Made by a program: the position numbers and the translations under genes. The notes beneath the pieces were generated by a model. That model was not told the DNA's origin. It was given only the letters and a program-made list of their open reading frames with translations, and made no database searches. From Candidatus Omnitrophica bacterium CG11_big_fil_rev_8_21_14_0_20_41_12 (GTDB lineage Bacteria > Omnitrophota > Gorgyraeia > Gygaellales > Profunditerraquicolaceae), in contig PCWB01000055.1 in NCBI GenBank assembly GCA_002796135.1, positions 22,109-86,108 of the forward strand: DNA of 64,000 nucleotides, read 5' to 3'. This document shows, one piece after another, positions 1 to 64,000 of this stretch (positions are counted from its first letter, which is position 1; each line of letters opens with the position of its first letter).

Positions 1-661
1 GGAGATGAAGCAACTTCTGCCGATACTTAAGAAAATAGGTTCGCCGATAATTTCACTTACCGGAAATACAAAATCAATTCTTGCTAAATATAGTGATGTG
101 GTTTTAGATGTTTCGGTAAAGCAGGAGGCTTGTCCCTTAGGATTGGCTCCGACTGCTTCAACCACTGTTTCTTTAGCGATGGCCGATGCCTTGGCCGTAT
201 GTTTATTGGAACGCAAGGGTTTTAAAGAAAAAGATTTTGCTTTTTTTCACCCCGGAGGAGCTTTAGGCAGGCGGCTGATTTTAACTGTTGAAGATATTAT
301 GCGCAAGGGCCAGGCCAATGCGATTGTCGGAGAGAATTCGAAAGTCTCCCAGGTATTATTTGCGATAACCCGGGCGCGCGCGGGATCGGCAATTGTTGTG
401 GATAAATCAGGTAAACTCAAAGGGATATTTACCGACGGAGATCTCCGGAGGCACTTGGGAAGCGATAAAGAACTGCCGAATCGCAAGATCAAAGAGGTAA
501 TGACTAAGAATCCTACTGTAGTAAAGAAAGATATGCTGGCAGCCGAAGCAATGCGTATATTGCAGGCCAAGAGAATTGATGAGGTGCCGGTAGTTGATAA
601 GTTTATGCGACCACTTGGCTTGTTGGATGTGCAGGATCTGCTTAAAGCTGGGTTAGTTTAA
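1..661 (+). CDS. kdsD: Arabinose-5-phosphate isomerase (KdsD/KpsF family), C-terminal part; 5' end is off-window
   Basis: The ORF runs from the window edge. It has the tail of a SIS domain followed by two CBS-like segments (GIFTDGDLRR, VPVVDK). It lies directly upstream of kdsC, lptC/A and lptB, the classical kdsD-kdsC-lptCAB arrangement. Confidence 0.7.
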   Translation, partial: EMKQLLPILKKIGSPIISLTGNTKSILAKYSDVVLDVSVKQEACPLGLAPTASTTVSLAMADALAVCLLERKGFKEKDFAFFHPGGALGRRLILTVEDIMRKGQANAIVGENSKVSQVLFAITRARAGSAIVVDKSGKLKGIFTDGDLRRHLGSDKELPNRKIKEVMTKNPTVVKKDMLAAEAMRILQAKRIDEVPVVDKFMRPLGLLDVQDLLKAGLV

Positions 662-1201
662 ATGATAAAATTAAACGAAGAAGAATTAAAAGCGTATTTT
701 AAAAAAATTAAATTATTATTATTGGATGTAGACGGAGTTTTGACTGACGGCAGGATAATTTATGATTCCCGGGGGCATGATTCAAAATTTTTTAATGTGC
801 ATGACGGCTTGGGTGTTTTTGTTTTGCATAAATCAGGAATTCCGACCATTCTGATTACTGCCAAAAGCTCTAAGACCATTAAGCCGCGGGCAAAAGATAT
901 GCACGTGGCCGAAGTTTTTGCCGATATCTTTCCTAAGACAGCGGTGTTGGATAAAATTTTAAAAAAATATAATGTAGCTTCAGACGAGGTTTGTTTTATC
1001 GCCGATGACCTGGTGGATCTGTCACTGATGCATAAAGTAGGATTGCCTGTTGCTGTAGCCAATGCCTCTAGCGAGATAAAAGAGGCAGCTATTTTTATAA
1101 CTAACCGTGCGGGTGGTTTTGGTGCGGTGAGAGAAATTGCGGAGTTGATTTTAAAATCGCAAGATAAGTGGAAAGATGTTTTAGGATTCTATGGCGCTTA
1201 A
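662..1201 (+). CDS. kdsC: 3-deoxy-D-manno-octulosonate 8-phosphate phosphatase (HAD family)
   Basis: HAD motif I (LLLDVDGVLTDG) and the KdsC-typical size of 179 aa. The position between kdsD and the lpt genes fits. Confidence 0.8.
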   Translation: MIKLNEEELKAYFKKIKLLLLDVDGVLTDGRIIYDSRGHDSKFFNVHDGLGVFVLHKSGIPTILITAKSSKTIKPRAKDMHVAEVFADIFPKTAVLDKILKKYNVASDEVCFIADDLVDLSLMHKVGLPVAVANASSEIKEAAIFITNRAGGFGAVREIAELILKSQDKWKDVLGFYGA

Positions 1202-2102
1202 AAAAATAATTTTAGTTTTGACGTTTTTATTTCTTGCCTACGCTAATCTAATAGCAGCAGAAAACAAGAAAGCAAGTGTTCCTGAAGTATCTAAAGATGC
1301 TAAGGAATCCGCTCAGCAGGTCGGAGATTTTACACTTTCCGGTTCCGGGGATAAAGGGAAAAAAACTTGGGACCTGGCAGGAAAATCAGCGGATATTTAT
1401 AATGATGTGGTCAAACTTAAAAAAGTAGTGGGCAATAATTATGGAGATAAAGATAGTATAAATTTAACTGCGGATAACGGTAACTTTAATAAAACTAGCG
1501 GAGTAGTGCATTTGGAAGATAATGTAGTGATCACTACATCCAGCGGTATCAAGCTTACCACCGATTCTCTTGATTGGGACCGTAAGCAGCAGATCGTCAG
1601 CACTTTGGATAAAATTAATTTGGACCGCTCAGATATGAATCTTTCTGGGCAGGGAGCCAAGGGCCAGACCGGGCTAAAACAGGTTGTGCTCCAAAAAGAT
1701 GTACGTTTAGATATTAAGCCCAAGGATCTGCAGGATAATAAAAAAGAAAGAATTATCATTACTTGTGATGGGCCGTTAGATGTTGATTATGAAAAAAATA
1801 TTGCTGTATTTAATAATAATGTTAAAGTAGAGAAATCGGATCTTACAATCTACAGCGATAAAATGCAGGTTTATTTTTCTCCTAAGCAGGAAGCTGAGAA
1901 GCAGGATCAGGGCTCACAAGTTTTGTCCAGTTCGATTAACAAGATTATTGCTTTAGGAAATGTCCGTATATTACGCGGAGAGAATATTTCTTATAGTCAG
2001 GAAGCTATTTATACAGCTTTGGATAAGAAGATGATTTTAACCGGTAGGCCTCAAATAATTATCTATCAAACGGAGAATATGAATGCGGCTTTTGGAAACT
2101 AA
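1191..2102 (+). CDS. LPS-transport periplasmic protein, LptC/LptA (OstA-like beta-jellyroll) family
   Basis: It has an N-terminal signal/anchor ([23 protein letters not shown]) and an OstA-like repeat pattern. It is the only gene between kdsC and lptB, where lptC and lptA normally sit. At 303 aa it is longer than a single LptA or LptC, so a fusion is possible. Confidence 0.5.
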
Positions 2103-2805
2103 GGGACTGGCTAAAACTTATGACGGCCGTCAAGTAGTCAAGGGAGTGAATATTACGGTTAAGCGCGGGGAGATCGTTGGGCTGCTGGGGCCTAATGGTG
2201 CCGGTAAGACCACAACCTTTTATATGATCGTAGGAATTGTCCCTCCGAATCGCGGAAAAATTGTTTTTGATAATCATGATATTACTAATCTGCCAATTCA
2301 TGAGCGCGCGCATTTTGGTATTGGGTATCTTTCTCAGGAAGCCTCAATATTCCGTAAGCTGACGGTTGAAGAAAACATAAAGGCGATCCTGGAAACTTTA
2401 CCGATCAGCCGTCCGGAGCGCAAGCGCAGGCTTGTCTCTTTGCTTGAGGAGTTGAATATTGCGCATTTAGCTAAGCATAAAGCATATACTTTAAGCGGCG
2501 GGGAAAGAAGGCGCCTGGAGATTACCCGGGCCCTGGTAACTAATCCTTCATTTATACTTTTAGATGAGCCATTTTCGGGGATTGACCCGATCGTCGTTAA
2601 CGAAGCTCAGGAAATTATTAAGGAATTAAAAGCAAAAGGTTTAGGAATTTTATTAACTGATCATAACGTTCGCGAAACACTGGCGATAACCGACCGGGCA
2701 TATTTAATTTCAGACGGGGAAATTCTTATCTCGGGTACGGCTCACGAACTGATCAATGATCCTCAAGCGCGTCAGGTTTATTTGGGTGAAAAGTTTAGAA
2801 TGTAA
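2083..2805 (+). CDS. lptB: LPS export ABC transporter ATP-binding protein LptB
   Basis: Walker A (GPNGAGKTT), ABC signature ([11 protein letters not shown]) and Walker B (ILLDEP). It is 240 aa and sits after the lptA-like gene. Confidence 0.85.
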
Positions 2806-2817
2806 GAAAGGGAATAG

Positions 2818-3696
2818 ATGAAAACTGAAGTAAAGAAGTTGGATGGAACAAAATGTGAAATTAATATAGCGGTAGTCGGAGAACAGGTAAAAAATAAATT
2901 TGAGGAGGTTTTTGCACAAATTGCAAAAGAGGCAAAAGTCCCGGGGTTCCGGCCGGGCAAGGCTCCCAGAGATATGTTGGAAAAGCATTATGCAGCAGCT
3001 GTGCATGAACAGGTTATAAAAGAACTGGTTCCGGATGTTTATAATCAGGCGATTGCTTTAGAGAAGCTTGATGTGATTGAATTACCCCAGATAACTGAGG
3101 TCAAGCTTGACCGCAGTAATCTTTCTTTTAAGGCGGTGGTCGAGATAACCCCCGAGATTGCGGTTAAAAATTATAAAGGGATAAAGATAAATTTTAAAAC
3201 AGTTTCAGTTTCTCCCGATGAAGTAAAACGGCAGATTGATTCTATTAAGGAGTCGCGTAAGGCTGAAAGTTTAGATGATAAATTCAGCCGTTCTCTGGGA
3301 TATCCTAACCTTACTGAACTGGAAAAAGCAATAGAGCGTCAGATCTTTATCAGTAAAGAGAATCAGGAGCGCGCGCGTATCGAGAATGGATTGATTGAAG
3401 GGATAACTAGGGGTTTAGAGTTTAAGCTTCCCCAGGGGCTAGTTGACCGTCAGATTCAGGATATGCTCAGACAAACCAAAATTGATTTAGCCATGAAGGG
3501 CCTGCCTCGGGATAAGATTGACGAACAGGAGAAATTACTTTTAGACGGCATTACTCCCGATGCTAAGAAACAGGTTAAGATTTATTTGATCTTATCCCAG
3601 ATAGCTAAAAAAGAGAATATTTCTATTGATGATCATCTGCCGCGCAAGGTCATGGAATTTTTATTAAAAGAAGCAGATTGGCAGTTAGAAAAATAA
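2818..3696 (+). CDS. tig: Trigger factor (N-terminal ribosome-binding plus C-terminal chaperone domain; PPIase domain absent)
   Basis: It has the TF signature GFRPGKAP in its N domain and lies directly upstream of clpP, the conserved tig-clpP order. It is only 292 aa. The sequence passes from the end of the N domain (EVKRQIDSIKESRKAE) straight into C-domain-like sequence without an FKBP-type segment. Confidence 0.7.
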   Translation: MKTEVKKLDGTKCEINIAVVGEQVKNKFEEVFAQIAKEAKVPGFRPGKAPRDMLEKHYAAAVHEQVIKELVPDVYNQAIALEKLDVIELPQITEVKLDRSNLSFKAVVEITPEIAVKNYKGIKINFKTVSVSPDEVKRQIDSIKESRKAESLDDKFSRSLGYPNLTELEKAIERQIFISKENQERARIENGLIEGITRGLEFKLPQGLVDRQIQDMLRQTKIDLAMKGLPRDKIDEQEKLLLDGITPDAKKQVKIYLILSQIAKKENISIDDHLPRKVMEFLLKEADWQLEK

Positions 3697-3704
3697 TGTA
3701 GTTA

Positions 3705-3751
3705 CACACCCCGCGCCTAGAGGAGTTGCGCGGGTGTGCTCTAGGTAGCGC
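3705..3751 (+). promoter_or_regulatory. Pair of overlapping, mutually exclusive inverted repeats in the tig-clpP spacer
   Basis: Hairpin A pairs CACACCCCGCGC (3705-3716) with GCGCGGGTGTG (3728-3738) around an 11-nt loop. Hairpin B pairs GCGCCTAGAG (3713-3722) with CTCTAGG-ta-GCGC (3740-3751). The two share the GCGC segment, so they cannot form together. There is no U-tract after either. Confidence 0.35.
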
Positions 3752-3768
3752 AGGTAACTTCATAAAAA

Positions 3769-4395
3769 ATGGAGGAGGATAAGATGAATACGAAAATGCA
3801 GACATTTGTTCCCATGGTCATTGAGCAGACTCTCCGGGGTTTTGAGCGTGCCTATGATATTTATTCACGACTTCTTAAGGACCGTATTTTGTTTATCGGG
3901 ACTCCGATTGATGATTATGTGGCAAATTTAGTAATTGCGCAGTTGCTTTTTTTACAAATGGAAGATAAGGATAAGGAGATTAGTGTTTATATCAATTCTC
4001 CCGGTGGTTCAGTTACTGCGGGCCTGGCGATTTATGATACGATCCAATTTATAAAATGCGATGTCGCTACTTTCTGTGTAGGCCAGGCGGCCAGTATGGG
4101 TGCGCTTTTATTGTCGGCCGGCACTAAAGGAAAACGTTTTGTGCTTCCTAATTCCCGGGTAATGATCCATCAGCCCTGGGGAGGAGTACAGGGAGCTGCT
4201 GCCGATATCTCGATTCAGGCCAAAGAGATTTTAAAATTACGCGATCGGATCAATGAGATCTTAGTGTTGCACACCGGCCAATCCTTAGAGAAAATACAAA
4301 AGGATACTGACCGGGATTATTTTATGTCCGCCCAGGAATCTAAGGATTATGGTTTGATTGACGAGGTCATCTTACCGGGAACCAAAAAGAAATAA
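3769..4395 (+). CDS. clpP: ATP-dependent Clp protease proteolytic subunit
   Basis: Strong ClpP signature throughout ([50 protein letters not shown]). An RBS GGAGGAGG lies upstream. Confidence 0.9.
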
Positions 4396-4427
4396 ATTAA
4401 ACAATCTATTTTTAGGAGAAAGAAAAA

Positions 4428-5576
4428 ATGAGAAAAGAATATTTATTGACTCCGGGGCCCACACCTTTACCGCCGCAAATAAGCCTGGCGATGGCCAAAC
4501 CGATTATTCATCATCGTACCCCGCAATTTCAGGCGATCTTAAAAGAAGTGAGCTCAGGATTAAAATGGGTTTTTCAGACGGCCAATGACGTTTTTATTAT
4601 TTCTTCTTCAGGAACCGGGGCAATGGAGGCAGCGGTAATTAATCTACTTTCAGCCGGGGATATTGCTTTAGTGGTGCAAGGAGGAAAATTCGGAGAAAGA
4701 TGGACGGAGATTGCTAAAGCCTACGGAATTAATACTGAAATTATCGATGTAGAATGGGGTAAAGCGGTTAGCCCGCAAGAGATAGGCAAAAGATTAAAAG
4801 CTAATCCGCAGATAAAAGCGGTATTTGTTACTCTTTGCGAAACTTCAACCGGAGTGGATAATGATATTCAAGCCATTGCAGCGGTAGTTAAAGAAACTCC
4901 CGCGGTGCTGGTTGTCGATGCCATCAGCGGCCTGGGAGCTGTCGATATAAAAACAGATGCCTGGGGGGTTGATGTGGTTGTGGCCGGATCCCAAAAAGGA
5001 TTAATGTTGCCTCCGGGGTTAGGTTTTATTTCAGTTGGCCCAAAAGCCTGGAAATTAGTCGAAGCATCAAAGGGCGGGCGTTATTATTTAGATTTAAGAA
5101 AAGCTAAAAAAGCCGCAGATAAAAATGATACCCCGTTTACCTCATCGATTACTTTAATTGATGCTTTGAATGAGGCGTTAAAAATTATGCAAAAGGACGG
5201 ATTAGAGTATATTTTTAAGCGCCATAAAATAATGGCGGATGCAACTCGCGCTGCGTCTGGAGCCTTAGGCCTGGAATTATTTGCCCCAACTGCTGCCTCA
5301 GATGCAGTTTCGGCAGTAAAAGTACCTGCTGGTCTGGACGGTGAAAAGCTGGTTAAAACCATGCGTGATACTTACGGAGTAACTATTGCCGGAGGCCAAG
5401 CCGAGCTTAAAGGGAAAATTTTTCGTATCGCCCACATGGGTTATATTGCCGAAAGCGATATTATTACCGGTCTGGCTTGTTTGGAGAAAGTGCTTACTCA
5501 GATGGGTTATAAGTTTACTTTAGGTGCAGGTGTATCGGCAGCTGAAGAGATATTCTTAAAGAAGGAGAATAATTAA
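4428..5576 (+). CDS. Class V pyridoxal-phosphate aminotransferase (serine-pyruvate / phosphoserine aminotransferase-like)
   Basis: AGT-family class V fold pattern with SGTGAMEAA and a lysine region (GSQKGL) typical of the PLP site. It lies directly upstream of serA and overlaps it, suggesting a phosphoserine aminotransferase role. Confidence 0.65.
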   Translation: MRKEYLLTPGPTPLPPQISLAMAKPIIHHRTPQFQAILKEVSSGLKWVFQTANDVFIISSSGTGAMEAAVINLLSAGDIALVVQGGKFGERWTEIAKAYGINTEIIDVEWGKAVSPQEIGKRLKANPQIKAVFVTLCETSTGVDNDIQAIAAVVKETPAVLVVDAISGLGAVDIKTDAWGVDVVVAGSQKGLMLPPGLGFISVGPKAWKLVEASKGGRYYLDLRKAKKAADKNDTPFTSSITLIDALNEALKIMQKDGLEYIFKRHKIMADATRAASGALGLELFAPTAASDAVSAVKVPAGLDGEKLVKTMRDTYGVTIAGGQAELKGKIFRIAHMGYIAESDIITGLACLEKVLTQMGYKFTLGAGVSAAEEIFLKKENN

Positions 5577-5577
5577 A

Positions 5578-7164
5578 ATGATTAGAGTTTTAGTCAGTGA
5601 CGTATTGAGTGAAGAGGGGCTTAAAGTATTTAAGGACTCCAAAGAATTAACCGTTGATGTAAAAACAGATCTGAAGCCGGATGCTTTAAAAGAGATCATC
5701 AAGGATTATGATGGTTTGGTTGTGCGCAGCGCAACTAAAGTGACCAAGGAAATTATCCAGGCAGCTAAGAAATTGAAGGTTATCGGACGCGCAGGCGTTG
5801 GCCTGGATAACGTCGATTTAGCAGCAGCCACTCAGCATGGCATTATCGTCATGAATACTCCGTCGGGCAATACTATTTCTACTGCGGAACATACTTTTAG
5901 TATGATTTTGGCGTTGTCTAGAAATATCGCCCAGGCGAATTCCTCAATGAAGAAAGGGGAATGGAAGCGTTCTAAATTTATGGGTGTGGAATTATATAAT
6001 AAAGTTTTAGGTATCGTTGGTTTCGGAAGGATCGGCTCAGAGGTTGCCAAGCGGGCCCAATCATTCGGGATGAAGGTTAGAGCTTTTGATCCTTTTTTGT
6101 CCGCAAAGGTAGCCGAGAGTATTGGTGTTGAGATTGCGGAATTAAAAAAGATTTTAGAGGAATCCGATTATATTACCGTACACACTCCTTTAACCGATGA
6201 AACCAGGCACATGATTTCGGATAAAGAATTCGGTATGATGAAAAAAGGAGTGCGGATCATAAACTGCGCGCGTGGCGGAATCATCGACGAGGCTGCTTTA
6301 GCCAAGGCGGTAGCTGAGGGTAAAGTGATCGGGGCAGCCATGGATGTTTTTGAAAATGAACCGCTTGCCGCAGACAGCCAGCTTTTAAAACTGGATAATG
6401 TGATTACTACTCCGCATTTGGGTGCATCTACCGAAGAAGCACAGGTCAATGTAGCTATTGAGGTTGCTGAAATTGTGCGCGATGCTTTATTAGGAAGAGG
6501 GATCCGTAATGCCGCGAATTACCCCTGCTTAGATGCCGAGGCCTGCAAAATTCTTAATCCGTATATTAGTTTAGGAGAAAAATTAGGGATGTTTGCTGCG
6601 CAATTAGTAGAAGGCAGATTCCAGGAGCTAGTTATAAGTTACAGCGGCCAGATTACGAATTATGATTTAAGCCCGGTGACTATGTCTTTAGTTAAAGGGT
6701 TATTGACCCCGATATTAAAGGAAAGGGTTAATTTTGTTAACGGGATATCTTTACTTAAAGAAAGAGGGATTAAGTTGCTGGAATCAAAATCCGGCCAGGA
6801 AGGTGAATTTGTGAATCTTATTCAGTTAGAGATCAAAACAGATCAAGAAACTAAATCTATCCTGGGGACGCTCTCCGGTAATAAGCAGCCCAGGATTGTT
6901 AAAATTGACGATTATTATCTGGATTTATATCCGGTTGGAGAAATGATCTTTATTCGCAACCTGGATAAATCGGGCTTAATTGGTAACCTGGGAACATTGA
7001 TGGGCAAAAATAACATCAACATTGCTGCGATGGCTTTAGGCCGTAATCAACCCGGCGATAAAGCAATCAGCGTTTGGAGCGTAGATAATCAGGTTACTCC
7101 TGAGATCCAGGAGAAAATTAAAAAATTAGAAAATATTCTAACGGTAAAGGTGATCAGAACTTGA
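5578..7164 (+). CDS. serA: D-3-phosphoglycerate dehydrogenase, long form with ASB and ACT domains
   Basis: NAD-binding motif GIVGFGRIGSEVA and a 2-hydroxyacid dehydrogenase catalytic region. It is 528 aa, with a C-terminal ACT-like regulatory segment. Confidence 0.85.
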   Translation: MIRVLVSDVLSEEGLKVFKDSKELTVDVKTDLKPDALKEIIKDYDGLVVRSATKVTKEIIQAAKKLKVIGRAGVGLDNVDLAAATQHGIIVMNTPSGNTISTAEHTFSMILALSRNIAQANSSMKKGEWKRSKFMGVELYNKVLGIVGFGRIGSEVAKRAQSFGMKVRAFDPFLSAKVAESIGVEIAELKKILEESDYITVHTPLTDETRHMISDKEFGMMKKGVRIINCARGGIIDEAALAKAVAEGKVIGAAMDVFENEPLAADSQLLKLDNVITTPHLGASTEEAQVNVAIEVAEIVRDALLGRGIRNAANYPCLDAEACKILNPYISLGEKLGMFAAQLVEGRFQELVISYSGQITNYDLSPVTMSLVKGLLTPILKERVNFVNGISLLKERGIKLLESKSGQEGEFVNLIQLEIKTDQETKSILGTLSGNKQPRIVKIDDYYLDLYPVGEMIFIRNLDKSGLIGNLGTLMGKNNINIAAMALGRNQPGDKAISVWSVDNQVTPEIQEKIKKLENILTVKVIRT

Positions 7165-8888
7165 AAAAAATTAAAATTATATTATTTATTATTAGCCTAT
7201 TCTTTCTGCCGGCTCAAAGCTTGCGCGCAGAGAATGTAACTATTCTTTATACCGGCCAGACCCATGCGATGCTTTATCCCTGCAGCTGTCCTATCCGCCA
7301 GGATGGGGGAGTGGCGCGCAGAGCTACCCTGATTAAACAACTAAGAAAAAAAGATCCTCAGCTTCTGCTCTTAGATTGCGGTAATTTTAGCGCCGGTGGG
7401 TTGATGGACGAATATACTCAAAGTACCCAGCTCGATATGCAGCGTTCGGAAATTAACTTTAAGTCTATGGAGCTGATGCATTATGATGCCGTTGGTATTG
7501 GTTCCGATGAATTTAATTTCGGTAAGGATTTTTTCTTAAAAAATGCTAAAAAAACCGGACCGGCATATCTTAGCGCTAATTTAGGTGCGGATAAAGTATC
7601 TGCGTATATAATTAAAGATAGCCAGGGGGTGAAAGTAGGTATTATCGGATTAACCGACTTAGAGGCTCAGCAGAAAACCGAAGGATTAAAAATCAGTGAG
7701 CCTAAAAAAATTGACGAATTAATTAAAAGTTTAAAAAAAGAAAACGTTCAAATAATCGTTCTTTTAAGTACTTTAGGAGAGCAAAAAGATCTGAAGTTGA
7801 TCTCTGAAGTTAATGGGATTGACGTACTTTTTACCGGGCAAAATCCTTTGAAGGAGGATTCGCTGACTAAGGTTGATAATACTTTTCTTCTGCGCCCGTT
7901 TTGGCAGGGGCGCAAGCTGGGAAAATTAACCCTGGAAGTCAAAGACGGAAAACTTATCGATTGTAAAATCGAAGAATTACCCCTGTCGGATGAAATTCCC
8001 GACGATGCCGTAATTAGCGCGATTTTACCCCGCTGTTATACTGATAGTAATTGCAGAAAAGATGGCAGCGTAGGAAGCTGTCAGAATCCGGGAACGCTAA
8101 AATCACGCTGCTCATTCAAAGCGCTAAACAAGGTGGACCTGCTGATTATCACAGCCAAGGATTGTGCTGTATGCGATGAACAGCCGGTCATAGATTCGTT
8201 AAAGAAAAAATTTCCCGGTTTGGCGATCAAGTATCTTTATTATCCCGACCAAAAGGCGAAAAGCCGGATAGCAAAATTGTCGCTTCCCGGACTGCCGGCC
8301 TATATTTTTGGCAAAGAGATTGAAAAAGAAGAAAAATTTTCAGCTATGAAAAATGATTTTTTACAAGTTGCAGATGCTTATGTGCTTAAGCCGCAAATAG
8401 GCGGCCTGGCTTATTTTCCCGAACGAAAAATCAAGCCGGGGAACTTAGATTTATTTTTGAGCTTATTTGATAAAGATGCTGCGCAGCTATTGGCAGTTAC
8501 AGAAGAGTTTAAGCCCGGGTTACATTTTCTGGCCCAGGAAACCAATGATGGCTTTAGCGCCAAAGGTGGCAAGCTTGAGGTTGAGGAGTATTTGCGCGCC
8601 GCGTGTATTCAGAAATATTATCCGCAAGAATTTTGGAGCTATTTAACCTGCCGTGCCAGGAATATTAATAGTTCTTATTGGGAAGACTGTCTTGGCGGCG
8701 TTGATCAGGATAAGTTAAAAAGTTGCGCCAGAGGCCAGGAGGGAATAAATTTACTTAGAGAGAATATCAGTTTGAGTAATGAACTAAAGATTATGTTTGG
8801 ACCGGCGTATCTTTTAGATAACCGGGAGATTTTTTCTTCCAGAGGCGTTCCTCAAAAAGAAGAGCTTAAAAAAATATTAAAGAGGTGA
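7161..8888 (+). CDS. Secreted 5'-nucleotidase/metallophosphoesterase-like protein with degenerate metal ligands and a Cys-rich (CxxC) C-terminal region
   Basis: It has a signal peptide and a TTG start. The N-terminal half aligns in pattern to UshA/YfkN-type calcineurin-like phosphoesterases (ILYTGQTH.., DCGNFSAGG, GSDEFNFG), but the usual D/H/N metal-ligand residues are substituted. The C-terminal half carries CAVCDEQ plus further cysteine clusters. Confidence 0.45.
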   Translation: MKKIKIILFIISLFFLPAQSLRAENVTILYTGQTHAMLYPCSCPIRQDGGVARRATLIKQLRKKDPQLLLLDCGNFSAGGLMDEYTQSTQLDMQRSEINFKSMELMHYDAVGIGSDEFNFGKDFFLKNAKKTGPAYLSANLGADKVSAYIIKDSQGVKVGIIGLTDLEAQQKTEGLKISEPKKIDELIKSLKKENVQIIVLLSTLGEQKDLKLISEVNGIDVLFTGQNPLKEDSLTKVDNTFLLRPFWQGRKLGKLTLEVKDGKLIDCKIEELPLSDEIPDDAVISAILPRCYTDSNCRKDGSVGSCQNPGTLKSRCSFKALNKVDLLIITAKDCAVCDEQPVIDSLKKKFPGLAIKYLYYPDQKAKSRIAKLSLPGLPAYIFGKEIEKEEKFSAMKNDFLQVADAYVLKPQIGGLAYFPERKIKPGNLDLFLSLFDKDAAQLLAVTEEFKPGLHFLAQETNDGFSAKGGKLEVEEYLRAACIQKYYPQEFWSYLTCRARNINSSYWEDCLGGVDQDKLKSCARGQEGINLLRENISLSNELKIMFGPAYLLDNREIFSSRGVPQKEELKKILKR

Positions 8889-8892
8889 AAAT

Positions 8893-10131
8893 ATGGCAAA
8901 GAAACCGACAATCTATCTGTTAGATGTAACTAACCGGGACGGAGTGCAGACCTCCCGGATCTGCCTTTCCAAGCTGCAGAAAACCATGATCAACTGGTAT
9001 CTTGATCAGATGGGTATCTTTCAGTCTGAGTTCGGGTTTCCGCTTACTCATCATGAAACTAATTATCTCAACGCCAACCTTGAATTGGTTAAATTAAAAG
9101 CATTTTCGCGGATTAGGCTGAGCGGTTGGCTGCGCGCCACAAAAGGTGATGTGAAAACTGCGTTTAAGCTGGTTCCGGATTTGAAATACCTGAATCTTTC
9201 TATCTCTACCAGCGATCAGATGATACTTCATAAATTCAAAGGTAAACTTGATCATCAGTCGGTAATTAAGGAAATGCAAGAGGCTACGCATGAGGCTATA
9301 AAATTAGGGGTAGAATCCGTGGGGGTAAACGCGGAAGATGCCTCGCGTACGAATTTAGATTATTTAATCGAATTTGCCCTTAAGGCAAAAGAAGCAGGTG
9401 CTAAAAGAATCCGCTACTGCGATACTTTAGGATGCGATACTCCTTTTAGTATTTATGAAAGGATAAAATTGCTAGCTGAAGCAGTAAAATTACCTATTGA
9501 AGTACACTGCCATAATGATTTGGGCCTGGTGATCGCTAATTCCGTTGCCGGGGCAAAAGCGGCAAGTGATGCCGGAGTAGATTCCTATATTAATACCTGC
9601 GTAAACGGCATGGGTGAACGGGCAGGGAATGCGGATTTAGTTTCCGTAATATTGGCAATTAAATACGGCCAGGGGATGCAAGGGTATCAATTGGACCAGG
9701 ATTTAAACTTAAAGATGGCTTGGAAGATCTGTAAATATGCCTCATATGCTTTCGGAGTGCCGATTCCCATAAATCAGCCGGGTATTGGGGCAAATGCTTT
9801 TGCCCATGAATCCGGGATCCATGCCGACGGAGCGCTCAAGGACCGGCGCAATTATGAGCTTTATGATTATGAAGGATTAGGCCGCGGAGAACCTGAAATT
9901 ATCGAAACCGGCAGAAATATTACTGCCGGTGAATATTCCGGGATCAAAGGTTTCCGCAATGTTTATGAAAAATTAGAGGTGGTTTTTAAAGATGATCAGG
10001 AGGCTACGAAAATTTTAGAGCTGGTTAGATATGCCAATGTGCATAATCAGAAACCTCTGGTTGACGATGAGTTGAATTTTATCGCTAAATATCCGGATAT
10101 TGCGCATAAGATATTTACCATGACACCGTAA
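8893..10131 (+). CDS. DRE-TIM metallolyase family protein (isopropylmalate / homocitrate / citramalate synthase-like)
   Basis: N-terminal LLDVTNRDGVQ, in the position of the TLRDGEQ pyruvate-carboxyltransferase motif, and HCHNDLGLVIAN, in the position of the HxH metal site. It is 412 aa. Substrate cannot be assigned from sequence alone. Confidence 0.45.
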   Translation: MAKKPTIYLLDVTNRDGVQTSRICLSKLQKTMINWYLDQMGIFQSEFGFPLTHHETNYLNANLELVKLKAFSRIRLSGWLRATKGDVKTAFKLVPDLKYLNLSISTSDQMILHKFKGKLDHQSVIKEMQEATHEAIKLGVESVGVNAEDASRTNLDYLIEFALKAKEAGAKRIRYCDTLGCDTPFSIYERIKLLAEAVKLPIEVHCHNDLGLVIANSVAGAKAASDAGVDSYINTCVNGMGERAGNADLVSVILAIKYGQGMQGYQLDQDLNLKMAWKICKYASYAFGVPIPINQPGIGANAFAHESGIHADGALKDRRNYELYDYEGLGRGEPEIIETGRNITAGEYSGIKGFRNVYEKLEVVFKDDQEATKILELVRYANVHNQKPLVDDELNFIAKYPDIAHKIFTMTP

Positions 10132-11409
<1,278 letters not shown>

Positions 11410-11429
11410 GTACTTGCAGGACAAAACAC

Positions 11430-11458
11430 TTGACTAAGAAAATCAGGTATGTTATATT
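11430..11458 (+). promoter_or_regulatory. Sigma70-like promoter for the OmpA-family lipoprotein gene
   Basis: TTGACT (11430-11435), a 17-nt spacer, then TATATT (11453-11458). RBS AAGGAGAGG and the ATG at 11502 follow. Confidence 0.45.
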
Positions 11459-11501
11459 GATATTTCAAATAAAACAGGTTACCCAGCCAAGGAGAGGACA
11501 G

Positions 11502-12149
11502 ATGAAAAACCATTTTTTTAAAACCGCTTTAATTTTATTCTTAATTTTTAGCTTAGCCGGTTGTACTTTTATTTTTCAAAAAGGCAGGCGTTCCGATGCT
11601 CAAAGGATCGATGAATTGACTGCTCAACTGGATGAGCTTTCCCGCTCCAAGAGCTTACTTGAACAGAAGCTTGGCCGGGAGATAAACGATAAGCAGATCA
11701 AGCTCCAGATGATGGAAAAAGGCCTGGTGATCACCGTGGTCGGAGATCTTTTGTTTGATTCCGGAAAAGCCAAAATTAAGTCCGAGGCTTATCCCTTATT
11801 GGATAAAGTCTCCTCGGTATTAAAAGATAATATGGTGCAATTTAATGTAGGTATTGAAGGCCATACGGATAATGTTCCGATTACGCGTTCAAACTGGAAG
11901 TCGAATTGGGAGCTTTCTAGCGCCAGGGCATTGAGCGTTGTGCATTATTTAGCTACAGATCAGGGTATCTCTCCTGAGCGTCTTTCTGCAATTGGTTATG
12001 GCGAGTATCAGCCGGTTGCTTCTAATGAGACTAAAGATGGCCGTAAGCAGAATCGCAGGGTTGAGATTGTTATATTACCGAATGTTAAAAAAGTTAAAGG
12101 AAATTCTGCCGCCTCCTCTGAATCGGATTTTGAGGGAAATCTTAAATAA
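11502..12149 (+). CDS. OmpA/MotB-family peptidoglycan-associated lipoprotein
   Basis: Lipobox LAGC after a hydrophobic signal, a short coiled coil, and a C-terminal OmpA domain (GHTDNVPI.., NRRVEIVIL). The ORF-track start at 11430 is the promoter -35, so the start was moved to the in-frame ATG behind the RBS. Confidence 0.7.
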   Translation: MKNHFFKTALILFLIFSLAGCTFIFQKGRRSDAQRIDELTAQLDELSRSKSLLEQKLGREINDKQIKLQMMEKGLVITVVGDLLFDSGKAKIKSEAYPLLDKVSSVLKDNMVQFNVGIEGHTDNVPITRSNWKSNWELSSARALSVVHYLATDQGISPERLSAIGYGEYQPVASNETKDGRKQNRRVEIVILPNVKKVKGNSAASSESDFEGNLK

Positions 12150-12151
12150 GC

Positions 12152-12547
12152 ATGGAATTTAAGATGGGTGAGGCTTTAAAAAATCGTCTGGTAATAATTT
12201 TAGCGGTATTAACGGCAGTGTTTTTTTTCGGAACACTTAGTTCTTGTAATGGGGCGCTGCGTCAGAAAAAAGCCCGTGAGCAAGAAATGGCTTCACGGCT
12301 TGCTCTTGAAGAAAGTATGAGTAAGTTTTCCCAGGAGAAGTCAGCTTTAGAAGAAAAAGCTAAGGCTAAGGAAAAAGAGGCGCAGGAATTAAATGATGAG
12401 CTTGAGGCGGCCAAGAAAACTATAATTCAGAATCAGCTAGTTAACCAGAGCCTTAAGGAGGAGTTGCAAAAAGAAAGCAAACTCAAAGAAGCTCTGGAAG
12501 AGAATTTAAAGAAAGCTGTGGCAGAATCAAAGAAATTTAAAAAATGA
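12152..12547 (+). CDS. Coiled-coil lipoprotein, function unknown
   Basis: Signal plus lipobox (LSSC), then an E/K-rich heptad-like sequence. A terminator-like hairpin follows it. Confidence 0.4.
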   Translation: MEFKMGEALKNRLVIILAVLTAVFFFGTLSSCNGALRQKKAREQEMASRLALEESMSKFSQEKSALEEKAKAKEKEAQELNDELEAAKKTIIQNQLVNQSLKEELQKESKLKEALEENLKKAVAESKKFKK

Positions 12548-12594
12548 AATAGAGGGAGGCCACAGAAGAGCATCAAGCGTGTTTTTTTCTAAAA

Positions 12595-12624
12595 GGGGGA
12601 GATTATCCCCTTTTTTATTGGAAA
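12595..12624 (+). terminator. Intrinsic terminator-like hairpin with T-tract
   Basis: AAAAGGGGGAgattaTCCCCTTTTTT, a GC-rich short stem followed by six T and preceded by four A, so possibly bidirectional. It lies between the coiled-coil gene and the DUF4912-like gene. Confidence 0.45.
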
Positions 12625-12638
12625 GGGGGGCAGGGAGA

Positions 12639-13613
12639 ATGAAGAGAATATTTAAGAAATCTAAAGAAGCGCTGAGCAAGGTTATCTCTAAAGTAAATTC
12701 CAAATTAAAATTAAAGAAAAAATTAAAACCTGCAAAAGCCGTAACTGCCGATGCACAAAAAGATGCTTTCGGGTTTCAAGAAACAGCGATTGCCAATACA
12801 AAGTTTTTCCATGCGCAGAATGTTTCGCCTGATCGTTCTATGCCGCAGGAGCTTCTTTCTTCTTATGATGTGGATAAAATTGTTTTGCAAGTTCGTGACC
12901 CTCATTGGCTGCATGCATATTGGGAGGTTAGAAACCAAACTACGGAGAGATTAAGGGTTAATTTGGGTGATCGGTTTCATGGAGCCAGGAGAGTTTTAAG
13001 AGTTTATGATGTCACCAGTATTATATTCAACGGCTCTAACGCTAATCGTTTCTTTGATATTGTAATCAATGATTTTGCCAGTAGCTGGTATATTAATACC
13101 GACGGCCCCGGCCGCTCCTGGTGCGTGGATTTAGGGTTGATGTTAACCGATGGATCCTTTATTACGATAATCCGCTCTAATGTTGTACAGACTCCTCTTG
13201 ATGGCCCGTCATGGATTACGGATGAAGAATGGATGATCCCCGATGATTTGTTTGCCAGGCTTTATGGAATGGGCTTTGGTTTAGGTAAAAGCTCACCGGT
13301 TGGAGGTGCCTGGCAGGAGCGTATAAAACAAGGGCTGTTTAGCTCAGGAATATCCTCCAGTCCGGTAAAAAAAGAGATCAAAGAAAGAAATTTCTGGTTA
13401 AAAGTTGATTGTGAATTAATTGTTTACGGAGCTACCGAACCGGATGCTTCAGTAACTGTACAGGGAGTGCCGGTTAAGTTAAGACAGGACGGTACCTTTA
13501 CCTTGCGTTATTATCTTCCTGACGGAAAACAGGTAATTCCGGTTAAGGCAACATCTGCGGATAAATTGGAAAACCGTACGGTCACCCCAATCGTAATTCG
13601 AGAAACCAAATAA
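12639..13613 (+). CDS. DUF4912-like protein (the GH57-associated family)
   Basis: A Lys-rich N-terminus, then a conserved W/Y-rich core (PHWLHAYWEV). It is immediately upstream of a GH57 gene, the usual genomic partner of DUF4912. The start was moved to the ATG at 12639 because the upstream part of the ORF contains the terminator hairpin. Confidence 0.45.
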   Translation: MKRIFKKSKEALSKVISKVNSKLKLKKKLKPAKAVTADAQKDAFGFQETAIANTKFFHAQNVSPDRSMPQELLSSYDVDKIVLQVRDPHWLHAYWEVRNQTTERLRVNLGDRFHGARRVLRVYDVTSIIFNGSNANRFFDIVINDFASSWYINTDGPGRSWCVDLGLMLTDGSFITIIRSNVVQTPLDGPSWITDEEWMIPDDLFARLYGMGFGLGKSSPVGGAWQERIKQGLFSSGISSSPVKKEIKERNFWLKVDCELIVYGATEPDASVTVQGVPVKLRQDGTFTLRYYLPDGKQVIPVKATSADKLENRTVTPIVIRETK

Positions 13614-13616
13614 AAT

Positions 13617-15197
13617 ATGACTAAAGGTTACCTTTGTTTAGTTTTACACGGCCATCTGCCTTTCGTGCGCCATCCGGAGCATGAAAATTTTTTGGAGGAG
13701 GATTGGCTTTATGAAGCAATCACCGAAACCTATGTGCCGCTGCTTTCTGTTTTTGAGGGCCTGGTTAATGACGGGATAGATTTTCGTATTACCATGACCT
13801 TAAGCCCGACGCTTATTTCTATGCTTGCGGATCCTCTTTTAGAAGAGCGTTATTTAAAACATATCAATCGGCTTATTGAATTATCTCAGAAAGAAATGGA
13901 AAGGACCAAATGGCACCATGATTTTAGAAGCTTGGCTCAAATGTATTTTGATAGATTTTCACATGCCCGGGATATTTTTCTGAAATATAATTGCAATCTG
14001 GTTTATGCTTTTAAAAAATTTCAGGATTTAGGGAAATTAGAAATAATTACCTGCGGAGCAACTCACGGATTTTTTCCTCTGATGGATGTCTGCCGGGAAT
14101 CGGTACGCGCGCAGGTAAAAGTAGCCGCGGATCATTATGAAAGTGTTTTAGGAAGAAGGCCTAAAGGTATTTGGCTGCCGGAATGCGGTTTTTGTCCCGG
14201 CCATGATGAAATATTAAAAGAAGCCGGAATCAGTTATTTTTTTACTGACTCTCACGGCATTTTGCATGGAACACCGCGTCCTAAATACGGAGTATTTGCT
14301 CCGGTTTATTGTAAAGGCACAGGAGTTGCTGCTTTTGGCCGGGACCTGGAATCTTCAAAACAGGTCTGGTCTTCCATTGAAGGCTATCCCGGTGATTATA
14401 ATTACCGGGAATTTTACCGGGATGTTGGTTTTGATCTGGAGTTTGATTATATCAAGCCTTATATCCATCCCGACGGGGTGCGGATCAATACCGGCATAAA
14501 ATATTATCGTATCACCGGCTCAAATAATCACAAAGAACCCTATGTTCCGGAGTGGGCCAGGGAGAGGGCAGCCGAGCATGCCGGTAATTTTATGTTTAAC
14601 CGTCAGAAGCAAGCGGATTATTTAAATAATCTTATGGGTAAGCCTCCGATTATTGTTTCTCCTTATGATGCCGAACTTTTCGGGCATTGGTGGTATGAAG
14701 GCCCCATATGGCTGGATTTTTTATTCCGTAAAGTTGCCTGCGATCAGCAGTCTATCCGCATGATAACTCCTTCTGAATATTTAGAGCAGAATCCGCGCAA
14801 TCAGGTGATTACTCCGTCGTTTTCCAGCTGGGGTTATAAGGGGTATGCAGAGATGTGGCTGCAGGGGACCAATGACTGGATCTACCGTCACTTGCATGTG
14901 GCTTCCGCCCGGATGACCGAGCTAGTCAAAAGTTTTCCTCATAGCGGAGGCTTGCAGCTGCGGGCATTAAATCAGGCATTGCGTGAGCTGCTTCTGGCGC
15001 AAAGCTCGGATTGGGGTTTTATCTTAGGCACCGGGACCCATACCAGCTATGCAGTCCGCCGGACCAAAGATCATCTTCTAAGGTTTAACCGCCTTTATGA
15101 AGATATTAAATCTAATCATATTGATGAACCGTGGCTCTCGGATATTGAATATAAAGATAACCTCTTTCCTAATATAAATTATCAGCACCATCAGTAA
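13617..15197 (+). CDS. Glycoside hydrolase family 57 1,4-alpha-glucan branching enzyme
   Basis: LVLHGHLPFV, WLPE, SPYDAELFGHWWYEG and ELLLAQSSDWGFIL match the GH57 branching-enzyme pattern (compared from memory with Thermus/Thermococcus enzymes). It is 526 aa. Confidence 0.8.
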   Translation: MTKGYLCLVLHGHLPFVRHPEHENFLEEDWLYEAITETYVPLLSVFEGLVNDGIDFRITMTLSPTLISMLADPLLEERYLKHINRLIELSQKEMERTKWHHDFRSLAQMYFDRFSHARDIFLKYNCNLVYAFKKFQDLGKLEIITCGATHGFFPLMDVCRESVRAQVKVAADHYESVLGRRPKGIWLPECGFCPGHDEILKEAGISYFFTDSHGILHGTPRPKYGVFAPVYCKGTGVAAFGRDLESSKQVWSSIEGYPGDYNYREFYRDVGFDLEFDYIKPYIHPDGVRINTGIKYYRITGSNNHKEPYVPEWARERAAEHAGNFMFNRQKQADYLNNLMGKPPIIVSPYDAELFGHWWYEGPIWLDFLFRKVACDQQSIRMITPSEYLEQNPRNQVITPSFSSWGYKGYAEMWLQGTNDWIYRHLHVASARMTELVKSFPHSGGLQLRALNQALRELLLAQSSDWGFILGTGTHTSYAVRRTKDHLLRFNRLYEDIKSNHIDEPWLSDIEYKDNLFPNINYQHHQ

Positions 15198-15204
15198 TCA
15201 GCAG

Positions 15205-15936
15205 ATGCCGGATAATCATAAAATCCCTCAACATGTAGCTTTTATTATGGATGGTAACGGGCGCTGGGCCAAGGAAAGAGGCCGGGCGCGTACCGCCGGG
15301 CATAAAGAGGGTATTGAGAGGGTTAGGGAGATTATCCGGGGCGCTTATGACCTGGGGATACGCACGGTCACTTTTTTTGCTTTTTCCACCGAGAACTGGA
15401 GCAGGCCTAAAAGCGAAGTCTCTGTTTTAATGCGTTATCTGGATAATTTTTTGTCAGGCGAGATCGGCCAGCTGCATAAAAATAATATCCGTTTTTTAGT
15501 TATTGGCCGTAAGGATCCGATCCCTAAATATCTGCAGTTAAAAATAAAGAAGGCGCAGGAGAAGACTAAAGGCAATACCGGTTTAAATTTTGTTTTGGCT
15601 TTAAATTACGGAGGCAGGCAGGAAATTGTCGATGGTGCCCGGGAATTCGCCAAGGATGTATCAGCAGGCAGAATTGAGCCGCAGAGCCTGAATGAAGAAA
15701 AATTCAGCCGTTACCTTTATACTGCTGATATCGGGGATCCGGATCTACTGATCCGCACCAGCAATGAGATGCGCATCAGTAATTTCCTGCTTTGGCAGCT
15801 TTCTTACGCTGAATTTTATTTTACGCCTATTTACTGGCCGGATTTCGGAATAAATGAATTAAAAGAAGCAATCTGCGAATATCAAAAACGTAAACGAAGA
15901 TTCGGAGGCCTAGATGTTGATCAAAAGAATAATTAG
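15205..15936 (+). CDS. uppS: Undecaprenyl-diphosphate synthase (cis-isoprenyl transferase)
   Basis: HVAFIMDGNGRWA and a C-terminal RFGG motif. Confidence 0.9.
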   Translation: MPDNHKIPQHVAFIMDGNGRWAKERGRARTAGHKEGIERVREIIRGAYDLGIRTVTFFAFSTENWSRPKSEVSVLMRYLDNFLSGEIGQLHKNNIRFLVIGRKDPIPKYLQLKIKKAQEKTKGNTGLNFVLALNYGGRQEIVDGAREFAKDVSAGRIEPQSLNEEKFSRYLYTADIGDPDLLIRTSNEMRISNFLLWQLSYAEFYFTPIYWPDFGINELKEAICEYQKRKRRFGGLDVDQKNN

Positions 15937-16708
15937 CGCCACAGTGCTCATCGGCATTATAGCAGGGGTGATTTTCCTAGATTGGCTATGTGCGCTGATG
16001 GCCACACTTTTTATCATCGGCGGGCTTTATGAATATTTTGTGATGATTGAAAATAAGGGGATCAAGATCTATAAATATTTCGGAATCGGAATGGGCACGA
16101 TTATTCCTTTGTCGATTATGTTGCGGTTTGAGCCGACAAAAAACTGGGAGCTGCTTTTTATTGTTTTGGCTTTATTTTTTCTTATCCTTATGCAGTTTAA
16201 GCGGCGGGATAACCAGGGAGTAATTGTAGATATCTCTACCACGCTTTTCGGTATCCTTTATGTTTCCTGGTTTTTTAGTTTTATTATTAAAATAAGGTAT
16301 TTACCCGGCGGCCTAGGGTATCTTGTGGCCCTGTTGTTGATTACTAAATTGGGGGATATCGGAGCTTTTTTAATCGGAAGCAAATGGGGCAAGCACCCCT
16401 TGCTTCTGCGGATCAGCCCGAAGAAAACGCTGGAAGGTTCAATTGGCGGTTTGCTGTTTAGCATTTTAGGGGCGTTTTTCTGCAAATCTTTTTTGCCTTT
16501 TAGTTATATCCAGTTGTTGATGATTGCAATCGGTTTATCTATACTTGGGCAATTAGGGGATCTTTCAGAGTCTTTGCTTAAAAGAGATTGTCAGGTTAAA
16601 GATTCAGGCAGTATTTTCCCGGGCATGGGAGGCGTATTAGATGAGATCGACAGCCTTTTATTTTCTGCCCCGGTATTTTATTTTTATTTGAGCTCGATTA
16701 TAAAATAA
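15914..16708 (+). CDS. cdsA: Phosphatidate cytidylyltransferase
   Basis: A multi-TM protein with a C-terminal CTP-transferase signature (KRDCQVKDSGSIFPGMGGVLD). It sits in the uppS-cdsA-dxr-rseP order. Confidence 0.8.
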   Translation: MLIKRIISATVLIGIIAGVIFLDWLCALMATLFIIGGLYEYFVMIENKGIKIYKYFGIGMGTIIPLSIMLRFEPTKNWELLFIVLALFFLILMQFKRRDNQGVIVDISTTLFGILYVSWFFSFIIKIRYLPGGLGYLVALLLITKLGDIGAFLIGSKWGKHPLLLRISPKKTLEGSIGGLLFSILGAFFCKSFLPFSYIQLLMIAIGLSILGQLGDLSESLLKRDCQVKDSGSIFPGMGGVLDEIDSLLFSAPVFYFYLSSIIK

Positions 16709-17862
16709 TGAAAAGAATTGCGGTTTTAGGTTCCAGTGGTTCAATTGGCCAAAGTACGCTTGCGGTAGCCAGGAGTATGCCCAGGCAGTTTAAGGTTGTA
16801 GCTCTAAGTGTTAATTCAGATATTGTTACCTTAAAGCAGCAGATCAAAGAGTTTAAACCGCGGTTGGTATGTGTAAGAGATAGTTGTGCAGCTTTTAAGC
16901 TAAAAGCCGATATTGGGTCTTTGACAAAAGTGCTTTCTGGCGATGAAGGCCTGGATGAATTGGTCAAAGATAAGGAAATTCAGCAGATAATGTTTGCGAT
17001 TAGCGGTTCAGCTGCGCTCGGTCCATTGATTAGCGCGATTAAGGCGGGCAAAGATATTGCCTTAGCGAATAAAGAAGCCTTGGTTATGGCCGGGCCGATT
17101 GTTATGCGTTTGGCCAAGAAATATAAAGTTAATATTTTACCGGTTGACAGCGAGCAGTCGGCGATCTGGCAGAGCTTGGGGGGGTTGGATGCGCATAATG
17201 TCAGGCAGGTATATTTGACTGCCTCCGGCGGCCCTTTAAGGAAATTAGCCGTTAATAAATTTAAAGATGTAACCATCGCCAGAGTATTGCGGCATCCCCG
17301 CTGGAAGATGGGCAAAAAAATTACGGTAGATTCGGCAACTCTGATGAACAAGGGCTTGGAGTTGCTGGAGGCAATGTTCTTATTTAATTTGGAAGCGGGA
17401 AAAATAAAAATATTAATTCATCCGGAGGCTTTGATCCATTCTATGGTTGAATTTAATGACGGAGTGACAATGGCGCAACTTTCGGTTACGGATATGCGCA
17501 TTCCTATTCAATACGCCTTATCCTTTCCTGAGCGTCTGAGCTGTAAACTCGGAGGAGTTGATTTCTACCGTTTAGGCAAGCTTCATTTTGAAAAACCTGA
17601 TTTAAAAAAATTTCCTTGTCTTAGGTTGGCAAATCAGGCAGCACAGGAATTGGGTTCGATGCCTGCGGTATTGAATGCGGCCAATGAAGAAAGCGTAAAC
17701 TTTTTTTTAAACGGAAAAATAAATTTTTTAACGATTCCTAAAATTGTGGAAAAGGTAATGCGCGCTCACGCCAAAATCACTAACCCGGGGCTGGCGGATA
17801 TTTTCGCTTGCGACCGCTGGGCTAGGGAAGAAGCCAAACGTGGGGCTTGGAGGATTAATTAA
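16708..17862 (+). CDS. dxr: 1-deoxy-D-xylulose 5-phosphate reductoisomerase
   Basis: N-terminal LGSSGSIGQSTL NADPH motif. It is 384 aa and in the conserved position. Confidence 0.9.
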   Translation: MKRIAVLGSSGSIGQSTLAVARSMPRQFKVVALSVNSDIVTLKQQIKEFKPRLVCVRDSCAAFKLKADIGSLTKVLSGDEGLDELVKDKEIQQIMFAISGSAALGPLISAIKAGKDIALANKEALVMAGPIVMRLAKKYKVNILPVDSEQSAIWQSLGGLDAHNVRQVYLTASGGPLRKLAVNKFKDVTIARVLRHPRWKMGKKITVDSATLMNKGLELLEAMFLFNLEAGKIKILIHPEALIHSMVEFNDGVTMAQLSVTDMRIPIQYALSFPERLSCKLGGVDFYRLGKLHFEKPDLKKFPCLRLANQAAQELGSMPAVLNAANEESVNFFLNGKINFLTIPKIVEKVMRAHAKITNPGLADIFACDRWAREEAKRGAWRIN

Positions 17863-17865
17863 AAT

Positions 17866-18948
17866 ATGATTGCTATAATTATTTTTGTCTTAATTTTAAG
17901 TTTACTGATTATCGTACATGAGTTCGGCCATTTTATCGCTGCCCGTAAGAACGGAGTGCGCGTTGAACAATTCTCGCTAGGTTTCGGGCCGCAGATTTTA
18001 AAGAAGAAAAAGGGGGATACGGAGTATAGCTTAAGCCTCATTCCTTTAGGCGGCTATGTTAAGATGGCCGGAGACAGTCAGGCAGAATATAAAGGCTTGC
18101 CTGATGAATATCTATCTAAACCATGCGGCAGGCGGTTTCAGATTATTTTTTTCGGCCCGCTGCTAAATTATATCCTCGGGTTTTTATTTTTTTGGCTGAT
18201 CCTTTTTATCGGTTATCCAAGCTTGACTTCTAAAGTCGGTGGCTTAATGGATGGTTACGGAGCCAAAGACGCAGGTTTACAGGTCGGTGATTCTATTGTT
18301 GCCGTAGATGGGAATAAGGTTAATTTTTGGGAAGAGCTACAGCGTCAGATCCGCGAAAGAAAAATAAAGTCAAGCGTTGACCTGGATGTTTTGCGCGACG
18401 CTAAAGTATTGAAATTTAAAGTTCTGATTAAGGAAAAGGTTGTGGATAGTCAATTGGGGGAGAAGCGCGCTTTAGGGATTATCGGTATTTCTCCCTTTGA
18501 TGAAGTCGTTGAAGTCAGGCACGGTTTTTTTGAGTCGGCATTGCTCGGAGCCCGTAAAACTATTAATCTGACGGTTATGACTTATAAGGGGTTATGGATG
18601 CTGGCCAGCGGAAAGATGTCGATGCGCGATTCGATGACCGGGCCGTTGGGGATATTTTTTATTACTTCGAATGCGGCAAAGCTGGGATTAATTGCGGTGC
18701 TGCATTTGATTGCCGTATTAAGTGTAAGTTTAGCGATCTTTAATCTTCTGCCGCTGCCGATTTTAGACGGCGGGCACCTGTTTTTGTTGGGGTTGGAAAA
18801 ATTAAGAAAAAAAGCCTTAGGCATTAAGGCAGAGGAAGTAATTAATAATATCGGCTTTACGCTGATTATTAGCCTGGCTTTATTTGTTACTTACAATGAT
18901 ATCGTCAGGCTTTACGGGGATAAAATTTCAAAATTAGTATCCAAGTAA
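17866..18948 (+). CDS. rseP: RIP zinc metalloprotease RseP (site-2 protease)
   Basis: HEFGHF zinc motif in TM1, an internal PDZ-like region, and a C-terminal LDGG motif. Confidence 0.8.
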   Translation: MIAIIIFVLILSLLIIVHEFGHFIAARKNGVRVEQFSLGFGPQILKKKKGDTEYSLSLIPLGGYVKMAGDSQAEYKGLPDEYLSKPCGRRFQIIFFGPLLNYILGFLFFWLILFIGYPSLTSKVGGLMDGYGAKDAGLQVGDSIVAVDGNKVNFWEELQRQIRERKIKSSVDLDVLRDAKVLKFKVLIKEKVVDSQLGEKRALGIIGISPFDEVVEVRHGFFESALLGARKTINLTVMTYKGLWMLASGKMSMRDSMTGPLGIFFITSNAAKLGLIAVLHLIAVLSVSLAIFNLLPLPILDGGHLFLLGLEKLRKKALGIKAEEVINNIGFTLIISLALFVTYNDIVRLYGDKISKLVSK

Positions 18949-18949
18949 T

Positions 18950-20047
18950 ATGGAAATCAAAAGAAGAAAATCTAAAATTATAAAAATCGGTAAAGTCTCA
19001 ATCGGGGGGCTAAATCCTATCGCGATTCAGTCGATGACGAAGATTAAAACCTCTGATGTTGAGCGCACTGTGCGTCAGATTAAACAGTTGGAGTCAGCAG
19101 GTTGTCAGATTGTACGTCTGGCGGTTAAAGATTTCTCCGACGCAGCGGCTTTAAAGCAGATTAAGACTAAAACCAGGATTCCTTTAGTGGCGGATATCCA
19201 TTTCGATTACCGTCTGGCTATTTCCGCTATTGAAAATGGGGCTGATAAAATCAGATTAAATCCCGGGAATATCGATAAACCTAAACAGATCGAGGCGGTT
19301 ATTTGCGCGTTAAAGTCCGCAGGTATTCCTTTACGTATCGGATTAAATAGCGGTTCGCTAAAGGATTTGGGAAATAGAAAATCCTCAATAACTGATAAAT
19401 TGGTTGCTTCTTGCATGAATTACGTCCGGAAGATCGAGAAGCTTAAATTTGATAAAATAGTAATTTCGCTTAAAGCTAATAATGTTTTAGATACAGTTGA
19501 GGCGTATCGTTTGATGGCTAAGGCCTGCAGTTACCCTTTGCATCTAGGAGTTACTGCAACCGGATCCCCTTATAACGGGATTATTAAATCGAGCATTGCC
19601 TTGGGGGCTTTGCTATTGGAGGGAATTGGTGATACAATGAGGGTGTCTCTTACCGATAATCCGGTAGAGGAGGTAAGGGCAGCCGAGTGTATTTTGGAAT
19701 CTTTAGGCAAATCTCACCCGGCAGTCGGAGTAATCAGTTGTCCTACTTGCGGACGCTGCGAAGTAGATTTAATCAACGTGGTTAAAGAATTAGAAGCTAA
19801 ATTGGCCGGTGAAAAGTATAAACAAACCGGAGATTCTCTGAAAGTAGCGGTAATGGGATGTGTAGTTAACGGCCCGGGGGAAGCAAAAGAGGCTGATTTA
19901 GGGATAGCTTTTGGAAAAAACCACGGAATTTTATTTTCACGCGGTAAAATTGTTAAAAAGATATCGGTAAAAGATTCGGCGCGGGTTTTGTTAGAGGAGA
20001 TTAAAGCAAGGAGAAAAAAACATGGCTCAACAATCGCTAAAAAATAG
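18950..20047 (+). CDS. ispG: 4-hydroxy-3-methylbut-2-enyl diphosphate synthase (MEP pathway)
   Basis: GcpE pattern including C-terminal Fe-S cysteines (CPTCGRC..., GCVVNGPGE). Confidence 0.9.
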   Translation: MEIKRRKSKIIKIGKVSIGGLNPIAIQSMTKIKTSDVERTVRQIKQLESAGCQIVRLAVKDFSDAAALKQIKTKTRIPLVADIHFDYRLAISAIENGADKIRLNPGNIDKPKQIEAVICALKSAGIPLRIGLNSGSLKDLGNRKSSITDKLVASCMNYVRKIEKLKFDKIVISLKANNVLDTVEAYRLMAKACSYPLHLGVTATGSPYNGIIKSSIALGALLLEGIGDTMRVSLTDNPVEEVRAAECILESLGKSHPAVGVISCPTCGRCEVDLINVVKELEAKLAGEKYKQTGDSLKVAVMGCVVNGPGEAKEADLGIAFGKNHGILFSRGKIVKKISVKDSARVLLEEIKARRKKHGSTIAKK

Positions 20048-21284
20048 GGTTCGGGAAGATTTTATTTCCAAATATAGTAACATTTTGTTTAAAAGTGCTG
20101 GCAATAAGACTGAAGTTGCCTCGGTAGTCAGGAATATCCTTGAAGGGATCTTAAGCCAGCCGCGCGGCGTGCTCAAAGAGCAGGAGAGAGATAATATCAT
20201 CAACGAGCTGGTAGATGAATTCTCCGGATTTGGGCCGATCGAAAAATTAATGATGGATCCGGATGTAACCGAGATCATGATCAACGGCACGCATAATGTC
20301 TACGTAGAAAAGCACGGAAAAAAAGAATTATCGAATATGAAATTTGATAGTGATCAGCAACTGATGTATGTTATTCAGAAGATCCTCTCACCTACCAGAA
20401 GAAGAGTGGATGAGACGGTTCCATATACGGATGTTTGCTTGCCTGATGGTTCGCGAGTTAATATTATTATTCCTCCTTTAGCTTTAGACGGACCGACAAT
20501 AACTATTCGTAAATTCTTGAGAAAGATTGTTAAAGCCGAGGATCTTATTGAATTGGGGACCTTGGATAGAAAAATGGCGGATTTTTTAATTGCTTGTATT
20601 AAGGCCAAGATAAATATGATATTTGCCGGAGCTACCGGAAGCGGTAAAACTACCACTGTCGGAGTGCTCTCCAGCTATATTGGAAACGATGAGCGTACGA
20701 TTACCATTGAAGATACGGCTGAACTGCATTTAGCGCAAGACCATGTGGTTAGGCTTGAAAGTAAACCGCCGAATATTGAAGGAAAGGGCGAGATTTCCAT
20801 CAGGGATCTTTTTCGTAATACGCTGCGGATGCGACCGCAGAGAATTATCTTAGGAGAAATCAGAAGCGCTGAAGCCCTGGATATGCTTCAGGCAATGTGC
20901 TCAGGCCATAACGGAGCGCTTTCAGTTATTCACGCTAATACTCCCAATGAAGTTCTGCATCGGCTGGAAACAATGATCTTAATGAGCGGAGTTCCGATAA
21001 CCTTAGAGGCTATCCACCGCCAGATTGCATCGAGTTTGCATTTGATTATTCAGCAGGATCAGCTTGCCGATGGAACGCGCAAGATTACCCGGATAACTCA
21101 GGTCAACGGATTAAAAAACGGCTGGGTAAATTTAGAGGATCTTTTTGTTTATGAGATTACCAATGTTATTGAAGGCGGCAAAGTTTTCGGCCGTTTTAAA
21201 GCCACTGGGGTCCAGCCGGATTTTTATCCGCTTTTTGTCAAAAGAGGCGTAGCTTTATCTAAAGATATTTTTAATAAGGATTAA
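20022..21284 (+). CDS. CpaF/TadA-family type II/IV secretion ATPase (copy 1)
   Basis: Walker A (GATGSGKTT), an Asp box (ITIEDTAEL), a His box (MCSGHNG), and the CpaF-like N-terminal region. Confidence 0.7.
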   Translation: MAQQSLKNRVREDFISKYSNILFKSAGNKTEVASVVRNILEGILSQPRGVLKEQERDNIINELVDEFSGFGPIEKLMMDPDVTEIMINGTHNVYVEKHGKKELSNMKFDSDQQLMYVIQKILSPTRRRVDETVPYTDVCLPDGSRVNIIIPPLALDGPTITIRKFLRKIVKAEDLIELGTLDRKMADFLIACIKAKINMIFAGATGSGKTTTVGVLSSYIGNDERTITIEDTAELHLAQDHVVRLESKPPNIEGKGEISIRDLFRNTLRMRPQRIILGEIRSAEALDMLQAMCSGHNGALSVIHANTPNEVLHRLETMILMSGVPITLEAIHRQIASSLHLIIQQDQLADGTRKITRITQVNGLKNGWVNLEDLFVYEITNVIEGGKVFGRFKATGVQPDFYPLFVKRGVALSKDIFNKD

Positions 21285-21287
21285 TGA

Positions 21288-22532
21288 ATGTTCTGGACTA
21301 AAGCTTTTATACCGACATTAAAAGAAACGCCCAAAGAAGCAGAGTCGTTGAGCCATCAATTATTATTGCGTGCAGGATGCGCGCGGATGCTCATGGCTGG
21401 TGCTTATACTTATCTTCCATTGGGATTACGTGTTTTAGAAAAAATCCAAAGTATAATCCGTCAGGAGATGAATGCTTGTGGCGCTAGTGAATTACTTTTA
21501 CCGGCTTTACATCCCTTAGAGCTCTGGCAGAAGACCGGCCGGGATCAAGATATCGGTGAGGTAATGTTTAAATTCAAGGATCGCCGCGGCAGGAATGTTT
21601 GTTTGGGTCCGACACATGAGGAAGTGATTACGGATCTTGTAAAGAATAATTGTTCAACTTACCGGCAGCTGCCGTTGGTTTTATATCAGATCCAGACGAA
21701 GTTTCGCGATGAGATACGTCCGCGTTTCGGCTTAATCAGGGCTTGTGAGTTTATTATGAAAGATGCCTACAGCTTTGATCAAGATGAAGCAGGATTAGAT
21801 AAGAATTATCAGTTAATGTATGAAGCGTATAAACGGATATTCTCAAGATGCGGTTTAAAGACCCTGATTACCGATGCGGATTCCGGAGTTATGGGAGGAA
21901 AGGTTTCGCATGAATTTATGGCAGAAGCCCCGCTGGGTGAAGATATCGTATTAGTCTGCCCGAAATGTAAAACAGCTAAAGCTTTCAAAGAGGGCGATAG
22001 CCCTTGTTTTAAATGCCGGGTTGAGATGGACAAGATCAATACCATTGAAGTCGGCCATATTTTTAAATTGGGTACAAAATACAGCCAGGCGCTTGAGGCG
22101 AATTTCTCTGATGCTAAAGGGGAGCTGCGGCCTGTGGTTATGGGTTGTTACGGTATCGGCGTATCGCGCCTGGTTTCGGCGATTATCGAACAGAATAATG
22201 ATGCTGACGGAATTACTTGGCCTGGCGAGGTTGCTCCGTTTCAGATCATGGTTTTACCTTTAGATGTAACAAATCAAGCGATCATGCAGGAAGCACAGAA
22301 TTTTTATAATCAGATAAATGCCGCCGGGTTCTCCTGTCTTCTTGATGATCGTGATGAGCGCGCCGGAGTAAAATTTAAAGATGCGGATCTGATCGGATTG
22401 CCTTTGAGCATTGTGGTCGGCAAAAAAAATATTGAAGAAAAAAATATAGAATTAAGGATCCGTAAAGATAAATCAACCCAACTTGTGCCAAAGGAAGAGT
22501 TGGTAAAATTTATCTCTAAATTTTTAGCTTAA
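21288..22532 (+). CDS. proS: Proline--tRNA ligase (short form without the INS editing domain)
   Basis: Class II aaRS motifs and a ProRS anticodon-binding region. It is 414 aa. Confidence 0.8.
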   Translation: MFWTKAFIPTLKETPKEAESLSHQLLLRAGCARMLMAGAYTYLPLGLRVLEKIQSIIRQEMNACGASELLLPALHPLELWQKTGRDQDIGEVMFKFKDRRGRNVCLGPTHEEVITDLVKNNCSTYRQLPLVLYQIQTKFRDEIRPRFGLIRACEFIMKDAYSFDQDEAGLDKNYQLMYEAYKRIFSRCGLKTLITDADSGVMGGKVSHEFMAEAPLGEDIVLVCPKCKTAKAFKEGDSPCFKCRVEMDKINTIEVGHIFKLGTKYSQALEANFSDAKGELRPVVMGCYGIGVSRLVSAIIEQNNDADGITWPGEVAPFQIMVLPLDVTNQAIMQEAQNFYNQINAAGFSCLLDDRDERAGVKFKDADLIGLPLSIVVGKKNIEEKNIELRIRKDKSTQLVPKEELVKFISKFLA

Positions 22533-22546
22533 TTTACGAAAGGCAA

Positions 22547-23782
22547 GTGATGATGAATGCGCATTTACAGGCAGTAAAGGACGATATAATTAGTAAGCTT
22601 TCTGCAAGAGAGAAGGAATTTAAATTCGATTTTGCGCAAGGCAATTCCGTTGAATTCAAGCGAATAGTCGAATCAGCTTTTAAGGCGGTTATAAAAGAGG
22701 GCAAGATTGCGCTTAACCGTCAGGAGCAGGATGAGGTTTTGGGTGAAGTGATCTCTTATTTTATCGGAAGCGGCCCGATCGATGGTTTTCTGAGAGACCC
22801 GGAGGTTACCGAAATTATGGTTAATGGCCCCGGACAGATCTATATTGAACGCAAAGGGAATCTAGAGCTTACCGATGTTAGTTTTAAAAGCGAAGCCCAG
22901 ATTTTGCATCTTATTGAAAAAATAATTTCGCCAATGGGCAGAAGAGTTTCTGAGTTTGAGCCTTTTGTCGATGCCCGGCTTAATGACGGCTCACGGGTGA
23001 ATATCGTTAGGTCTCCGGTTTCCCGGATCGGCCCGCTATTGACGATTAGAAAATTTTCTTATCGGGTTTTGCATATGGATGATCTGATTAATTTAGGCAG
23101 TATTACGCCTGCGGCTGCTCAATTCTTAAAAGCTGCGGTTGAGTCTAGAATAAGCATATTGATTTCAGGCGGAGCCGGAACAGGCAAGACTACTTTTTTA
23201 AACGCCTTAATTGATTTTATTCCGGAGAATGAAAGATTGGTTACAATTGAGGATACCCGGGAGCTGATTATTTCAAAAAAGCATACAGTGCCGATGGAGA
23301 CCAGGCCTTTTAATATTGAGGGTAAGGGCCAGATTAGTATGCGGGATCTGTTTAAGAACGCTTTACATATGCGTCCGGATAGAATTATTGCCGGAGAGGT
23401 AAGGGGTGATGAGGTTTTAGAGATGATCCAGGCGATGAATACCGGCCATGAAGGCTCGATGACTACTCTGCACGCCAGCTCTCCACTAGAAGCTTTAGAC
23501 CGTTTAGAAATTTTGACTTTAATGGGTAGTAGCAATATGTCAAGTGAAGTGGCCAGGCGGCAGATTATCGGGGCCGTAGACCTGGTGGTTTATTTATCTA
23601 GATTTTCTGACGGCTCAAGAAGAGTGACCCAGATCAGCGAAGTAGTCAAGGCAAAAGAGTATTCTATCCAGGATATTTTTGTTTTTGATGAGGGTTCTGC
23701 GGTTCTTAAACCGGTTAATATTAAACCTAATTTTGCCGATAAATTGCGTAAAGCAGCTGGATATACGCTGCCAGGTTCTTAA
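22547..23782 (+). CDS. CpaF/TadA-family type II/IV secretion ATPase (copy 2, paralog of 20022-21284)
   Basis: Walker A (GGAGTGKTT), an Asp box (VTIEDTREL), and a His box (MNTGHEGS). By eye it is roughly 40-50% identical to copy 1 along the full length. Confidence 0.7.
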   Translation: MMMNAHLQAVKDDIISKLSAREKEFKFDFAQGNSVEFKRIVESAFKAVIKEGKIALNRQEQDEVLGEVISYFIGSGPIDGFLRDPEVTEIMVNGPGQIYIERKGNLELTDVSFKSEAQILHLIEKIISPMGRRVSEFEPFVDARLNDGSRVNIVRSPVSRIGPLLTIRKFSYRVLHMDDLINLGSITPAAAQFLKAAVESRISILISGGAGTGKTTFLNALIDFIPENERLVTIEDTRELIISKKHTVPMETRPFNIEGKGQISMRDLFKNALHMRPDRIIAGEVRGDEVLEMIQAMNTGHEGSMTTLHASSPLEALDRLEILTLMGSSNMSSEVARRQIIGAVDLVVYLSRFSDGSRRVTQISEVVKAKEYSIQDIFVFDEGSAVLKPVNIKPNFADKLRKAAGYTLPGS

Positions 23783-23792
23783 AAGGAAAACG

Positions 23793-24251
23793 TTGATCAA
23801 GGAAACTTTAATCAAAGAATTAAATGAATTAAGCTCTCAATGCGCAAGCAGAGAGAATGTAGAATTCGTTGATTTAATTTACCGTTATGAAGGCAACCGG
23901 TTGGTTTTGAGGGTTTTAGTTGACCGGCTGCAGGGCGGTATCACTTTAGGAGAATGCGCTTTATTCAACCGTCAGCTTAAAGGTCTTTTGGAAGAGAAAA
24001 ATATAATTGACGGTGATTATGTTTTAGAGGTTTGCTCCCCGGGACTTGATCGTAATCTTAAGACGCAGAAAGATTTTCTGCGCTGTATAAATAAAGAAGT
24101 AGTATTTTTTCTCAATGATTTAGCAGGCGGAAAATTACAGCAGCAGGGGATAATCAATAAGGTTGATGAGCATAGGGTAACTATTGAAAATTCGGGTCAA
24201 AGTTTAGAGATCCCGTTGATTAAAATAAACAAAGCACAATTAGCAATCTAA
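23793..24251 (+). CDS. rimP: Ribosome maturation factor RimP
   Basis: RimP-like sequence (…VEFVDL..YEG..LVLRVLVD…) immediately upstream of nusA. The start was moved to the TTG at 23793 behind an AAGGAAA RBS because the longer ORF overlaps the preceding gene. Confidence 0.65.
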   Translation: MIKETLIKELNELSSQCASRENVEFVDLIYRYEGNRLVLRVLVDRLQGGITLGECALFNRQLKGLLEEKNIIDGDYVLEVCSPGLDRNLKTQKDFLRCINKEVVFFLNDLAGGKLQQQGIINKVDEHRVTIENSGQSLEIPLIKINKAQLAI

Positions 24252-24271
24252 GCGGAATTGGAGAGAAAAAA

Positions 24272-25540
24272 ATGAGTCAGGAACTACTTGCAATTATCGA
24301 ACAGATTGAACGTGAAAAAGGGATTAAAAAAGAAATTATGATTGAGGCTGTGGAGAGTGCGATGCTTAGCGCAGCTAAAAGAGTAATTGATTTAAAGCCG
24401 GATGAGGAGTTTAAGGTGCAGATTGACCGTGCCACCGGCCAAATTCACGCTTTTCGTAATAATGAAGAGGTGACCAATATTGATTTTGGCCGTATCGCCG
24501 CTTCTACCGCTCGTCAGGTGATTATCCAAAAAATGCGAGAAGCAGAGAAAGATGTAATTTTTGTTGAATTTCAAAGCCGTGTCGGTGAGATTGTCAGCGG
24601 AACGGTTTACCGTTTTGAAAAAGGCAATGTGATCGTTGATCTATTAGGTAAAGCCGAAGGCATCCTGCTTAAGCGCGAACAATCCCCTAAGGAGGAATTC
24701 AAGCAAGGCCAAAGGATCCGGGCTTATGTTGTTGAAGTGAAAAAAGATACCAAGGGCCCGCAGATTATTTTGTCGCGCATACATCTTAATCTGGTTAAAG
24801 AATTATTTGAACTTGAGGTTCCTGAGATCTATGAAGGAATCGTCGAGATCAGAGGGATATCGCGCCAGGCCGGGGAACGGACAAAGATATCGGTCTATTC
24901 CAAGAATGAAAAAGTGGATGCTGTAGGAGCCTGCGTTGGCATGCGTGGCAACCGGGTAAGAAATATTGTTAATGAACTGCAGGGAGAAAAAATTGATATT
25001 GTGCGTTTTAATGAAGATGTACGTGAATATATCAAGGCTGCTCTTTCTCCGGCTAAAGTTGCCGAAATTAAATTGGATCGGGATAAAATGAAGGCTGAAG
25101 TTATTGTCGATGATGATCAGCTTTCTTTGTCTATCGGTAAACACGGACAAAATGTTCGCCTGGCTTCCAGGCTTCTGGGTTGGGAACTGGATATCCGCAC
25201 GAAGAGCATGATTGCCGCTGAAGCCCTTGGTGGAAAAACAGAGGCTAAAGTCGGAGAAGTTAAAGAGGAAGCACCTAAAGATAAAAAAGCTAAAAAGGCA
25301 GTTAAGAAAACAACTAAAAAAGAAGTTAAAAAAGAAGCGAAAAAAACAACTAAAAAAGAAGGGGCTTCCTTAGAAGACCTTTCCGGATTAGGCGCCAAGG
25401 TTATCGAAAGCTTAAAAAGTGCAGGGATTAAAAGCATCAGTGGGATAGTTGAAGCCAAGGCTGAAGGATTAATGAAGATTAAAGGTATCGGAGAGAAGAA
25501 AGCTCAAAAAATTATTACGGAAGCTAAAAAACTATTATAA
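24272..25540 (+). CDS. nusA: Transcription termination/antitermination factor NusA
   Basis: NusA N domain, S1 and two KH domains, plus a C-terminal Lys-rich linker and HhH. Confidence 0.9.
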   Translation: MSQELLAIIEQIEREKGIKKEIMIEAVESAMLSAAKRVIDLKPDEEFKVQIDRATGQIHAFRNNEEVTNIDFGRIAASTARQVIIQKMREAEKDVIFVEFQSRVGEIVSGTVYRFEKGNVIVDLLGKAEGILLKREQSPKEEFKQGQRIRAYVVEVKKDTKGPQIILSRIHLNLVKELFELEVPEIYEGIVEIRGISRQAGERTKISVYSKNEKVDAVGACVGMRGNRVRNIVNELQGEKIDIVRFNEDVREYIKAALSPAKVAEIKLDRDKMKAEVIVDDDQLSLSIGKHGQNVRLASRLLGWELDIRTKSMIAAEALGGKTEAKVGEVKEEAPKDKKAKKAVKKTTKKEVKKEAKKTTKKEGASLEDLSGLGAKVIESLKSAGIKSISGIVEAKAEGLMKIKGIGEKKAQKIITEAKKLL

Positions 25541-25566
25541 TTTTTTTAAGATAGGATGGAGTAATT

Positions 25567-27663
25567 ATGCCCAAAGTAAAAAAAGAAAAAACTGCGGTAA
25601 AAAAAATAACTAAGCCTAAAATCAAAGCTGTCATAAAAACTAAGAAGGTTTCTGTGGCTAAGGCCTCTGCTCCCAAGCCTAAAATTAAGGCTGTGGCTAA
25701 ATCGCTTAAGGCTAAGCCGGTAGTTAAAAAAGTCAAAGAAGAGATTAGGCCTGTAATCAAGCCTGTAAAGCCTGCAGCGCCTGAAATTAAAGTTGAGGTT
25801 AAGCCGGTAATTGAGCCTATTCATAGGCCCCATAAGCCGGAGGAAAAGCTTAAGACTGCTTCTCATGTTCAAACCGCTCCTGCTCCTGAAAAAGCAGAGG
25901 TTACTGCCAGCAAAGAGATTGAACTTGAACTGCCGATCAATGTTAAAGATCTGGCGATAAAATTACAGGAGAAATCCTCGGTTTTAATTAAACATCTTAT
26001 GAGCATGGGGGTAATGACCGGCATTAATCAGAGCCTGGATGAAGCGACTCTGAATAAGTTATGTTTAAAATACGATTTTAAAATTAAAAAAGCTCCTACA
26101 GCCGAAGAATTAATTTTACAGGAGCATAAAAAAATAGATAAACCCAAGGATCTTAAGAGTCGTAGTCCGATCGTTACATTTATGGGGCATGTCGATCACG
26201 GAAAAACTTCTTTACTTGATGCGATATGCAAAACTAAAGTTACTGAAGCTGAGCACGGAGGAATTACTCAGCATATCGGTGCTTACCGCGTTAGTTTCCA
26301 CCAGGGTGCGATTACTTTCTTAGATACTCCCGGTCATGAGGCATTTACCGCGATGCGCGCCCGCGGAGCAAGTATTACGGATATCGTGGTCCTGGTTGTC
26401 GCTGCCGATGACGGCATCATGCCGCAAACTCAGGAAGCCATTGATCATGCGCGTGCCGCAGGAGTAGCCATTATCGTAGCGATAAATAAAATCGATAAAG
26501 CGGGTGTAAATATTGATACGGTTAAAAAACAATTATCGCAGGTTGATTTAGCCGCTGAGGATTGGGGAGGAAAAACCATTACTGTGCCGGTATCCGCAAA
26601 AACCGGTGAAGGCATAGATACGTTATTGGAAATGATTTTGCTGCAGGCAGAAATCATGGAATTAAAAGCAAATCCTGACCGCTTGGCATATGGGGTAGTT
26701 GTTGAAGCTAGAATGGCTAAAGGCCGCGGACCGGTTGCAACTCTGTTGGTGCAAAACGGTTCTTTGAGCCTTAATCAAAATATTATTGTCGGTAATTTAT
26801 ATGGAAAGATCCGGGCAATGCTTGATGACCGGGGCCATGGAGTGACCAGCGTCGGCCCTGCTTCTCCGGTTGAGGTTTTAGGTATAACCGGTATCCCTCA
26901 GGTAGGAGAGCAGTTTTTTGCGATTGCAGATGAAAAAGAGGCAAAAAACTTGATTGCGGCACGTGCAGAAAAAGACAGGCAGCAGCAGGTTAAGGAGGTT
27001 AAGCGTATAAGCCTAGAAGACCTGCATGCCCAGATCGCCGGAGGTAAAATTAAAGATTTAAAATTAATTATCAAGGCGGATGTTCAGGGGTCGCTTGAGG
27101 CAATCAAGGATACTTTAGAGAAACTGAATGTCTCTGAAATAAAGATTAATATAATCCATATGGGGGCAGGCAATATCAATATCTCGGATGTGGTTTTAGC
27201 TATGGCCTCAGATGCGTTGATTTTAGGGTTTAATGTTACTGCCGATGTATTGGCTAAAGAGCTGATTGCCAAAGAAGGTGTTGAGTTAAAAACCTATAGT
27301 ATTATTTATGAACTGGCCAATGATATTAAGGCTGCGGTAGAAGGGATGCTGGCTCCTAAGTTAAAGAAAGTATTTTTAGGCAAAGTGGAAGTGCGGAAAA
27401 TGTTTAAGCTGACCCGTTCCGGTTTAATTGCCGGTTGCTATGTTACTAAGGGTAAGGTTAATCGTAATTGTATGGTTACGGTAATGCGCAATGGTGAGTC
27501 TGCTTTTGAAGGCAAACTTTCAAGCTTAAAACGTTTTAAGGATGATGTGCGTGAAGTGGGAGAAGGTTTTGAATGCGGTATTGCTATCGGCGGATTTGAC
27601 CAGTTAATGGAAGGCGATATCATCGAGGCTTACGATATTAAAAAAATAGCCAGAAAACTATGA
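25567..27663 (+). CDS. infB: Translation initiation factor IF-2
   Basis: G domain ([24 protein letters not shown]). The N-terminus is Lys/Pro/Val-rich and low-complexity. Confidence 0.9.
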
Positions 27664-28640
27664 AAAAAATAATCTTAAGCGGAATGCGGCCTACGGGCAA
27701 ATTACATCTGGGCCATTTGGTCGGCGCATTGGCTAATTGGACTAAACTGCAAGATGAATACGATTGTTTATTTATGGTTGCCGATTGGCATGCTTTGATG
27801 TCGGAATACGAAAATCCGTCGGAGCTTAAAGCCAACATGCGGGATAATGTGCTTGATTGGTTAGCCTGCGGCATTGATCCTGAGAAATGCACCATATTTA
27901 TTCAGTCGCATGTTCCAGAACATCTTGAGCTTTATTTTATTCTTTCTTTGATTACGCAATTAGGATTGCTTGAAAGGTGCCCTACTTATAAAGAGCAGTT
28001 ACGCGAAGTAGCCAACCGTGATTTAAAGACCTATGCTTTTCTGGGGTATCCGGTTTTACAGGCTGCCGATATCTTACTTTATAAAGCCGATAGCGTGCCT
28101 GTGGGTGAGGATCAGCTTGCGCATCTTGAGCTAAGCCGTCAGATTGCGCGTAAATTTAATCATCTTTATAAAGTAGATTGTTTTTCGGATCCCCAAGCCC
28201 TGCTTACTCAAAACACGCGCCTTCTGGGATTAGACGGCCGTAAGATGAGCAAAAGTTATAATAATTATATCGGCCTATCCGAGGAGCCGCAAGTTATCCG
28301 CAAAAAGATACAGAGTATGTTTACCGATCCACAGCGTATCCGGCTGGCTGATCCCGGACACCCGCATAAATGCAACGTTTTTTCATATTACACAATATTT
28401 TTCCCGCAGATGCAGAAAGAAGCAGAGCAGCGTTGCGCTAAATCAGAGATTGGTTGCACTGAATGTAAAAAAGAGCTGGCCGAGAAGATCATCGTCTTAT
28501 TGGCTCCGATTCAGGAAAAAAGAAGTTCTTTACAGGAAGATGAAAAGTATATCCAGGAGATTTTGTCTGCAGGTTGTGCTAAGGCCGAAGGATTAGCTAG
28601 AAAAACGATTACCGAAGTAAGAGAGCTGCTTAAAATATAA
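27660..28640 (+). CDS. trpS: Tryptophan--tRNA ligase
   Basis: HIGH-type motif (TGKLHLGH) and KMSKS. Confidence 0.9.
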   Translation: MKKIILSGMRPTGKLHLGHLVGALANWTKLQDEYDCLFMVADWHALMSEYENPSELKANMRDNVLDWLACGIDPEKCTIFIQSHVPEHLELYFILSLITQLGLLERCPTYKEQLREVANRDLKTYAFLGYPVLQAADILLYKADSVPVGEDQLAHLELSRQIARKFNHLYKVDCFSDPQALLTQNTRLLGLDGRKMSKSYNNYIGLSEEPQVIRKKIQSMFTDPQRIRLADPGHPHKCNVFSYYTIFFPQMQKEAEQRCAKSEIGCTECKKELAEKIIVLLAPIQEKRSSLQEDEKYIQEILSAGCAKAEGLARKTITEVRELLKI

Positions 28641-29405
28641 ATGAATTATAAAATACGTTTAGATATTTTCGAAGGCCCCTTAGATTTATTGTTATATCTG
28701 GTAAAAAAAGATCATCTTAATATCTATGATATTCCGATTGCCAAAGTTACCCAGCAGTATCTTGAGTATATCAATTTTATGCAGCTGCTGGATTTAAATA
28801 TCGTTGGTGAATTTATAGTGATGGCGGCTACACTGATGCAGATAAAATCTAAGATGCTTCTTCCGGCGCAGGAATCAGCTGCTTTAGAAGAAGAGGAGGA
28901 CCCCCGTGTAGAACTTGTCAAAAGACTTCTTGAATATGAAAAGTTTAAACAGGTTGCCCAGGATCTAAGGCAGCGGGAGGTCGATCAGCAGGATGTTTTT
29001 ATACGGCCTAAAACCGAAATTCCCGAAGAGGATAAAACGCAAACCAAGGAAGAGGTTTATTTCGAGGCCAGTATCTTTGATTTAATCAGTGCTTTTTCCC
29101 GGGCGTTAAAGGATGTGCCACGCGAAGTTTTTTATGAAGTAATTAAAGATCAGTTTACCGTTGAGCAGAAGGTGCATGATATTTTGCACATGTTATTGGT
29201 GCAGTCAGAGATTAAGCTTTCGGAGCTTTTCGCCAAGACAAAATCTAAAATGGAAATAATCGTAGTTTTCTTAGCGATCTTAGAGTTGGCCAAGATGAAA
29301 GAGATCGTTGCTCGCCAGGACAGGCAATTTGAAGACATCATTATAGTCAGGAATAAAGAGAACATCATACCTTATGAGCGAAGAGATCCGGCGCACCCTG
29401 CTTAA
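28641..29405 (+). CDS. scpA: Segregation and condensation protein A
   Basis: Typical ScpA N-terminus (FEGPLDLLLYLV…). Confidence 0.75.
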   Translation: MNYKIRLDIFEGPLDLLLYLVKKDHLNIYDIPIAKVTQQYLEYINFMQLLDLNIVGEFIVMAATLMQIKSKMLLPAQESAALEEEEDPRVELVKRLLEYEKFKQVAQDLRQREVDQQDVFIRPKTEIPEEDKTQTKEEVYFEASIFDLISAFSRALKDVPREVFYEVIKDQFTVEQKVHDILHMLLVQSEIKLSELFAKTKSKMEIIVVFLAILELAKMKEIVARQDRQFEDIIIVRNKENIIPYERRDPAHPA

Positions 29406-30426
29406 GGGAAATCCTAGCGTGGACAATATTAAGGAATCCGAAGAGGATGTTGTCCTTAATATATCTTTGCGGCCAAAAAAGTTTAACGAATTCGTCGGCC
29501 ATAAAGATATTGTGGATAATTTAAAAATTTCGATTCAAGCCGCCAAAGAGCGCAAGGAACCCCTTGAACATGTGCTTTTAAGTGGGCCTCCGGGACTGGG
29601 TAAAACTTCTTTATCGCATATTATTTCACATGAGATGGGTGCCAAAATCACCGCCACATCAGGCCCGGCGATTGAACGCGCCGGGGACCTCATCGGTATT
29701 CTGACCAATCTTGAAGTCGGAGACATTCTTTTTATTGACGAAATACACCGGATGTCTAAAGTAGTGGAAGAGTTTTTGTATCCGGCAATGGAGAGTTTTC
29801 AGATTGATTTTATAATTGATAAAGGCCCCTATGCCAAGACGATTAAATTTAATCTTAAGCCTTTTACTTTAATCGGAGCAACTACCCGCACAGGCCTGTT
29901 GGCTGCTCCGCTGCGCGGCAGATTCGGTATATTTTACAGCCTTGATTTTTATAAAATAGAAGATCTGGCTAAAATTATAAAAAATTCAAGCCGTTTATTA
30001 ACGATACAAATTGATGATGATGCCTGTCTAGAGATTGCCAAGCGCTCAAGAGGGACGCCGCGTATTGCTAATCGTCTTTTAAGAAGGGTGAGGGATTACT
30101 CTCAGGTTCTAAAAATCGAAAAAGTTGACCAAGCTTCGGCTGCTAAAATTCTTAATGAGCTAGGGATTGATCAGGCAGGTTTTGATGATCTGGACCGTAA
30201 AGTTCTAAAATTAATCCTGGAATCATTCGGCGGCGGCCCGGTGGGCATTGAGTCTTTGGCGGCCAGCCTTAATGAAGAGATCGATACGATTGCCGATACA
30301 GTTGAGCCGTATCTTTTAATGGCTGGCTATCTAAAACGCACCTCCCGCGGAAGGCTAGCGACCAGAAAGGCCTTCGAACATTTTGGGCTGAAATTTAATA
30401 AAGAGCAACAGGAAGAGATTTTTTAG
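29374..30426 (+). CDS. ruvB: Holliday junction branch-migration ATPase RuvB
   Basis: AAA+ Walker A (GPPGLGKTS) and the RuvB-specific N and C regions. Confidence 0.9.
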   Translation: MSEEIRRTLLKGNPSVDNIKESEEDVVLNISLRPKKFNEFVGHKDIVDNLKISIQAAKERKEPLEHVLLSGPPGLGKTSLSHIISHEMGAKITATSGPAIERAGDLIGILTNLEVGDILFIDEIHRMSKVVEEFLYPAMESFQIDFIIDKGPYAKTIKFNLKPFTLIGATTRTGLLAAPLRGRFGIFYSLDFYKIEDLAKIIKNSSRLLTIQIDDDACLEIAKRSRGTPRIANRLLRRVRDYSQVLKIEKVDQASAAKILNELGIDQAGFDDLDRKVLKLILESFGGGPVGIESLAASLNEEIDTIADTVEPYLLMAGYLKRTSRGRLATRKAFEHFGLKFNKEQQEEIF

Positions 30427-30435
30427 ATTTATAAT

Positions 30436-30978
30436 ATGGATATTCTACTGCATATCTGTTGCGGCCCTTGCCTGATTTACCCTTTTAGCAGATTAAAAAG
30501 TCAGGGATTTAAGATAAAAGGTTTTTTTTATAATCCTAATATTTATCCGCCTGCTGAATTTAGTAAACGTCAAGAGAGCTTGGATATTCTCAGTAAAGAT
30601 CTAGAGCTTAATGTGGAGAGCCCTGAGTACCGGCCTTCTGATTTTTTTCAAGCAATTGATAAAAAAGAAAACACGCCGGAGCGTTGCCTGAGCTGCTGGT
30701 GGCTTCGTTTGCAAGCAACAGCTCAGCGCGCCAAAGAGAATGGCTTAAAGCTTTTTAGCACAACTTTGTTAGTTAGCCCCTATCAGGATCATGAAACCCT
30801 TAAGCAGTTAGGCCAGAAAGTAGCCGAAGATACAGGGGTAGATTTTTATTATGAAGATTTCCGAACGGGTTTTCGGCCGGCATATCAAGAAGCAAAACAG
30901 AGAGGTCTCTATTTACAGAAATATTGTGGTTGTAAGTATTCCATCAAAGGAAAGGTTTGTCAAGTAAATGAAAAATAA
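30436..30978 (+). CDS. queH: Epoxyqueuosine reductase QueH (DUF208)
   Basis: N-terminal HICCGPC cysteine motif plus a second Cys cluster (CLSCWWLRL). Confidence 0.7.
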   Translation: MDILLHICCGPCLIYPFSRLKSQGFKIKGFFYNPNIYPPAEFSKRQESLDILSKDLELNVESPEYRPSDFFQAIDKKENTPERCLSCWWLRLQATAQRAKENGLKLFSTTLLVSPYQDHETLKQLGQKVAEDTGVDFYYEDFRTGFRPAYQEAKQRGLYLQKYCGCKYSIKGKVCQVNEK

Positions 30979-32143
30979 AATAATTTTATTATTGTTTTGC
31001 GCCTTGTTTAATTTCAATTTATCATTGGCTGCGGATAGCCAGGCTCCGGCTAAGGAGGCTATTGGCAGGGGTATCTGGGTATCGGTATTCTCCGCCCAGG
31101 AGTCCCTTTATTCAAAAGAAGGAGTGAATAAGCTGATTGCCCAATGCAAGAAGGCCAAGATTAACGAGATTTACCTGCAGATCTTTCAGTCCGGTAATGC
31201 TTATTATGATTCTAAGATCTGTAACCGGGAGAAATATGACCAGATGATTAAAGCCGCCGGGCTAGATACTTTAGATTTATTGCTCAGAGAGGCAGTGAAA
31301 AATAATATCAGTGTTTATGCCTGGATAAACATCTTAGGCCTGGGGAATAATGATAAAGCGGATATCATCAACAAGTACGGTAGTTCTGTTTTAACCCGCG
31401 ACCAGTATCAGAGAACATCCAAGACTACCTCCCGCCTGGAATTAGATAAGTATTACTTAAGAGAAAATATGGTATTTTTAGAGCCGGGTGACCCCAGAGT
31501 AGAGGAGTATATCTTAACGATTGTTAATGAAATCATTAACCGTTATCCGCTATTCAGCGGAATACATTTAGATTATATCCGCTATCCTTCACCGGTGCCG
31601 TTTGTGCCGGGATCAAGATTTAACAAATTCGGTTTGACCTACGGGTACGGTACAAAAAATGTTGAGCGATTTGCCGATAAAACCGGGCTGAATTGCTTAG
31701 ATACTTTAAATAATGAAGATGAGTATTTAGCCTGGGATAATTGGAGAAGAGCACAGGTGACCCAATTAGTGCGTAAGATTTCCAGCCTGGTTAAACTTAA
31801 ATCTCCCGGCCTTGCAGTTTCATGTGCGGTTATTGCCGCCCCTGAGCGCGCATATAACAATGCTTTTCAGGATTGGTCAGCCTGGTTGGAAGAGGGGATT
31901 ATTGATTATGCCGTATTAATGGCATATACCAAAGATAACCAGTATGTTAAAGAGATAGTTAAATCCGCCCTGGGCCACCGCGGTAAAGGAAAAATTTATG
32001 TTGGTATGGGGCTATTTTTAATGAAAGATAATCCGGATTTATTCTTTAACCAATACCGCTTGATTTGCGAACTTGCCCCCGACGGAGTAGTTATTTTTTC
32101 CATTGATGACTTAACCGACCAGATTATCGGCTACCTAGATTAA
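30968..32143 (+). CDS. Secreted glycoside-hydrolase-like family 10 (GHL10/DUF187-type) protein
   Basis: A signal peptide and a TIM-barrel-like pattern (GIWVSVF…, EIYLQIF, HLDYIRYP). The family assignment is from memory and tentative. Confidence 0.4.
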   Translation: MKNKIILLLFCALFNFNLSLAADSQAPAKEAIGRGIWVSVFSAQESLYSKEGVNKLIAQCKKAKINEIYLQIFQSGNAYYDSKICNREKYDQMIKAAGLDTLDLLLREAVKNNISVYAWINILGLGNNDKADIINKYGSSVLTRDQYQRTSKTTSRLELDKYYLRENMVFLEPGDPRVEEYILTIVNEIINRYPLFSGIHLDYIRYPSPVPFVPGSRFNKFGLTYGYGTKNVERFADKTGLNCLDTLNNEDEYLAWDNWRRAQVTQLVRKISSLVKLKSPGLAVSCAVIAAPERAYNNAFQDWSAWLEEGIIDYAVLMAYTKDNQYVKEIVKSALGHRGKGKIYVGMGLFLMKDNPDLFFNQYRLICELAPDGVVIFSIDDLTDQIIGYLD

Positions 32144-32157
32144 TAACTATTAATAAA

Positions 32158-33150
32158 ATGCCAAAGCTTGCTGAGTTTGATTATCTGCTGCCTAAAGAAT
32201 TAATTGCCCAATATCCGCTTGAAAACAGGGAAGCTGCCCGGCTTTTGATCCTCAACCGGAAAACCGGCGAGCTTGGCCACGGTATATTCAAAGACATCGG
32301 TAATTTTTTCCAAAAGAATGATCTTTTGGTGCTCAATGATACCAAGGTTCTGCATTGCCGCTTAATGGGTAAAAAGATAACCGGGGGCAGGGTTGAGATT
32401 TTGCTCACCCGTAGGACCAACGGCACAACTTTTTCCTGCCTGGTTCAGCCCAGCCGCACAAAAGTAAAAGAGGTCATTTTTTTTGCCGCAGGCAAGATCA
32501 AAGGTACAATTTGCGGCCGCGGAAAAATTAGTTTTAAACAAGCTGATGCGGATCAAATTTATAATTTCGGCGTTGTACCTTTGCCTCCTTATATAAAACG
32601 CGAGCCTGAAGATTTAGATAAGATTTATTATCAGACGGTTTATGCTAAGAATGAAGGGGCGCTGGCATCTCCTACTGCCGGCCTGCATTTTAGTCAAGAT
32701 TCACTTAAGAGTATTGAATCTTGCGGGGTTAATCTGGCTTATGTTACCCTGCATGTAGGGTTAGGCACGTTTCGTCCGGTTAAATGTGAAGAGATAACCG
32801 AACATAAGATGGAGCCGGAATCGTTTTTTGTTCCTGGTAAAACCTCAGAGTTAATTAAACAAACCAAAATTAATCATGGGCGTATTATTGCTGTGGGCAC
32901 AACCGCACTGCGGGCTCTGGAAACTTTTGCTGACGGCAGAAAAGAAGGAAATACCGATTTATTCATTTATCCGGGATATAAATTCAAATTAGTCGATTGC
33001 CTCCTGACTAATTTTCATCTTCCTAAAACTACTCTTTTGATGTTGGTCTGCGCTTTTGCCGGCAGAGATTTGATGTTAAAAGCCTATCAGGAAGCAGTCG
33101 AGAAAAAATACAGATTTTACAGTTACGGCGACGCAATGTTGATCGTTTAA
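32158..33150 (+). CDS. queA: S-adenosylmethionine:tRNA ribosyltransferase-isomerase
   Basis: QueA N-terminal pattern (FDYLLPKELIAQYPLENR) and full-length similarity. Confidence 0.9.
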   Translation: MPKLAEFDYLLPKELIAQYPLENREAARLLILNRKTGELGHGIFKDIGNFFQKNDLLVLNDTKVLHCRLMGKKITGGRVEILLTRRTNGTTFSCLVQPSRTKVKEVIFFAAGKIKGTICGRGKISFKQADADQIYNFGVVPLPPYIKREPEDLDKIYYQTVYAKNEGALASPTAGLHFSQDSLKSIESCGVNLAYVTLHVGLGTFRPVKCEEITEHKMEPESFFVPGKTSELIKQTKINHGRIIAVGTTALRALETFADGRKEGNTDLFIYPGYKFKLVDCLLTNFHLPKTTLLMLVCAFAGRDLMLKAYQEAVEKKYRFYSYGDAMLIV

Positions 33151-33247
33151 TCTAAGCAAGGCATATCGATGGAAAAATAAAAATAGCCGCGGAACGGGCA
33201 GTTATCTTTCGGCACAGGCTTCAGAAAAATTCTTGTTATAAAAAAGC

Positions 33248-33276
33248 TTGACAATCTATAGTTAATCTAGTAAAGT
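33248..33276 (+). promoter_or_regulatory. Sigma70-like promoter of the arsR-led accessory operon, with overlapping palindromes
   Basis: TTGACA (33248-33253), a 17-nt spacer, then TAAAGT (33271-33276). TAGTTT-N10-AAACTA (33276-33297) and the 8-bp palindrome ATAGCTAT (33302-33309) lie between the -10 and the ATG at 33324. Confidence 0.45.
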
Positions 33277-33323
33277 AGTTTCGAAATACATAAACTATGA
33301 AATAGCTATCGAAGGGAATAACA

Positions 33324-33674
33324 ATGGATAAAAATATGGAAGAGAAAATGTTTCAGATGCATGCCGAGGTTTGTAAAAGCATGGCTAACCCCACACGCTT
33401 AAAAATTATCAATCTATTGGGTGCAGGAGAAAAAAGCGTCGAAGAACTAAGAAAAAGGCTCAAATTGCCGAAAGCGAATCTTTCTCAGCATTTGAGTATA
33501 CTGCGTCAACGCAGGATTGTTGCTGCAAGGAGAGAGGGCCTTAATGTTTACTATAAGTGCGCAAATCAAAAAATGCTCAAGGCTTGTGAGATTCTGCGGG
33601 AAGTGCTGATGGAGCAACTTGCCGAAGGGGGCCGTTTGGGTAAATGGATAGATAAGGGGAAAAATGAAACTTGA
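33324..33674 (+). CDS. ArsR/SmtB-family transcriptional regulator
   Basis: Winged-HTH ArsR pattern (ANPTRLKIINLL…LSQHLSILR). It has no Cys-containing alpha3 metalloid-binding motif of ArsR type. Cysteines are at C17 and a C-terminal pair. Confidence 0.75.
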   Translation: MDKNMEEKMFQMHAEVCKSMANPTRLKIINLLGAGEKSVEELRKRLKLPKANLSQHLSILRQRRIVAARREGLNVYYKCANQKMLKACEILREVLMEQLAEGGRLGKWIDKGKNET

Positions 33675-35964
33675 GCGCTTAACGCAAGCGGTTTTGGGCC
33701 GTCCTAAGCTGGTAATTGGGCTTGTAGCCGCCATTAGTATTTTCTTCATCGCGCAGTTTCCCAAGATTACGATTGATACTGATCCCAAGCATATGCTTCC
33801 TGAGGCTTCGCCTGTGCGCCAGTATAATGACTTGGTGGAAAAAGATTTTGTCCTTCATCCGGATGTGATCGTATTGGGGATAGTTAACAAGGATGGAATT
33901 TTTAACCCGCAAACGCTTAAATATGTAAAAGATCTGACGAATGCCGTTCGACAGATTCCCGGTGTGATTGTGCGGGACGTGGATAGCCTGACTACCGTCG
34001 AGAATGTATTTTCTAATCAGGGTGAACTTATCGTCAGGCCCGCTTTAGGCGATATTCCGGATACGGAAGCAGGGCTGGCAGCTTTACGCAAAAGTATTTT
34101 AGATAACGCGCTTTTTGTAAATCGTTTTATTTCTCCGGATGGTTTAGCCGTAGCGATTTTCATTCCTATAGAGCCGACGGCCAACGGTAAGGAAATCGCT
34201 GATAAAATTCGTGCGATGCTGCCAAAGAATTCAAGGCCCAATCAATTTTATCTTGCCGGAGATCCGGTTGCCCGCGATACATTCGGGACAGAGATGTTCC
34301 GTCAGATGGGGCTTTTTTCTCCTATCGCCGGTTTAGTGATGTGTATCGCGCTATGGTTTATGTTCCGCAATATTACCGTGATTATCGCTAACATGGCTGT
34401 TGCAATGATTAGCATCATTTGGAGCATGGGAGGCTTGATTGGTTTAGGGTTTCCCGTTCACATCATGAGTTCTATGGCTCCGGTTTTTTTAATGGCGATT
34501 GCCACTGATGCGGTGCATATTTTTAATGAGTTTGCTTTTCGGCTTGGCGAAGGACAAGATAAACGCAAAGCCATTCTAGAGACAATGAAAGTCGTTGCCT
34601 TGCCAATTTTTTATTCGGATGTCACCACTGCCGTGGGTTTTGCCGCGCTGGCAACAGTCACTATTGTTCCTGTTAAGATTTTCGGGTTAGTTGTTGCGTT
34701 TGGAACGCTGGTGATCCTTTTCATGAGTTTTACTTTTATTCCGGCCTTGCTGATGCTTATTCCTGAAAAGCATATTTTAAAGCTTGCTGCGGTGCATGGA
34801 AAAGGGGAAAAGTTCTCCCCTGTACTTTTACGCCTGGGAGGCTTTTGCGTAGAAAAGGCCAAACCTATTTTACTTGTAGGTATCGTGTTATTTATCGTGG
34901 CGCTAGCAGGCCTGGCGCGCATTCATGTTAACAACAACATGGTGCATTGGTTTAAATTTAATAGTGAAGTCAGAAGCGCAGACCGCGTTATGAATAAATA
35001 TCTTGGCGGGACTTCCACGGCTTATTTAGTTGTTCGGGCCAAAAATGAGGGCGCTGTAGGAGATCCCGCGTTTTTACGCCAAATTGAAGGCCTGCAGCGC
35101 GAATTGGAAAAAGATCCTTTAATCGGAAAAACATTTTCCTTGGCAGACTATATTAAACGCACAAATCTGGTAATGCATGATGATGCGCCGCTATTTAATC
35201 GTATTCCGGATTCTAAGCAGGAAGTAGGGCAGTATTTATTTCTTTTACAGTCAGCAGCCAAGCCCCGGCATCTGGATAACGTTGTCGATTTTTCCCTTAA
35301 AACTGCCAATATCATCATTCAGTTGAAAAGCTGGGACGCTGACACGATGAAGTCAGTAATCGGGCGGGCAAATAGTTTTTTCGCTGCGCATCCGTTGCCG
35401 GAAGTAGAGGATTTTAAACCGGCCGGGATCGCTTATTTTAATATGGTCTGGGACCATGAGGTGCTTTGGGGGATGGTTAGCAGTTTTCTCTGGGGGCTTA
35501 TTCTGGTATTGATACTGCTTGTTTTTCAGACCCGTTCGTTTCTCTGGGGGATTTTGAGTTTTCTGCCGCTGCTATTTACAATCGCATTGATTTATGGTGT
35601 CGTGGGATTAATCGGGAAAGATTTTGATATGCCGGTCGCTGTGTTATCCACGCTTTCCTTGGGTATGGCGGTTGATTTTGCCATCCATTTCGTCGGCCGG
35701 TTCCAGCAGCGGTATAAAGAAGACCCCCGGTTAAGAGAGGCTCTTATCTGGACGGTAGCCCGGCCCGGCAAAGGGATTTTTCTTAATGCTGTTCTTTTTG
35801 CCTTAGGGTTTGCCGTAATGGCTTTTGCAGCTTTAACTCCGTATATCACCGTGGGAGTTTTTATGGCGGCGATTATGGTTCTTTCTTCGGTGATGAGTGT
35901 TATTTATCTGCCGGCGCTTATTCAATTGGGGCGTCAAAAACTAATCAAGCGAGGTGGCGTATGA
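33664..35964 (+). CDS. MMPL/RND-superfamily membrane transporter
   Basis: 766 aa. Two repeated halves each have a large extracytoplasmic loop followed by a ~6-TM bundle, with an SSD-like GxxxD pattern. Confidence 0.6.
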   Translation: MKLERLTQAVLGRPKLVIGLVAAISIFFIAQFPKITIDTDPKHMLPEASPVRQYNDLVEKDFVLHPDVIVLGIVNKDGIFNPQTLKYVKDLTNAVRQIPGVIVRDVDSLTTVENVFSNQGELIVRPALGDIPDTEAGLAALRKSILDNALFVNRFISPDGLAVAIFIPIEPTANGKEIADKIRAMLPKNSRPNQFYLAGDPVARDTFGTEMFRQMGLFSPIAGLVMCIALWFMFRNITVIIANMAVAMISIIWSMGGLIGLGFPVHIMSSMAPVFLMAIATDAVHIFNEFAFRLGEGQDKRKAILETMKVVALPIFYSDVTTAVGFAALATVTIVPVKIFGLVVAFGTLVILFMSFTFIPALLMLIPEKHILKLAAVHGKGEKFSPVLLRLGGFCVEKAKPILLVGIVLFIVALAGLARIHVNNNMVHWFKFNSEVRSADRVMNKYLGGTSTAYLVVRAKNEGAVGDPAFLRQIEGLQRELEKDPLIGKTFSLADYIKRTNLVMHDDAPLFNRIPDSKQEVGQYLFLLQSAAKPRHLDNVVDFSLKTANIIIQLKSWDADTMKSVIGRANSFFAAHPLPEVEDFKPAGIAYFNMVWDHEVLWGMVSSFLWGLILVLILLVFQTRSFLWGILSFLPLLFTIALIYGVVGLIGKDFDMPVAVLSTLSLGMAVDFAIHFVGRFQQRYKEDPRLREALIWTVARPGKGIFLNAVLFALGFAVMAFAALTPYITVGVFMAAIMVLSSVMSVIYLPALIQLGRQKLIKRGGV

Positions 35965-36782
35965 GAAAAATACTCTCTGTTGCGGTAATTGTTTTTCTAT
36001 TATTGGTGAATATATTTTGGACTGAAAATGCCTGTGCTCAAGATACGCAAAACGCAGAGGCTGTGATGAACGAAATGCTTTTAGCTTATTATTATCCTCA
36101 AACCGATGTCAAAAACGAGATATCTATGCGTATCGTGAATCGTCAAGGCCAGATCCGCCAGCGGCGCCTAACCATGCTTCGTCTTAACCAGTCACCCGGC
36201 GGCGATCAGTCTTATTACATCTACTTCCATGAGCCTGCCGAGGTTAGAGGGATGAGTTTTTTAGTTTTAAAGCATCTTGGCCGCGATGACGACCGCTGGC
36301 TTTATTTGCCGGCGATTGATCTGGTTAAGCGTATTGCTACGAGTGACAAGCGGACGAGTTTTGCGGGGTCAGACTTTACTTATGAAGATGTTTCCGGGCG
36401 CGCTCTTGATGCAGATAAGCATGAGTTGATCGGCGAAGAAAATCTTGGTACGTATTCCTGCCTTGTAGTGAAAAGTACGCCGCAACGCCCGGGAGAGGCA
36501 GAATTTAGCTATCGGAAATTCTGGCTTGATAAAACAACGCATCTTCCGCTTAAGATGGAGCATTATGATCTTAAGGGTAAGATTTACAAGGTTTATGAGG
36601 CCCAAGAGGTTCAAACCATCCAGGGTATCCCGACAATCACCAAAGCCGCGATGAAGGATCTTGAGAACGAACGGTCTACCGAGATTGCAATAAAAAACGT
36701 CTCTTATAATGTGGGAATTACTTCCGAGATTTTCCAAGAAAGGCTTTTGCGCAGGCCTCCCAGAGAATGGATTGGAGAATAA
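35961..36782 (+). CDS. LolA-like outer-membrane lipoprotein-sorting-type periplasmic protein (DUF1329-like)
   Basis: A signal peptide and ~270 aa. It is translationally coupled to the MMPL transporter, the arrangement of known RND/DUF1329/DUF1302 trios. Confidence 0.4.
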   Translation: MRKILSVAVIVFLLLVNIFWTENACAQDTQNAEAVMNEMLLAYYYPQTDVKNEISMRIVNRQGQIRQRRLTMLRLNQSPGGDQSYYIYFHEPAEVRGMSFLVLKHLGRDDDRWLYLPAIDLVKRIATSDKRTSFAGSDFTYEDVSGRALDADKHELIGEENLGTYSCLVVKSTPQRPGEAEFSYRKFWLDKTTHLPLKMEHYDLKGKIYKVYEAQEVQTIQGIPTITKAAMKDLENERSTEIAIKNVSYNVGITSEIFQERLLRRPPREWIGE

Positions 36783-36783
36783 T

Positions 36784-38154
36784 TTGTTGGGCAAGGCCGG
36801 CATTATTATTCCGATATGTTTTATTCTGTCCGTCTCCAGCAGTAAGCTTTTGTTTGCTGAATCCGTGTCTACTGATGTCAGAGAAACAGTCGGCACGCCT
36901 CAAGACGAAAAGAAACCGCCGGATGCTTGGTCTAGAATCTTTGATTCAGTCCATGGATTTATAGAGGCTGCTTACGGACCTAAATTTTCAGGAGATAAGC
37001 TGACGCAAAAGAATGGCTATAATCTCCTAGAGCAACGCCTCCAGCTTAAAGTGGATTACCGGCCGCAAGAACCTGCCTGGTTTGCGTCATGGAATCCGGA
37101 ATTTTTCTATAAAGCGGATCTTTTGGCTGATGAATATAAGGAAACCCTGCGGTATCAGACTCGTGAAGGATATGGGCTGTTTAGCCCTCTTTCCTGGATG
37201 GATATTAAGCTGGGAAGGCAGATTCTTACCTGGGGAACCGGTGATTATCTTTTTATCAACGATGTCTTCCCGAAGGACTACGAATCATTCTTTACCGGCC
37301 GGGATGATGAATACCTCAAGGTACCTTTAGATGCCGGAAAGTTCTCCATATTTAGCCGTTTAGTTTCAATGGATGTGGCGGTTATTCCTTTTTTTGCTCC
37401 GGATGTCTCATTTACCGGAGATCGTTTGAGTTTCTACGATAATTTTCTTGGCTGGATTGCAGGTACGCAGTCAAGCCGGGTATTCATAGAGCCCGCGGTT
37501 CAGTTCAAGAATACAGAAATAGCCGCTCGTCTATATCGTAATTTCGGAGAGTATGAAACAGCTGTTTACATGTTCAAAGGATTTTTTAATCAGCCGTTCG
37601 GTATTCAGGATGAGAATGCAAAAGAGGTATTTTATCCCAAGCTTGCAGTTTTTGGGGCGAGTATCCGCGGGCCTGCGCCGTCTGCCGGAGGGATCGCTTC
37701 CGGTGAAATAGGTTACTATGATTCTTTAGAAGATCGTAATGGTAAAAACCGGCTCATTGAGAATTCGGGGATGAAGTATCTTCTTGGTTACGAGCGGGAT
37801 TTCCCCAAGGATTGGCGCTTAGGTTTGCAGTATTACGTAGAACAGATGCTGGATTTTGATGAATTCAAAGCAAACAGCCAGCCCGGAGATATCCCCCAAG
37901 ATGAGTTTCGGCAACTCTTAACTTTGCGCGTCACCAAGCTCTTCAGGTTTCAAACTTTAGAGGCATCACTTTTTACTTTTTACAGTCCCACGGATAGTGA
38001 TGCCTACATACGGCCGCGCCTTGCCTGGCAGGCAAATGATCGTTGGAAATTGACCGCAGGGGTAAATGTTTTTTTTGGTAAACACGATTGGACCGAGTTT
38101 GGCCAATTGGAAGGTAACGACAACTTTTATCTAAGGCTTAGATATAGCTTTTAA
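36784..38154 (+). CDS. Putative outer-membrane beta-barrel protein (DUF1302-like)
   Basis: A TTG start immediately after the upstream stop, then a signal peptide. Amphipathic beta-strand alternation runs throughout, and it ends …LRLRYSF with a terminal aromatic. Confidence 0.35.
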   Translation: MLGKAGIIIPICFILSVSSSKLLFAESVSTDVRETVGTPQDEKKPPDAWSRIFDSVHGFIEAAYGPKFSGDKLTQKNGYNLLEQRLQLKVDYRPQEPAWFASWNPEFFYKADLLADEYKETLRYQTREGYGLFSPLSWMDIKLGRQILTWGTGDYLFINDVFPKDYESFFTGRDDEYLKVPLDAGKFSIFSRLVSMDVAVIPFFAPDVSFTGDRLSFYDNFLGWIAGTQSSRVFIEPAVQFKNTEIAARLYRNFGEYETAVYMFKGFFNQPFGIQDENAKEVFYPKLAVFGASIRGPAPSAGGIASGEIGYYDSLEDRNGKNRLIENSGMKYLLGYERDFPKDWRLGLQYYVEQMLDFDEFKANSQPGDIPQDEFRQLLTLRVTKLFRFQTLEASLFTFYSPTDSDAYIRPRLAWQANDRWKLTAGVNVFFGKHDWTEFGQLEGNDNFYLRLRYSF

Positions 38155-38160
38155 GAGGAG

Positions 38161-38520
38161 GTGTCCATGGATAAAATAACTGTTATACTTAACGAAGGCC
38201 CTAACACAATGCGTTCTTGGAATGGTTTGCGTCTGACAGGAGGTTTGTTGGATGTAAATTTACAGGCGGAAGTAGTTTTGTTTGATGAGTCGGTTTTCTG
38301 CGCTAAAAAATCCCAAAATCCACCGGAAGATCTAAAGGGATTGAATCTTAGCCAGAAGTTATCGGAGTTGATCAAGCTGGGAGTTAAAGTTTTGGTCTGC
38401 GGAAGCTGTTGCCAGGCTCGAGGCGTAAAGTCAGAAGAATTGGTTGATGGAGCCCAGATCTGTTGTCTGACGGATGTGGCAAACGCCATAAAGACAAGCA
38501 GGCAAACATTAGTATTTTAA
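38161..38520 (+). CDS. DsrE/DsrF(TusD)-like small protein
   Basis: 119 aa with a YchN/DsrE-fold pattern (ITVILNEGP…) and Cys-containing VCGSCC. Confidence 0.45.
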   Translation: MSMDKITVILNEGPNTMRSWNGLRLTGGLLDVNLQAEVVLFDESVFCAKKSQNPPEDLKGLNLSQKLSELIKLGVKVLVCGSCCQARGVKSEELVDGAQICCLTDVANAIKTSRQTLVF

Positions 38521-38554
38521 AACACCTCGCGCTAATTGGAATTGCGCGAGTGTT
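38521..38554 (+). promoter_or_regulatory. Palindromic hairpin, second copy of the motif seen at 3705-3738
   Basis: AACACCTCGCGC, an 11-nt loop, then GCGCGAGTGTT. It has the same arm architecture, the same single-C bulge and the same loop length as the clpP-upstream hairpin. A C:G to T:A compensatory pair distinguishes the copies. Confidence 0.3.
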
Positions 38555-38576
38555 CCCTTGTGGGAAGGAGGATATA

Positions 38577-39319
38577 ATGCTCAATCTAAATCCTGATGAG
38601 ATTAAGAAACTGGTTAAAGATAAATACAGCAAGGTCGCTTGTGATCCTTATGGGGTGTATAATTTTCCCGTAGGAAAAGCGTTTGCCTTGAAAGTCGGTT
38701 ACCCTCAAGAAGTTTTGGATACGCTTCCTGTTTCTTTGATGGAGTCTTTTACCGGCGCCAATAACCCTCAGCCGTTTGTGGAACTGAAGCCAGGCGAGAT
38801 TGTATTGGATTTAGGTTGCGGCGGCGGCCTGGATTTATATTTTTATAGCCAGGCTGTGGGGCCGCAAGGAAAGGTTTATGGCGTAGATATTTCCGAAGAT
38901 ATGGTGAACCGGGCAAAAGACAATATGCGTAAAACGGAAAGAGCAAATACGGAAATCCGTATCGGAGAATCTGACAGCATCCCTTTTAACGAAGCATTCT
39001 TTGATCTGGTTGCCTCAAACGGTATTTATAACCTATCTCCGGATAAAGAAGCGGCCATGAAAGAGGTGTTTAGGGTTTTAAAACTCGGAGGCCGGACGGT
39101 CTTTTGTGAAATTGTTCTAAAAGAGCCGTTGTCTGAGGATGAAAGGAAAAATCATAGCGATTGGTTTAGGTGTATCGGCGGAGCTTTGGTGGAAAATGAT
39201 TTTATCGATTTAATGAAAAAAGTTGGCTTTGAGAATATAGAAGTTATATCTACCTGCCGTAATGCCCGCACCGGACATCCTTCGGCTATTTGCGCAAATA
39301 TACGCGCCTATAAAAGATA

Positions 39320-39320
<1 letters not shown>
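38577..39320 (+). CDS. ArsM-family SAM-dependent methyltransferase lacking the canonical As(III)-binding cysteines
   Basis: SAM motif I (VLDLGCGGGLD…VGPQGKVYGVD), an ArsM-like N-terminal region (GYPQEV…GANNPQPF), and a C-terminal WFRCIGGAL. The positions equivalent to ArsM Cys72 (…GANNP…) and Cys174 (…SNGIYNL…) are not Cys. The start was set to the ATG at 38577 behind a GGAAGGAGG RBS. Confidence 0.6.
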
Positions 39321-41918
<2,598 letters not shown>

Positions 41919-41919
41919 T

Positions 41920-41949
41920 GGCCCGTCCTAAATGGTGTAGAGGACGGCC
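41920..41949 (+). terminator. Stem-loop directly after the trmD stop, upstream of rplS
   Basis: GGCCCGTCC, a 13-nt loop, then GGACGGCC. The trailing T-run is weak (TTCCCC). It could be a terminator or an rplS leader structure. Confidence 0.3.
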
Positions 41950-41981
41950 TTCCCCACGAGGGTAAGAAAGGAGTAACAATA

Positions 41982-42338
41982 ATGGATATTAAATCAATCG
42001 AGGCAGGATTTGCCAAGAAAGAGATGCCGGAAATTAACGTCGGAGACACGGTAAAAGTAATGACCAGGATTAAGGAGGGCCCGGATAAATTCCGGTTGCA
42101 TCCTTTTGAGGGAGTGATCATTGCCAAAACCGGCTCAGGTTCTAAAGTTAATTTTACGGTTAAGAAAGTTTCCTTTGGTGAGGGGATTGAGCGTGTATTC
42201 CCGCTTTATTCACCGGTTATCGAGCGCATTGAACTTATCCGCTCAGGTAAAGTCAGGAGAGCCAAGCTTTATTATTTAAGAGGTAAGATCGGCAAGCACG
42301 CTACTAAAATAGAAAGTAAAACAGAAAAACCAAGTTAG
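41982..42338 (+). CDS. rplS: 50S ribosomal protein L19
   Basis: 118 aa with an L19 pattern and the conserved trmD-rplS order. Confidence 0.9.
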   Translation: MDIKSIEAGFAKKEMPEINVGDTVKVMTRIKEGPDKFRLHPFEGVIIAKTGSGSKVNFTVKKVSFGEGIERVFPLYSPVIERIELIRSGKVRRAKLYYLRGKIGKHATKIESKTEKPS

Positions 42339-42952
42339 TGCTGCGCTACGAAAAAAAACTAAAAAACCGGGGTTTTGATTTAGTCATCGGCGTAGATGAG
42401 GCCGGCCGCGGGCCATTAGCCGGGCCTGTCGTGGCGGCGGCAGTGCTCTTAAGGGATTTTAGTTTTAGTAACCGGGTTGATGATTCGAAAAAATTATCCG
42501 GCATTAGAAGAAAAGAGGCATTTTTGGAGATTAAGCAAAAGTCTCAATACGCCATCGTTTCAGTCAGCCCTAAACAGATCGATACGATCAATATTTTGCA
42601 GGCGACAATAGTCGCCATGCAAAAAGCAGTTTCTAAATTGATCAAGCAGCTGGCGCCTCAAGAGTTAAAACGTGTATTTGTATTGATCGACGGAAATATG
42701 CGCCTTAAGCTGGGTTTGCCTTATCAAAGCATCATTAAGGGGGATGGCAAATCATTAAGTATTGCGTCTGCTTCCATCTTGGCAAAAGTCCGGCGTGATC
42801 AGATTATGGATGCCTACCACAAGACTTATCCGCAATACGGTTTTATCCGGCATAAAGGTTATGCGACACAGATGCATCGGGATAGTTTGAAAAAATACGG
42901 GCCTTCGGTTATTCACAGAAAGAGTTTTTTAAGGTGTCTGGAAAAAACATAG
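42338..42952 (+). CDS. rnhB: Ribonuclease HII
   Basis: [15 protein letters not shown] active-site motif, with a GTG start. Confidence 0.85.
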
Positions 42953-43314
42953 AATTCGGTAAACTTGCCGAAAAAAAAGCAGTAGAGTTTTTAAAGGCAA
43001 ACGGATACAGGATCCGGCAGTGTAATTATAAAACTAAATTCAGTGAAATCGATATCATTGCCGATGACGGTAATACGATTTGTTTTATCGAGGTTAAGGC
43101 CAGGCATTCTCTTAATCTCGGGGGCCCGCTTGATGCGGTTTCCTTCAGAAAACAAAGGCAGATCGCTAAAAGCGCTATTGATTATTTAAAAACTAATAAT
43201 TTTTTAGAGCGCTTAAGCCGTTTTGATGTGCTTACGCTTTTATACACGGATGATCAGCCTGAAATATCTTTAATTAAAAACGCATTTGAACTTAACGCAA
43301 GGTTTACACTTTAA
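42934..43314 (+). CDS. yraN: YraN-family (UPF0102) endonuclease
   Basis: 126 aa with an …EIDIIA…FIEVKAR motif. The rplS-rnhB-yraN order is conserved. Confidence 0.75.
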   Translation: MSGKNIEFGKLAEKKAVEFLKANGYRIRQCNYKTKFSEIDIIADDGNTICFIEVKARHSLNLGGPLDAVSFRKQRQIAKSAIDYLKTNNFLERLSRFDVLTLLYTDDQPEISLIKNAFELNARFTL

Positions 43315-43318
43315 AACT

Positions 43319-43882
43319 ATGAATTGCAAAACTCAAAGCCTGACTAAATACTTAAACGATTTATCCGCTAAGCTGGCTGTTCCCGGCGGCGGATCTGCAG
43401 CGGCAATGAACGCGGCGATGGGTGCGGCGCTGATCAGTATGGTGATCAATTTTACTTTAGGTAAACCAAAGTATTCTAAAGATGAAGCAGGGCTTAAAGG
43501 AATTTTAAGAAAATCAGAAAAATTAAAAGATGATTTCCTGAATTTAGTTGATTTAGATGTTCTGGCCTATAAGAGCAGGGATAACCGCAAAGCTATGGAT
43601 GTGCCGTTGATGTTGGCAAGGCTTTGCTACGAAGGGATGCAGATACTGGCGCCTTTGGTCAACAAAACAAACTTGAATTTAATCAGTGATACGGTGATTG
43701 CGGCAATATTTTTTGAGTCAGCATTCAGCGCTTCCTGTTTTAATGTCCAGATAAATCTAAAAGCACTTAATGATAAAAAATTAAGTGTTGCCGTAAATAA
43801 AGAATTAAGCCTGAAAGCTAAATCCGTTAAACGGATCAGAGCCAAGATGGAGGCCAAAGTTGGCAAAATTATTAGAGGGTAA
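43319..43882 (+). CDS. Cyclodeaminase/cyclohydrolase-family protein (FTCD C-terminal domain-like; methenyl-THF cyclohydrolase-type)
   Basis: PGGGSAAAMNAAMGAAL signature of the FTCD_C family. It is adjacent to folD. Confidence 0.6.
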   Translation: MNCKTQSLTKYLNDLSAKLAVPGGGSAAAMNAAMGAALISMVINFTLGKPKYSKDEAGLKGILRKSEKLKDDFLNLVDLDVLAYKSRDNRKAMDVPLMLARLCYEGMQILAPLVNKTNLNLISDTVIAAIFFESAFSASCFNVQINLKALNDKKLSVAVNKELSLKAKSVKRIRAKMEAKVGKIIRG

Positions 43883-44702
43883 GCTTATCGCTGAAGAAAT
43901 AAAAAAAGAATTAAGTCTTACTGTGCAAACTTTAAAACAGCCTCCGGTTTTGGCCAGCATTTTAGTGGGAGCTGATCCCGGGGCGCTGGCGTATGTAAGG
44001 GGCCAGGAAAAAACTGCACAAAGTATAGGCATAACTTATAAATTGCATCAGTTGCCTGAGAGTATCTCCGAAGACGAATTAATTGATTTTATCCTTGGGC
44101 TTAACGCAGATAAAAATGTTAACGGTATCGTGGTGCAGATGCCGCTTCCTAAACACATAGATTATCGAAAGATCAGCGAGCTTGTTTCTGCAAAAAAAGA
44201 TATTGAAGGCATGCATCCGGCAAACATGGGCAAGGTGCTTTTTGGCCGCGCCAGGATCGCTGCCTGCACGGCAACTGCGGTTATGGAATTATTGAATTCT
44301 ACTGGTGTAGATCTATACGGCAAAGAGGTAGTTGTTGTCGGTCATAGTGAAATTGTAGGAAAACCGCTGGCGTTGTTGCTATTAGAAAAATTCGCCACGG
44401 TTACGGTTTGTCATATTGCTACTAGTAAAACAGACAGGCTAGAGGAGCATGTGCGCAGGGCAGAGGTTTTAATTGTCGCGGTCGGCAAACCCGGATTGAT
44501 CAAAGGTGATTGGATCAAAGACGGGGCAATTGTTATTGATGTGGGTATAAATTGCCGGGGCAATAAGATCGTCGGAGATGTAGAGTTTGCGGAGGCAGAG
44601 AAACGCGCCAGCTTCATCACTCCTGTTCCGGGAGGAGTAGGGCCGCTGACTGTCGCCATTTTAATGCGTAACCTGGTTGAAGCAGCCAAACTTCAGCAAT
44701 AA
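43860..44702 (+). CDS. folD: Bifunctional methylene-THF dehydrogenase / methenyl-THF cyclohydrolase
   Basis: FolD pattern throughout (…VQMPLPKHID…, GHSEIVGKP, PVPGGVGP). The ORF track gives a TTG start. Confidence 0.9.
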   Translation: MAKLLEGKLIAEEIKKELSLTVQTLKQPPVLASILVGADPGALAYVRGQEKTAQSIGITYKLHQLPESISEDELIDFILGLNADKNVNGIVVQMPLPKHIDYRKISELVSAKKDIEGMHPANMGKVLFGRARIAACTATAVMELLNSTGVDLYGKEVVVVGHSEIVGKPLALLLLEKFATVTVCHIATSKTDRLEEHVRRAEVLIVAVGKPGLIKGDWIKDGAIVIDVGINCRGNKIVGDVEFAEAEKRASFITPVPGGVGPLTVAILMRNLVEAAKLQQ

Positions 44703-44818
44703 ATAATTGTTAATATTTTGCTTTTGAGGTATTGAATTGGTTTTCACTCGTTGTGGTTGTATATCTTTCAAACAAAATATATATAGTTTAAAGCGGTGTT
44801 TGAAGGGGGGCTTTTGTA

Positions 44819-45196
44819 ATGGACAGTAAAATATTAGGTATTAAAGTAGTAGGTTGGTTGTATAGAATTTTGGGTGTTTTGGGTTTATTGCGCGTAGGGT
44901 CGATGCTGGCCTTAATATTTTCTAATCTTAGGAATAAATTCGAGGCTGTTCCTGTCCCTATAAATCTTTGGATATTCCTTTTATTTGATTTTACCATCAG
45001 TTTATTTCTTATAATTATCGCCAAAGGTTTATTAAGACTAGAAGAAAAATCAAGAAGATATGCTCTCTATCTTGGTTTAGGTGATGTAATTTTAGATCTG
45101 TTATCAAACCAGTTTAGGATAAGTTTCTTCACGCTGATATTTATAGCCATTATTTTTTACATTATTCACCCTAAAATAAGAGCCCAATTTAGATAA
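44819..45196 (+). CDS. Small multi-TM membrane protein, unknown function
   Basis: 125 aa and 3-4 predicted TM helices. It lies in a distinctly AT-rich 0.5-kb patch between folD and metF. Confidence 0.3.
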   Translation: MDSKILGIKVVGWLYRILGVLGLLRVGSMLALIFSNLRNKFEAVPVPINLWIFLLFDFTISLFLIIIAKGLLRLEEKSRRYALYLGLGDVILDLLSNQFRISFFTLIFIAIIFYIIHPKIRAQFR

Positions 45197-45211
45197 CTAG
45201 TACAATAGAGA

Positions 45212-46081
45212 ATGACATTTAAAGAAAAAATACAGGCAGGGAAATTTTTAATTACCTCAGAGCTTGGCCCGGATAAAGGGATCCAGACGCAAGGGCTACT
45301 TGATGATGCCGAACTTATCCGCAACAAGGTGGATGCGCTTAATGTTACGGATTTACAGAGCTCGGTAATGCGCCTGGGGTCATTAGCCGTAAGCATTATG
45401 CTTAAACAAAAAGGATTTGAGCCGATCTATCAGCTCACCTGCCGCGACCGTAACCGTCTGGCTTTGCAATCAGATCTACTTTCTGCTGCTGCATTTGGAA
45501 TTGAAAATGTTCTGATTGTAACCGGAGATCATCCTACGCTCGGGGATCACCCGCAGGCAAAACTCGTTTTTGATTTAGATTCCGTTCAATTATTGCAGGT
45601 TGCCGGAAAATTAGCAACCGGACATGATATGAACGGCAACAAATTAACCGGCGCGCCGCCGAGATTTTGCTTAGGGGCGGTGGTTAATCCGGGCTCAGAC
45701 CCTCTGGAGCCGCAAATTATGAAGATGGATAAAAAAGTTTCCGCCGGGGCTGAATTTTTCCAGACCCAGGCAGTTTTTGACCTAAAAACTTTTGAAAATT
45801 TTATTTCAAAAATAAAATATATCAAAATTCCCGTTATCGCCGGCATCGTTTTGCTTAAGTCCGCGGAAATGGCTAACTATATGAATAAAAATGTCCCCGG
45901 AATTTCAGTGCCGGATAATTTAATTAAAGAGATGAATAATAGTAAGGATAAAACAGCCACCTCGGTTCAGATTGCAGCCGGATTGATCAAGGAATTAAAA
46001 CCGCTGTGCCGGGGGATCCATATTATGTCCATCGGCTGGGGAAAAATCGTGCCGCAAGTTTTACAGGCAAGCGGATTATAG
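45212..46081 (+). CDS. metF: Methylenetetrahydrofolate reductase
   Basis: MTHFR TIM-barrel pattern (…LTCRDRNR…, LIVTGDHP). It is 289 aa. Confidence 0.8.
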   Translation: MTFKEKIQAGKFLITSELGPDKGIQTQGLLDDAELIRNKVDALNVTDLQSSVMRLGSLAVSIMLKQKGFEPIYQLTCRDRNRLALQSDLLSAAAFGIENVLIVTGDHPTLGDHPQAKLVFDLDSVQLLQVAGKLATGHDMNGNKLTGAPPRFCLGAVVNPGSDPLEPQIMKMDKKVSAGAEFFQTQAVFDLKTFENFISKIKYIKIPVIAGIVLLKSAEMANYMNKNVPGISVPDNLIKEMNNSKDKTATSVQIAAGLIKELKPLCRGIHIMSIGWGKIVPQVLQASGL

Positions 46082-48631
46082 ATGGCAAACCTTTTACCGC
46101 AGATACCCGGAGCCAGGAAAAAAGGAGTGCTTTTATTAAGCTCCGAGGATGATTTTAAGAAATTAGACGAACATTTAATTAATGATACGGTCTGCATTGA
46201 GGGGCCATTTCAGTCAGCTTTAAGGATAGCGAAATTAATTCGGGATAAACATAAGGTTTCCATTAAGCTGGTAAGTATTGGCGAGCCTAACACGCAGCTG
46301 CCTGAAGATATTGAAATAATTAACAGCTCAATCCAGGAGATCGTCGGTGAAGGCAGGGCTGAAGCGGTAAAATTTAAAGACGGGAAAGCCATAGGCGTAT
46401 GTTTAGTTTTATTCATTGATCAAGCAGTTGAATTAAAATCAGAGGAAGAAATGACTAATGTGATTGCAGAGCTTGGAATAAAAGGAACAACTGATGTGCT
46501 GGCCCTTACCCGGCAGGTTTTAGATAAGGCTATAAGTGAAAAAGGCCGGAGCGCAAAAATTGAATTTCACCAGACTAATTATCACTTGCCTTTAATTAAT
46601 GCTCTCTTAAATATTGAAGTAAAGAATCTTGGGGGTTGTTTAGCTGCTTTGCAGCAGGCTCAAGCCCTGGCTGATAATCATCCCGCTTCAACCGGCTTAA
46701 TTATTAACAGCTTAGACGGCCTATTGAATAAGGGTGTTGCTACTTTGATCTGTGAAGAGATTCTGGCGGCTCTGGCGGTATTAAATCAAGAGCATCCTAA
46801 GGAAGGAATAGGTTTTATCCCCGATAATATTTTACGTTCGCTGGGACTGCAATTAGTCGACGGGAGGATTTCCGGTATTGCCGTAATTTTGGGCCCGGCC
46901 ACTGATGAAAAATCAGCCGTAGATTTAATCCGGAGTTTTCAATCTAGAAGTATTGTTAGTTTATTGGCGGGTAACGTTAATGGCAATACTTTCAGGCAGC
47001 AGCTTACCAATCAAGGAATTCAATTAGGCCTGGATAATTATATTGTTCCCTTAGGAGATGATTATCTTTCCGCAATTTATGCGGTGAATTTTGCGGTGCG
47101 CGCGCCCTTAATTTACGGAGGCATTAAACCCGGACAATGGGAAGGGGTAGCCGATTATATCCGCAACCGCGTTCCGGCGTTTGTTTTATTGCTTAGTCAT
47201 GTGGATGAATTGTTAGTGGCGACGGGTTTAGGGGCGCTGGCTTTTGGCTTGCCGATAATTACTGATCTGGAAGTTCCGCAGCTTGGTAAAATCGATACGA
47301 CATTATTTGAAGCTTTAGTTACGGAAAAGAATTATCAGAAAATACCTTCCCGGTGTATTATTACCCGCGGGATTAAGGTTAAGATGGCCGAAGTTGCCGT
47401 TCCGGTGGCTTATGCTGCCGCATTTGAAGGAGAGCGCGTGCGCAGAGAACAGCTGGCGGTTGAGTTCGGAGGAAAAGCCAGCGAGGCGATCGAATTTTTA
47501 TCGACTAAAGAAGAGTCTGAAGTTGAGGATGGCTTAATTGAATTGATCGGCCCAGATATCGACCAGCTGCCTGCAGGTAGTAAATCTTTGCCTTTGGCAA
47601 TCATCATCGATGTTTTCGGCCGCAAGATGCAGAAAGATTTTGAGCCGATCCTTGAGCGCCAGGTCCACCGTTTTGTTAATTATGCGATGGGCCTTATGCA
47701 TATGGGCCAGCGCGATATGGTCTGGATCAGGGTATCTAAGGATGCTTTTGGAAAAGGCCTCAGATTAAAACATTTAGGGACTATCTTACATGCCATGTTG
47801 CATCAGGAGTATAGCGCAATTGTCGATAAAGTGCAGATCAAGCTTTATACCGATCAGGCGGATGTAAAGAAGTTATCCGCAGGTGCTCAAAAAATATTTA
47901 ATGAGCGCGACGAGCGATTGGCCGGGATGAATGATGAGAGTGTGGATACATTTTATTCCTGTTTATTATGTCAATCCTTTGCTTCGAATCATGTTTGTGT
48001 GGTTACTCCTGAACGGCTTGGTTTATGCGGGGCATACTCCTGGCTTGATGCCAAGGCTTCTTTTGAGATCACTCCTACCGGACCGAATCAGCCGATACCT
48101 AAAGGCAATCTCTTGGATCAAAGACTCGGGCAGTGGGATAAGATCAATGAATTTGTGCAGCAAAAATCCAATCAGACAATTGATACGGTAAGTATGTATT
48201 CGTTAATGGACGGGCCGCAATCATCCTGCGGATGTTTTGAATGTATTGTGGCGGTTATCCCTGAAGCCAACGGAGTTATGGTCGTGCATCGCGATTATGT
48301 CGGGATGACTCCTTCGGGAATGAGTTTTACTACTTTAGCCGGTTCCGTCGGAGGAGGGGTGCAGACCCCCGGGTTCCTGGGTGTGGGAAAATTATATATC
48401 TTAAGCAAAAAATTTATTTCCGCCGAAGGCGGATTAAAAAGAGTTGTCTGGATGCCTAAAGAATTAAAAGAGATCTTAGGCGACAGGTTAAAGGCAGCTT
48501 GTACCCAAGCAGGGCAGGCGGATTTATTGGATAAAATCGCCGATGAGTCGATTACTACTAATTCTGAGGAGCTTTTAGTTTTTCTGAATAAAGTATCGCA
48601 TCCGGCTTTGACCATGGATCCAATCATATAA
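46082..48631 (+). CDS. acsB: CO-methylating acetyl-CoA synthase catalytic subunit (AcsB / CdhC homolog)
   Basis: It carries the A-cluster ligand set exactly: C-x2-C-x8-C-x9-C (CLLCQSFASNHVCVVTPERLGLC) and the downstream Ni-site CGC (SSCGCFEC). There are long stretches of near-identity to Moorella-type AcsB recalled from memory (IGPDIDQ, WIRVSKDA, GMTPSGM, HPALTMDPI). At 849 aa it is roughly 120 aa longer than typical. Confidence 0.85.
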   Translation: MANLLPQIPGARKKGVLLLSSEDDFKKLDEHLINDTVCIEGPFQSALRIAKLIRDKHKVSIKLVSIGEPNTQLPEDIEIINSSIQEIVGEGRAEAVKFKDGKAIGVCLVLFIDQAVELKSEEEMTNVIAELGIKGTTDVLALTRQVLDKAISEKGRSAKIEFHQTNYHLPLINALLNIEVKNLGGCLAALQQAQALADNHPASTGLIINSLDGLLNKGVATLICEEILAALAVLNQEHPKEGIGFIPDNILRSLGLQLVDGRISGIAVILGPATDEKSAVDLIRSFQSRSIVSLLAGNVNGNTFRQQLTNQGIQLGLDNYIVPLGDDYLSAIYAVNFAVRAPLIYGGIKPGQWEGVADYIRNRVPAFVLLLSHVDELLVATGLGALAFGLPIITDLEVPQLGKIDTTLFEALVTEKNYQKIPSRCIITRGIKVKMAEVAVPVAYAAAFEGERVRREQLAVEFGGKASEAIEFLSTKEESEVEDGLIELIGPDIDQLPAGSKSLPLAIIIDVFGRKMQKDFEPILERQVHRFVNYAMGLMHMGQRDMVWIRVSKDAFGKGLRLKHLGTILHAMLHQEYSAIVDKVQIKLYTDQADVKKLSAGAQKIFNERDERLAGMNDESVDTFYSCLLCQSFASNHVCVVTPERLGLCGAYSWLDAKASFEITPTGPNQPIPKGNLLDQRLGQWDKINEFVQQKSNQTIDTVSMYSLMDGPQSSCGCFECIVAVIPEANGVMVVHRDYVGMTPSGMSFTTLAGSVGGGVQTPGFLGVGKLYILSKKFISAEGGLKRVVWMPKELKEILGDRLKAACTQAGQADLLDKIADESITTNSEELLVFLNKVSHPALTMDPII

Positions 48632-48647
48632 TCTGTGCGCATTATTT

Positions 48648-48664
48648 TTTGATTTAATTTTTCT
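48648..48664. repeat. 17-bp direct repeat TTTGATTTAATTTTTCT, left flank of the IS (target-site-duplication candidate)
   Basis: An identical 17-mer recurs at 50083-50099, immediately outside the right terminal inverted repeat. Confidence 0.5.
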
Positions 48665-50082
48665 GTAATCCCAATATGATAATGTCGTATTCTGCCAATT
48701 TAAAAATGTCGTATTCCAAGGATGCTATAATGCTCCCTCTGGAAGGAGGACATTATCGCAATGACGCAAGGAGAGTTAAAAAGGCTGCACGTAATCCATA
48801 AAGCGCTGGACAAATTAATAACCCAGGCTGAAGCGGCAGGTATTATCGGGATATGCCTAAGGCAAGCCCAGAGGATAGTAAAAGCAGTAAAGGCCCAAGG
48901 AGATAAGGGTGTAATACATAAATCCCGGGGCCAGGCATCAAACAGGGCCTTGCCGGATAAAATAAAAGATAAGGCATTAAAATTATATCAAGAGAAATAT
49001 CATGATTTTGGCCCTACTCTTGGAGCAGAGAAGCTCTTGGAAATAGATAAGATTAAAATAAATGACGAGACGCTGCGCCTTTGGCTCTTGCAAGCAGGTA
49101 TTTCCTATAAAAAGCGCAAGGCCCGTCCGCACAGGCAATGGCGTGAACGAAAACATTCATTCGGGGAAATGATTCAAATGGATGGCTCTCATCATGACTG
49201 GTTTGAGGGACGCGGCCCTGAATGCGTGCTTATGGGTTATATTGACGATGCCACAGGCAGGCCCTTTGGCAGGTTTTATTCCTACGAAGGAACTCTCCCG
49301 GCAATGGGTGGCCTCAAGCGTTATATTGAAAAGTTCGGAATACCGGTAAGTGTTTATTTAGATAAGCATCCGACGCATAAATCAACCAAGAAGCAGGATA
49401 TAGAAGACGAGCTCAATAATTTAGAGCCTTTAAGCCAATTCGAAAGGGCTAGTGAAGAATTAGGAATCCGGGTTATCCATGCTGATTCTCCTCAGGCTAA
49501 AGGAAGGATAGAGAGGCTCTTTAAGACTTTTCAGAATCGGCTGATAAAAGAGATGCGCTTAAAAGGCATTAAAACAATAGAAGAAGCCAATAAATTATTA
49601 ATGTATTATCTCCCGGCATACGCCAAAAGATTTGCTGTCCAGCCGGCTAATAATACCGACCTTCATCGGCCCGTTACTAAAAGCGTTGATCTTAACGCGG
49701 TCTTCTGCGTAAAAACAATACGGGTGTTAAGGAATGATTTTACCGTAGCTCATAATAGCAAGCTTTACCAGATAGAAAATAATTTAAATGCCAAAAAGGT
49801 AATGGTAGAAGAAAGAGCCAATAGCTCAATACATATTAGCTATAAGAGCATGGATCTTAAGTTCAAAGAGATAACCACTAGGCCAAAGAAGCAGCAGAAG
49901 GAACCGCAATCGCCTAAAATTCCAGACAACGCTCAAAGAACTGCCGCTTGGAGGCGGTTTAGATTACCGGGTTCAATAAAGTTCGAAGCCAGAGAAGAAG
50001 CTTTAGCAGGTGTTCTTTAAAAACAATGAAATACGACATTTCTAATTTGGTAACAATACGACATTTCTAATTTGGCTTGACA
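48665..50082 (+). mobile_element. Insertion sequence (~1.42 kb) with a single DDE transposase; IS481 / ISNCY(IS1202-group)-like
   Basis: Each end carries two copies of an imperfect ~21-bp inverted repeat, CCAA(A)TT(A/T)(A/G)AAATGTCGTATT (left 48670-48716; right 50031-50077 in reverse complement). The element encloses one transposase ORF and is flanked by the 17-bp direct repeats. Confidence 0.7.
48761..50020 (+). CDS. DDE transposase (N-terminal HTH, rve-type integrase core)
   Basis: 419 aa with an HTH-like N-terminus and a catalytic-core pattern (…QMDGSHHDWF…, …DDATGRPFG…, …HADSPQAKGRIER…). An RBS GGAAGGAGG lies upstream. Confidence 0.8.
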   Translation: MTQGELKRLHVIHKALDKLITQAEAAGIIGICLRQAQRIVKAVKAQGDKGVIHKSRGQASNRALPDKIKDKALKLYQEKYHDFGPTLGAEKLLEIDKIKINDETLRLWLLQAGISYKKRKARPHRQWRERKHSFGEMIQMDGSHHDWFEGRGPECVLMGYIDDATGRPFGRFYSYEGTLPAMGGLKRYIEKFGIPVSVYLDKHPTHKSTKKQDIEDELNNLEPLSQFERASEELGIRVIHADSPQAKGRIERLFKTFQNRLIKEMRLKGIKTIEEANKLLMYYLPAYAKRFAVQPANNTDLHRPVTKSVDLNAVFCVKTIRVLRNDFTVAHNSKLYQIENNLNAKKVMVEERANSSIHISYKSMDLKFKEITTRPKKQQKEPQSPKIPDNAQRTAAWRRFRLPGSIKFEAREEALAGVL

Positions 50083-50099
50083 TTTGATTTAATTTTTCT
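50083..50099. repeat. 17-bp direct repeat TTTGATTTAATTTTTCT, right flank of the IS
   Basis: Identical to 48648-48664. Confidence 0.5.
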
Positions 50100-50127
50100 T
50101 GACGAGCGCATTATAAATGTATATAAT
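50099..50127 (+). promoter_or_regulatory. Near-consensus sigma70 promoter for the TPR gene, abutting the IS right end
   Basis: TTGACG (50099-50104), a 17-nt spacer, then TATAAT (50122-50127), with the ATG at 50138. The -35 overlaps the last bases of the 17-bp direct repeat. Confidence 0.5.
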
Positions 50128-50137
50128 TAGTAAATAC

Positions 50138-50869
50138 ATGGATAAACCTATCCTGCCTAAATTCCTAATTACTATAGTTTCAATAACTTGCGTTTTATTT
50201 CTGGTGCGGCCGCTTTATGCTGAAAAGGAAAAAGACGGCTTATATTTACAAGGCAGAAGTTACCGTCAGGCAGGTTTAGAGAGCCAGCGTGTCGGTAATT
50301 TAGCCGATGCGATGGCATTGTATCAGAAAGCTATTGCCGTAGACCCCGGCTATGCGGAAGCCTATAATGATTTAGGGATCATTTATGAAGCAATGGGGTC
50401 TGCTGAGAAGGCAGAAGAGTGCTATTTAAAGGCGATTAAAATCGATCCTGCCTATATAAGCGTTTATACAAATTTGGCGCTGCTTTATGAAAGTAAGCGC
50501 GATTTAGAGAAGGCTGCCTATTATTGGAATAAGCGCGTTCAAATCGGCTCGGCGGATGATCCCTGGACGCAAAAAGCAGCCGACCGGCTTAAAGATATCC
50601 GTATAGTTTTGTCCAAGCATCCGATCGCGGATTTACGCGAGGGAGATGTGCTTAGCCTGATGCAGGATGTTTCCGCAGATAAAACTTCGTTGACCAAAGA
50701 TGACCTGAGTGCTTCCGCCAGCCATTTTAAAAAAGCCAAAGAATGTTTTAAAAAGGGGGATCTGGCGACAGCCATCAAAGAAGCCCTGGATGCCCAATAT
50801 TTAGACCCAAAAAACAAAGAGATCGAAGCCTTTATTGAGAAGACGGAATTGAGAGCACTGTCGCGATAG
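50138..50869 (+). CDS. TPR-repeat protein with an N-terminal signal/anchor
   Basis: A hydrophobic N-terminus, then at least three TPR-like units (AxxxYxxAIxxDPxYAEAYNxLG…). Confidence 0.6.
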   Translation: MDKPILPKFLITIVSITCVLFLVRPLYAEKEKDGLYLQGRSYRQAGLESQRVGNLADAMALYQKAIAVDPGYAEAYNDLGIIYEAMGSAEKAEECYLKAIKIDPAYISVYTNLALLYESKRDLEKAAYYWNKRVQIGSADDPWTQKAADRLKDIRIVLSKHPIADLREGDVLSLMQDVSADKTSLTKDDLSASASHFKKAKECFKKGDLATAIKEALDAQYLDPKNKEIEAFIEKTELRALSR

Positions 50870-50919
50870 AAGCGTACCGCAAAACATCTTTCCTTATATT
50901 GAATTCCTAATTTTTATTA

Positions 50920-53484
50920 ATGAGTAAAGAAAGTTTATTTCTGATCGACGCTACTGCATTTTGTTACCGGGCATTCTATGCCTTAAAGGATTTAAGGACA
51001 TCTTCAGGCCAGGCGACCAATGCCATCTACGGATTTTTGAATATCCTTAATAAAATATTAAAAGAGCAGAAGCCGGATCGTTTAATTTGTTGTTTTGATG
51101 TTTCACGCGATACTTTCCGGCTGGCTAAGTTTGCTCAGTATAAGATGCAAAGAGAAGCTATGCCCGATGGCCTGGTGAGCCAGATTCCCATCATCAAAGA
51201 GATTATTCGCGCCTATGGGATACCTATTTTTGAGCAAAAAGGGTTGGAAGCGGATGATATTATTGCGCATCTGGCCAGGAAGGCAGCAGCGAAAAAAATT
51301 TCCGTGACCATTGTCTCTAGCGATAAAGATATTTTACAATTAGTCGATAAGTATATTTCGGTATTTAGCCCTTATAAAGATGAAGGTATAATTTATGATG
51401 CGGCTAAAGTTAAGGAGCGTTTTGGGGTTAGCCCACAGCAGGTTAGCGATATTATTTCTCTGGTGGGAGATATTGCCGATAATATCCCGGGAGTCCCGGG
51501 GATCGGAGAGGTGACCGCAAAAAAACTTATCACTGAATTCGGTTCGTTGGATAAATTACTTAAACATATTTCCGAGGTGGAACCTGAAAAAATCAGAGAA
51601 AGTATAGTTGCTCATCTTGACCGTATAAAATTAAATAAAGAGCTGATCAGCCTGGATCGTAAAATGGAGATGAAGCTGGATCTGAATCAGGCTAAAGTGG
51701 GCAAACCGGATTATCCGGAGTTATCCCGGATCTTTAAAAAATTAGAGTTTAAGAAACTCTTAAGCGAGCTTCCTGAGACGGATGAGGAAAAAACTCCGGT
51801 TAAGCTAGAGACTTGCGGTAAACAAGAAGTAAAAGATCTGCTGAGGCATACAGAAGAGATTTTTCTTTCCGGCTCTTGCGCCGATGATCTGGTCTTTGCT
51901 ATTGACGGTAAATTATTTGATGCTAAAAGCGCCAAGGATGATTTGTATAAAGTTATCTCCAGCGTCAGGGTAAAAAAGACCGGGCATGATCTTAAGAAAT
52001 TAAAGGCCGCTCTTTTTAAAGAGGACTTAATTTTAAACGGCCTGGATTTTGATACGATGATTGCCGCTCATCTCTTAAATCCTGCGCGTTCAAGTTATGC
52101 TATTAGCGACCTGGCATTGGAAAATCTGGGTGAATTTATCCGGCAGGGTGAAAATCTCGAAGCCAAAGAAGCATTGGCGCTGATCATTAAATTAAAGCCG
52201 GTGCTGATTAAGGCTCTAAAAGAAAAAGATCTATTTAGTTTATTTTGTGATCTGGAGATGCCTCTGGTAAGTATTTTGGCTCAGATGGAGGCTGACGGCA
52301 TTAAGCTGGACCTGAAGCTGCTTAAAAACCTTGCGCATGATATCGAGCAGAGGTTGATAAAATTGATTTCAGAAATCTATGAAGCCAGCGGAACGCAATT
52401 TAATATTAATTCTCCTAAACAGCTGGGGCAGGTTTTATTTGAAAAGTTAGGGCTGCCGGTAATTAAAAAAACCAAAACCGGCCCGTCTACGGATGAAGAG
52501 GTGCTTAACCGCCTCGCCAGCCAACATGCGCTGCCTGCTCTTTTGTTAGAATACCGGCAGTTGACTAAATTAAAAAATACCTATGTTGATGCTTTACCTA
52601 AATTGGTAGACCCAAAAGACGGCAGAGTGCATACTTCTTTTAATCAGACGGTAACCGAAACCGGCAGGCTTAGCTCTAGCAACCCTAACCTGCAGAATAT
52701 TCCGGTTAAAACCGATATTGGCGCCAAGATCAGAGAGGCGATCATTGCCACGGGAAAAGATAATTGTTTATTATCCTGTGACTATTCGCAGATAGAATTA
52801 AGAGTATTGGCGCATCTTTGCGGGGATGAAACATTGATCAAGGCCTTTCGCAACGATAATGATGTCCACCGCCTGACGGCATCTTTAATTAATAATATCG
52901 CCGAAGATAAAGTTAAGGATAATATGCGCGAGGTGGCTAAAAGGGTTAATTTTGGCATTATTTACGGCCAAAGCGCCTTCGGCCTGGCTAAGGATCTGGA
53001 TATTCCGATAAATCAAGCGCAGGATTTTATTGATGCATATTTTTTACGTTATCCGAAAGTAAAAAAATATATCGAAGCTCAAATCAAACAGGCGCAGGAG
53101 CAAGGGTTTGTGACGACATTATTTGGCAGAAGAAGATATCTTCCTGAAATTAATAATAAAAATATGGGGATCAGGCAGTTTGCTCAGCGCCAGGCAGTGA
53201 ACACTCCTATTCAGGGGACGGCCAGCGACTTGATCAAGATGGCGATGATCAACATCTCAGAGCAGATCAAGGCAAAAGAGCTCAAAGCTAAGATGATTTT
53301 GCAGATCCATGATGAGTTGGTTTTTGATCTGCCGAACGAAGAATTAAAGGTGCTTAGTGAAATGGTTAAAGATAAAATGGAGCATGTTTATAAATTGAAT
53401 GTGCCGATAAAAGTAGATATGAAAAAAGGGGCAAATTGGCTTAAGATGTCGGTTTGGCGCAGCAATCAGGAGGGCTCCCGATGA
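50920..53484 (+). CDS. polA: DNA polymerase I
   Basis: 854 aa with a 5'-3' exonuclease N-terminus and polymerase motifs A, B and C (…DYSQIELR…, …KRVNFGIIYG…, QIHDEL). Confidence 0.9.
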   Translation: MSKESLFLIDATAFCYRAFYALKDLRTSSGQATNAIYGFLNILNKILKEQKPDRLICCFDVSRDTFRLAKFAQYKMQREAMPDGLVSQIPIIKEIIRAYGIPIFEQKGLEADDIIAHLARKAAAKKISVTIVSSDKDILQLVDKYISVFSPYKDEGIIYDAAKVKERFGVSPQQVSDIISLVGDIADNIPGVPGIGEVTAKKLITEFGSLDKLLKHISEVEPEKIRESIVAHLDRIKLNKELISLDRKMEMKLDLNQAKVGKPDYPELSRIFKKLEFKKLLSELPETDEEKTPVKLETCGKQEVKDLLRHTEEIFLSGSCADDLVFAIDGKLFDAKSAKDDLYKVISSVRVKKTGHDLKKLKAALFKEDLILNGLDFDTMIAAHLLNPARSSYAISDLALENLGEFIRQGENLEAKEALALIIKLKPVLIKALKEKDLFSLFCDLEMPLVSILAQMEADGIKLDLKLLKNLAHDIEQRLIKLISEIYEASGTQFNINSPKQLGQVLFEKLGLPVIKKTKTGPSTDEEVLNRLASQHALPALLLEYRQLTKLKNTYVDALPKLVDPKDGRVHTSFNQTVTETGRLSSSNPNLQNIPVKTDIGAKIREAIIATGKDNCLLSCDYSQIELRVLAHLCGDETLIKAFRNDNDVHRLTASLINNIAEDKVKDNMREVAKRVNFGIIYGQSAFGLAKDLDIPINQAQDFIDAYFLRYPKVKKYIEAQIKQAQEQGFVTTLFGRRRYLPEINNKNMGIRQFAQRQAVNTPIQGTASDLIKMAMINISEQIKAKELKAKMILQIHDELVFDLPNEELKVLSEMVKDKMEHVYKLNVPIKVDMKKGANWLKMSVWRSNQEGSR

Positions 53485-54863
53485 AAATAGCGGTGGCGCT
53501 CTCAGAGATGGTTCCTTTTGCTAAGACCGGCGGGCTTGCCGATGTCGGCGGCGCCCTGCCTTTGGACTTAGAGTATTGCGGACATGAAGTAATTATACTT
53601 ATGCCCGGATATAAATGCATCCGGGATTCTAAATTAAAGATCCGCAGGGTTTCTAAAGATATATCATCTTCAACGATCGGTAAAAATATTAAAGTTTATT
53701 TTATCGAGCATGATTTTTATTTTAACCGCGACTGCATTTACGGCGACAAAGACGGTGATTACTGGGATAATTTGGAACGGTTTGCTTTTTTCTGCCGCCG
53801 AGGGCTGGATTTGTTGAAGGAGATAAATTTTAGCGCCGACATATTGCATCTGCATGACTGGCAGTCAAGCCTGATGGCGGTTTATCTGAAAACTCTATAT
53901 TCAGAAGATAATTTTTATAGCCGGACCAGGAGCCTTTTAACGATCCACAATATCGGTTATCAGGGGGTTTTTGCCAAAGAGGAGTTTAAAAAACTTGGCC
54001 TTGAGAATAAATATTTTGATATTAATGGTCTTGAATTTTATGATAAGGTTAATTTGCTCAAGGGCGGGATAATTTTTTCTGATTTTATAAATACCGTTAG
54101 TCCTACTTATGCCAAGGAGATCCAGACCAAAGAGTTTGGTTTTGGTTTAGAGGGGCTCTTAAAGAAACGAAAAGATGTCTTAAGCGGGATATTAAACGGC
54201 ATAGATTACTCTGTTTGGGATCCGGATGCGGATGAATTTATCATACAGAATTATTCTGCGCGCGATATTGAGCGAAAAATTCTGAATAAAGAGGATCTGC
54301 AGCGGCAATGCGGGTTAGCGTTAAATGCAGAGCTACCCGTTTTAGGCATTGTATCTCGCCTGGCAAAGCAGAAAGGCTTTGATATTCTTACTGCCTCACT
54401 TGAGGAGCTTTGTAAAATGGATCTCCAATTAATCATCCTGGGAATCGGGGATGATAAGTACCACCAGCTTTTAAAGGCAGCTGCTAAAAAATATCCGAAA
54501 GTCGTTGCTCTGAATTTAAATTTCGATGATCCGCTGGCGCACAAGATTTACGCAGGATGCGATATTTTTCTGATGCCTTCAAAATATGAACCCTGCGGCC
54601 TCGGCCAATTGATCAGTTTGCGCTATGGCACAATACCGCTGGTTTTTAAGACCGGAGGCCTTGCGGACACGATTACTAAAAATAACGGTTTTATTTTTAC
54701 CGATTATACTAAAGAGGGTCTTTTGCAAATAGTTAAGAAGGCCACATTAGCTTTTAAAAATAAAATTGAGTGGAAGCGTTTAATTTTAAATGCAATGCAA
54801 TGTAATTTTTCCTGGAAGGTCTCAGCGGATAAGTATAGCTATCTCTATGCCAAAGCTAAATAA
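53481..54863 (+). CDS. glgA: Glycogen synthase (ADP-glucose type)
   Basis: N-terminal KTGGLADVGGALP motif. The start was set at the ATG at 53481 behind a GGAGGG RBS. Confidence 0.85.
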   Translation: MKIAVALSEMVPFAKTGGLADVGGALPLDLEYCGHEVIILMPGYKCIRDSKLKIRRVSKDISSSTIGKNIKVYFIEHDFYFNRDCIYGDKDGDYWDNLERFAFFCRRGLDLLKEINFSADILHLHDWQSSLMAVYLKTLYSEDNFYSRTRSLLTIHNIGYQGVFAKEEFKKLGLENKYFDINGLEFYDKVNLLKGGIIFSDFINTVSPTYAKEIQTKEFGFGLEGLLKKRKDVLSGILNGIDYSVWDPDADEFIIQNYSARDIERKILNKEDLQRQCGLALNAELPVLGIVSRLAKQKGFDILTASLEELCKMDLQLIILGIGDDKYHQLLKAAAKKYPKVVALNLNFDDPLAHKIYAGCDIFLMPSKYEPCGLGQLISLRYGTIPLVFKTGGLADTITKNNGFIFTDYTKEGLLQIVKKATLAFKNKIEWKRLILNAMQCNFSWKVSADKYSYLYAKAK

Positions 54864-55455
54864 AAATAAGTTTATTTTAGGCGTCACCGGTAATCTTGCC
54901 TGCGGAAAGAGCACGGTGGCAGCGATGTTTAAAACCCAAGATTGCTTGCTGATTGACGCTGACCGGCTGGGGCACAGGTTTTTATCCGCGCCAGGCCTCG
55001 TTTATAAAAAGATCATCAACACTTTCGGAGAGGGAATTCTTGATCCGGATAAGAAAATCAACCGGGCAAAATTAGCCAAAAGAGTTTTTGCCGGTAAAAA
55101 GGATTTAGCCAGGCTTAATGCCATTGTGCATCCGGTATTGATCAAGGAGATCAAGCGCCTGATTAAAAATTCAGATAAGAAAATTATTATTCTTGATGCT
55201 GCTTTGATCATTGAGGCAGGATTAAGAAAAATAGCGGATAAGCTTGTCGTGGTCACAGCCAAAAAAAACCAGCAGATCTTACGCCAACAGAAAGGAGCAG
55301 GGCTTAGCAGGGAGGATATTCTATCGAGGTTAAAATCTCAGATTTCGCAAAGCAAAAAAAAGCGCTTTGCGGATTTCATTATAGATAACAGTGGTTCAAT
55401 CGTAGAAACCAAAAAACAGGTGTGCGCAATAAGGAGGAAGTTGTGGAAAAGTTAG
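54847..55455 (+). CDS. coaE: Dephospho-CoA kinase
   Basis: P-loop [12 protein letters not shown]. It is ~200 aa from the in-frame ATG at 54847. Confidence 0.8.
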
Positions 55456-56702
55456 ATATTAAGAAGCTTAAAGAAATGAAGATTACCGAGTTAAATAAAC
55501 TGGCCAAGGAATTAAACGCCAATGGCACCAGCGGCTTAAAAAAACAGGACCTGATTTTCAAAATACTTCAGGCCCAGGCTGAGAAAGAAGGCTTGATGTT
55601 CGGGGAAGGAGTTTTGGAGATCCTTTCCGAAGGTTTTGGTTTTTTAAGAAGCCCGAATTATAATTATCTGCCTTGTCCGGATGATATTTATATCTCTCCG
55701 TCACAGATCAGAAAGTTTGAATTGCGCACCGGGGATACGGTAAGCGGGCAGATTCGCCCTCCGAAAGAAGGGGAAAAATATTTTGCCCTGCTCAAGGTAG
55801 AGGCAGTGAACTTTGAAAATCCGGAAGAAGTAAAAGAAAAGGTGCTTTTTGATAATTTAACTCCGGTTTATCCCTGTTCGCCTTTTAACATGGAAACTAA
55901 GCCCGATGAATTGTCCATGCGCATTATGGAACTGCTTACTCCTATCGGCCGTGGCCAGCGCGGCTTGATCGTCGCTCAGCCGTATAGCGGTAAAACTGTT
56001 TTACTACAAAAGATTGCCAATGCGATTACGACTAATAATCCCGATGTTATCCTGATTGTTCTTCTGATCGATGAGCGTCCGGAAGAAGTCACGGATATGC
56101 AGCGTAATGTCAAAGGCGAAGTAATTTCATCTACTTTTGATGAGCCGCCGGAACGCCATGTTCAGGTTGCCGAGATTGTTTTGGAAAAAGCCAAACGTTT
56201 AGTTGAGCATAAACGAGATGTCGTGGTTCTTTTAGACAGTATAACTCGTCTGGCGCGCGCTTATAACTCCGTGGTTCCGCATAGCGGAAAGGTGCTCTCA
56301 GGAGGTATTGATTCTAACGCTCTGCAGAAACCAAAGAGGTTCTTTGGAGCCGCACGTGCGGTAGATGAAGGCGGAAGTTTAACGATTATTGCTACCGCTT
56401 TGGTTGATACCGGAAGCCGCATGGATGAAGTTATCTTCGAAGAGTTTAAGGGTACCGGCAATATGGAAACTCAGCTTGATCGTAATTTATTTCAGCGCAG
56501 GATTTACCCGGCAATTGACATCAAGCGTTCCAATACCCGCCATGAAGAGCTCCTGGTCAAGCCGGATGTGTTGCAGAAGACCTGGATATTGAGAAAAGTA
56601 CTAAATGAATTAAATAACGTCGAAGCCATGGAGCTGTTAATCGAGAAGTTAGGGAAAACCAAGAATAACGAAGAATTTTTAAACAGTATGAACCAGAAAT
56701 AA
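55443..56702 (+). CDS. rho: Transcription termination factor Rho
   Basis: Rho N-terminal and cold-shock-like domain (…[10 protein letters not shown]…[14 protein letters not shown]…) and the RecA-like ATPase (GKTVLLQ). A GTG start behind an AGGAGG RBS is assumed. Confidence 0.85.
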
Positions 56703-56715
56703 AGGGGGAAATAAA

Positions 56716-56916
56716 ATGAAAGAGAAAATACATCCTAATTACAAAGAAAGCACGATTATTTGTGCCTGCGGCGAGACGGTGCATACCCGCTCGACTAAGC
56801 CCAGTATCCGTGTAGAAATCTGCTCAAAGTGCCATCCGTTTTTTACCGGTAAGCAGAAGTTAGTGGATTCAGCCGGACGCGTGGATAAGTTTGTGAAGAA
56901 ATATGGTAAAAAATAA
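56716..56916 (+). CDS. rpmE: 50S ribosomal protein L31
   Basis: 66 aa with a C-x-C…C-x2-H zinc ribbon. Confidence 0.9.
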
Positions 56917-57976
56917 AATGCACGAGCAGTTAGAAAAACTAACTGCTCGTTATCAGGAGCTTGAACATCTTTTAGCTGATCATGAGCAGATCGCCGACCG
57001 CCAGCAGTATAATAAGCTGGCTAAAGAGCTTTCTGATATCAAGGAGCTGGTTTCTTTATTTGGCGAATATAAGAACTTGCTTAAAGAGGCTACTGATCTT
57101 GAGACGGTATTAAGCGGAAAGTATGATCAGGATTTTGTTGAGCTGGCCCACGATGAGCTTAAGAATCTGGAAATTAAAAAAACCGGGATTGTCGCAGAAT
57201 TAAATAAAAAGATGGCAGGTGTTGATAAAGACGCCGGCCGTAATTGTATCATTGAGATCCGTCAGGGTACCGGCGGAGATGAGGCAGGGCTTTTTGCCGC
57301 TGATCTCTACCGGATGTATTCCAAGTATGCTGCAATTAAAGGCTGGGATATCGAGGAGATGTCTTCTAGCGTTAATGAAGCCGGCGGAATCAAAGAAATA
57401 ATTTTTGGTGTAAAAGGAAAGGATTCTTTCCGTCTTTTAAAATTTGAAAGCGGAGTGCACCGGGTGCAGCGCGTGCCTACCACTGAGTCTCAAGGCAGAA
57501 TTCATACTTCTACGGCAACGGTGGCGGTTTTGCGTGAACCGGAGGAAGTTGATCTGGTGATTGAGCCCAAAGATCTAAGGATCGATACATATCGCTCCAG
57601 CGGCCCCGGCGGCCAGCATATGCAGAAAACCGATTCAGCGGTAAGGATCACGCACATTCCTTCAGGAACAGCAGTTGCCTGTCAGGATGAGCGTTCACAG
57701 ATCAAGAATCGAGCCAAGGCGATGCGTGTTTTGCGCGCCCGTATCTTAGAGGTTAAGATAGAGGAGGAGGCGAAAAGATTATCCAGCGCCCGTAAAACTC
57801 AGATCGGCACCGGTGATCGCAGTGAAAAAATACGCACCTATAATTTTCCCGACCGCAGGATTACCGACCATAGGATCAACTTTACCTCGCATCAGTTAGA
57901 GGGGATTTTAGAAGGCCAGATGGATGAGCTTTTTGAGGCCCTATTAAAAGCCGAGCAAGAGAAAAAAAATGAATGA
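56903..57976 (+). CDS. prfA: Peptide chain release factor 1
   Basis: GGQ motif ([11 protein letters not shown]) and a PxT-region pattern. Confidence 0.9.
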
Positions 57977-58754
57977 GGCAGAGCTAGTTTTAAGCCATGT
58001 TTTAAATTGTGACAAGCTGTCTTTATATTTGAATAAAGATATTAATCTAACCAAAGGTAATTCTGTTTTAATATCTGAAATACTTAAGCGCAGGATCAGC
58101 GGTGAGCCGCTGCAGTATATTTTAGGCAAGACTGAATTTATGGGTCTGGAGTTTAAGGTGGACAAACGGGCACTGATCCCCCGCCCGGAAACCGAGATTT
58201 TAGTTGAGACGGCGATCAACGAATTAAGAACAGCAGGTATTAGTTGCCCTAAAATTTTTGACCTTGGCACAGGATCAGGCTGTATCGCAATATCAATAGC
58301 TAAACTTTTACCCGGCGCAATTATTTGGGCTGCGGATATATCCAAGGAAGCTCTGCAATTAGCCGCAGCGAACGCTGAATCAAATAAAGCAGAAATTAAA
58401 TTTTTACGCAGCGATATTTTTAGTGCCCTTGAATTAAAAAACGAGCAATTTGACCTGATCATCAGCAATCCGCCTTATGTGGCAGTCTCTGAATTAAGTA
58501 GTTTAGCTAAAGAAATATCTTTTGAGCCTAGATGCGCCTTAGCTGCAGGGATCGAGGGGCTGGATTTTTATGCGTTGATCAGTGCTCAGGCACAGGTTTA
58601 TTTAAAAATTGGCGGGATATTGGCTTTTGAGGTGGGGGTCAACCAATCCCAACAGGTCTGCGCCATGTTGTTTAAAGAAAATTTTAGTGATATCAAGACA
58701 ATTAAAGATTATAATAATATTAATCGGGTAGTCATGGGAAGGAAAAATCTTTAG
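57969..58754 (+). CDS. prmC: Release-factor glutamine N5-methyltransferase (HemK/PrmC)
   Basis: NPPY motif (IISNPPYV) and a SAM motif (DLGTGSGCIA). It follows prfA. Confidence 0.8.
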   Translation: MNEAELVLSHVLNCDKLSLYLNKDINLTKGNSVLISEILKRRISGEPLQYILGKTEFMGLEFKVDKRALIPRPETEILVETAINELRTAGISCPKIFDLGTGSGCIAISIAKLLPGAIIWAADISKEALQLAAANAESNKAEIKFLRSDIFSALELKNEQFDLIISNPPYVAVSELSSLAKEISFEPRCALAAGIEGLDFYALISAQAQVYLKIGGILAFEVGVNQSQQVCAMLFKENFSDIKTIKDYNNINRVVMGRKNL

Positions 58755-60017
58755 ATGGATAAATTAATAATTGAAGGCGGAGCAAAATTAAAGGGAGAGG
58801 TTACGGTCTCCGGAGCAAAAAACGCCGTACTGCCGATTCTGGCGGCGACTTTACTTACTGATGAGCCTTGCGAGATCCGCGGAGTGCCGAATCTGCGGGA
58901 TACTACCAGCATGCTTAAGCTTCTACGTTCTCTGGGTAAAGCCGTGGAATTTGATAAAGGAAGGGTAATTGTTGCTGCGGGAAAAACTTCAAGTTATATT
59001 GCCGAATATAAATTAGTTTCAACAATGCGTGCTTCATTTTGTGTTTTGGGCCCGCTTTTAGGTAAATTTAAAAAAGCTAAAGTTTCTCTGCCCGGAGGCT
59101 GTGTTATCGGAGTGCGGCCGGTAGACCTGCATTTAAAAGGGATTAAGGCGCTGGGTGCTGATATTTGCATCGAAGCAGGTTATGTGGTAGCGACGGCAAA
59201 AAAATTACGCGGCTCATACATTTATCTAGGCGGAGTTTACGGATCTTCGGTTTTAGCGACCGATAATGTGATGATGGCTGCGGTTTTAGCCAGCGGCAAA
59301 ACGATAATTGAATCTGCAGCGTGCGAACCGGAGGTCGTGGATCTGGCGGAATTTCTGATTAAGATGGGGGCAAAAATTAAAGGCTATGGCACGCCGGTGA
59401 TTGAGATCGAAGGGGTAAAGCATTTGCATGGGGCAACGCATTTAATCATTCCCGATCGTATCGAAGCCGGAACTTTAATTTTAGCGTCTTTAATTACTGA
59501 AGGAGATGTTTTAATTAAGAACGTGCGCTACGCGCATTTAGGTTCTTTGATGGATAAATTATCCGAGGCTGGCGCAAATGTTACGCATGCTGAGAGCTCT
59601 TTACGCGTTAAAGGCAACCGCAGATTAAAGAGTATTAATTTAACTACGCTTCCGTATCCGGGATTTCCGACGGATATGCAGGCGCAGATGATGAGTTTAA
59701 TGGCGGTCACCCGCGGGATCAGCGTAATTACCGAAAAAATTTATCCGGATAGGTTTATGCATGTTTCCGAGCTTAACCGTATGGGCGCACACATTCAGAG
59801 AGAAGGACCGCATGCAATTGTCGAGGGGATCAAAAGATTATCCGGAGCCCCGGTGATGGCTTCTGATCTGCGCGCATCTGCGGGTTTAGTTTTAGCGGGG
59901 CTAGCGGCAAGCGGCAAAACCTCAGTTTCCAGAATTTATCACTTAGAGCGCGGTTATGAATTAATCGAACAGAAACTGATCAATCTGGGCGCTAAAGTTT
60001 GGAGAGAAAAAGAATGA
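58755..60017 (+). CDS. murA: UDP-N-acetylglucosamine 1-carboxyvinyltransferase
   Basis: MurA N-terminus ([21 protein letters not shown]) and the active-site Cys region. Confidence 0.9.
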
Positions 60018-60580
60018 TTCTAATGATCGATAATTATGATTCCTTCACCTATAACCTGGTGCAATATTTAGGGGAGTTAGGCCAGGATGTTCAAGTTTTT
60101 CGTAATGATGCATTGACGGTCAAGGATATTAAAAAACTTAATCCGGATAAAATCGTGATCTCTCCGGGGCCGGGCAGGCCAGAGGATGCGGGTATCTCTT
60201 GTGAGGTGATCAAGGAATTTTGCGACAAAATACCTATTTTAGGAGTCTGTCTGGGGCATCAGGCAATCGGTTATTGTTTCGGGGGAAAAATCGTCGGGGC
60301 TAAAAGATTAATGCACGGTAAAACCTCAAAGATCTACCATAATAAAAAAGATATTTTTAAAAATATCCCCAATCCTTTTTTGGCTACCCGGTATCATTCT
60401 TTATTGGTGGATAAGAAAAGCCTGCCGGATTGCTTAGAGATAACCGCCTCGACCAAGGAAAATGAAATTATGGGTTTAAAACATAAAGCATATCCGCTTT
60501 GGGGAGTGCAGTTTCATCCGGAATCAATTCTTACCAAAAGCGGAAAACAGATTTTGGATAATTTTATAAAAATTAAATGA
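60014..60580 (+). CDS. trpG: Anthranilate synthase component II / aminodeoxychorismate synthase glutamine amidotransferase
   Basis: Class I GATase ([12 protein letters not shown]…GVCLGHQ…HPES). It sits next to trpD. Confidence 0.75.
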
Positions 60581-61584
60581 TCAAAGACTTAATTCAACAG
60601 CTGCTTGAGAAAAAAGACCTTTCTGAATCGCAGATGCAACAGGCGATGCGCGCGATTTTAAGCGGGATAACCTCGACCGAAGATATTGTTGCGTTTTTAA
60701 CTGCGCTAAGTGATAAGGGCGAGACTGTGGAAGAGTTGACTGCGGCAGTAAATGTCATGCTCAAAAATGTCGATCCGATCATTGTCGATAAGGAAAATAT
60801 TTTAGATACCTGCGGAACCGGAGGAGATAAAAAGGGAACTTTTAATATCTCCACGCTTACCGCTCTGGTTGCCAGTGGCGCAGGAGTTACTGTTGCCAAG
60901 CATGGTAACCGTTCGGTATCTAGCCAATGCGGAAGCGCAGATATTTTGGAGGCATTGGGCGTAAATATTAATATGGACAGAGAAAAAATAAAAAGATGCC
61001 TCAAAGATGCAGGTATTGCTTTTTTGTTTGCGCCGAACCTGCATTCGGCGATGCGCTATGTTGCTCCGGCAAGAAAACAGATTGCTCAGAGGACGATGTT
61101 TAATATTCTCGGCCCGCTGCTTAACCCGGCGCGAGCCACTAACCAGTTAATCGGCGTGTATTCTAAAATATGGGTCAAACCATTGGCGCAGGTTTTGCAT
61201 AATTTAGGCTCAAAGCATATCCTGGTGGTCTATGGCGCTGACGGCCTGGATGAGGTGACTACGACGGACAAGAGCTTTGTTGCGGAGATAGTCAACGGTG
61301 AATTAAAAGAATATGAGATTACCCCCGAGAATTTTGGTTTTAAGAAGTCTAATATTAATGATTTATTAGGCGGCTCGATCAAAGAGAATGTGTCGATTGC
61401 CCGTGACGTATTGGCAGGAGAAAGAGGAGCTCACCGGGATATTGTTTTATTTAATGCCGGATGTGCAATTTATACTGCCGATAAAACAGATACGATTGAG
61501 GCAGGAATAAAACTTGCGGCAAGCTCAATTGATTCCGGTTCAGCATTGCATAAGCTTGAACTTTTAAAGGAGTATTCGCAATAA
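60577..61584 (+). CDS. trpD: Anthranilate phosphoribosyltransferase
   Basis: [17 protein letters not shown] motif. Confidence 0.9.
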
Positions 61585-61585
61585 A

Positions 61586-62374
61586 ATGGGGAAAGCCGAT
61601 GTTTTAAAAGATATCGTTGCCAAGAAAAAAGAAAGACTTGCTTTGGCGATGCAACAGCTTGGCCTAGACGATTTAAAAGCAAAATTAGTTGGTTTACCGG
61701 CGCCGCGTCCGTTTAAGGAAGCAATCAGCAAGCCGCGGCAGATTTCTTTGATTGCTGAAATCAAGCAAGCTTCCCCTTCTAAGGGAGTGATCCGGCAGAA
61801 TTTTAATTTACAGGAAATTGCTCAGGCTTATCAGGATGCAGGAGTCCAAGCCATTTCAGTTTTAACTGAAGAGGATTTTTTTGGCGGCAATCCGGCTTAT
61901 ATTAATGAAGTAAAAAATATATTCACCGGTCCGGTGTTACGAAAAGATTTTATCCTGGAAAGTTATCAAGTCTATGAATCGCGTTACTTAGGGGCGGATG
62001 CAATCTTATTAATCGCGGATCTATTAACCAAAGAAAAATTTATTGAATTTATGGGGATCTGTGATGAACTTGGTATGGATTATATCGTCGAGGTTCATGA
62101 TGAAAAAGAGCTTAAAAAAGTATTAAGCTTAAAGGTCCCGATTGTCGGAATCAATAACCGTAATTTACGCACGTTGGAGGTTGATTTTAAGACCACAGAA
62201 AAATTGTTTACTCTTGTGCCCAAAGATAAAATCGTCGTTGTCGAAAGCGGGATCAAAAGTTCGCAGGATATTCTATTTCTTAAAATTTTAGGCGCCAGCG
62301 CTGTATTGATCGGCACAACCTTTATGGAGTCAGTCGATATTAAGGCTAAAGTAGAAGGGGTGATGGGGTGGTAA
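61586..62374 (+). CDS. trpC: Indole-3-glycerol-phosphate synthase
   Basis: IGPS TIM-barrel pattern (…IAEIKQASPSKG…, …VGINNRNL…). Confidence 0.85.
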   Translation: MGKADVLKDIVAKKKERLALAMQQLGLDDLKAKLVGLPAPRPFKEAISKPRQISLIAEIKQASPSKGVIRQNFNLQEIAQAYQDAGVQAISVLTEEDFFGGNPAYINEVKNIFTGPVLRKDFILESYQVYESRYLGADAILLIADLLTKEKFIEFMGICDELGMDYIVEVHDEKELKKVLSLKVPIVGINNRNLRTLEVDFKTTEKLFTLVPKDKIVVVESGIKSSQDILFLKILGASAVLIGTTFMESVDIKAKVEGVMGW

Positions 62375-62982
62375 AAGTTAAGATTTGCGGGATAACGAAT
62401 TTAGAGGATGCGCTGTTGAGCTATTTTGCCGGAGCGCAGGCTTTGGGATTTGTTTTCTACAAAAAAAGTCCGCGCTACATCAGGCCCCAAAAGGCAAAAA
62501 ATATCGCTCGCATCCTGCCGAAGAAAATTAAGCTGGTGGGAGTTTTTGTCGATGAGAAGCCGGCAGCCGTAAAGAAGATCGCTAAACTTATCGGTTTAGA
62601 TATGTTGCAGTTTCATGGCAAGGAAACCCCTGAATACTGTAAAAAATTTAAAGGATATAAAGTAATCAAGGTTTTTAGAATCAGCAAAAAAGAAGATTTA
62701 GATTGTGTAGCCAAATACAAAACCTCTGCTTATTTATTCGACAGTTTTTCTAAGGCCGCTCCGGGTGGCACCGGCAATAAATTTAACTGGAAAATACTGG
62801 CGCAAACAGCTAAAATGGGACCTGTTCTATTTATTTCTGGTGGATTGACCAGCGCAAATGTCAAGCAGGCGATTAAATTATTAAAACCCGATTGGGTGGA
62901 TGCTTCAAGCTCTTTAGAATCAAGGCCCGGGAAAAAAGATAATCAAAGGATCGAAAAGTTTATCCAGGCAATTAAGTTATGA
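62368..62982 (+). CDS. trpF: Phosphoribosylanthranilate isomerase
   Basis: N-terminal KICGIT motif. It is 204 aa. Confidence 0.8.
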
Positions 62983-63332
62983 AAAAATGCCCGTTTTGCG
63001 CCGAAGAAATACTTGACGAAGCTATAAAATGCCGATATTGTGGCGAGTTCTTAAAGAAAAGGCGTAAAGGTTTAAATTGCTTCACCGGATGCTTGATTGG
63101 GTTGCTTATATTTGTTCTCTTTAATGCTTTTTTGATCTATCAGTCCCGCTGCATTCTGGATATGGTAAGGTATAAGATGATGGCCTGGCATGCCAATATT
63201 CCGCAGGTTAATCTGCCTCTTACTCCTCAAGGAGTGCAGGGGATGTCTAAGGATATGGAGGAGGGATTCCGGATTTTTAGGGAATTTTTAAATCACGATT
63301 CAATCAAGGATACAGAAAAGGTAAAATTTTAA
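62979..63332 (+). CDS. Small zinc-ribbon / single-TM protein of unknown function
   Basis: CPFC…CRYC zinc ribbon, then a hydrophobic helix. It is wedged between trpF and trpB, overlapping the trpF stop. Confidence 0.35.
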
Positions 63333-63333
63333 A

Positions 63334-64000
63334 ATGAAAAATAAACGACCTGATAAAGTCGGGCACTTCGGATTATTCGGGGGCAGATTTGTTCCCGAGA
63401 CGCTGATCTATGCCCTGGATAAATTGGAAAAAGAATACTCTCAAGCTAAAAAAGACAAAAAGTTCCGTAAGGAATTTGATTATTACCTGCGTGAATACGC
63501 CGGCCGCCCAACGCCGTTATATCTAGCTAAAAATTTAAGCCGGGCTTTGGGAATAAATAAAATTTATTTAAAAAGAGAAGATCTTCTGCATACCGGCGCG
63601 CATAAAATTAATAATACTTTGGGGCAGGTACTTTTAGCCGTTCGAATGGGCAAGAAGAGACTGATTGCCGAGACCGGCGCAGGACAGCACGGAGTAGCTA
63701 CAGCCACGGTTGCGGCATTATTCGGATTACAATGCGACGTATATATGGGCGAGGAGGATATTCACCGCCAGGCATTGAATGTTAAGCGCATGAAATTGCT
63801 CGGAGCTCGCGTGATCAGCGTAAAAAGCGGAACGCAAACCTTAAAAGATGCCATGACCGAAGCTTTGCGCGATTGGGTAACCAATGTGCGCAACACCTAT
63901 TATGTTATCGGCACAGTTGCCGGGCCGCATCCGTATCCGGAGATGGTGCGTAATTTTCAGCGCATAATCGGCGATGAGGCAAGAGCCCAAATTTTAAAAA
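63334..64000 (+). CDS. trpB: Tryptophan synthase beta chain; 3' end is off-window
   Basis: [14 protein letters not shown] and a PLP-lysine region (…HTGAHKINN…). The reading frame is open to the window end. Confidence 0.85.

Follow-up and report, generated by a model that had tools for sequence, protein, structure and literature searches.

Both GC-rich hairpins of the window (the whole 64-kb stretch of DNA analysed here) are members of a clade-wide Omnitrophota family of two-hairpin cassettes, each 46-50 nt long and made up of a first hairpin (H1) and a second one (H2) directly 3' of it. The cassette occurs as a dispersed repeat, with a history of gain, loss, duplication and nesting at single gene junctions. 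From comparison of the sequences, we see about an even chance that it acts on the transcript, as a transcribed leader cassette which would stabilise or insulate the downstream cistron. The uncultivated phylum Omnitrophota consists of ultra-small bacteria, which may be predators or depend on a host; we know of no work on the control of their gene expression. A conserved cassette at about 100 ribosome-binding sites per genome, among them those of genes for ribosomal proteins, chaperones, ACP and the envelope, would give a first point of access to post-transcriptional control in this phylum.

The window hairpins and the cassette family

The first H1 of the window (3706-3737, forward strand) consists of ACACCCCGCGC, the loop CTAGAGGAGTT and GCGCGGGTGT, giving a stem of 10 bp that contains a bulged C; the hairpin of the preliminary description (3705-3738, CACACCCCGCGC-CTAGAGGAGTT-GCGCGGGTGTG) corresponds to this core plus one flanking C:G pair. 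It is intergenic and on the coding strand, with a short trigger factor gene (2818-3696) on one side and clpP (3784-4395, the 203-aa form of the public gene calls) on the other, and scored 57.2 bits (E 9e-13) and 57.6 bits with the covariance models CM R1 and CM R2, respectively. Its H2 is weak (3738-3750, forward strand; GCU-CUAGGU-AGC(G), then CAGG), and an outer helix of AGUUAC (3700-3705) with GUAACU (3754-3759) is possible. This copy is atypical in that clpP's own Shine-Dalgarno sequence sits 20 nt farther downstream (Shine-Dalgarno and start, 3771-3786, forward strand; GGAGGAGG at 3771-3778, ATG at 3784-3786). The second H1 (38522-38553, forward strand) is composed of ACACCTCGCGC, the loop TAATTGGAATT and GCGCGAGTGT and carries the T:A variant of a covarying pair; with the flanking pair, 38521-38554 read AACACCTCGCGC-TAATTGGAATT-GCGCGAGTGTT. 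Its scores were 65.6 bits (CM R1, E 6.5e-15) and 67.7 bits (CM R2). This copy, too, is intergenic and lies on the coding strand; its neighbours are a DsrE-like gene (38161-38520) and a gene for a SAM-dependent methyltransferase (38577-39320). Here H2 is canonical (38553-38566, forward strand; UUCCC-UUGU-GGGAA), the last U of H1 being common to both hairpins, and the methyltransferase Shine-Dalgarno sequence and start (38567-38579, forward strand; GGAGG at 38567-38571, ATG at 38577-38579) abut it.

Arm length, the extra C in the 5' arm, the 11-nt loop and its common residues (..A..GGA.TT) had been described correctly at both loci. The arms had been reported to differ at one position only, which had to be corrected: two pairs differ, the inner one being C:G or T:A and the outermost one C:G or A:T, and both changes are compensatory. 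The conserved core of the family does not include the outermost pair of the arms as first drawn. Neither H2 nor its fixed junction with the Shine-Dalgarno sequence had been noticed.

A search of the window for ACACCYCGCGC-N8-14-GCGCGRGTGT gave two matches, compared with 0.00 expected from 100 dinucleotide-preserving shuffles. No further matches to this pattern were found in the window with up to three mismatches, and no other GC-rich hairpins of at least 8 bp across the 64 kb. Both copies folded more stably than shuffled sequences (z = -2.8 and -3.6). A candidate degenerate third copy lies between trmD and rplS (41920-41962, forward strand), flanked by tRNA_m1G_MT and Ribosomal_L19 domains. 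Its H1-like part is GGCC(C)GUCC, loop UAAAUGGUGUA(GA) and GGACGGCC, again with a bulged C, and its H2-like part is CCC-CACGA-GGG, followed by AAGAAAGGAG and an ATG at 41982. By fold architecture and context this candidate fits the family; taken alone it is not statistically significant, with 16.7 bits (E 0.024) for CM R1, 12.5 bits (E 0.31) for CM R2 and a folding z of only -0.9. Weak window matches at 6703, 20105 and 63217 were dismissed as they lie inside open reading frames.

The two hairpins had been regarded as a recurring motif, to be abandoned if a genome-wide search gave no more copies; more than 70 were found, in at least 42 Omnitrophota assemblies. In a scan of species-representative genomes, the 73 low-GC copies were all from Omnitrophota- or Omnitrophica-labelled genomes except for four 'Planctomycetales' MAGs, at least one of which is identical to an Omnitrophota locus. 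These copies come from 42 species-level assemblies with several copies each, including Candidatus Velamenicoccus archaeovorus, so that one H1 sequence is maintained over at least 42 species with GC contents of 35-54%. The covariance model added about 35 copies whose stems have changed and still pair. Over 640 kb of Omnitrophota DNA the model gave at least 119 matches, a density of about one site per 17-21 kb, and all are intergenic or at the extreme 3' end of an open reading frame. The same model marks Omnitrophota DNA in metagenomes and brought to light the 'Planctomycetales' MAG with the identical locus.

The H1 consensus is ACACCCCGCGC, a loop of 11-12 nt (T-W-A-T-N-G-G-W-A-T-T) and GCGCGGGTGT, with the bulged C. 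H1 is constrained in sequence and structure (GC-rich 10-bp stem, bulged C, GG(A/U) loop) and H2 in structure only, its sequence being free and its pairing almost always kept. Sub-families of both hairpins exist, as do degenerate copies. A search of the window against Rfam 15 at gathering thresholds matched no family; with E up to 10, spurious eukaryotic families appeared near copy 1 and nothing near copy 2. A search of viral contigs for the pattern gave zero matches and no hint of a phage origin. As we also found no description of the element in the literature on Omnitrophota genomes and on hairpin, REP or RNA motifs in this phylum, including preprints of 2026 on intergenic-element discovery, the two-hairpin repeat family is apparently undescribed so far.

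The conserved loop raises the question of whether H1 is the site of a CsrA/Rsm-type global translational regulator, which would span the roughly 30 nt from the GG(A/U) of the loop to the GGA in the Shine-Dalgarno sequence. Such a reading implies a regulon of more than 100 leaders, with tandem arrays acting as decoys. As in CsrA/RsmA leaders and the TwoAYGGAY motif, some of which form multi-hairpin arrays, a GG(A) loop stands upstream of a Shine-Dalgarno sequence with a second GGA, here within the AAGGAG that most copies have, and at a fixed distance. Loop position 7 is always G (59/59), arrays of 3-5 units occur in the leaders L041, L048, L043 and L158, and the conservation of stem and bulge points to a specific protein partner. 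However, CsrA binding requires GGA, and this triplet is present in only 42 of the 74 loops of strict copies (57%), while 20 have GGU and 12 have neither. In addition, a conserved long GC stem like that of H1, where the bulge is conserved as well, is not needed by CsrA sites, the element is optional per gene among close relatives, which would be odd for a regulon, and no CsrB/Rsm or TwoAYGGAY model of Rfam matched even at E = 10. We consider a CsrA-type site unlikely.

Covariation and strand specificity

In the model-fitted alignment on which covariation was counted, 98.3% of 1701 cells were paired and both sides had changed in 14 of the 15 pairs. Double-change cells numbered 277, compared with 72.8 ± 9.5 in shuffles, and slid controls gave only 27-64% pairing. 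H2 was represented by at least 22 distinct stems, all fully complementary, and its overall pairing was 98.7%. Orthologous sites, namely those of gdhA, a class-V aminotransferase gene and an adenosine-kinase gene, also differ by double substitutions that compensate each other, in H1 as well as in H2. The inner C:G to T:A exchange between the window copies, taken in the preliminary description as a sign of selection on structure or on a protein-binding dyad, is true covariation and reflects selection on a hairpin; across the family, 105 copies have C:G at this pair and 12 have U:A. This pair is complementary in 74/74 strict copies (selected with a pattern that fixes the H1 stem) but only in 10/47 chance matches from high-GC genomes.

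G.U pairs outnumber A.C pairs by 36 to 13 overall and by 11 to 0 in H2. Both this excess and the predominant sense orientation indicate that it is the RNA strand that matters. Taken together, compensatory changes (in the model-fitted alignment), strand specificity and fixed position mark the cassette as a structured, presumably transcribed cis-acting RNA element.

The same data bear on the operator for a shared regulator that had been suggested at first, i.e. a dyad-symmetric DNA site for a dimeric transcription factor common to clpP and the methyltransferase operon. The arms do form a near-perfect palindrome, the change between the window copies is symmetrical, and the heat-shock genes clpP, groES and dnaK are among the downstream genes. 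Nevertheless, the family is strand-asymmetric, with a bulged C, an asymmetric loop and scores of 45-82 bits on one strand but 15-21 bits on the other. Moreover, H1 is joined to an H2 that covaries freely, and the element is sited between stop codon and Shine-Dalgarno sequence, at the ribosome-binding sites of co-transcribed genes within operons and not at promoters. The downstream genes are functionally unrelated, and the element is missing upstream of clpP in most relatives. A known operator of similar build is CIRCE, bound by HrcA, whose inverted repeat likewise has arms 9-11 nt apart and is conserved in the chaperone-gene leaders of many species. CIRCE differs in sequence (TTAGCACTC-N9-GAGTGCTAA), and in one groES leader (locus L084) a true CIRCE operator is found next to the element; the cassette also precedes many non-heat-shock genes. 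A DNA operator is thus hardly credible.

Position and neighbouring genes

Most copies lie between co-directional genes and in sense: 68 matches are sense to both flanking genes and 13 (about 11%) antisense to both. This reversed minority still keeps the conserved sequence. GC skew tracks gene orientation, so that replication and transcription are not separable as the cause of the bias. In 45 of the 74 strict copies (about 60%, counted with regard to the open reading frames, as a regular expression that takes the first start codon undercounts), a start codon preceded by a Shine-Dalgarno sequence follows 18-31 nt after H1, and the 3' end of H2 typically merges straight into the AAGGAG of the next gene. 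The covariance model also flags gene starts. On the other side, 30 of 56 copies have the upstream stop codon in the H1 loop or no more than 10 nt from H1, and about ten copies break into the 3' end of the upstream open reading frame and provide its stop codon. In the groES leader the element is part of the 5' UTR, downstream of a perfect TTGACA-16-TATAAT promoter and the CIRCE operator.

The genes that follow the cassette include rplS, rpsF, rpsK, rpmE, dnaK, groES, clpP, acpP and ssb, and the downstream products L19, S6, S11, L31, Hsp70, Cpn10, ClpP, SSB, ACP, NDK, GDH, SHMT, KARI, PII and Skp, among others. Judged from their homologues in model bacteria, they would often encode abundant proteins. 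Junctions of the trmD-rplS and fabG type are classic steps from low to high expression, as in the rpsP-rimM-trmD-rplS operon of E. coli.

A stable, GC-rich hairpin right behind stop codons could also be an intrinsic terminator or attenuator of the upstream gene, and a sub-class with the H2 loop NNNCT is indeed found at gene 3' ends, without a Shine-Dalgarno sequence and, in L045 and L093, ahead of sigma-70-type promoters. But neither H1 nor H2 is followed by a U tract in either orientation, AAGGAG or mixed sequence coming after H2 instead, and most copies leave no room for a promoter, the next start codon being 18-31 nt away. Termination is disfavoured because at these sites it would switch off genes of abundant products, among them rplS, rpsK and acpP, and we regard it as very improbable. 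The element was also considered as a promoter, and this was rejected: canonical sigma-70 promoters (L084, L045, L093 and L011) sit upstream or downstream of the element and never inside it.

Spread of the cassette and its possible role

At the clpP junction, the spacer is a bare TAA-N5-GGAGG in most relatives whose trigger factor is 75-85% identical. Conversely, the window has no copy before the aminotransferase gene, where another locus (L130) has one; comparison of the two (window 4396-4427 against L130) gave a clean filled/empty pair, in which a 46-nt unit stands exactly before AGGAGA. Where units are arrayed in tandem, the best-preserved one is that nearest the start codon in 13 of 13 cases, and whole units were found nested within the H1 loop, after AAG. 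Since close relatives have empty sites, and copies occur in tandem and nested, the cassette spreads by duplication.

The main rival to a function on the transcript is that the cassette is selfish, non-autonomous mobile DNA of the REP, MITE or IS200/IS605 kind, whose folded single strand would insert directly 5' of the (A)GGAG of ribosome-binding sites. Its hairpins would then be maintained for the sake of the insertion machinery, with incidental effects on expression. The polymorphic presence at the same junctions in close relatives, the clean filled/empty pair and the nesting all argue for such an element, as does the position of the best-preserved, possibly youngest, array unit beside the Shine-Dalgarno sequence. 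So do the interrupted upstream reading frames, the sub-families and degenerate copies, the sequence conservation in reversed copies and the density of sites. Site-specific insertion without benefit to the host would explain the Shine-Dalgarno junction, the array gradient and the sense bias equally well.

Against it, no transposase is linked to the cassette. Searches by tblastn with approximate RAYT and IS200 queries gave one Y1_Tnp gene, in L020 (PF01797, E 8e-17), of a family that is common across Omnitrophota and is the sole Y1/RayT family found. Within 3 kb of five Y1_Tnp loci neither H1 nor H2 was detected (best score 12 bits); on their flanks they carry AGACCGTTTCTA and GGGGACAGTTCT inverted repeats instead. 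A link of the REP-RAYT type was accordingly rejected, as the few RayT loci examined bear other terminal repeats; a second transposase may have escaped detection. Nor was a related autonomous element seen in about 1 Mb of sequence searched, and apart from H1 itself the unit has no terminal inverted repeats. A target-site duplication was absent at the one clean filled/empty site pair; a candidate duplication, suggested by the NAAG that is frequent in the 5' flank and the NAAG at the end of H2, was discarded on account of mismatches at N within copies. Compared with IS200/IS605 elements, the missing duplication, the fixed (A)GGAG junction and the orientation bias match, but the cassette has two hairpins without relation to each other, one of them (H2) variable, and no linked TnpA. 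Further, H2 is free in sequence and yet 98.7% paired, with compensatory changes in situ, which is hard to explain for neutral passengers. Its G.U to A.C ratio is another point against selfish DNA. Finally, REP families are usually species-specific, but the same H1 is found in at least 42 species over a GC range of 35-54%. We hold selfish DNA to be possible, with a probability clearly short of even.

Among known repeats, the REP/BIME/REPIN elements of Proteobacteria, which go with RAYT transposases, are similar in being short imperfect palindromes with a bulge that lie outside genes, between cistrons or just after stop codons, in many copies per genome. They are transcribed, number tens to hundreds of copies per genome, can stabilise mRNA, and influence how the gene before them is translated if its stop codon is no more than about 15 nt off. 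The cassette differs from them in occurring mostly as single sense units or as direct tandem or nested copies rather than as inverted pairs, in its second, sequence-free hairpin and fixed Shine-Dalgarno junction, and in having a sequence common to at least 42 species. The RayT genes of the hosts are flanked instead by GGGGACRGTTCT, which forms REPIN-like +/- pairs 30-50 nt apart. ERIC/IRU of Enterobacteria, Correia of Neisseria, SMAG of Stenotrophomonas and bcr1 of the Bacillus cereus group are also small structured repeats, MITE-like and dispersed in transcribed regions between genes, with filled and empty sites among relatives, and may create RNase sites or stabilising hairpins. With 46-50 nt the cassette is much shorter than ERIC/Correia-type repeats (100-170 nt), and it is distinguished from them by the absence of a target-site duplication and of a related autonomous insertion sequence, by its strong orientation bias and by its precise adjacency to the ribosome-binding site. 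Integron attC sites were considered and rejected; these are 57-141 nt long, have R''/R' core sites (RYYYAAC / GTTRRRY) and stand at the 3' ends of promoterless cassettes arrayed beside intI, while the unit described here has no core sites and is flanked by housekeeping genes (tig, clpP, trmD, rplS, acpP).

A role on the transcript is suggested by leaders with a stable hairpin just upstream of a strong Shine-Dalgarno sequence, namely the ompA 5' stem-loop, the B. subtilis aprE leader, the cggR-gapA processing site and the cryIIIA STAB-SD. There, an abundant downstream product far exceeds its upstream partner, and by analogy the cassette may serve the same end. These stabilisers are single and locus-specific, whereas the cassette is conserved, portable and reused at about 100 junctions per genome, with a role that is deduced from comparison. 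In the mechanism that we propose, the cassette would be a portable leader or intercistronic module working on mRNA that is presumably transcribed through it. H1 would form a stable hairpin, read by a putative lineage-specific factor; at the boundary to the upstream cistron, this hairpin would either stop RNases or determine where they act. H2 would hold the adjacent ribosome-binding site single-stranded and possibly stacked, regardless of the sequence upstream. As an outcome, the downstream cistron would be expressed more strongly than, and more independently of, its upstream neighbour. Of the readings offered in the preliminary description, both the small REP-like repeat and the RNA-level processing or stability element are compatible with the evidence, and the cassette may be a mix of both.

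In its strongest form the proposal is tentative, and we rather doubt that it will hold in full: a portable 'expression cassette' of about 50 nt, without precedent, in which H1 is read by a factor and H2 insulates, copied to the 5' edge of Shine-Dalgarno sequences throughout Omnitrophota. If true, it would amount to a post-transcriptional regulon or boost that takes in about 100 abundant genes and evolves by copy-and-paste. Each of the two halves would be new in itself, be it an insertion mechanism that targets Shine-Dalgarno sequences or a global protein that reads a conserved leader hairpin. As a compact natural part made of a hairpin and a ribosome-binding site, the cassette is a candidate operon insulator, and it offers a clean system for how small structured repeats copy without an evident transposase. 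At given junctions it is dispensable, as seen for the relatives at clpP and for the aminotransferase site.

The two window copies and their family

Hairpins with exactly the sequences reported in a preliminary description of this DNA were found at 3705-3738 (copy 1) and 38521-38554 (copy 2), in both cases on the coding strand and within a short spacer: copy 1 separates the gene of a 292-aa trigger factor (tig) from clpP, copy 2 a DsrE-like gene from that of a SAM-dependent methyltransferase. That description had claimed one compensatory difference between the arms; over the 12 nt of each arm compensation was confirmed, but two pairs differ, both compensatory, and the outer one lies outside the conserved core of the family. 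The pattern ACACCYCGCGC-N8-14-GCGCGRGTGT had two matches in the window, compared with none in any of 100 shuffled versions. No further copy of this pattern was detected in the window at up to three mismatches, nor any other GC-rich hairpin of at least 8 bp in the 64 kb, and both copies folded more stably than shuffled sequence (z = -2.8 and -3.6). All long ORFs of the window (1-64000) are on the + strand with a GC skew of +0.1 to +0.2 throughout; so long a run of co-directional genes, separated by very short spacers, is unusual. The trigger factor (2818-3696) consists of Trigger_N and Trigger_C and has no FKBP-type PPIase domain; among more than 2000 homologues, the best 120 are 285-306 aa long and carry both domains.

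When one genome per bacterial species was scanned with ACACCNCGCGC-N8-14-GCGCGNGTGT, at least 119 loci were obtained, and the matches listed fell cleanly into two sets. The 47 from high-GC genomes had GC-rich loops of any length, with the two free positions complementary in only 10, and are chance matches. The other 73 came from assemblies of 35-54% GC labelled Candidatus Omnitrophota or Omnitrophica or, in four cases, 'Planctomycetales', the last label being probably a mis-assignment. One of these four, from an 'uncultured Planctomycetales' MAG (L069, CAYIFW01), was identical to 4270-4420 of L130, an Omnitrophota-type metagenome locus, over the stretch compared, namely a 30-nt flank, the element and the first 120 codons. 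Strict copies, i.e. matches to the fixed stem, numbered 74 including both window copies; their loops were 10-12 nt in all cases, and the free pair was C:G in 71, T:A in three and never mismatched. As the Omnitrophota matches span at least 42 assemblies, including Ca. Velamenicoccus archaeovorus LiM, a two-copy coincidence is ruled out, and the finding goes beyond the two hairpins first described. Among the trigger-factor loci compared below, hits of a covariance model were confined to those with a trigger factor at least 75% identical to that of the window (about 11 sites in about 197 kb), with none in about 180 kb of loci with a more distant one, which makes this a clade-restricted family; sites occur at a density of about one per 17-21 kb.

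Anatomy and covariation

The conserved hairpin (H1) consists of ACACCCCGCGC, a loop and GCGCGGGTGT, the bulge being the second C of the CC step. Its 11-nt loop reads T-W-A-T-N-G-G-W-A-T-T, with G7 in 59/59, A3 in 57/59, T10 in 56/59 and T11 in 55/59 loops. A CsrA-like regulon is conceivable but a weak explanation, since GGA is absent from 43% of the loops, and we regard it as quite improbable. Directly 3', with the last T of H1 in common, follows a second hairpin (H2) whose stem is 5-6 bp long and whose loop has 4 nt (NNNT) or 5 nt (NNNCT); the stem occurred in at least 22 different versions, all complementary. The last bases of the H2 3' arm are AA, GGAG follows without a gap, and the start codon of a real ORF lies 18-31 nt 3' of H1 in 45 of the 74 strict copies. 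Copy 2 has the canonical layout, with H2 as UUCCC-UUGU-GGGAA, then GGAGG and, after 5 nt, ATG; copy 1 departs from it, with a weak H2 and clpP's own GGAGGAGG 20 nt further downstream. The covariance model also pointed to a possible third, degenerate copy at 41920-41962 in the trmD-rplS spacer, a candidate with a bulged-C stem, a loop UAAAUGG.., a small H2 and AAGAAAGGAG ahead of the ATG, which scored only E = 0.31 with a second covariance model. In a sub-class, H2 is nnnGC-TTTCT-GCnnn (5-nt loop ending in CT) and no Shine-Dalgarno sequence follows; these units stand at gene 3' ends or before sigma-70-type promoters, often antisense to their neighbours (loci L034, L045, L050, L060, L073, L081, L093, L096, L101, L109, L116, L125 and L126).

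About 35 copies found by the covariance model are outside the reach of the search pattern and have H1 stems altered on both sides, e.g. CCTGGCGC/GCGCCAGG, CCCGGCGC/GCGCCGGG, CCCCGCAC/GTGCGGGG and CGCCGAGC/GCTCGG. Across 119 model hits, 98.3% of cells were paired, 14 of 15 pairs had changes on both sides, and double-change cells numbered 277 as compared to 72.8 +/- 9.5 in shuffles, figures somewhat inflated because the alignment was fitted to the model; with slid partner columns as control, pairing fell to 27-64%. The covariation of H2 is independent of this fitting, as different pair types occur at a single position (e.g. CG 49, GC 48, AU 9, UA 4). Compensatory double substitutions also separate orthologous copies in different species, at the genes gdhA (UCCC/GGGA vs GCCC/GGGC), aminotransferase (C:G to U:A in H1, G:C to A:U in H2) and adenosine kinase (one change in H1, two in H2). 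G.U pairs exceeded A.C pairs (36 vs 13 overall, 11 vs 0 in H2) and the model scored 45-82 bits per site vs 15-21 bits for the reverse strand; the selected structure is therefore on the strand originally described. That the sites act as a DNA operator is highly improbable.

Gain, loss and known repeats

The tig-clpP junction was compared in 80 metagenome loci collected via the trigger-factor protein. Most relatives with a 75-85% identical trigger factor have a bare TAA-N5-GGAGG-N6-ATG; besides the window's species, a few others carry the element: L130 (whose 3' arm contains an additional mini-palindrome), L138 (nested), L140 and L142 (truncated H1 plus H2) and L141. Other lineages carry unrelated repeats here, and the junction is a hotspot where repeats of more than one kind have been inserted. 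Those in L145, L147, L148, L158, L160, L176 and L179 are long AT-rich inverted repeats, AAACTCGAAAC.../...GTTTAGGATTTAG. The mini-palindrome, CCTGCCTGCC-N2-4-GGCAGGCAGG, lies within the H1 3' arm at L130 3640-3660 and L125 2154-2173, stands alone in L083, L093, L133, L146, L148, L170 and L197, and looks like another small mobile hairpin. The clpP-aminotransferase junction is empty in the window and filled in L130, L135, L154, L158 and L166; window and L130 differ there by a 46-nt unit exactly 5' of AGGAGA, with no duplication at this insertion. Tandem arrays of two to five units are common, as are whole units nested within the H1 loop, and the unit adjoining the start codon had the top score in 13/13 arrays. 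Gain and loss at single junctions, together with nesting, arrays and decayed copies, are how a proliferating repeat behaves. The main rival to a functional leader is a selfish element whose insertion at the 5' edge of GGAG is simply tolerated by the host, a reading that we consider somewhat unlikely.

No Rfam family matched the cassette (H1 plus H2), its pattern had no match in viral contigs, and no description of it was found in the literature searched. It is not a MITE, since the insertion compared above shows no target-site duplication, and attC sites (no attC core sites) and CIRCE (different sequence) were rejected as well. An intrinsic terminator was rejected because there is no U tract, and we consider a terminator highly improbable. 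The Omnitrophota genomes carrying the cassette also encode a RayT-type Y1 transposase; the inverted repeats on either side of its genes are AGACCGTTTCTA and GGGGACAGTTCT, no H1/H2 unit was near the genes examined, and the cassette is therefore not its cognate REP. Elsewhere, GGGGACRGTTCT forms inverted +/- pairs 30-50 nt apart, like REPINs. This separate, classic REP-RAYT system, with a 163-aa Y1_Tnp (RayT-like) gene, was seen in several genomic contexts (L020 5570-6290; L210-L215; L011 163-238 and 6248-6303; L047, L061, L063, L076, L078, L087, L101). Beside RayT loci, the genes at L212 1-2375 and L214 5373-6492, with called products of 11,364 and 45,701 residues, exemplify the giant genes that have been reported from Omnitrophota. 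Like the cassette, REP, ERIC and Correia elements are small structured bacterial repeats; unlike them, it abuts a Shine-Dalgarno sequence, follows a two-hairpin logic and is conserved throughout a clade within a phylum that is uncultivated.

Genomic context and interpretation

Among the 119 hits, 68 were on the same strand as both neighbouring genes and 13 opposite to both. According to Pfam, downstream genes encode ribosomal proteins (L19, S6, S11, L31), chaperones and proteases (Hsp70, Cpn10, ClpP, Skp, a SurA-like PPIase, an FtsH-like AAA protein), proteins of core metabolism and replication (SSB, ACP, NDK, GDH, SHMT, KARI, PII, PurB, PurN, PPDK, DnaN), envelope and transport proteins (ExbB, ExbD, PilO, secretin, RND pump, LolA-like proteins), superoxide reductase and others. 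Many of these rank with the most abundant proteins of model bacteria, and several junctions, trmD-rplS being one, are well known for joining a weakly expressed gene to a strongly expressed downstream neighbour. The groES leader of L084 has TTGACA-16-TATAAT, CIRCE, the element and the Shine-Dalgarno sequence in this order, which places the element within the 5' UTR.

An H1 sequence constant in at least 42 species, a sequence-free yet almost always paired H2, in-situ compensatory changes, one-strand G.U tolerance, sense orientation and a fixed ribosome-binding-site junction are the signature of a functional RNA. Because this signature is combined with repeat-like behaviour, we favour a dispersed, transcribed leader cassette, to which we would give an even chance, and we infer its functional steps as follows. 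H1 would be a stable hairpin that is read by a factor and that marks or protects the border to the upstream cistron; H2 would hold the adjacent Shine-Dalgarno sequence free; and strong, independent expression of the downstream gene could follow.

The upstream stop codon was at most 10 nt from H1 or inside it in 30/56 cases. In about 10 strict copies (distance -14 or -17; e.g. L028, L042, L052, L087, L128), the upstream ORF crosses the H1 5' arm, gains a ...T-P-R tail and stops at the loop TAA, so that the stop codon is supplied by the element, as expected if insertion adjoins a Shine-Dalgarno sequence inside the upstream gene. At L096 2025-2222, a reversed element lies between a TPP riboswitch aptamer (Rfam RF00059, 55.6 bits) and the gene under its control, about 30 nt downstream of the aptamer.

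Follow-up and report, generated by a model that had tools for sequence, protein, structure and literature searches.

Two CpaF/TadA-type ATPases with complementary arginine-finger losses in an Omnitrophota housekeeping gene string: candidate subunits of a mixed motor ring

The closest described relative of the two ATPases analyzed here is Caulobacter CpaF, which one report presents as a bifunctional Tad pilus motor (PMC12019362). The ATP site of CpaF uses the cis arginine fingers R217 and R223 of its own subunit and the trans finger R347 of the neighbor (PMC11300603, PMC12019362). The trans finger is reported to be conserved throughout the type IV filament ATPases, mutation of its PilT equivalent abolished function, and the CpaF cycle has been described as C2-symmetric (PMC12019362). 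Residue D208 of Loop 8 is a predicted, not a solved, contact with the platform proteins CpaG/CpaH (PMC11300603). For motors of the PilT/PilU type, mixed hexamers have been proposed (PMC6711533), and another report concludes that PilT and PilU form separate homohexamers (PMC6821130).

Gene neighborhood of the two ATPases

The stretch of DNA that was analyzed (64 kb, referred to as the window) belongs to a member of the Omnitrophota, class Velamenicoccia. Two CpaF/TadA ATPase genes, ATPase1 (A1) and ATPase2 (A2), were confirmed on either side of proS, and the open reading frames, their coordinates, and the housekeeping neighbors agree with the description in an earlier note on this DNA (Table 1). 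The genes uppS–cdsA–dxr–rseP–ispG lie upstream, and rimP–nusA–infB–trpS–scpA–ruvB follow downstream. From ispG to rimP, all genes are co-directional, with spacings of –26, 3, 17, and 10 nt, the first being an overlap of the ispG 3′ end with the A1 start. The proS product is the short form of prolyl-tRNA synthetase, which has no INS editing insertion. An alternative GTG start of A2 at 22547 would yield 411 aa. Promoter-like and terminator-like sites were not overrepresented in the ispG–A1–proS–A2–rimP string. The run from ispG to infB is probably co-transcribed, which would lead to constitutive expression of the ATPases. Nearly all genes over 84 kb share one orientation with minimal spacing; therefore, the neighborhood says little about the function of A1 and A2.

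Table 1. Genes and diagnostic residues of the ispG–infB segment, in window coordinates. Residue equivalents are numbered as in Caulobacter CpaF.
Feature	Position	Strand	Details
ispG (GcpE)	18950..20047	+	PF04551, E 4.8e-132; upstream housekeeping neighbor
A1 (ATPase1)	20022-21284	+	420 aa; PF00437 T2SSE, E 1.6e-56
A1 Asp130	20409..20411	+	Loop-8 D208; kept; D in 142/142 of A1 clade
A1 Cys139	20436..20438	+	cis finger R217 position; finger lost
A1 Walker A GATGSGKTT	20628..20654	+	P-loop G282 replaced by Ala; K287, T288 intact
A1 Arg269	20826..20828	+	trans (inter-subunit) finger R347; kept; R in 142/142 of A1 clade
proS	21288-22532	+	414 aa; PF00587 + PF03129; NF006625, 589 bits in two stretches
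A2 (ATPase2)	22550-23782	+	410 aa from ATG; PF00437 T2SSE, E 3.4e-52
A2 Ser134	22949..22951	+	Loop-8 D208 position; acidic residue lost
A2 Arg143 + Arg149	22976..22996	+	cis fingers R217 + R223; both kept
A2 His273	23366..23368	+	trans finger R347 position; finger lost
rimP	23793..24251	+	TTG start 10 nt past A2 stop; PF02576 + PF17384
nusA	24272-25540		after rimP; gene calls on identical contigs
infB	25567-27663		after nusA; gene calls on identical contigs

Pfam scans of the window ORFs gave no match to T2SSF (TadB/C), secretin, RcpC, TadZ, peptidase A24, or Flp, and the ~9.3 kb upstream and the 10.7 kb downstream of the window gave no such match either. The window result combines direct scans with precomputed Pfam families on identical contigs. 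The intergenic space leaves no room for an unannotated gene; the largest gap, of 200 nt, holds rpmE. The earlier statement that the window contains no pilus or secretion partner was thus borne out, and no tad locus lies within ~10 kb beyond it. Tad complexes are reported to be absent from some genomes of the Profunditerraquicolaceae (PMC10066038), a family to which three of the relatives belong.

Family assignment and active-site residues

Comparison of sequences and predicted folds showed A1 and A2 to be CpaF/TadA-type ATPases, that is, soluble motor subunits of the type IV filament (Tad or type IVc) kind. In a PDB sequence search, Caulobacter CpaF was the closest solved relative of both (A1: 360 bits, 8rkd/9e24; A2: 319 bits). 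The two proteins share 40% identity over ~397 residues, and A1 is 44–54% identical to canonical CpaFs of other phyla, including those of ordinary tad loci. The AF2 models (pLDDT 78.8 for A1 and 83.5 for A2) consist of a three-helix N-terminal bundle followed by the NTD and the catalytic domain. The top fold match was CpaF 8rjf for A1 (TM 0.76), and CpaF 8rjf/9e24 for A2. The Walker A, Asp box, Walker B, and His box motifs are intact, and the equivalents of K287, T288, E312, E357, R359, and H382 are invariant or nearly so in both clades. Both genes are full-length, as proposed earlier, and neither is a pseudogene. Of the two conditions that the earlier note named as refuting its view, an adjacent tad locus and an evident pseudogene, neither thus applies.

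The best NCBIfam match for both was TIGR03819 (TadA-family conjugal-transfer-associated ATPase), with scores of 283 and 315 bits, below the 373-bit cut-off. The VirB11 and TrbB models were rejected: TIGR02788 gave 198/227 bits (cut-off 250) and TIGR02782 gave 181/212 bits (cut-off 305). VirB11 structures in the PDB matched with only 93–115 bits, as compared with 319–360 for CpaF. The archaellum FlaI model NF058587 scored 182 and 205 bits, below its cut-off of 550 bits. FlaI, GspE2, and VirB11 all scored far below CpaF in the PDB comparisons, FlaI being the next-best structural relative.

Residue frequencies were counted over the A1 clade (n = 142), the A2 clade (n = 128), and CpaFs of other phyla (n = 67). 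In the A1 clade, the cis finger R217 is replaced by Cys (81), Ser (49), Ala (11), or Met (1) and is never Arg, as compared with Arg in 67/67 of the other CpaFs. A search seeded with A2 gave Arg at this position in 161 of 167 scored domains, window A1 and A2 included; the six exceptions were window A1, one Omnitrophota A2-like protein, and four gaps. The second cis finger, R223, is kept in A1 as well as in A2. The P-loop substitution at position 282 is specific to the A1 clade, with Ala in 140 of its 142 members versus Gly in all 67 other CpaFs.

A2 displays the reverse pattern. The trans finger R347 is His in 128/128 members of its clade and Arg in 66/67 of the other CpaFs. Across the 167 scored domains of the best 150 representatives (window A1 and A2 included), Arg was counted 157 times and His 5 times. 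The cis fingers are retained throughout the A2 clade (R217 in 127/128, R223 in 128/128). At the D208 position, the clade carries Ser (73), Thr (53), or Asn (2) and never Asp, which is present in 66/67 of the other CpaFs. The Asp box gained an Arg beside the catalytic Glu (A311R, in 112/128), and T283A is a change specific to the A2 clade in its own nucleotide pocket. The central loop E331–G–x–G334 is conserved in both A1 and A2. The full set of R217, R223, and R347 is thus absent from each of the two proteins, and the defects are complementary and clade-wide. In other phyla with two CpaF copies per locus, both copies are canonical.

A comparable pair was found elsewhere. At locus L090, a divergent ATPase with R347 and with Glu at position 217 is encoded 30 nt downstream of an A2-like gene with H347; these genes also lie among housekeeping genes (dnaX, recR). 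Judged from its residues, L090 is an independent repeat of the complementary finger loss.

Distribution of the pair among relatives

All syntenic relatives that were recovered (~28 loci) carry A1 as a fixed insertion between ispG and proS, and its orthologues in this position are 46–94% identical. Only L085 and L099 lack ispG; the other syntenic loci preserve its order. A1 persists in place at these two loci, and also at L069, from which proS has moved away and where A1 is directly followed by rimP. The conservation of A1 equals that of ispG, dxr, and proS across the loci, which argues for selection on A1. Its closest non-syntenic relative belongs to L064, a genuine Omnitrophota tad locus with RcpC, secretin, and a TadZ–CpaF fusion. 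There, a short A1-like ATPase (R217C, G282A, T380V) directly follows the canonical CpaF and is sister to the A1 clade (bootstrap 64).

The lasting place of A1 among housekeeping genes over deep divergence, even after ispG or proS moved, its housekeeping-like evolutionary rate, and the lack of any partner within ~84 kb are consistent with recruitment of A1 (with A2) to a role other than pili. Such a role might lie in the translocation of proteins or nucleic acids, or be linked to translation or to the biogenesis of the envelope, and it would account both for the fixation in the isoprenoid/translation string and for the missing Tad partners. Tad platform genes are also reported to be patchy in the class Velamenicoccia (PMC10066038). 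Nevertheless, we regard this explanation as very improbable. A1 has preserved D208, the E–G–x–G central loop, the hinge glycines, and the three-helix bundle, it has stayed close to ordinary tad-locus CpaFs, and its nearest non-syntenic relative resides in a tad locus, while the co-directional, tightly packed surroundings carry little information. As to the function decoupled from a linked pilus locus that the earlier note suggested, the CpaF platform-contact residues kept by A1 argue for a platform at another site in the genome and against a new role outside pili.

A2 is far less regular in its distribution. The ATPase–proS–ATPase arrangement, for which conservation in relatives had been a point to check, recurs in eight further loci (L011, L012, and L091–L096), so that A2 occupies the proS–rimP gap in nine loci only, the window included. 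The gap is without A2 in 15 of 17 syntenic species-representative loci of the genome scan and in L097, L098, and L099; proS is directly followed by rimP in these 15 of 17 loci and in L098 and L099. The loci without A2 include that of a close relative, L013, whose A1 is 82% identical. Loci with and without A2 are interleaved on the A1 tree, and no column of the A1 alignment distinguishes the two groups. A2-like genes also occur at other sites, away from the proS–rimP gap. The earlier note had suggested a local duplication split by proS. This proposal did not hold: A1 and A2 form separate old clades in the tree (bootstrap 81 and 97), A1 is nearer to canonical CpaFs than to A2, the pair is not a recent duplication, and the constant feature of the locus is A1 alone.

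The contrast between a universal A1 and a patchy, interleaved A2 could mean that the work of the motor is done by A1, in a homohexamer or jointly with a canonical CpaF of a distant tad locus. The paralogue A2 would then have an accessory or regulatory part, or be in slow decay: as a subunit with poor catalysis it would cap, brake, or modulate the motor, and, being dispensable, it would have been lost repeatedly. In agreement with this, conservation is somewhat lower for A2 than for A1 and the neighboring genes (54–86% vs. 56–94%), A2 is missing a catalytic finger as well as a platform-contact residue, and the A1-like protein of L064 partners a canonical CpaF, not A2. We consider an accessory A2 improbable, because the strict conservation of His347 and of the other catalytic residues points to a defined function under purifying selection and not to decay. 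Moreover, the A2 clade is old (54–92% identity across >120 clusters), and A2 is full-length with a confidently predicted fold.

Motor arrangement and comparison with described systems

The explanation we tentatively prefer is that A1 and A2 are Tad-type motor subunits for a machinery encoded elsewhere in the genome, where they would act on a GspF-fold platform and a pilin set, and that they probably share a mixed hexamer. In such a ring, A1, which has lost its own R217, would still offer R347 to the adjacent subunit, and A2, with its own R217 and R223, would offer His in place of R347. If A1 and A2 alternate, both losses land on the same three sites. The three A2 sites would be complete, with R217 and R223 of their own and R347 from A1, and the three A1 sites would be short of two of the three fingers. 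A1 carries both platform-contact motifs (D208 and the E–G–x–G central loop) and A2 the central loop only. This split would fit a platform protein that spans two adjacent subunits, contacting Loop 8 with helix 5, or the central loop.

The heteromeric motor raised in the earlier note thereby gained specific but indirect support, in that the complementary defects fall on one interface class, the genes are adjacent in nine loci, and L090 holds an analogous pair; the mixed ring itself stays an inference. A compatible ring shape is known from PilT-family hexamers in the PDB, whose conformations alternate with C3 symmetry (‘ocococ’), and tandem-fused CpaF modules exist elsewhere (NCBI MBX7133547.1, 821 aa). 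The A1-like ATPase beside a canonical CpaF at L064 suggests that A1-type proteins can be partner subunits, and orphan A2-like genes near type IV prepilin-like genes (L177, P0233 contig) speak for a link of the pair to filaments. Several points disfavor a mixed ring. A2 is missing from most A1 loci in an interleaved manner; thus, A1 must act there without A2 or with a partner encoded elsewhere. The A311R substitution could compensate in cis and allow an A2 homohexamer, and the pocket of A2 is itself altered by T283A. The described CpaF cycle is C2, and strict alternation would place unlike subunits opposite each other. For the PilT/PilU precedent, the conclusion was one of separate homohexamers (PMC6821130). 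In its strictest form, the proposal is that A1 and A2 work only as an alternating heterohexamer in which three ATP sites are complete and three are crippled, and that this ring, expressed within the housekeeping operon, drives a Tad-like apparatus; taken as a whole, this form appears unlikely.

A1 and A2 could instead each build a homohexameric motor of its own, with the tasks divided between the two, a possibility that we hold to be real but on the doubtful side. They may be extension and retraction or high-force motors of one Tad-like machine, comparable to PilB/PilT/PilU, or they may serve two filament systems encoded elsewhere; the lost fingers would merely tune speed or coupling. The coordinating homohexamers reported for PilT and PilU (PMC6821130) set an example. 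The frequent occurrence of A1 without an adjacent A2, to which its sequence is indifferent, agrees with such independence, as do orphan A2-like genes that adjoin type IV prepilin-like genes or lie ~3 kb from them (L177, P0233 contig). The other catalytic residues are all intact in both proteins, and the extra Arg beside the Asp-box Glu might substitute in cis. However, in an A2 homohexamer none of the six sites would receive a trans arginine finger, the residue whose mutation in PilT is reported to have abolished function (PMC12019362). The losses are not parallel but complementary, the pairing recurs in L090, and a second motor for retraction is not required, as CpaF is reported to be bifunctional (PMC12019362).

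We know of no demonstration of a mixed motor ring in the CpaF/TadA family. If the mixed-ring proposal is true, A1 and A2 would be the first natural mixed-subunit motor among the PilT/VirB11-like (type IV filament) ATPases, and the apparatus they drive would belong to ultra-small, possibly predatory Omnitrophota.

Among the known systems, C. crescentus CpaF (TadA; 8RKD, 8RJF, 9E24) is the best match. The architecture is shared, apart from the disordered N-terminal tail, as are the core motifs and the central loop and, in A1, the Loop-8 Asp. CpaF, however, is a single-gene homohexamer encoded inside a cpa/tad operon with its platform genes, whereas the window holds a pair of diverged genes in a housekeeping string, with partner genes missing from the vicinity, A1 being without R217 and A2 without R347 and D208. 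The tad locus L064, for which the Tad locus of V. archaeovorus LiM served as a comparison (PMC10066038), offers an A1-like ATPase from the same phylum with the same signature substitutions. This gene is short and without the three-helix bundle, D208 and E331 are lost as well, and the TadZ–CpaF fusion precedes it; in contrast, window A1 is full-length, retains the platform-contact residues, and lies far from RcpC and secretin genes. In type IVa pili, PilT and PilU (and PilB) are likewise paralogous PilT/VirB11-like ATPases on one filament machine, where the main paralogue is needed for the accessory one to work. As far as is known, PilT and PilU both retain their arginine fingers, while A1 and A2 show reciprocal loss. 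The alternation proposed for A1 and A2 would resemble that of catalytic and non-catalytic sites in the F1 and V1 ATPases, where two paralogous RecA-fold subunits alternate (alpha3beta3, A3B3) and degenerate substitutions are gathered on one interface class. The analogy is one of logic only, as the superfamily branch and the mechanism differ and the A1/A2 ring is deduced rather than observed. Finally, the CpaF-like archaellum motor FlaI works with FlaH, an ATP-binding partner that hydrolyzes ATP poorly; FlaH differs from A2 in being KaiC/RecA-like, not a paralogue of the motor, and in forming a ring of its own.

Setting and family of the two ATPases

Sequence, fold and core motifs place A1 and A2, the ATPase genes on either side of proS, in the CpaF family. 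Both proteins match PF00437 (T2SSE) strongly and are 40% identical to each other over nearly the full length. The Tad motor CpaF of Caulobacter is by far the best solved relative (360 bits for A1, 319 bits for A2); other PDB relatives are FlaI and GspE2 (~125–145 bits) and VirB11 (~95–115 bits). The AlphaFold models (pLDDT 78.8 for A1 and 83.5 for A2) begin with three helices, followed by an NTD and a RecA-like catalytic domain, and the CpaF structures 8RJF, 8RKD and 9E24 are their best fold matches. No membrane segments were predicted in either protein. Membership of VirB11, TrbB or FlaI was excluded by curated cut-offs and PDB scores, and pseudogene status by the full length, intact motifs and confident folds of both copies. 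The usual CpaF features missing in the pair are a complete arginine-finger set and, in the window and ~10 kb on either side, linkage to a tad locus. The A1 protein corresponds to PIQ90113.1 (100% identity). A precomputed PF27713 (UCP018868) match, not reproduced in the Pfam scan, is found on nearly all A2-clade proteins and mostly not on A1-clade ones.

Features of the window and of other loci (window positions unless a locus is named)
Feature	Position	Strand	Length
A1 (ATPase1)	20022-21284	+	420 aa
proS	21288-22532	+	414 aa
A2 (ATPase2)	22547 (GTG) or 22550 (ATG) to 23782	+	411 or 410 aa
Cys-rich ORF	7161-8888		575 aa
Wood-Ljungdahl cluster	43286-48631		
Transposase-like ORF	48761-50020		419 aa
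L064, tad locus of Omnitrophota MAG JBDRDJ010000004.1	6373-12180		
L090, ATPase pair on a 1.19-Mb ENA/NCBI contig	10001-12619		
L177, locus with an orphan A2-like ATPase	9456-11260		

The three back-to-back genes follow uppS, cdsA, dxr, rseP and ispG, and precede rimP, nusA, infB, trpS, scpA and ruvB; the spacing along ispG-A1-proS-A2-rimP is -26, 3, 17 and 10 nt. No Rfam elements were detected in this gene string, and no excess of promoter-like or terminator-like matches splits it. The whole window was annotated twice, by direct Pfam scans and through the precomputed Pfam families on contigs with identical proteins. Neither annotation gave T2SSF (TadB/TadC), secretin, RcpC, TadZ, peptidase A24 or Flp in the 64 kb, and exact-protein look-ups of the edge genes showed the same Tad families to be absent over 9.3 kb on the upstream side and 10.7 kb on the downstream side. 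These flanks carry LPS, Kdo and glycosyltransferase genes at one end and trp, argS and recJ genes at the other, which rules out a tad locus immediately beyond the window. The family-less ORFs (575, 131, 125 and 117 aa) were checked for a hidden platform or pilin by hydropathy and Pfam at E ≤ 1 (the 117-aa ORF by its precomputed Pfam record only), and showed no polytopic GspF-like protein or prepilin likeness. The intergenic space is too small for a further gene. The earlier note's description of two full-length ATPases flanking proS, with no platform, pilin or secretin gene in the window, was thus borne out.

The window otherwise holds housekeeping, queuosine, Wood-Ljungdahl, tryptophan and envelope genes, together with a single transposase-like ORF. 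This ORF, the sole mobile-element-like gene of the window, has weak HTH_28/HTH_23, rve_3 and DDE_3 matches; it is flanked by the ACS/CODH beta gene on one side and a TPR protein/polA on the other. The Wood-Ljungdahl cluster comprises an FTCD_C-like cyclodeaminase, folD, the small family-less 125-aa ORF (3 TM), an MTHFR-like gene and the ACS/CODH beta subunit (849 aa, N-terminal CODH_A_N domain). The 575-aa ORF has a signal-peptide-like N-terminus and matched nothing in Pfam, even with the threshold relaxed to E ≤ 1; its position between serA and a homocitrate/isopropylmalate-synthase-like gene is conserved. ProRS is a short bacterial-type enzyme. It aligns to the 559-aa PRK09194 in two stretches, so the INS editing insertion is missing, and it scored 500 bits against the short-form model PRK12325, just under the 550-bit cut-off. 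All substantial ORFs of the window and ~10 kb on each side lie on the + strand, an extreme co-orientation over at least 84 kb; the ORFs mostly overlap or are <20 nt apart, and the GC skew is positive throughout (0.09–0.23). Given this uniform orientation and tight packing, the housekeeping surroundings of A1 and A2 probably reflect constitutive co-expression more than function.

Origin and conservation of the arrangement

A neighbour-joining tree (114 sequences) grouped the syntenic A1 proteins in one clade (bootstrap 81) and the A2 proteins in another, deeply separated from it (bootstrap 97). A1 is nearer to canonical CpaFs from Bacillota, Chloroflexota, Acidobacteriota and further phyla than to A2. 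As sister to the A1 clade, with a bootstrap of 64, the tree places a short ATPase from the Omnitrophota tad locus L064. The window pair is therefore not a local duplication; a recent tandem duplication split by proS is contradicted by the tree and the identities. The earlier interpretation stood for a CpaF-family pair without nearby partners, but had to be given up where it took two old, separate clades for a duplication separated by proS.

A genome scan yielded 17 syntenic Omnitrophota loci with A1 orthologues (46–94% identical). A1 sits in the same gene run in all of them, normally as ispG-A1-proS, and keeps its position where ispG (locus L085) or proS (locus L069) is missing. A2 is present in two loci only (L011 and L012). 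In the remaining 15, proS is followed directly by rimP, except in L021 and L023, where the contigs end inside proS, and in L069. Locus L013 has an A1 82% identical to that of the window, yet no A2 between proS and rimP. The A2-homologue contexts gave the full A1-proS-A2-rimP order in six more contigs (L091–L096), with A2 identity down to 58%. The arrangement is thus conserved in relatives, complete in these two loci and six contigs and as A1 alone in most others. A proS-anchored metagenome scan of weak statistics had at least about five Omnitrophota-like loci among the matches listed, including two A1-only loci (L098, L099) and two more distant ones without A1 (L100, L101).

The conservation of A1 matches that of the genes around it (in locus L015, 63% identity as against 64% for ispG, 64% for dxr and 69% for proS), and A2 is somewhat less conserved than both. 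Loci with and without A2 are interleaved on the A1 tree, and no A1 alignment column tracks A2 presence. A1 is therefore the constant feature of old standing, and A2 has been either lost or moved several times. The relatives of known taxonomy, UBA6253, UBA6233, QZM4_1.bins.76 and UBA2593, belong to class Velamenicoccia, order Gygaellales (Table S1, PMC10066038). No description of the conserved A1 insertion was found in the Omnitrophota literature searched.

Arginine fingers and a possible mixed hexamer

In two cryo-EM studies of CpaF, the ATP site receives two arginine fingers (R217, R223) from the NTD of the same chain and a third (R347) from the chain next to it, where it lies in helix 9. All type IV filament ATPases are described as conserving R347 (PMC11300603, PMC12019362). 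Residues were counted in alignments that are gap-free around the finger positions; R217 corresponds to Cys139 of A1, and R347 to His273 of A2.

Finger and platform-contact residues (Caulobacter CpaF numbering)
Position	A1 clade (n = 142)	A2 clade (n = 128)	Other-phyla CpaFs (n = 67)
R217 (cis finger)	C81/S49/A11/M1, never R	R 127/128	R 67/67
R223 (cis finger)	R 142/142	R 128/128	R 67/67
R347 (trans finger)	R 142/142	H 128/128	R 66/67
D208 (Loop 8)	D 142/142	S73/T53/N2, never D	D 66/67
Central loop E-G-x-G	kept	kept	kept

Each clade also has changes of its own where the residue is otherwise invariant: G282A (P-loop), N371C, T380V and R425Q in the A1 clade, and T283A and A311R in the A2 clade. 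Both clades retain the catalytic Lys, the Glu of the Asp box, the Glu and Arg of Walker B and the His of the His box. As a control, we scored 167 domains from the best 150 representatives (50% identity) found with A2, the window A1 and A2 included: R217 was Arg in 161/167, and R347 was Arg in 157/167 and His in 5/167. In other phyla with two CpaF copies in one locus, both copies are canonical. Across more than 100 sequence clusters each, A1 and A2 are maintained under selection.

The site on chain n takes R217 and R223 from that same chain, and R347 from chain n+1. In an alternating ring, each A1 site would then lack both its own R217 and its neighbour's R347, and each A2 site would have all three fingers. 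We infer from these residues that A1 and A2 may assemble as a mixed hexamer, in which competent and degenerate sites would alternate. Two independent losses converge on one site class, the pattern expected of a heteromer. Two independent homohexamers are not what one expects from it, and an A2 homohexamer would miss the trans finger at all six sites; in their favor, A2-like genes also occur at other sites, in two cases beside or near a type IV prepilin-like gene, and there the surrounding 10 kb showed no second ATPase.

Two other loci fit the mixed hexamer. L090 has an A2-like His347 gene and, 30 nt on, a divergent ATPase with R347 and Glu at R217; in L064, a canonical CpaF is immediately followed by an A1-like gene. 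The A2-like ATPase of L090 has Thr at D208, and its partner is a very divergent 449-aa T2SSE protein with an altered His-box region. This pair is located directly upstream of dnaX-recR, among housekeeping genes, with no pilus genes within 10 kb. According to the published contact model, each platform protein spans two neighbouring subunits and touches either Loop 8 together with helix 5 or the central loop; mutation of either contact blocked function (PMC11300603). With both contact motifs in A1 and the central loop only in A2, the predicted contacts of the pair are compatible with this model. The PDB also holds PilT-family rings with alternating C3 'ocococ' conformations.

Tandem-fused CpaF modules occur in nature. 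Proteins P0244 and P0246–P0252 of the representative search carry two to four modules per chain (e.g., NCBI MBX7133547.1, 821 aa, from a Fimbriimonadaceae MAG), and in P0251 the Walker B, His-box and finger residues are degenerate in both modules. Most of these proteins are singletons, so gene-calling artefacts are possible. A Rosetta-stone argument for A1–A2 was rejected, the fused modules being mostly canonical; such proteins would indicate that a ring can contain unlike CpaF modules, but say nothing of A1 and A2 sharing one.

Against the mixed hexamer, A2 is missing from the locus in most A1-bearing relatives. No A1 column tracks A2 presence, and in such genomes either A1 works alone or with another partner, or A2 is located elsewhere. 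The A311R change of A2 lies beside the catalytic Glu of the Asp box and might offer compensation in cis. Moreover, the published CpaF cycle is C2-symmetric (PMC11300603, PMC12019362).

A possible distant platform and comparison with known motors

We favor a motor that would engage a GspF-fold platform encoded elsewhere. A1 retains the platform-contact residues, the hinge glycines and the three-helix bundle, is 44–54% identical to ordinary tad-locus CpaFs, and has its clade's sister in a tad locus; the prepilin-like neighbours of orphan A2-like genes point the same way. In L177, the orphan ATPase adjoins a type IV prepilin-like gene (N-terminus MNKKGFTILE...), and on the P0233 contig the distance is ~3 kb. 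In the L177 ATPase, R217 is replaced by Ser and R347 by His, and the adjacent 391-aa and 264-aa ORFs are secreted-looking and without family.

The gene order in L064 is RcpC, secretin, TadZ-CpaF fusion, A1-like gene and TadE/G-like protein, and the 21 kb of this locus gave no match to a T2SSF platform gene. Its secretin has a TonB_C domain, the TadZ(ParA/MinD)-CpaF fusion is 722 aa long, and the A1-like ATPase (354 aa) lacks the three-helix bundle. A 481-aa ORF with only a weak transposase HTH match interrupts this tad locus and resembles the 419-aa ORF of the window.

TadBC and RcpA have been reported as present in 74/116 Velamenicoccia species and as absent from some Profunditerraquicolaceae (PMC10066038). 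In Omnitrophota, cassettes for T2SS, T4P and Tad have also been reported next to giant genes. TXSScan-like tools score Tad by co-located genes, so a motor among ispG, proS and rimP may go unlinked to Tad. This could affect the inference of which Omnitrophota lineages have adhesion or predation machinery.

Mixed rings in type IV filament motors have been proposed for years (PMC6711533). The best-studied motor pair, PilT/PilU, speaks against one for A1 and A2, as both proteins were concluded to be homohexamers (PMC6821130). With one subunit lacking the cis arginine finger and the other the trans finger, A1/A2 would provide a clean, testable natural case for mixed-subunit motors of this kind, in small soluble proteins.

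Follow-up and report, generated by a model that had tools for sequence, protein, structure and literature searches.

The 64,000 nucleotides of Candidatus Omnitrophica bacterium CG11_big_fil_rev_8_21_14_0_20_41_12 analysed here (the window) encode a methyltransferase that resembles the arsenite methyltransferase ArsM but has other residues at two of its conserved cysteine positions, and the question raised by this locus is what such an enzyme methylates. Proteins like it carry the label "arsenite methyltransferase" in some public records. The reading favoured here, with a probability of roughly 0.45, is that the protein, a member of a sister clade of ArsM, is an active SAM-dependent methyltransferase and would methylate sulfane sulfur or selenium carried on Cys199.

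Relationship to ArsM and the cysteine positions

The methyltransferase gene lies on the forward strand (38577..39320), runs from an ATG at 38577 to a TAA at 39318-39320 and encodes 247 amino acids; a strong Shine-Dalgarno sequence, AAGGAGG, is found 5' of the ATG (38565-38571). A longer open reading frame with a TTG start at 38463 is an artefact of the ORF listing, and a terminator-like match inside the gene (38806-38837) codes for SAM motif I and is probably due to chance. All of the ArsM-like motifs quoted in the first-pass annotation are present, namely VLDLGCGGG (SAM motif I), the N-terminal block VGYPQEVLDTLP...FTGANNP, SNGIYNL and WFRCIGGAL, and the Pfam matches are to Methyltransf_31/25/11. 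The C-terminus reads ...CANIRAYKR and is without an AhpD, DUF2284 or UXPK-star extension. Comparison with ArsM structures by phmmer gave E-values of 4e-22 to 8e-23, and the top 13 Foldseek matches of the AF2 model (pLDDT 87.8) against the PDB are all ArsM/AS3MT. By homology, the protein is a class I SAM methyltransferase with an intact reading frame, whose closest solved relatives are ArsM/AS3MT.

The earlier assignment to the ArsM family thus holds at the level of fold and superfamily, but it does not extend to ArsM proper. The match to the NCBI arsenite methyltransferase model NF008823 (E = 5e-56) scores 190.2 bits, below the curated cut-off of 263; other Cys-poor members score 183-206 bits, as against 354 bits for the canonical representative P0140. 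In a distance (neighbour-joining) tree of 145 sequences, drawn without support values, the three-Cys (CCC) representatives form one clade, together with a few variants at those positions, and the window protein groups outside it with Gly149 and Sec-type sequences. Because it falls below the NF008823 cut-off and outside the canonical clade, the protein is best described as a sister of ArsM and not as an ArsM. The best-scoring NCBIfam models are those of ArsM-like UxxG selenoproteins (NF041537, NF047649 and NF041536); their scores of 225, 207 and 206 bits fall well short of the respective cut-offs, 510, 460 and 575, and the match covers the methyltransferase part only. UbiE/COQ5 is not the family of this protein either: the Pfam Ubie_methyltran match spans only profile positions 45-154 of 233, and it scores only 60-64 bits on the NCBIfam UbiE/MenG models, whose cut-offs lie at 158-420.

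The residue replacements were read from a residue-by-residue phmmer alignment to CmArsM chains, in which Ala61 (codon 38757-38759) stands at the position of Cys72, Gly149 (39021-39023) at that of Cys174 and Cys199 (39171-39173) at that of Cys224. More specifically, FTGA61NN lies opposite FYGC72GS, SNG149IYNL opposite SNC174VCNL and FRC199IGGAL opposite GEC224LGGAL; the 5eg5 entry, a C72A mutant of CmArsM, likewise reads 'ga' at position 61. The cysteine assignments of the first-pass annotation were thus correct, as was its count of two cysteines lost and one kept; it had named three conserved cysteines, whereas characterised ArsMs have four, the additional one being N-terminal. This fourth cysteine, C44 in CmArsM, presumably corresponds to position 25 here; residue 44 lies outside the phmmer alignment, and in canonical representatives a 'CC' motif falls at positions 24-25. 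The window protein has Tyr25 and Cys22, Cys25 is found in 99 of 120 close relatives, and any N-terminal Cys is present in only 37 of the 80 subclade loci.

Ala61, Gly149 and Cys199 each occur in 120 of 120 close homologues. Among 80 related genome loci, drawn from at least eight phylum-level lineages, every one has Gly149 and Cys199, and position 61 is always Ala, Val or Leu and never Cys. Because the pattern is fixed throughout these homologues and loci, the loss of the Cys72 and Cys174 equivalents is best read as a family trait rather than a lesion. Another cysteine, Cys239 (39291-39293), lies within a C-terminal RNARTGH..C tail and is conserved in 73 of the 80 loci; since it is absent from the other seven and from the Sec-type relatives examined, it cannot serve as a universal resolving residue. 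SAM motif I, Asp104 (the acidic residue after β2) and the NG(I/F)(Y/F)NL block are invariant in alignments of 11-48 sequences. The sequence is 70-88% conserved across Omnitrophota, and the mean column identity of 76-78% among Omnitrophota homologues indicates purifying selection.

Selenocysteine variants and gene neighbourhoods

Cys239, selenocysteine variants, a putative ArsR-headed operon and the size and wide distribution of the clade all lie beyond the first-pass annotation. The selenocysteine variants concern the retained cysteine. Among metagenome loci of the Gly149 type, 35 have an in-frame TGA as the codon at the Cys199 position, read in the frame of each match, and past it the frame continues through xGGAL/xAGAL and then 60-80 more residues. 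A SECIS-like hairpin of 7-8 bp begins 12-16 nt 3' of the TGA, its stem sequence differing between loci while its position stays the same. Canonical Cys174-type loci with a readable site have TGY in 18 of 18 cases. Since Sec (TGA with a SECIS-like hairpin) replaces Cys in these relatives, the Cys199 position is the predicted reactive centre of the enzyme. No tRNA or tRNA-Sec gene is found within the window. ArsM-like UxxG selenoprotein families are listed in a review (PMC13188914), where their functions are called largely uncharacterised.

In the window the methyltransferase forms part of a co-directional block on the forward strand, in the order ArsR, MMPL, LolA-like, DUF1302-like, DsrE/YchN-like, methyltransferase and PNP-like, between queA and tgt. 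The only sizeable intergenic gap, from queA to the ArsR gene, contains a promoter-like site (33248..33276; TTGACA, 17 nt spacer, TAAAGT) that is the best in 33000-41500 with a 10/12 match; the total of such sites in that interval is no higher than in shuffled sequence, which makes it weak evidence for a promoter. The first gene of the block (33324..33674) encodes an ArsR/SmtB-family regulator of 116 aa (Pfam HTH_5, 4.5e-12), which scores 79.8 on NCBIfam NF033788, above the cut-off of 55, and 58 bits on its second match, BigR, below the cut-off of 155; its cysteines are Cys17, Cys79 and Cys88, and it is without an ELCVC-type arsenite site. The end of this gene is overlapped by the start of a gene for an MMPL/RND-type membrane transporter (33664..35964; Pfam MMPL, 7e-32); 12 Omnitrophota loci show this gene in the same arrangement. 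Next come a LolA-like/DUF1329 periplasmic protein (35961..36782; Pfam LolA_like, 4.4e-61), also found in 11 related loci, and a putative DUF1302-like outer-membrane protein (36709..38154) whose Pfam DUF1302 match is marginal (2.1e-05). The listed start of the latter overlaps the preceding gene by 74 nt, and the true start may be further downstream; the gene occurs in 15 related loci, and DUF1302 is among the upstream neighbours in six.

Directly upstream of the methyltransferase lies a gene for a small DsrE/YchN-like protein of 117 aa (38167..38520; Pfam DsrE, 2e-16; PDB YchN 1jx7, 8.8e-09), whose ATG comes after GAGGAGG. The protein contains the motif VCGSCC, the first cysteine of which we take to be the DsrE/TusD active-site Cys. 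In a 26-row alignment of this protein and 25 DsrE-like neighbour ORFs, only three columns reach 90% conservation, and the sole Cys among them is the first of the CxxC motif. The 56-nt spacer between the two genes holds an imperfect inverted repeat read from the sequence (38523..38552; core TCGCGC/GCGCGA, 11-nt loop), with no T-run after it. On the other side, translational coupling is suggested by an overlap (TAATG) of the methyltransferase stop with the ATG of a PNP/MTAP-like nucleoside phosphorylase gene (39320..40114; Pfam PNP_UDP_1, 5.6e-25). The nearest PDB entries of this phosphorylase are T. thermophilus PNP 1odi and S. solfataricus MTAP 1jds. Its best matches are to hexameric PNP/MTAP and not to MtnN, so that a role as an SAH nucleosidase would be no more than a possibility. 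PNP-like genes occur co-directionally downstream of the methyltransferase in nine related loci and within a few kb in 11; apparent PNP::methyltransferase fusions proved to be overlapping stop-to-stop segments. From gene order, the block, with its ArsR head, MMPL exporter set and PNP/MTAP-like enzyme, points to a putative stress or detoxification module.

The neighbourhoods of related genes are revealing of a link to sulfur carriers. A DsrE-like, NifS-type cysteine desulfurase or DUF2892 gene, in some cases fused, is found within 2.5 kb in 37 of the 80 subclade loci and is absent in the other 43, as compared with 0 of 33 canonical ArsM loci (Fisher p = 1e-7), a statistic that counts related genomes sharing synteny and thus loci that are not independent. 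The canonical loci carry ArsR and ArsP instead. The association recurs, with varied gene orders, in Omnitrophota, Planctomycetota, Verrucomicrobiia and others; it is claimed for the subclade of the window protein only, the distant Sec-type metagenome loci showing it in 3 of 41 cases, which is not significant. By Pfam counts, the co-directional neighbours include DsrE (12+5), YgaP-like_TM/DUF2892 (11+3), Aminotran_5 (9+4), Rhodanese (5), Cys_Met_Meta_PP (3) and ThiS (2). In 12-14 related loci the gene that directly precedes the methyltransferase is DsrE-like, the neighbouring desulfurases score 431-491 bits on NifS, and a MetY-like PLP enzyme (484 bits) is directly downstream in three loci. ArsR genes lie near the methyltransferase in 29-30 of the 80 related loci and in 19 of the 33 canonical ones, and an ArsP_1 permease is an upstream neighbour in two related loci; arsC, acr3 and arsB are not among the top neighbour families of the related loci. 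Fusions within the subclade comprise NifS-like::MT (52% identical to the window protein), ArsR::MT and, by eye from the sequence, DUF2892::MT. Those of the wider clade comprise MT::TusA and DsbA-like::MT, and also fusions to MerC and HMA domains; these last, like the two ArsP neighbours, are signs of a metal(loid) connection. A link with metal handling has likewise been drawn for DsrE/YchN-like proteins that carry CxxC(C) motifs (Haft and Gwadz).

A proposed reaction and its alternatives

Because relatives of the protein adjoin or are fused to sulfur-carrier proteins, a sulfur or selenium substrate is probable. The different acceptor of this kind envisaged in the first-pass annotation has gained comparative support from the DsrE-like, NifS-type desulfurase, DUF2892, rhodanese and MetY-like neighbours and fusions, from which we infer the substrate. 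Under the scheme proposed here, the three-thiolate As(III) site would have been dismantled in the clade, by change of Cys72 to Ala and Cys174 to Gly, leaving one reactive residue at the Cys224 position of ArsM, Cys199 in the window protein and selenocysteine in many relatives. A sulfur-carrier partner would load sulfane sulfur or selenium onto Cys199 as a persulfide or selenylsulfide; the candidate partner here is the DsrE/YchN-like protein encoded 56 nt upstream, and in other loci this part may be played by a rhodanese, a DUF2892 protein or a cysteine desulfurase of the NifS type. SAM would then methylate the terminal S or Se, and Cys239 in the RNARTGH..C loop, or an external thiol, would resolve the Cys199-S-S-CH3 adduct and release methanethiol or methylselenol, after which the disulfide left over would be re-reduced. 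A broader and more tentative proposal, itself somewhat unlikely, is that the clade represents a previously unrecognised type of chalcogen methyltransferase, acting on sulfane sulfur or selenium bound to the enzyme at Cys/Sec199 and loaded by NifS or DsrE-type carriers, releasing methanethiol or methylselenol, and evolved by the stripping of the arsenic site from an ArsM scaffold. The literature searched yielded no biochemical data on any clade member, and that on DUF2892-, ArsR- or persulfide-linked methyltransferases and on Cys-less ArsM with selenite or tellurite yielded nothing on the clade.

Alternatively, the enzyme may still be a metalloid methyltransferase acting on As(III), methylarsenite, Sb(III) or Te, with a site rebuilt from Cys199, Cys239 and the N-terminal Cys (position 25 in most Omnitrophota relatives, 22 here). 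Its fold and N-terminal domain are ArsM-like, two or three thiols are often available (Cys239 in 73/80 loci, an N-terminal Cys in 37/80), and canonical ArsMs methylate MAs(III) with just the Cys174/Cys224 pair; an ArsR-family regulator gene comes first in the operon here and in about 30 of 80 loci, comparable genes being found at 19 of 33 canonical loci, and the two ArsP_1 neighbours and the MerC and HMA fusions of the wider clade lean the same way. However, Cys239 does not occupy the position that corresponds to Cys174, and neither it nor the N-terminal Cys is kept throughout the subclade. The ArsR protein here is without a CVC-type arsenite site, arsenic genes (arsC, acr3, arsB) are missing from the top neighbour families, the protein falls below the curated ArsM cut-off and outside the canonical clade, and the sulfur-carrier association is not seen at canonical loci, so that this reading is unlikely, if worth keeping in view. 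The sulfur context fits equally well a soluble S- or Se-methyltransferase of the MddH, MddM or TPMT kind, acting on free nucleophiles (H2S, methanethiol, HSe- or low-molecular-weight thiols), with Cys199 doing no more than tuning the pocket. Such activity is known from UbiE-type class I methyltransferases (MddH, MddM1/2), and the enzyme encoded directly downstream in three loci, a MetY-like O-acetylhomoserine sulfhydrylase, is of a type that can consume methanethiol. A 100% conserved residue that is repeatedly recoded to Sec would nevertheless be unusual for a passive pocket, and the fusions to NifS-type desulfurase and TusA suggest hand-over of protein-bound sulfur rather than capture of free sulfide; such an enzyme is judged quite unlikely.

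It is improbable that the enzyme methylates a macromolecule, whether the DsrE-like partner, on the sulfur of a Cys or persulfide, or a thiolated tRNA nucleoside. Desulfurases, TusA and DsrE-like proteins form the known relay for s2U34 tRNA thiolation, the block lies between queA and tgt with trmD also flanking, and conservation across Omnitrophota is very high (70-88%). The tRNA-modification reading drawn from queA, tgt and trmD was rejected, as these neighbours are not conserved in relatives, with tgt and queA absent from the recurrent neighbour families of related loci; moreover, stress or small-molecule chemistry is a better match for ArsR control and for neighbours such as DUF2892, OsmC and MetY-like genes, and the ArsM-type N-terminal lid is an architecture for small substrates. 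The first-pass annotation also allowed for a non-catalytic paralogue. In favour of this is the loss of two cysteines essential in canonical ArsM, and such a protein might serve in binding or regulation or be an ArsM in decay. This is highly improbable in view of the intact reading frame with its strong Shine-Dalgarno sequence, the invariance of SAM motif I and the acidic β2 residue, a substitution pattern fixed in 80-120 homologues across phyla, the purifying selection indicated by the 76-78% mean column identity, and Sec at the retained position of many relatives, which implies chemistry.

Implications and comparison with known systems

Metagenomic surveys that trust "arsenite methyltransferase" labels would overestimate the potential for arsenic methylation in groundwater and sediments, habitats in which Omnitrophota and Planctomycetota are common. 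Should the clade methylate carrier-delivered sulfur or selenium, it would be a new enzymatic source of methanethiol or methylselenol. Such a source of volatile methylated sulfur or selenium would be associated with ArsR-family regulators and found in anoxic groundwater and sediment lineages, namely Omnitrophota, Planctomycetota and DPANN archaea, and the clade would clearly exemplify how an enzyme scaffold can be redirected from a metalloid to a chalcogen. Position 199, with its Cys/Sec pair, offers a precise, testable prediction of the catalytic residue, and the recurrent fusions to NifS, ArsR, DUF2892 and TusA name candidate assay partners.

The window protein shares the N-terminal lid and Rossmann core of ArsM/AS3MT (CmArsM 4fs8/4fr0, CrArsM 5evj, human AS3MT 8xt7), with E about 1e-22 by sequence, Foldseek E about 1e-17, TM 0.62-0.73 and 25-30% identity. 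Both keep the Cys224 equivalent in a W..C.GGA motif, and both have an ArsR-family regulator close by. Unlike ArsM/AS3MT, the protein has Ala and Gly at the Cys72 and Cys174 equivalents and is without the ArsM C-terminal domain (247 aa versus about 380), having its own conserved RNARTGH..C tail instead, and its gene neighbours are sulfur-carrier genes while those of canonical ArsM are ars genes. The soluble class I SAM enzymes that methylate reduced sulfur, MddH and MddM1/2 (UbiE-type) and those of the thiopurine methyltransferase type, carry out the chemistry proposed here. The MddH paper describes MddH as UbiE-like only and contains neither the word 'ArsM' nor 'arsenite', and the paper on MddM1/2 likewise makes no mention of ArsM; MddH was compared with the window protein by description only. 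MddH genes also sit among metal-related genes, without an obvious link to sulfur. No covalent Cys/Sec role or enzyme persulfide has been proposed for MddH/MddM-type enzymes, in contrast to the scheme suggested for the window protein, and this counts against the favoured reading.

The DsrE/TusD/YchN relays are matched by the DsrE/YchN-like product of the upstream gene, in which the relay Cys is kept, and the NifS/IscS cysteine desulfurases by the NifS-type enzymes that adjoin or are fused to relatives of the protein. As far as was found, the end point of the known relays is tRNA thiolation, cofactor synthesis or sulfur oxidation, and not a methyltransferase; DsrE-like proteins of the CxxC(C) type are also tied to metal systems. 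Among the ArsM-like UxxG selenoproteins (NF041537 ArsM/AhpD, NF047649 MTase/UXPK-star, NF041536 ArsM/DUF2284) the reactive position is the same, the window protein having CxxG (C-I-G-G) with Cys where these proteins have UxxG with Sec, and it scores far below their cut-offs of 460-575 bits. The Sec-type loci recovered here also carry Gly at the Cys174 position, as the window protein does.

Fold and cysteine positions of the methyltransferase

The methyltransferase (MT) reading frame runs from an ATG at 38577 to a TAA at 39318-39320 on the forward strand, encodes 247 residues and has AAGGAGG six bases before its start codon. A 285-residue version beginning at TTG 38463 (5' extension 38463-38576, +) is an artefact of ORF listing and a trap for automatic annotation. 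The first-pass annotation had described, from sequence alone, an ArsM-family protein lacking two of three As(III)-binding cysteines, and the motifs it quoted are all present (VLDLGCGGG, VGYPQEVLDTLP...FTGANNP, SNGIYNL and WFRCIGGAL). Its cysteine assignments were borne out by phmmer alignment to the chains of Cyanidioschyzon ArsM (CmArsM), with positions counted by chain index. FTGA61NN aligns to FYGC72GS, leaving the Cys72 position without cysteine (the C72A mutant entry 5eg5 shows 'ga' at the same spot as Ala61); SNG149IYNL aligns to SNC174VCNL, with Gly at the Cys174 position; and FRC199IGGAL aligns to GEC224LGGAL, the third cysteine being retained. The count of three must be corrected to four in characterised ArsMs, the fourth being N-terminal; it aligns near position 25, its probable equivalent, where the query has Tyr (with Cys at 22) and 99 of 120 close relatives have Cys25.

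The family assignment itself stands for the fold but not for several defining tests of ArsM. The 13 best PDB matches of the AlphaFold2 model (pLDDT 87.8) are ArsM and human AS3MT (E ~1e-17, TM 0.62-0.73), but the query scores 190 bits on the NCBI curated arsenite-methyltransferase model, against a cut-off of 263 and 354 for a canonical (three-Cys) representative; among NCBIfam models it matches three narrow 'ArsM-like selenoprotein' ones best, each time far under cut-off. When the three cysteine positions were tabulated in the best 150 matches from a search of 1.84 billion cluster representatives, a canonical group (GCGNP / SNCVINL / W..C.(G/A)GA) and a Cys-poor group (F(A/T)G(V/A)... / (S/A)NG..NL / W..C..GA) were seen. 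A neighbour-joining tree without support values places the three-Cys sequences in one clade with the query outside, and in this same tree the query's neighbours are sequences ending at 'WFR'. The MT is thus ArsM-like by fold and does not pass as ArsM.

The best 120 database homologues (71-88% identical, one partial match 98%; ~246 aa), most of them labelled Candidatus Omnitrophota, all possess FTGANNP, SNGIYNL and Cys199. Scanning 185,579 species genomes recovered 80 loci (51-86% identity), referred to here as the subclade, whose MAG record titles, to be taken with caution as lineage names, include Omnitrophota, Planctomycetota, Actinomycetota, Verrucomicrobiia, Elusimicrobiota, Spirochaetota, Nitrospirota, Woesearchaeota, Nanoarchaeia, Bathyarchaeia and others. 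Gly149 and Cys199 occur in 80/80 of these loci, Cys239 in 73/80, an N-terminal Cys in 37/80 and Cys at position 61 in none. The cysteine loss is therefore a fixed family trait and not a lesion.

Selenocysteine at position 199 in relatives

Many database representatives of ~200 aa end straight after 'WF(R)', equivalent to selenoprotein HMM positions 201-202, and look like truncated Sec gene calls. The Cys199 codon is TGA in 35 Gly149-type metagenome loci (within L086-L155; e.g. L087 244-825 plus downstream sequence), after which the reading frame runs on through xGGAL or xAGAL and 60-80 further residues; in canonical-type loci with a readable site it is TGC or TGT (18/18). Most of the 34 loci that were folded have a 7-8 bp hairpin starting 12-16 nt past the TGA (mean z = -1.1), and its stems vary in sequence among loci while keeping a constant position, a pattern that a bacterial SECIS element would show. 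From this use of Sec in relatives we conclude that the clade has its reactive centre at residue 199. Several TGA-bearing loci have an RNARTG-type tail without a Cys239 equivalent. Gene calling that stops at TGA would shorten these ArsM-like genes by ~60-80 codons.

Gene block, neighbours and fusions

The queuosine-pathway genes queA and tgt are neighbours in many bacteria. In the window, a seven-gene block headed by an ArsR gene fills 33150-40114, exactly between queA (32158-33150) and tgt (40093-41238, followed by trmD), and looks like an inserted cassette. It comprises an ArsR-family regulator (33324-33674), an MMPL transporter (33664-35964), a LolA-like protein (35961-36782), a DUF1302-like protein (36709-38154), a DsrE/YchN-like protein with the motif VCGSCC (38167-38520), the MT (38577-39320) and a PNP/MTAP-like phosphorylase (39320-40114), whose start shares TAATG with the MT stop. 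From ArsR to the PNP-like gene the spacing consists of overlaps or gaps of <=56 nt; the DUF1302-like gene, overlapping the LolA-like gene by 74 nt at its listed start, probably begins downstream of it, and tgt overlaps the PNP-like gene by 22 nt at the listed starts. The best promoter-like site of the region (33248-33276) lies in the 173-nt gap between queA and ArsR, and four further Omnitrophota loci likewise have ArsR ~4.5-4.9 kb upstream of the MT.

The 56 nt that separate the DsrE-like gene from the MT contain an imperfect inverted repeat, CACCTCGCGC-TAATTGGAATT-GCGCGAGTG (38523-38552), with no T-run after it; the repeat may act in RNA stability, processing or regulation. A 112-aa antisense ORF (38151-38489, -) opposite the DsrE-like gene is an automatic-annotation trap, and longest-ORF calling chose a matching ORF over the DsrE-like gene in 5 related loci. 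The whole of 1-64000 is a single tightly packed, co-directional stretch, with all ORFs of >=200 aa on the + strand and a positive GC skew in 32/32 two-kb bins (0.09-0.23). No tRNA genes were found in the 64 kb.

Among the subclade loci, 37/80 have a gene for a DsrE-like protein, a desulfurase or DUF2892 no more than 2.5 kb away, versus 0/33 canonical ArsM loci (seed-based, same method for all sets; Fisher p = 1e-7, related genomes not being independent) and 3/41 more distant Sec-type loci; canonical loci instead have ArsR and the organoarsenical permease ArsP as neighbours. Co-directional Pfam neighbours of the 80 loci are, upstream, DsrE (12), YgaP-like_TM/DUF2892 (11), Aminotran_5 (9), ArsR HTH_5 (9), Rhodanese (5), NapH-like ferredoxin (4-5) and ArsP (2), and downstream PNP (9), cupin (6-7), DsrE (5), Cys/Met PLP enzyme (3), OsmC (3) and ThiS (2). 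Against the NifS model the desulfurases reach 431-491 bits; the PLP enzyme resembles O-acetylhomoserine sulfhydrylase. Recurring orders are DsrE-MT in Omnitrophota and ArsR-NifS-MT, NifS::MT and DUF2892::MT-MetY in Planctomycetota, with NifS-DsrE-MT in one Verrucomicrobiia MAG; such distinct orders lessen, but do not remove, the non-independence of related genomes. Five loci (L003 6965-7624, L015, L017, L021 and L058) have a membrane ferredoxin of NapH-like or HgcB-like type (Fer4_5) between ArsR and either the DsrE-like gene or the MT, a hint that the pathway includes a membrane-linked redox reaction. Some Omnitrophota loci (L001 9585-10160, L006 7587-8147) carry, after the PNP-like gene, another class I methyltransferase of 191 aa that is unrelated to the MT; it is absent from the window.

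Fusions offer useful 'Rosetta stone' clues to partners (P0124, P0121, P0122, P0126, P0142, P0143, P0169 and P0174, all types together). Within the subclade the MT is fused to a NifS-type cysteine desulfurase (in a protein 52% identical to the query), to ArsR and, at its N-terminus, to a DUF2892-like membrane segment; fusions in the wider Cys-poor clade are MT::TusA, DsbA-like::MT (a DsbA-like thioredoxin), MT::MerC and MT::HMA. A Cys-poor MT is also fused to a 200-aa polytopic membrane domain.

Candidate substrates and relation to known proteins

Most likely, the MT acts on sulfane sulfur or selenium bound at residue 199. Cys199, or Sec in relatives, would take the atom from a carrier protein, and the terminal S or Se would then be methylated by SAM. 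Cys239, in the β6-β7 RNARTGH..C loop, or an external thiol would resolve the methyl-dichalcogenide, freeing methanethiol or methylselenol; in such a reductive release the NapH-like ferredoxins and the thiol-redox partners of the fusions would have a place. The invariant Arg198, Arg228, Arg231 and His234 are candidate binders of an anionic substrate. MetY can make methionine from methanethiol and O-acetylhomoserine; the MetY-like enzyme encoded directly after the DUF2892-fused MT in three Planctomycetota-labelled MAGs (L050-L052; 484 bits, TIGR01326) could therefore consume the proposed methanethiol.

Metalloid methylation at a site rebuilt from Cys199 and Cys239, perhaps with Cys25, is the serious rival. 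It is favoured by ArsR control, by the two ArsP neighbours, by literature ties of DsrE-like CxxC(C) proteins to metal systems and by the MerC and HMA fusions, which do not fit the sulfur reading. Direct, MddH-like methylation of free sulfide or thiols, without covalent catalysis at residue 199, is a variant of the sulfane-sulfur reading. A macromolecular target is less likely, and a non-catalytic role less likely still; SAM motif I, Asp104, the NG(I/F)(Y/F)NLSP block and the C-terminal R-N-A-R-T-(G)-H motif are invariant in alignments, which argues against a dead paralogue.

We found no description in the literature searched of a coherent Cys-poor subclade with an RNARTGH..C tail, of its spread over mostly uncultivated lineages (nearly all 80 loci are from MAGs or single-cell genomes), or of its gene linkage to, and fusions with, the sulfur carriers NifS, DsrE and DUF2892. 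Some public records label close homologues arsenite methyltransferase; NCBI already withholds that name from the query protein. ArsM-like proteins with Sec at the position 199 equivalent are already known, and a recent review lists 'UxxG' arsenite-methyltransferase-like selenoproteins, describing such proteins as largely uncharacterised in function (PMC13188914).

What the first reader, a model, noticed from the sequence alone, without database searches (positions are those of the whole stretch)
43319..50099. Wood-Ljungdahl methyl-branch and acsB cluster terminated by an IS element
An FTCD_C cyclohydrolase-like gene, folD, metF and a full-length acetyl-CoA synthase (acsB) with intact A-cluster cysteines are co-oriented. 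In characterised acs operons acsB is flanked by CODH (acsA/cooS), the corrinoid Fe-S protein (acsC/acsD), the methyltransferase acsE and cooC. None of these is present. Instead acsB is followed 30 bp later by an IS element and then by unrelated genes (TPR, polA). Either the IS has split the acs operon and the remaining genes lie elsewhere or were lost, or this lineage keeps acsB detached from CODH. AcsB is also ~120 aa longer than typical.
Basis: partly seen in the sequence, partly recalled or inferred. Interest (0 to 1): 0.55.

Follow-up and report, generated by a model that had tools for sequence, protein, structure and literature searches.

The report
CODH-less acsB with fossil reductase domain
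The insertion sequence did not break an acetyl-CoA synthase operon: acsB already stood apart from its partner genes in this Omnitrophota lineage. Its extra 125 N-terminal residues are a conserved leftover of a reductase gene that once sat next to a now-deleted CO dehydrogenase.

Summary
fchA-like, folD, metF and a full-length acsB (849 aa, all A-cluster ligands intact) are co-oriented and followed by an IS, then a TPR gene and polA. The IS-split reading is refuted. Sister species of this Omnitrophota family (Profunditerraquicolaceae/UBA6249) have the same order yraN-fchA-folD-metF-acsB-TPR-polA with an empty IS site. The IS is a complete 1,419-bp IS1202-family element with a 16-bp target duplication. 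It lies in the acsB-TPR spacer and is fixed in one species. In two close relatives, acsC-RACo-cooC-acsD-acsE lies elsewhere on the acsB contig, about 260 kb away in the one where both positions were read. In other Omnitrophota lineages, one of them placed in the same family, cooS-cooF-FNOR (an FAD/NAD(P) oxidoreductase) lies between metF and acsB at this same site. Further lineages keep only a truncated FNOR of about 290 aa. In the window clade a roughly 113-aa NAD-binding subdomain of FNOR, which has lost its GxGxxG motif, is fused in frame to AcsB. That remnant is under purifying selection (dN/dS about 0.10) in more than 100 sequence clusters. A CODH-less partial Wood-Ljungdahl pathway in this family is already published; I found no description of the FNOR-remnant fusion. 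Whether cooS exists elsewhere in the genome could not be tested.

The parts
43319..43882 (+). fchA-like gene (FTCD_C; putative methenyl-THF cyclohydrolase), 187 aa
   Evidence: Pfam FTCD_C E=1e-39. NCBIfam FchA scores 127 bits, below its cutoff of 275. The 187-aa gene is called at this position in relatives.
43860..44702 (+). folD (methylene-THF dehydrogenase/cyclohydrolase)
   Evidence: Pfam THF_DHG_CYH and THF_DHG_CYH_C.
44703..45211 (+). Species-specific insertion of about 502 bp between the folD stop and the metF start. It carries a 125-aa hydrophobic ORF (44819-45196) with no family match.
   Evidence: Absent in L004, L005 and L007, where folD and metF are 8 nt apart. Present in L003, which is the same species. 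No TIR or TSD found. No Pfam hit.
45212..46081 (+). metF (methylene-THF reductase). Its TAG stop abuts the acsB ATG.
   Evidence: Pfam MTHFR E=1e-32. Sequence reads TAG|ATG at 46079-46084.
46082..48631 (+). acsB, 849 aa: FNOR-remnant domain + linker + complete bacterial acetyl-CoA synthase
   Evidence: NCBIfam NF040764, 970 bits, matches aa 133-849. Aligns to PDB 6ytt and 1mjg. More than 100 homologue clusters of 72-89% identity cover the full length.
46082..46420 (+). N-terminal extension, aa 1-113: degenerate NAD(P)-binding Rossmann subdomain derived from the upstream FNOR gene
   Evidence: BLASTP to aa 111-222 of the truncated FNOR of L016: 46% identity, E=5e-28. tblastn with the full-length FNOR of L023: E=7.7e-4. 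Multiple alignment. AF2 model plus Foldseek. dN/dS 0.10.
46421..46477 (+). Variable linker, aa 114-132. It contains a retained ancestral-looking acsB ribosome-binding site and start (GAGGA-N4-ATG, Met124, 46441-46453).
   Evidence: dN/dS 0.52 and length variation. Sequence.
47960..48028 (+). A-cluster [4Fe-4S] and bridging cysteines C627, C630, C639 and C649
   Evidence: Aligned to Moorella C506, C509, C518 and C528. Invariant in 15 sequences.
48227..48235 (+). Cys716-Gly717-Cys718, ligands of the distal Ni
   Evidence: Aligned to the Moorella C595-G596-C597 motif. Invariant.
48648..48663 (.). Left copy of the 16-bp target-site duplication TTTGATTTAATTTTTC
   Evidence: Direct repeat D9. Present as a single copy in the empty sites of L005, L004 and L007.
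48664..50082 (+). IS1202-family insertion sequence, 1,419 bp. Ends are 5'-TGT...ACA-3', with imperfect terminal inverted repeats (20 of 28) and two subterminal AATGTCGTATT repeats at each end.
   Evidence: Features match the family description in PMC10132070.
48761..50020 (+). Transposase, 419 aa, intact
   Evidence: NCBIfam transpos_ISNCY_2, 383 bits against a cutoff of 250. The exact protein occurs on 15 contigs; the 10 examined all show this same context.
50083..50098 (.). Right copy of the 16-bp target-site duplication
50099..50127 (+). Conserved promoter-like site TTGACG-17-TATAAT upstream of TPR-polA, left intact by the IS
   Evidence: Best match in the region, 11 of 12. Conserved in relatives. 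A consensus match only.
50117..50869 (+). TPR protein, the ancestral downstream neighbour of acsB
   Evidence: Pfam TPR families. Follows acsB in nearly all window-clade, truncated-FNOR and cooS-cooF-FNOR loci that extend that far.
50920..53484 (+). polA, a conserved synteny anchor
   Evidence: NCBIfam DNA polymerase I, 1001 bits.

Best explanation
The window is a conserved chromosomal segment of a Candidatus Omnitrophota species (class Velamenicoccia, family Profunditerraquicolaceae, GTDB f__UBA6249).

Shown:
1. acsB ends a small fchA-folD-metF-acsB gene string embedded among housekeeping genes. This order, with TPR-polA-glgA downstream, is ancestral to the whole clade.
2. The IS is a recent IS1202-family insertion with a 16-bp target duplication. 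It sits in the acsB-TPR spacer of one species. It interrupts no gene and leaves the downstream promoter-like site intact.
3. In two close relatives the partner genes acsC-RACo-cooC/acsF-acsD-acsE form a separate cluster elsewhere on the same contig as acsB. In the one where both positions were read, the two are about 260 kb apart.
4. In other Omnitrophota lineages, one of them placed in the same family, cooS-cooF-FNOR lies between metF and acsB at this same site. Further lineages keep only a C-terminally truncated FNOR of about 290 aa. In the window clade only the NAD-binding subdomain of FNOR survives, with its GxGxxG motif lost. It is fused in frame to AcsB through a variable linker and is under purifying selection.

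Inferred: AcsB works with the distant corrinoid Fe-S protein and methyltransferase as a CODH-independent module. That module interconverts acetyl-CoA with methyl-THF + CO + CoA. It could run in the cleavage direction, as in Dehalococcoides, to feed C1 units through MetF and FolD. It could instead use external CO, as Seymour et al. proposed. The FNOR-derived domain most likely has a structural or docking role on AcsB rather than a redox role.
For: Taxon:
- The best AcsB hits are all Omnitrophota MAGs.
- L012 (CAINQO01) is Amyimicrobium silvilacustre, Profunditerraquicolaceae, in Seymour 2023 Supplementary Table 1.

Ancestral synteny without the IS:
- L004-L011 and L015.
- Empty site with a single target copy.

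IS anatomy matches the IS1202 family with long TSDs. The IS is fixed: the exact transposase occurs on 15 contigs, and all 10 shown are in the same context and at least 99.3% identical to the window.

CFeSP cluster on the acsB contig:
- AcsC P0362 lies on JAQUQW010000001.1, with the acsC-acsE cluster at about 332.5-338.2 kb. acsB lies at about 597.6-600.2 kb.
- In ERZ27297473 contig k141_931320 (589,957 bp), AcsC P0365 was located. AcsB P0031 is assigned to the same contig only by its identical longest-contig length.

Ancestral cooS-cooF-FNOR at the site: L023, L024, L025, L027 and L030.

Homology of the extension to FNOR:
- 46% identity, E=5e-28 to L016 aa 111-222.
- E=7.7e-4 to the full-length FNOR.
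- Multiple alignment.
- The truncated forms are Pyr_redox_2 members.
- The AF2 model (pLDDT 74, pTM 0.70) matches flavoprotein reductases of the Pyr_redox_2 type by Foldseek: 112 PDB hits at E<=1e-3; the 50 best listed are nearly all of this type, one being AorC 8c0z_E, which is also the best sequence match of the full-length FNOR.

Selection: dN/dS is 0.10 for the extension, 0.52 for the linker and 0.06 for the AcsB core.

The NJ tree nests the fused clade within the truncated-FNOR lineages.

Published: a partial WLP lacking AcsA/CooS but with AcsB-E, in 24 species from families that include this one.
Against: - Absence of cooS, fhs and formate dehydrogenase from the rest of this genome was not tested. 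It rests on Seymour et al., whose per-genome table I could not read.
- The same family also contains CooS-bearing species.
- The AcsB N-terminal domain, which in known enzymes docks CODH and forms the CO tunnel, is still under strong constraint (dN/dS 0.065). That would also fit a CODH encoded elsewhere.
- The NJ tree has no support values. The gene-order states do not map onto it as one clean series: L022 keeps acsC after acsB, and L015 groups with L016/L017.
- CODH-less lineages with no FNOR remnant at all exist (L043, L045, L048), so the remnant is not a general requirement of CODH-less ACS.
- No function of the extension has been demonstrated, and Pfam does not recognise it on its own.
Confidence: 0.8

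Rival explanations
1. The IS insertion, or recombination between IS copies, split a formerly contiguous acs operon and moved or deleted cooS, acsC, acsD and acsE.
For: An intact IS lies directly after acsB, and unrelated genes follow it.
Against: Sister species without the IS have the identical acsB-TPR-polA junction and a single copy of the 16-bp target. A clean 16-bp TSD shows simple insertion, not rearrangement. Only one context was found for this IS on the contigs examined, and there is no second copy in the window. The CFeSP cluster is separate in relatives that lack the IS.
Confidence: 0.02
2. CODH was relocated, not lost. A cooS gene elsewhere in the genome supplies CO to AcsB in trans, so the organism still has a complete carbonyl branch. 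On this view the FNOR remnant is incidental.
For: The CODH-docking N-terminal domain of AcsB is strongly conserved (dN/dS 0.065). A cooC/acsF maturation ATPase is kept next to acsD. Some species of the same family have CooS. The acs genes are demonstrably dispersed in this clade.
Against: Seymour et al. report 24 species, spread over five families including this one, that lack AcsA and CooS/F. The only cooS position seen in related lineages is the one that has been deleted here. No cooS lies within 64 kb of acsB or within 10 kb of the acsC cluster.
Confidence: 0.2
3. The N-terminal extension is a non-functional relic, or is not part of the mature enzyme. On this view translation of functional AcsB starts at the retained internal site (GAGGA-N4-ATG, Met124).
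For: An SD-like sequence and an ATG sit at the position where canonical AcsB begins. That Met is kept in most sequences. Pfam does not recognise the extension. The GxGxxG motif is lost.
Against: The extension is an open, in-frame, stop-free sequence in more than 100 sequence clusters, with many invariant residues. Its dN/dS is 0.10, against 0.52 in the adjacent linker. Some sequences have lost the internal Met (P0017, P0050, P0069). The metF stop abuts the upstream ATG, which suggests coupled translation. A related lineage shows a separate fusion of a truncated FNOR to AcsB (L017, 1,027 aa).
Confidence: 0.1

Closest known systems
Partial Wood-Ljungdahl pathway of Omnitrophota (Velamenicoccus archaeovorus type; Seymour et al. 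2023, PMC10066038)
   Same: Same phylum, class and family range. The methyl-branch genes and AcsB-E are present, and AcsA/CooS/CooF are absent. My loci reproduce this at gene-order level.
   Different: That paper reports presence or absence of KOs. In the text and supplements I could read, it does not describe the gene order, the deletion of cooS-cooF-FNOR from between metF and acsB, or the FNOR-derived extension of AcsB. It also lists Fhs as present; fhs is missing from this locus in the window clade.
Incomplete Wood-Ljungdahl pathway of Dehalococcoides mccartyi (Zhuang et al. 2014, as cited in PMC9324843)
   Same: AcsB plus the corrinoid Fe-S protein without CODH. The proposed role is cleavage of acetyl-CoA to supply methyl-THF.
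   Different: From my own knowledge, Dehalococcoides lacks metF, whereas metF sits directly upstream of acsB here. No FNOR-derived domain is known there. The direction of flux here is untested.
CooS-CooF-FNOR gene unit (Whitham 2015 and Geelhoed 2016, reviewed in Inoue et al. 2019, PMC6344411)
   Same: The ancestral state at this locus (L023 type) is exactly this trio: Prismane-family CODH, a Fer4_11 ferredoxin and a Pyr_redox_2 + Rubredoxin_C oxidoreductase. The extension is homologous to the NAD-binding subdomain of FNOR.
   Different: In the window the CODH, CooF, the FAD-binding domain and the C-terminal domain are all gone and the dinucleotide-binding glycine motif is lost. It is a remnant, not a member.
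Bacterial acetyl-CoA synthase (Moorella thermoacetica ACS alpha, 1MJG/1OAO; C. autoethanogenum 6YTT; C. hydrogenoformans 1RU3)
   Same: Three-domain architecture and all A-cluster ligands. E-values of 1e-198 to 1e-205 over aa 134-849.
   Different: About 130 extra N-terminal residues, no adjacent CODH gene, and partner genes about 260 kb away in a close relative.
IS1202 family, long-TSD subgroup (Harmer & Hall 2023, PMC10132070)
   Same: TGT/ACA ends, imperfect TIRs, an extra internal transposase-binding repeat, a 16-bp TSD and a 419-aa transposase within the family's size range of 394-507 aa.
   Different: At 1,419 bp it is slightly shorter than most listed members. It appears single-copy and fixed in this species. 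Its DDE residues were not checked.

Membership tests
Bacterial acetyl-CoA synthase AcsB (NCBIfam NF040764 / PRK09529) | Whole-protein score above the curated cutoff | tested here: met
   970 bits against a cutoff of 800, and 957 against 809.
Bacterial acetyl-CoA synthase AcsB | A-cluster ligands: Cys-x2-Cys-x8-Cys-x9-Cys for the [4Fe-4S] cluster and bridge, plus Cys-Gly-Cys for the distal Ni | tested here: met
   C627, C630, C639 and C649 plus C716-G717-C718 align to the Moorella residues. Invariant in 15 relatives.
Bacterial acetyl-CoA synthase AcsB | Three-domain architecture, including the N-terminal CODH-contact domain | tested here: met
   Pfam CODH_A_N (145-231), CdhC (440-595) and ACS_CODH_B_C (606-849).
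Bifunctional CODH/ACS complex (acs operon) | CODH subunit (acsA/cooS) encoded with, or available to, AcsB | tested here: not met
   No cooS in the 64-kb window or beside the acsC cluster of relatives. The rest of the genome is not testable here. The literature reports absence in 24 species from families that include this one.
Bifunctional CODH/ACS complex (acs operon) | Corrinoid Fe-S protein (acsC, acsD), methyltransferase (acsE) and Ni-insertion ATPase present | tested here: inconclusive
   Present about 260 kb from acsB on the same contig in a relative whose AcsB is 82% identical. A second relative carries the same acsC cluster on a contig assigned to its acsB only by matching contig length. 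Not in the window, and the window's own genome could not be searched.
FNOR / Pyr_redox_2 flavoprotein oxidoreductases | N-terminal FAD-binding Rossmann domain | tested here: not met
   The extension aligns only to aa 111-222 of the truncated FNORs. Residues 1-110 are missing.
FNOR / Pyr_redox_2 flavoprotein oxidoreductases | NAD(P)H-binding GxGxxG/A motif | tested here: not met
   Full-length FNORs have VLGGGLIGL; the window has VCIEGPFQSAL. A helix of about 15 aa is also deleted.
FNOR / Pyr_redox_2 flavoprotein oxidoreductases | Pfam model match above threshold | tested here: not met
   No Pyr_redox hit for the extension alone, even at E<=1. Homology is shown only through intermediates and by fold.
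IS1202 family (long-TSD subgroup) | Transposase related to the IS1202/ISNCY group | tested here: met
   NF033594 transpos_ISNCY_2, 383 bits against a cutoff of 250.
IS1202 family (long-TSD subgroup) | 5'-TGT...ACA-3' ends, imperfect TIRs and an additional internal transposase-binding repeat | tested here: met
   Criteria taken from PMC10132070.
IS1202 family (long-TSD subgroup) | Target-site duplication of 16-28 bp | tested here: met
   A 16-bp duplication, confirmed against three empty sites.
IS1202 family (long-TSD subgroup) | DDE catalytic triad | not tested
   No residue-level alignment to the family consensus was made.
Dehalococcoides-type incomplete Wood-Ljungdahl pathway | AcsB + CFeSP present, CODH absent, pathway run in the acetyl-CoA cleavage direction | not testable with these tools
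   Gene content is compatible. Genome-wide absence of CODH and the direction of flux both need a whole-genome search and labelling experiments.

The most novel reading that the evidence does not exclude
The FNOR-derived domain is not a passive relic. It may be a recruited module that gives a CODH-less acetyl-CoA synthase a new property. One possibility is that it occupies or gates the face and CO tunnel of the AcsB N-terminal domain that normally docks CODH. Another is that it binds a nucleotide-containing ligand such as CoA or NAD(P)H. Two fusion forms exist (the window clade and L017), and the FNOR and acsB genes overlap in lineages that keep them separate. Both facts would then indicate that FNOR physically contacted ACS in the ancestral CooS-CooF-FNOR/ACS assembly, pointing to an NAD(P)H-linked CODH/ACS supercomplex that has not been characterised.
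Probability: 0.2. Interest if true: 0.65.

Novelty: new variant of a known kind. Interest (0 to 1): 0.4.

Why it matters
For the scan, this closes the IS hypothesis. The IS is an ordinary, neutral and fixed insertion, and the 'orphan' acsB is a lineage trait that is already published at pathway level.

Two things appear to be new.
- At one syntenic locus, related lineages show successive gene-order states running from a full cooS-cooF-FNOR-acsB-acsCDE operon down to a CODH-less, dispersed arrangement.
- A degenerate FNOR NAD-domain has been kept under purifying selection as an N-terminal domain of AcsB in more than 100 sequence clusters.

The fused domain makes one question testable: whether FNOR-type oxidoreductases physically associate with ACS, and what a CODH-independent ACS needs in order to function. 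Annotation pipelines call these proteins plain 'alpha/beta subunit', and metabolic reconstructions may wrongly score these genomes as having a carbonyl branch able to fix CO2.

Tried and rejected
- **AcsC profile search.** A search with a profile of Omnitrophota AcsC sequences taken from acsB-adjacent clusters (A2) returned 120 hits. None lay on contigs of the window clade.
- **Accession matching.** Matching NCBI protein accession ranges between AcsB and AcsC hits also failed.
- **What did work.** The link came only after the metagenome scan revealed a distinct clade of detached acsC clusters, one of which was used as the query.
- **Published gene table.** Seymour et al.'s per-genome presence/absence table could not be read, because the stored supplement is cut.
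- **Pfam on the extension alone.** It gave nothing relevant.
- **The 502-bp folD-metF insertion.** No terminal inverted repeats or target duplication were found, so I do not call it a mobile element.
- **A strictly linear loss series.** I considered this and rejected it. The NJ tree and L022, where acsC still follows acsB, show that the states do not map as single events.
- **Assembly artefact.** I rejected this explanation for the fusion because it recurs in more than 100 independent clusters from many samples.
- **Full-length AcsB structure prediction.** I did not run it, because the tool returns no inter-domain contacts. It could not show where the extension docks.

Full report
**1. What is there**

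| Gene | Coordinates | Note |
|---|---|---|
| yraN | 42934-43314 | context |
| fchA-like (FTCD_C) | 43319-43882 | |
| folD | 43860-44702 | |
| 125-aa hydrophobic ORF | 44819-45196 | no family match |
| metF | 45212-46081 | |
| acsB | 46082-48631 | 849 aa |
| ISNCY-type transposase | 48761-50020 | |
| TPR protein | 50117-50869 | |
| polA | 50920-53484 | |
| glgA | 53454-54863 | |

The NCBIfam ACS model matches only aa 133-849 of AcsB (970 bits, cutoff 800). Solved ACS structures (6YTT, 1MJG, 1OAO, 1RU3) align from residue 134-143 onward. Every A-cluster ligand is conserved: C627, C630, C639, C649 and C716-G-C718.

Pfam scans of the other ORFs of 110 aa or more show housekeeping genes only. tblastn with reference Fhs, CooS, CooF, AcsC, AcsD, AcsE, CooC and RACo finds nothing in the 64 kb.

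**2. Whose genome**

The 120 best AcsB homologues are 72-89% identical and nearly all cover the full length. Every one that carries a source name is from a Candidatus Omnitrophota MAG. One relative, L012 (CAINQO01, GCA_903852325.1), is listed by Seymour et al. 2023 as Amyimicrobium silvilacustre. Its placement is Velamenicoccia, Gygaellales, Profunditerraquicolaceae (GTDB c__Koll11; o__GIF10; f__UBA6249).

**3. The IS did not split an operon**

Loci of relatives that lack the IS all show rnhB-yraN-fchA-folD-metF-acsB-TPR-polA-glgA-coaE-rho. These are L004 (87% AcsB identity), L005 (89%), L006 (80%, a 922-kb contig), L007 (82%, a 649-kb contig) and L008-L011 and L015.

Aligning the acsB-TPR spacers shows a single copy of TTTGATTTAATTTTTC in the relatives. 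The window has two copies, at 48648-48663 and 50083-50098, flanking 1,419 bp.

The inserted element has these features:
- 5'-TGT...ACA-3' ends;
- imperfect terminal inverted repeats (20 of 28);
- two subterminal AATGTCGTATT repeats at each end;
- an intact 419-aa transposase.

These are the features Harmer & Hall 2023 give for the IS1202 family and its long-TSD (16-28 bp) subgroup.

The IS lies 32 nt after the acsB stop. It sits immediately 5' of a conserved TTGACG-17-TATAAT promoter-like site (50099-50127), which the duplication leaves intact.

The exact transposase occurs on 15 contigs. The 10 places shown come from 10 different samples, all have this same context and all are at least 99.3% identical to the window. 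The IS therefore appears single-copy and fixed in this species, and it is absent from sister species.

**4. Where the partner genes are**

A first AcsC profile search and accession matching gave no link to the window clade. A metagenome scan then revealed a distinct clade of acsC-RACo-cooC-acsD-acsE clusters with no acsB nearby. Using one of these as the query returned two informative hits:
- AcsC P0362 lies on the same 649,478-bp contig (JAQUQW010000001.1) as AcsB P0006.
- AcsC P0365 has the same longest-contig length (589,957 bp) as AcsB P0031.

On JAQUQW010000001.1 the acsC-RACo-cooC/acsF-acsD-acsE cluster lies at about 332.5-338.2 kb and acsB at about 597.6-600.2 kb. The ENA contig carries the same cluster in the same neighbourhood.

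**5. What used to sit next to acsB**

I labelled ORFs in 80 acsB loci from species-representative genomes. At this same syntenic site between metF and TPR-polA, Omnitrophota show five arrangements.

| State | Loci | Arrangement |
|---|---|---|
| a | L040, L042 | fhs-fchA-folD-metF-(cooC)-cooS-cooF-FNOR-acsB-acsC, followed in L040 by RACo-cooC-acsD-acsE (L042 shows nothing labelled after acsC) |
| b | L023, L024, L025, L027, L030 | metF-cooS-cooF-FNOR(421-450 aa)-acsB-TPR-polA; L024 is in the same family as the window clade |
| c | L022, L021 | metF-FNOR(401 or 300 aa)-acsB |
| d | L016, L018, L019, L020, L028, L031, L032, L034, L054 | metF-truncated FNOR(286-302 aa)-acsB; in L017 the two are fused into 1,027 aa |
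| e | window clade | metF-acsB(845-865 aa), with fhs also gone from the site |

FNOR is a Pyr_redox_2 + Rubredoxin_C flavoprotein. Its best solved relative is AorC of the tungsten aldehyde oxidoreductase, 8c0z_E. CooF is a Fer4_11 ferredoxin. The CooS-CooF-FNOR trio is a known, biochemically uncharacterised unit (Inoue et al. 2019).

**6. The extension is a remnant of FNOR**

- Residues 4-114 of the window AcsB align to residues 111-222 of the truncated FNORs. The best match is L016 (46% identity, E=5e-28); nine others fall between E=1e-9 and 1e-24.
- The full-length FNOR of L023 hits window 46094-46411 directly at E=7.7e-4.
- In the multiple alignment, full-length FNORs keep the NAD-site GxGxxG (VLGGGLIGL). 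The truncated forms and the window have lost it (VCIEGPFQSAL) and share a deletion of about 15 residues. The FAD domain (aa 1-110) and everything after aa 222 are absent from the window protein.
- An AlphaFold2 model of aa 1-132 (23-sequence alignment, pLDDT 74, pTM 0.70) is a beta-alpha-beta unit followed by a beta-meander.
- Foldseek gives 112 PDB matches at E<=1e-3. The 50 best listed are nearly all flavoprotein reductases of the Pyr_redox_2 type. Examples are NAD(P)H oxidase 2cdu (TMq 0.63), CoA-disulfide reductase 6ruz (0.65), AIF, trypanothione reductase and AorC 8c0z_E.

Pairwise Nei-Gojobori estimates over 11 window-clade genes give a median dN/dS of 0.10 for the extension. The linker gives 0.52, the AcsB N-domain 0.065 and the remainder 0.061. 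Synonymous sites are near saturation in many pairs, so these are rough values, but the contrast between extension and linker is clear.

An SD-like GAGGA-N4-ATG (Met124, 46441-46453) sits where canonical AcsB would start. This Met is lost in some relatives, so the fusion product cannot be dispensable in those.

An NJ tree of the AcsB core places the fused clade inside the truncated-FNOR lineages and next to the cooS-bearing ones. It carries no support values, and the states do not form a strictly linear series.

**7. How it probably works**

Shown: the gene content and its history.

Inferred: AcsB, the distant CFeSP (AcsCD), AcsE, RACo and the Ni-insertion ATPase form a CODH-independent module. 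That module interconverts acetyl-CoA with methyl-THF, CO and CoA. MetF, FolD and FchA, which sit directly upstream, connect the methyl group to the folate C1 pool.

The precedents are the Dehalococcoides incomplete pathway, which runs in the cleavage direction (cited), and Seymour et al.'s proposal of CO-dependent acetyl-CoA synthesis. I cannot decide the direction.

The extension has no FAD domain and no dinucleotide motif, so a redox role is unlikely. Its conservation and the separate L017 fusion suggest a structural or docking role on AcsB. CODH-less lineages without any remnant (L043, L045, L048) show that it is not universally required.

**8. Novelty and score**

The gene cluster, the IS and the CODH-less pathway are ordinary or already published. 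I found no description of an FNOR-derived, selected N-terminal domain on AcsB, or of the locus-level history behind it. My searches were limited, and absence from them is weak evidence.

I rate this a new variant of a known kind, with interest 0.4.

Noticed in passing
window 44703-45211: A 502-bp insertion lies between the folD stop and the metF start. It carries a 125-aa, very hydrophobic ORF (44819-45196) with its own purine-rich leader. It has no Pfam or NCBIfam match and no terminal repeats or target duplication. It is present only in this species (window and L003) and absent from L004, L005 and L007.
   Followed up: partly
window 33324-38154: The slot between queA (32158-33150) and tgt (40093-41238) is variable. 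The window holds an ArsR-type regulator, an MMPL/RND-like transporter (766 aa), a LolA-like protein and a 481-aa ORF with no family. These precede the methyltransferase and PNP_UDP_1 genes that L004 also has. L005 and L007 have nothing there, and L006 has HNH and ORF6N genes instead.
   Followed up: partly
window 46441-46453: An SD-like GAGGA followed after 4 nt by ATG (Met124) sits inside the acsB reading frame, at the position where canonical AcsB starts. It looks like the ancestral start site and could give a second, shorter product.
   Followed up: partly
window 7161-8888: A 575-aa ORF with no Pfam match at E<=1e-5 lies between serA (5578-7164) and an HMGL-like (citramalate or isopropylmalate synthase type) gene.
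   Followed up: no
window 20022-23782: Two paralogous T2SSE/PilB-type secretion ATPases (420 and 411 aa) flank a class II aminoacyl-tRNA synthetase gene.
   Followed up: no
window 1-64000: Every credible gene is on the + strand, and GC skew is positive in all 32 two-kb bins (0.09-0.23). The whole window appears to lie on one leading-strand replichore arm.
   Followed up: no
L085 10001-12283; L094 4033-7870; L153, L157, L159: Other unusual AcsB architectures turn up outside Omnitrophota. AcsB ORFs of about 1,280 aa occur in a Thermoleophilia MAG and in a metagenome contig. Apparent AcsB-AcsD fusions of 1,216-1,237 aa also occur. They were labelled by BLAST only and were not checked for frameshifts.
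   Followed up: no
L017 8990-12073: A single 1,027-aa ORF fuses a whole truncated FNOR (about 300 aa) to AcsB in an Omnitrophota MAG (QNCD01). This is a second fusion form, different in extent from the one in the window clade. It was seen in only one assembly.
   Followed up: partly
L168 21019-21332 and L169 20770-21332: In relatives, a second Pterin_bind protein (about 400 aa; folP-like or a methyltransferase) lies about 5 kb downstream of the acsC-acsE cluster, after ftsH.
   Followed up: no
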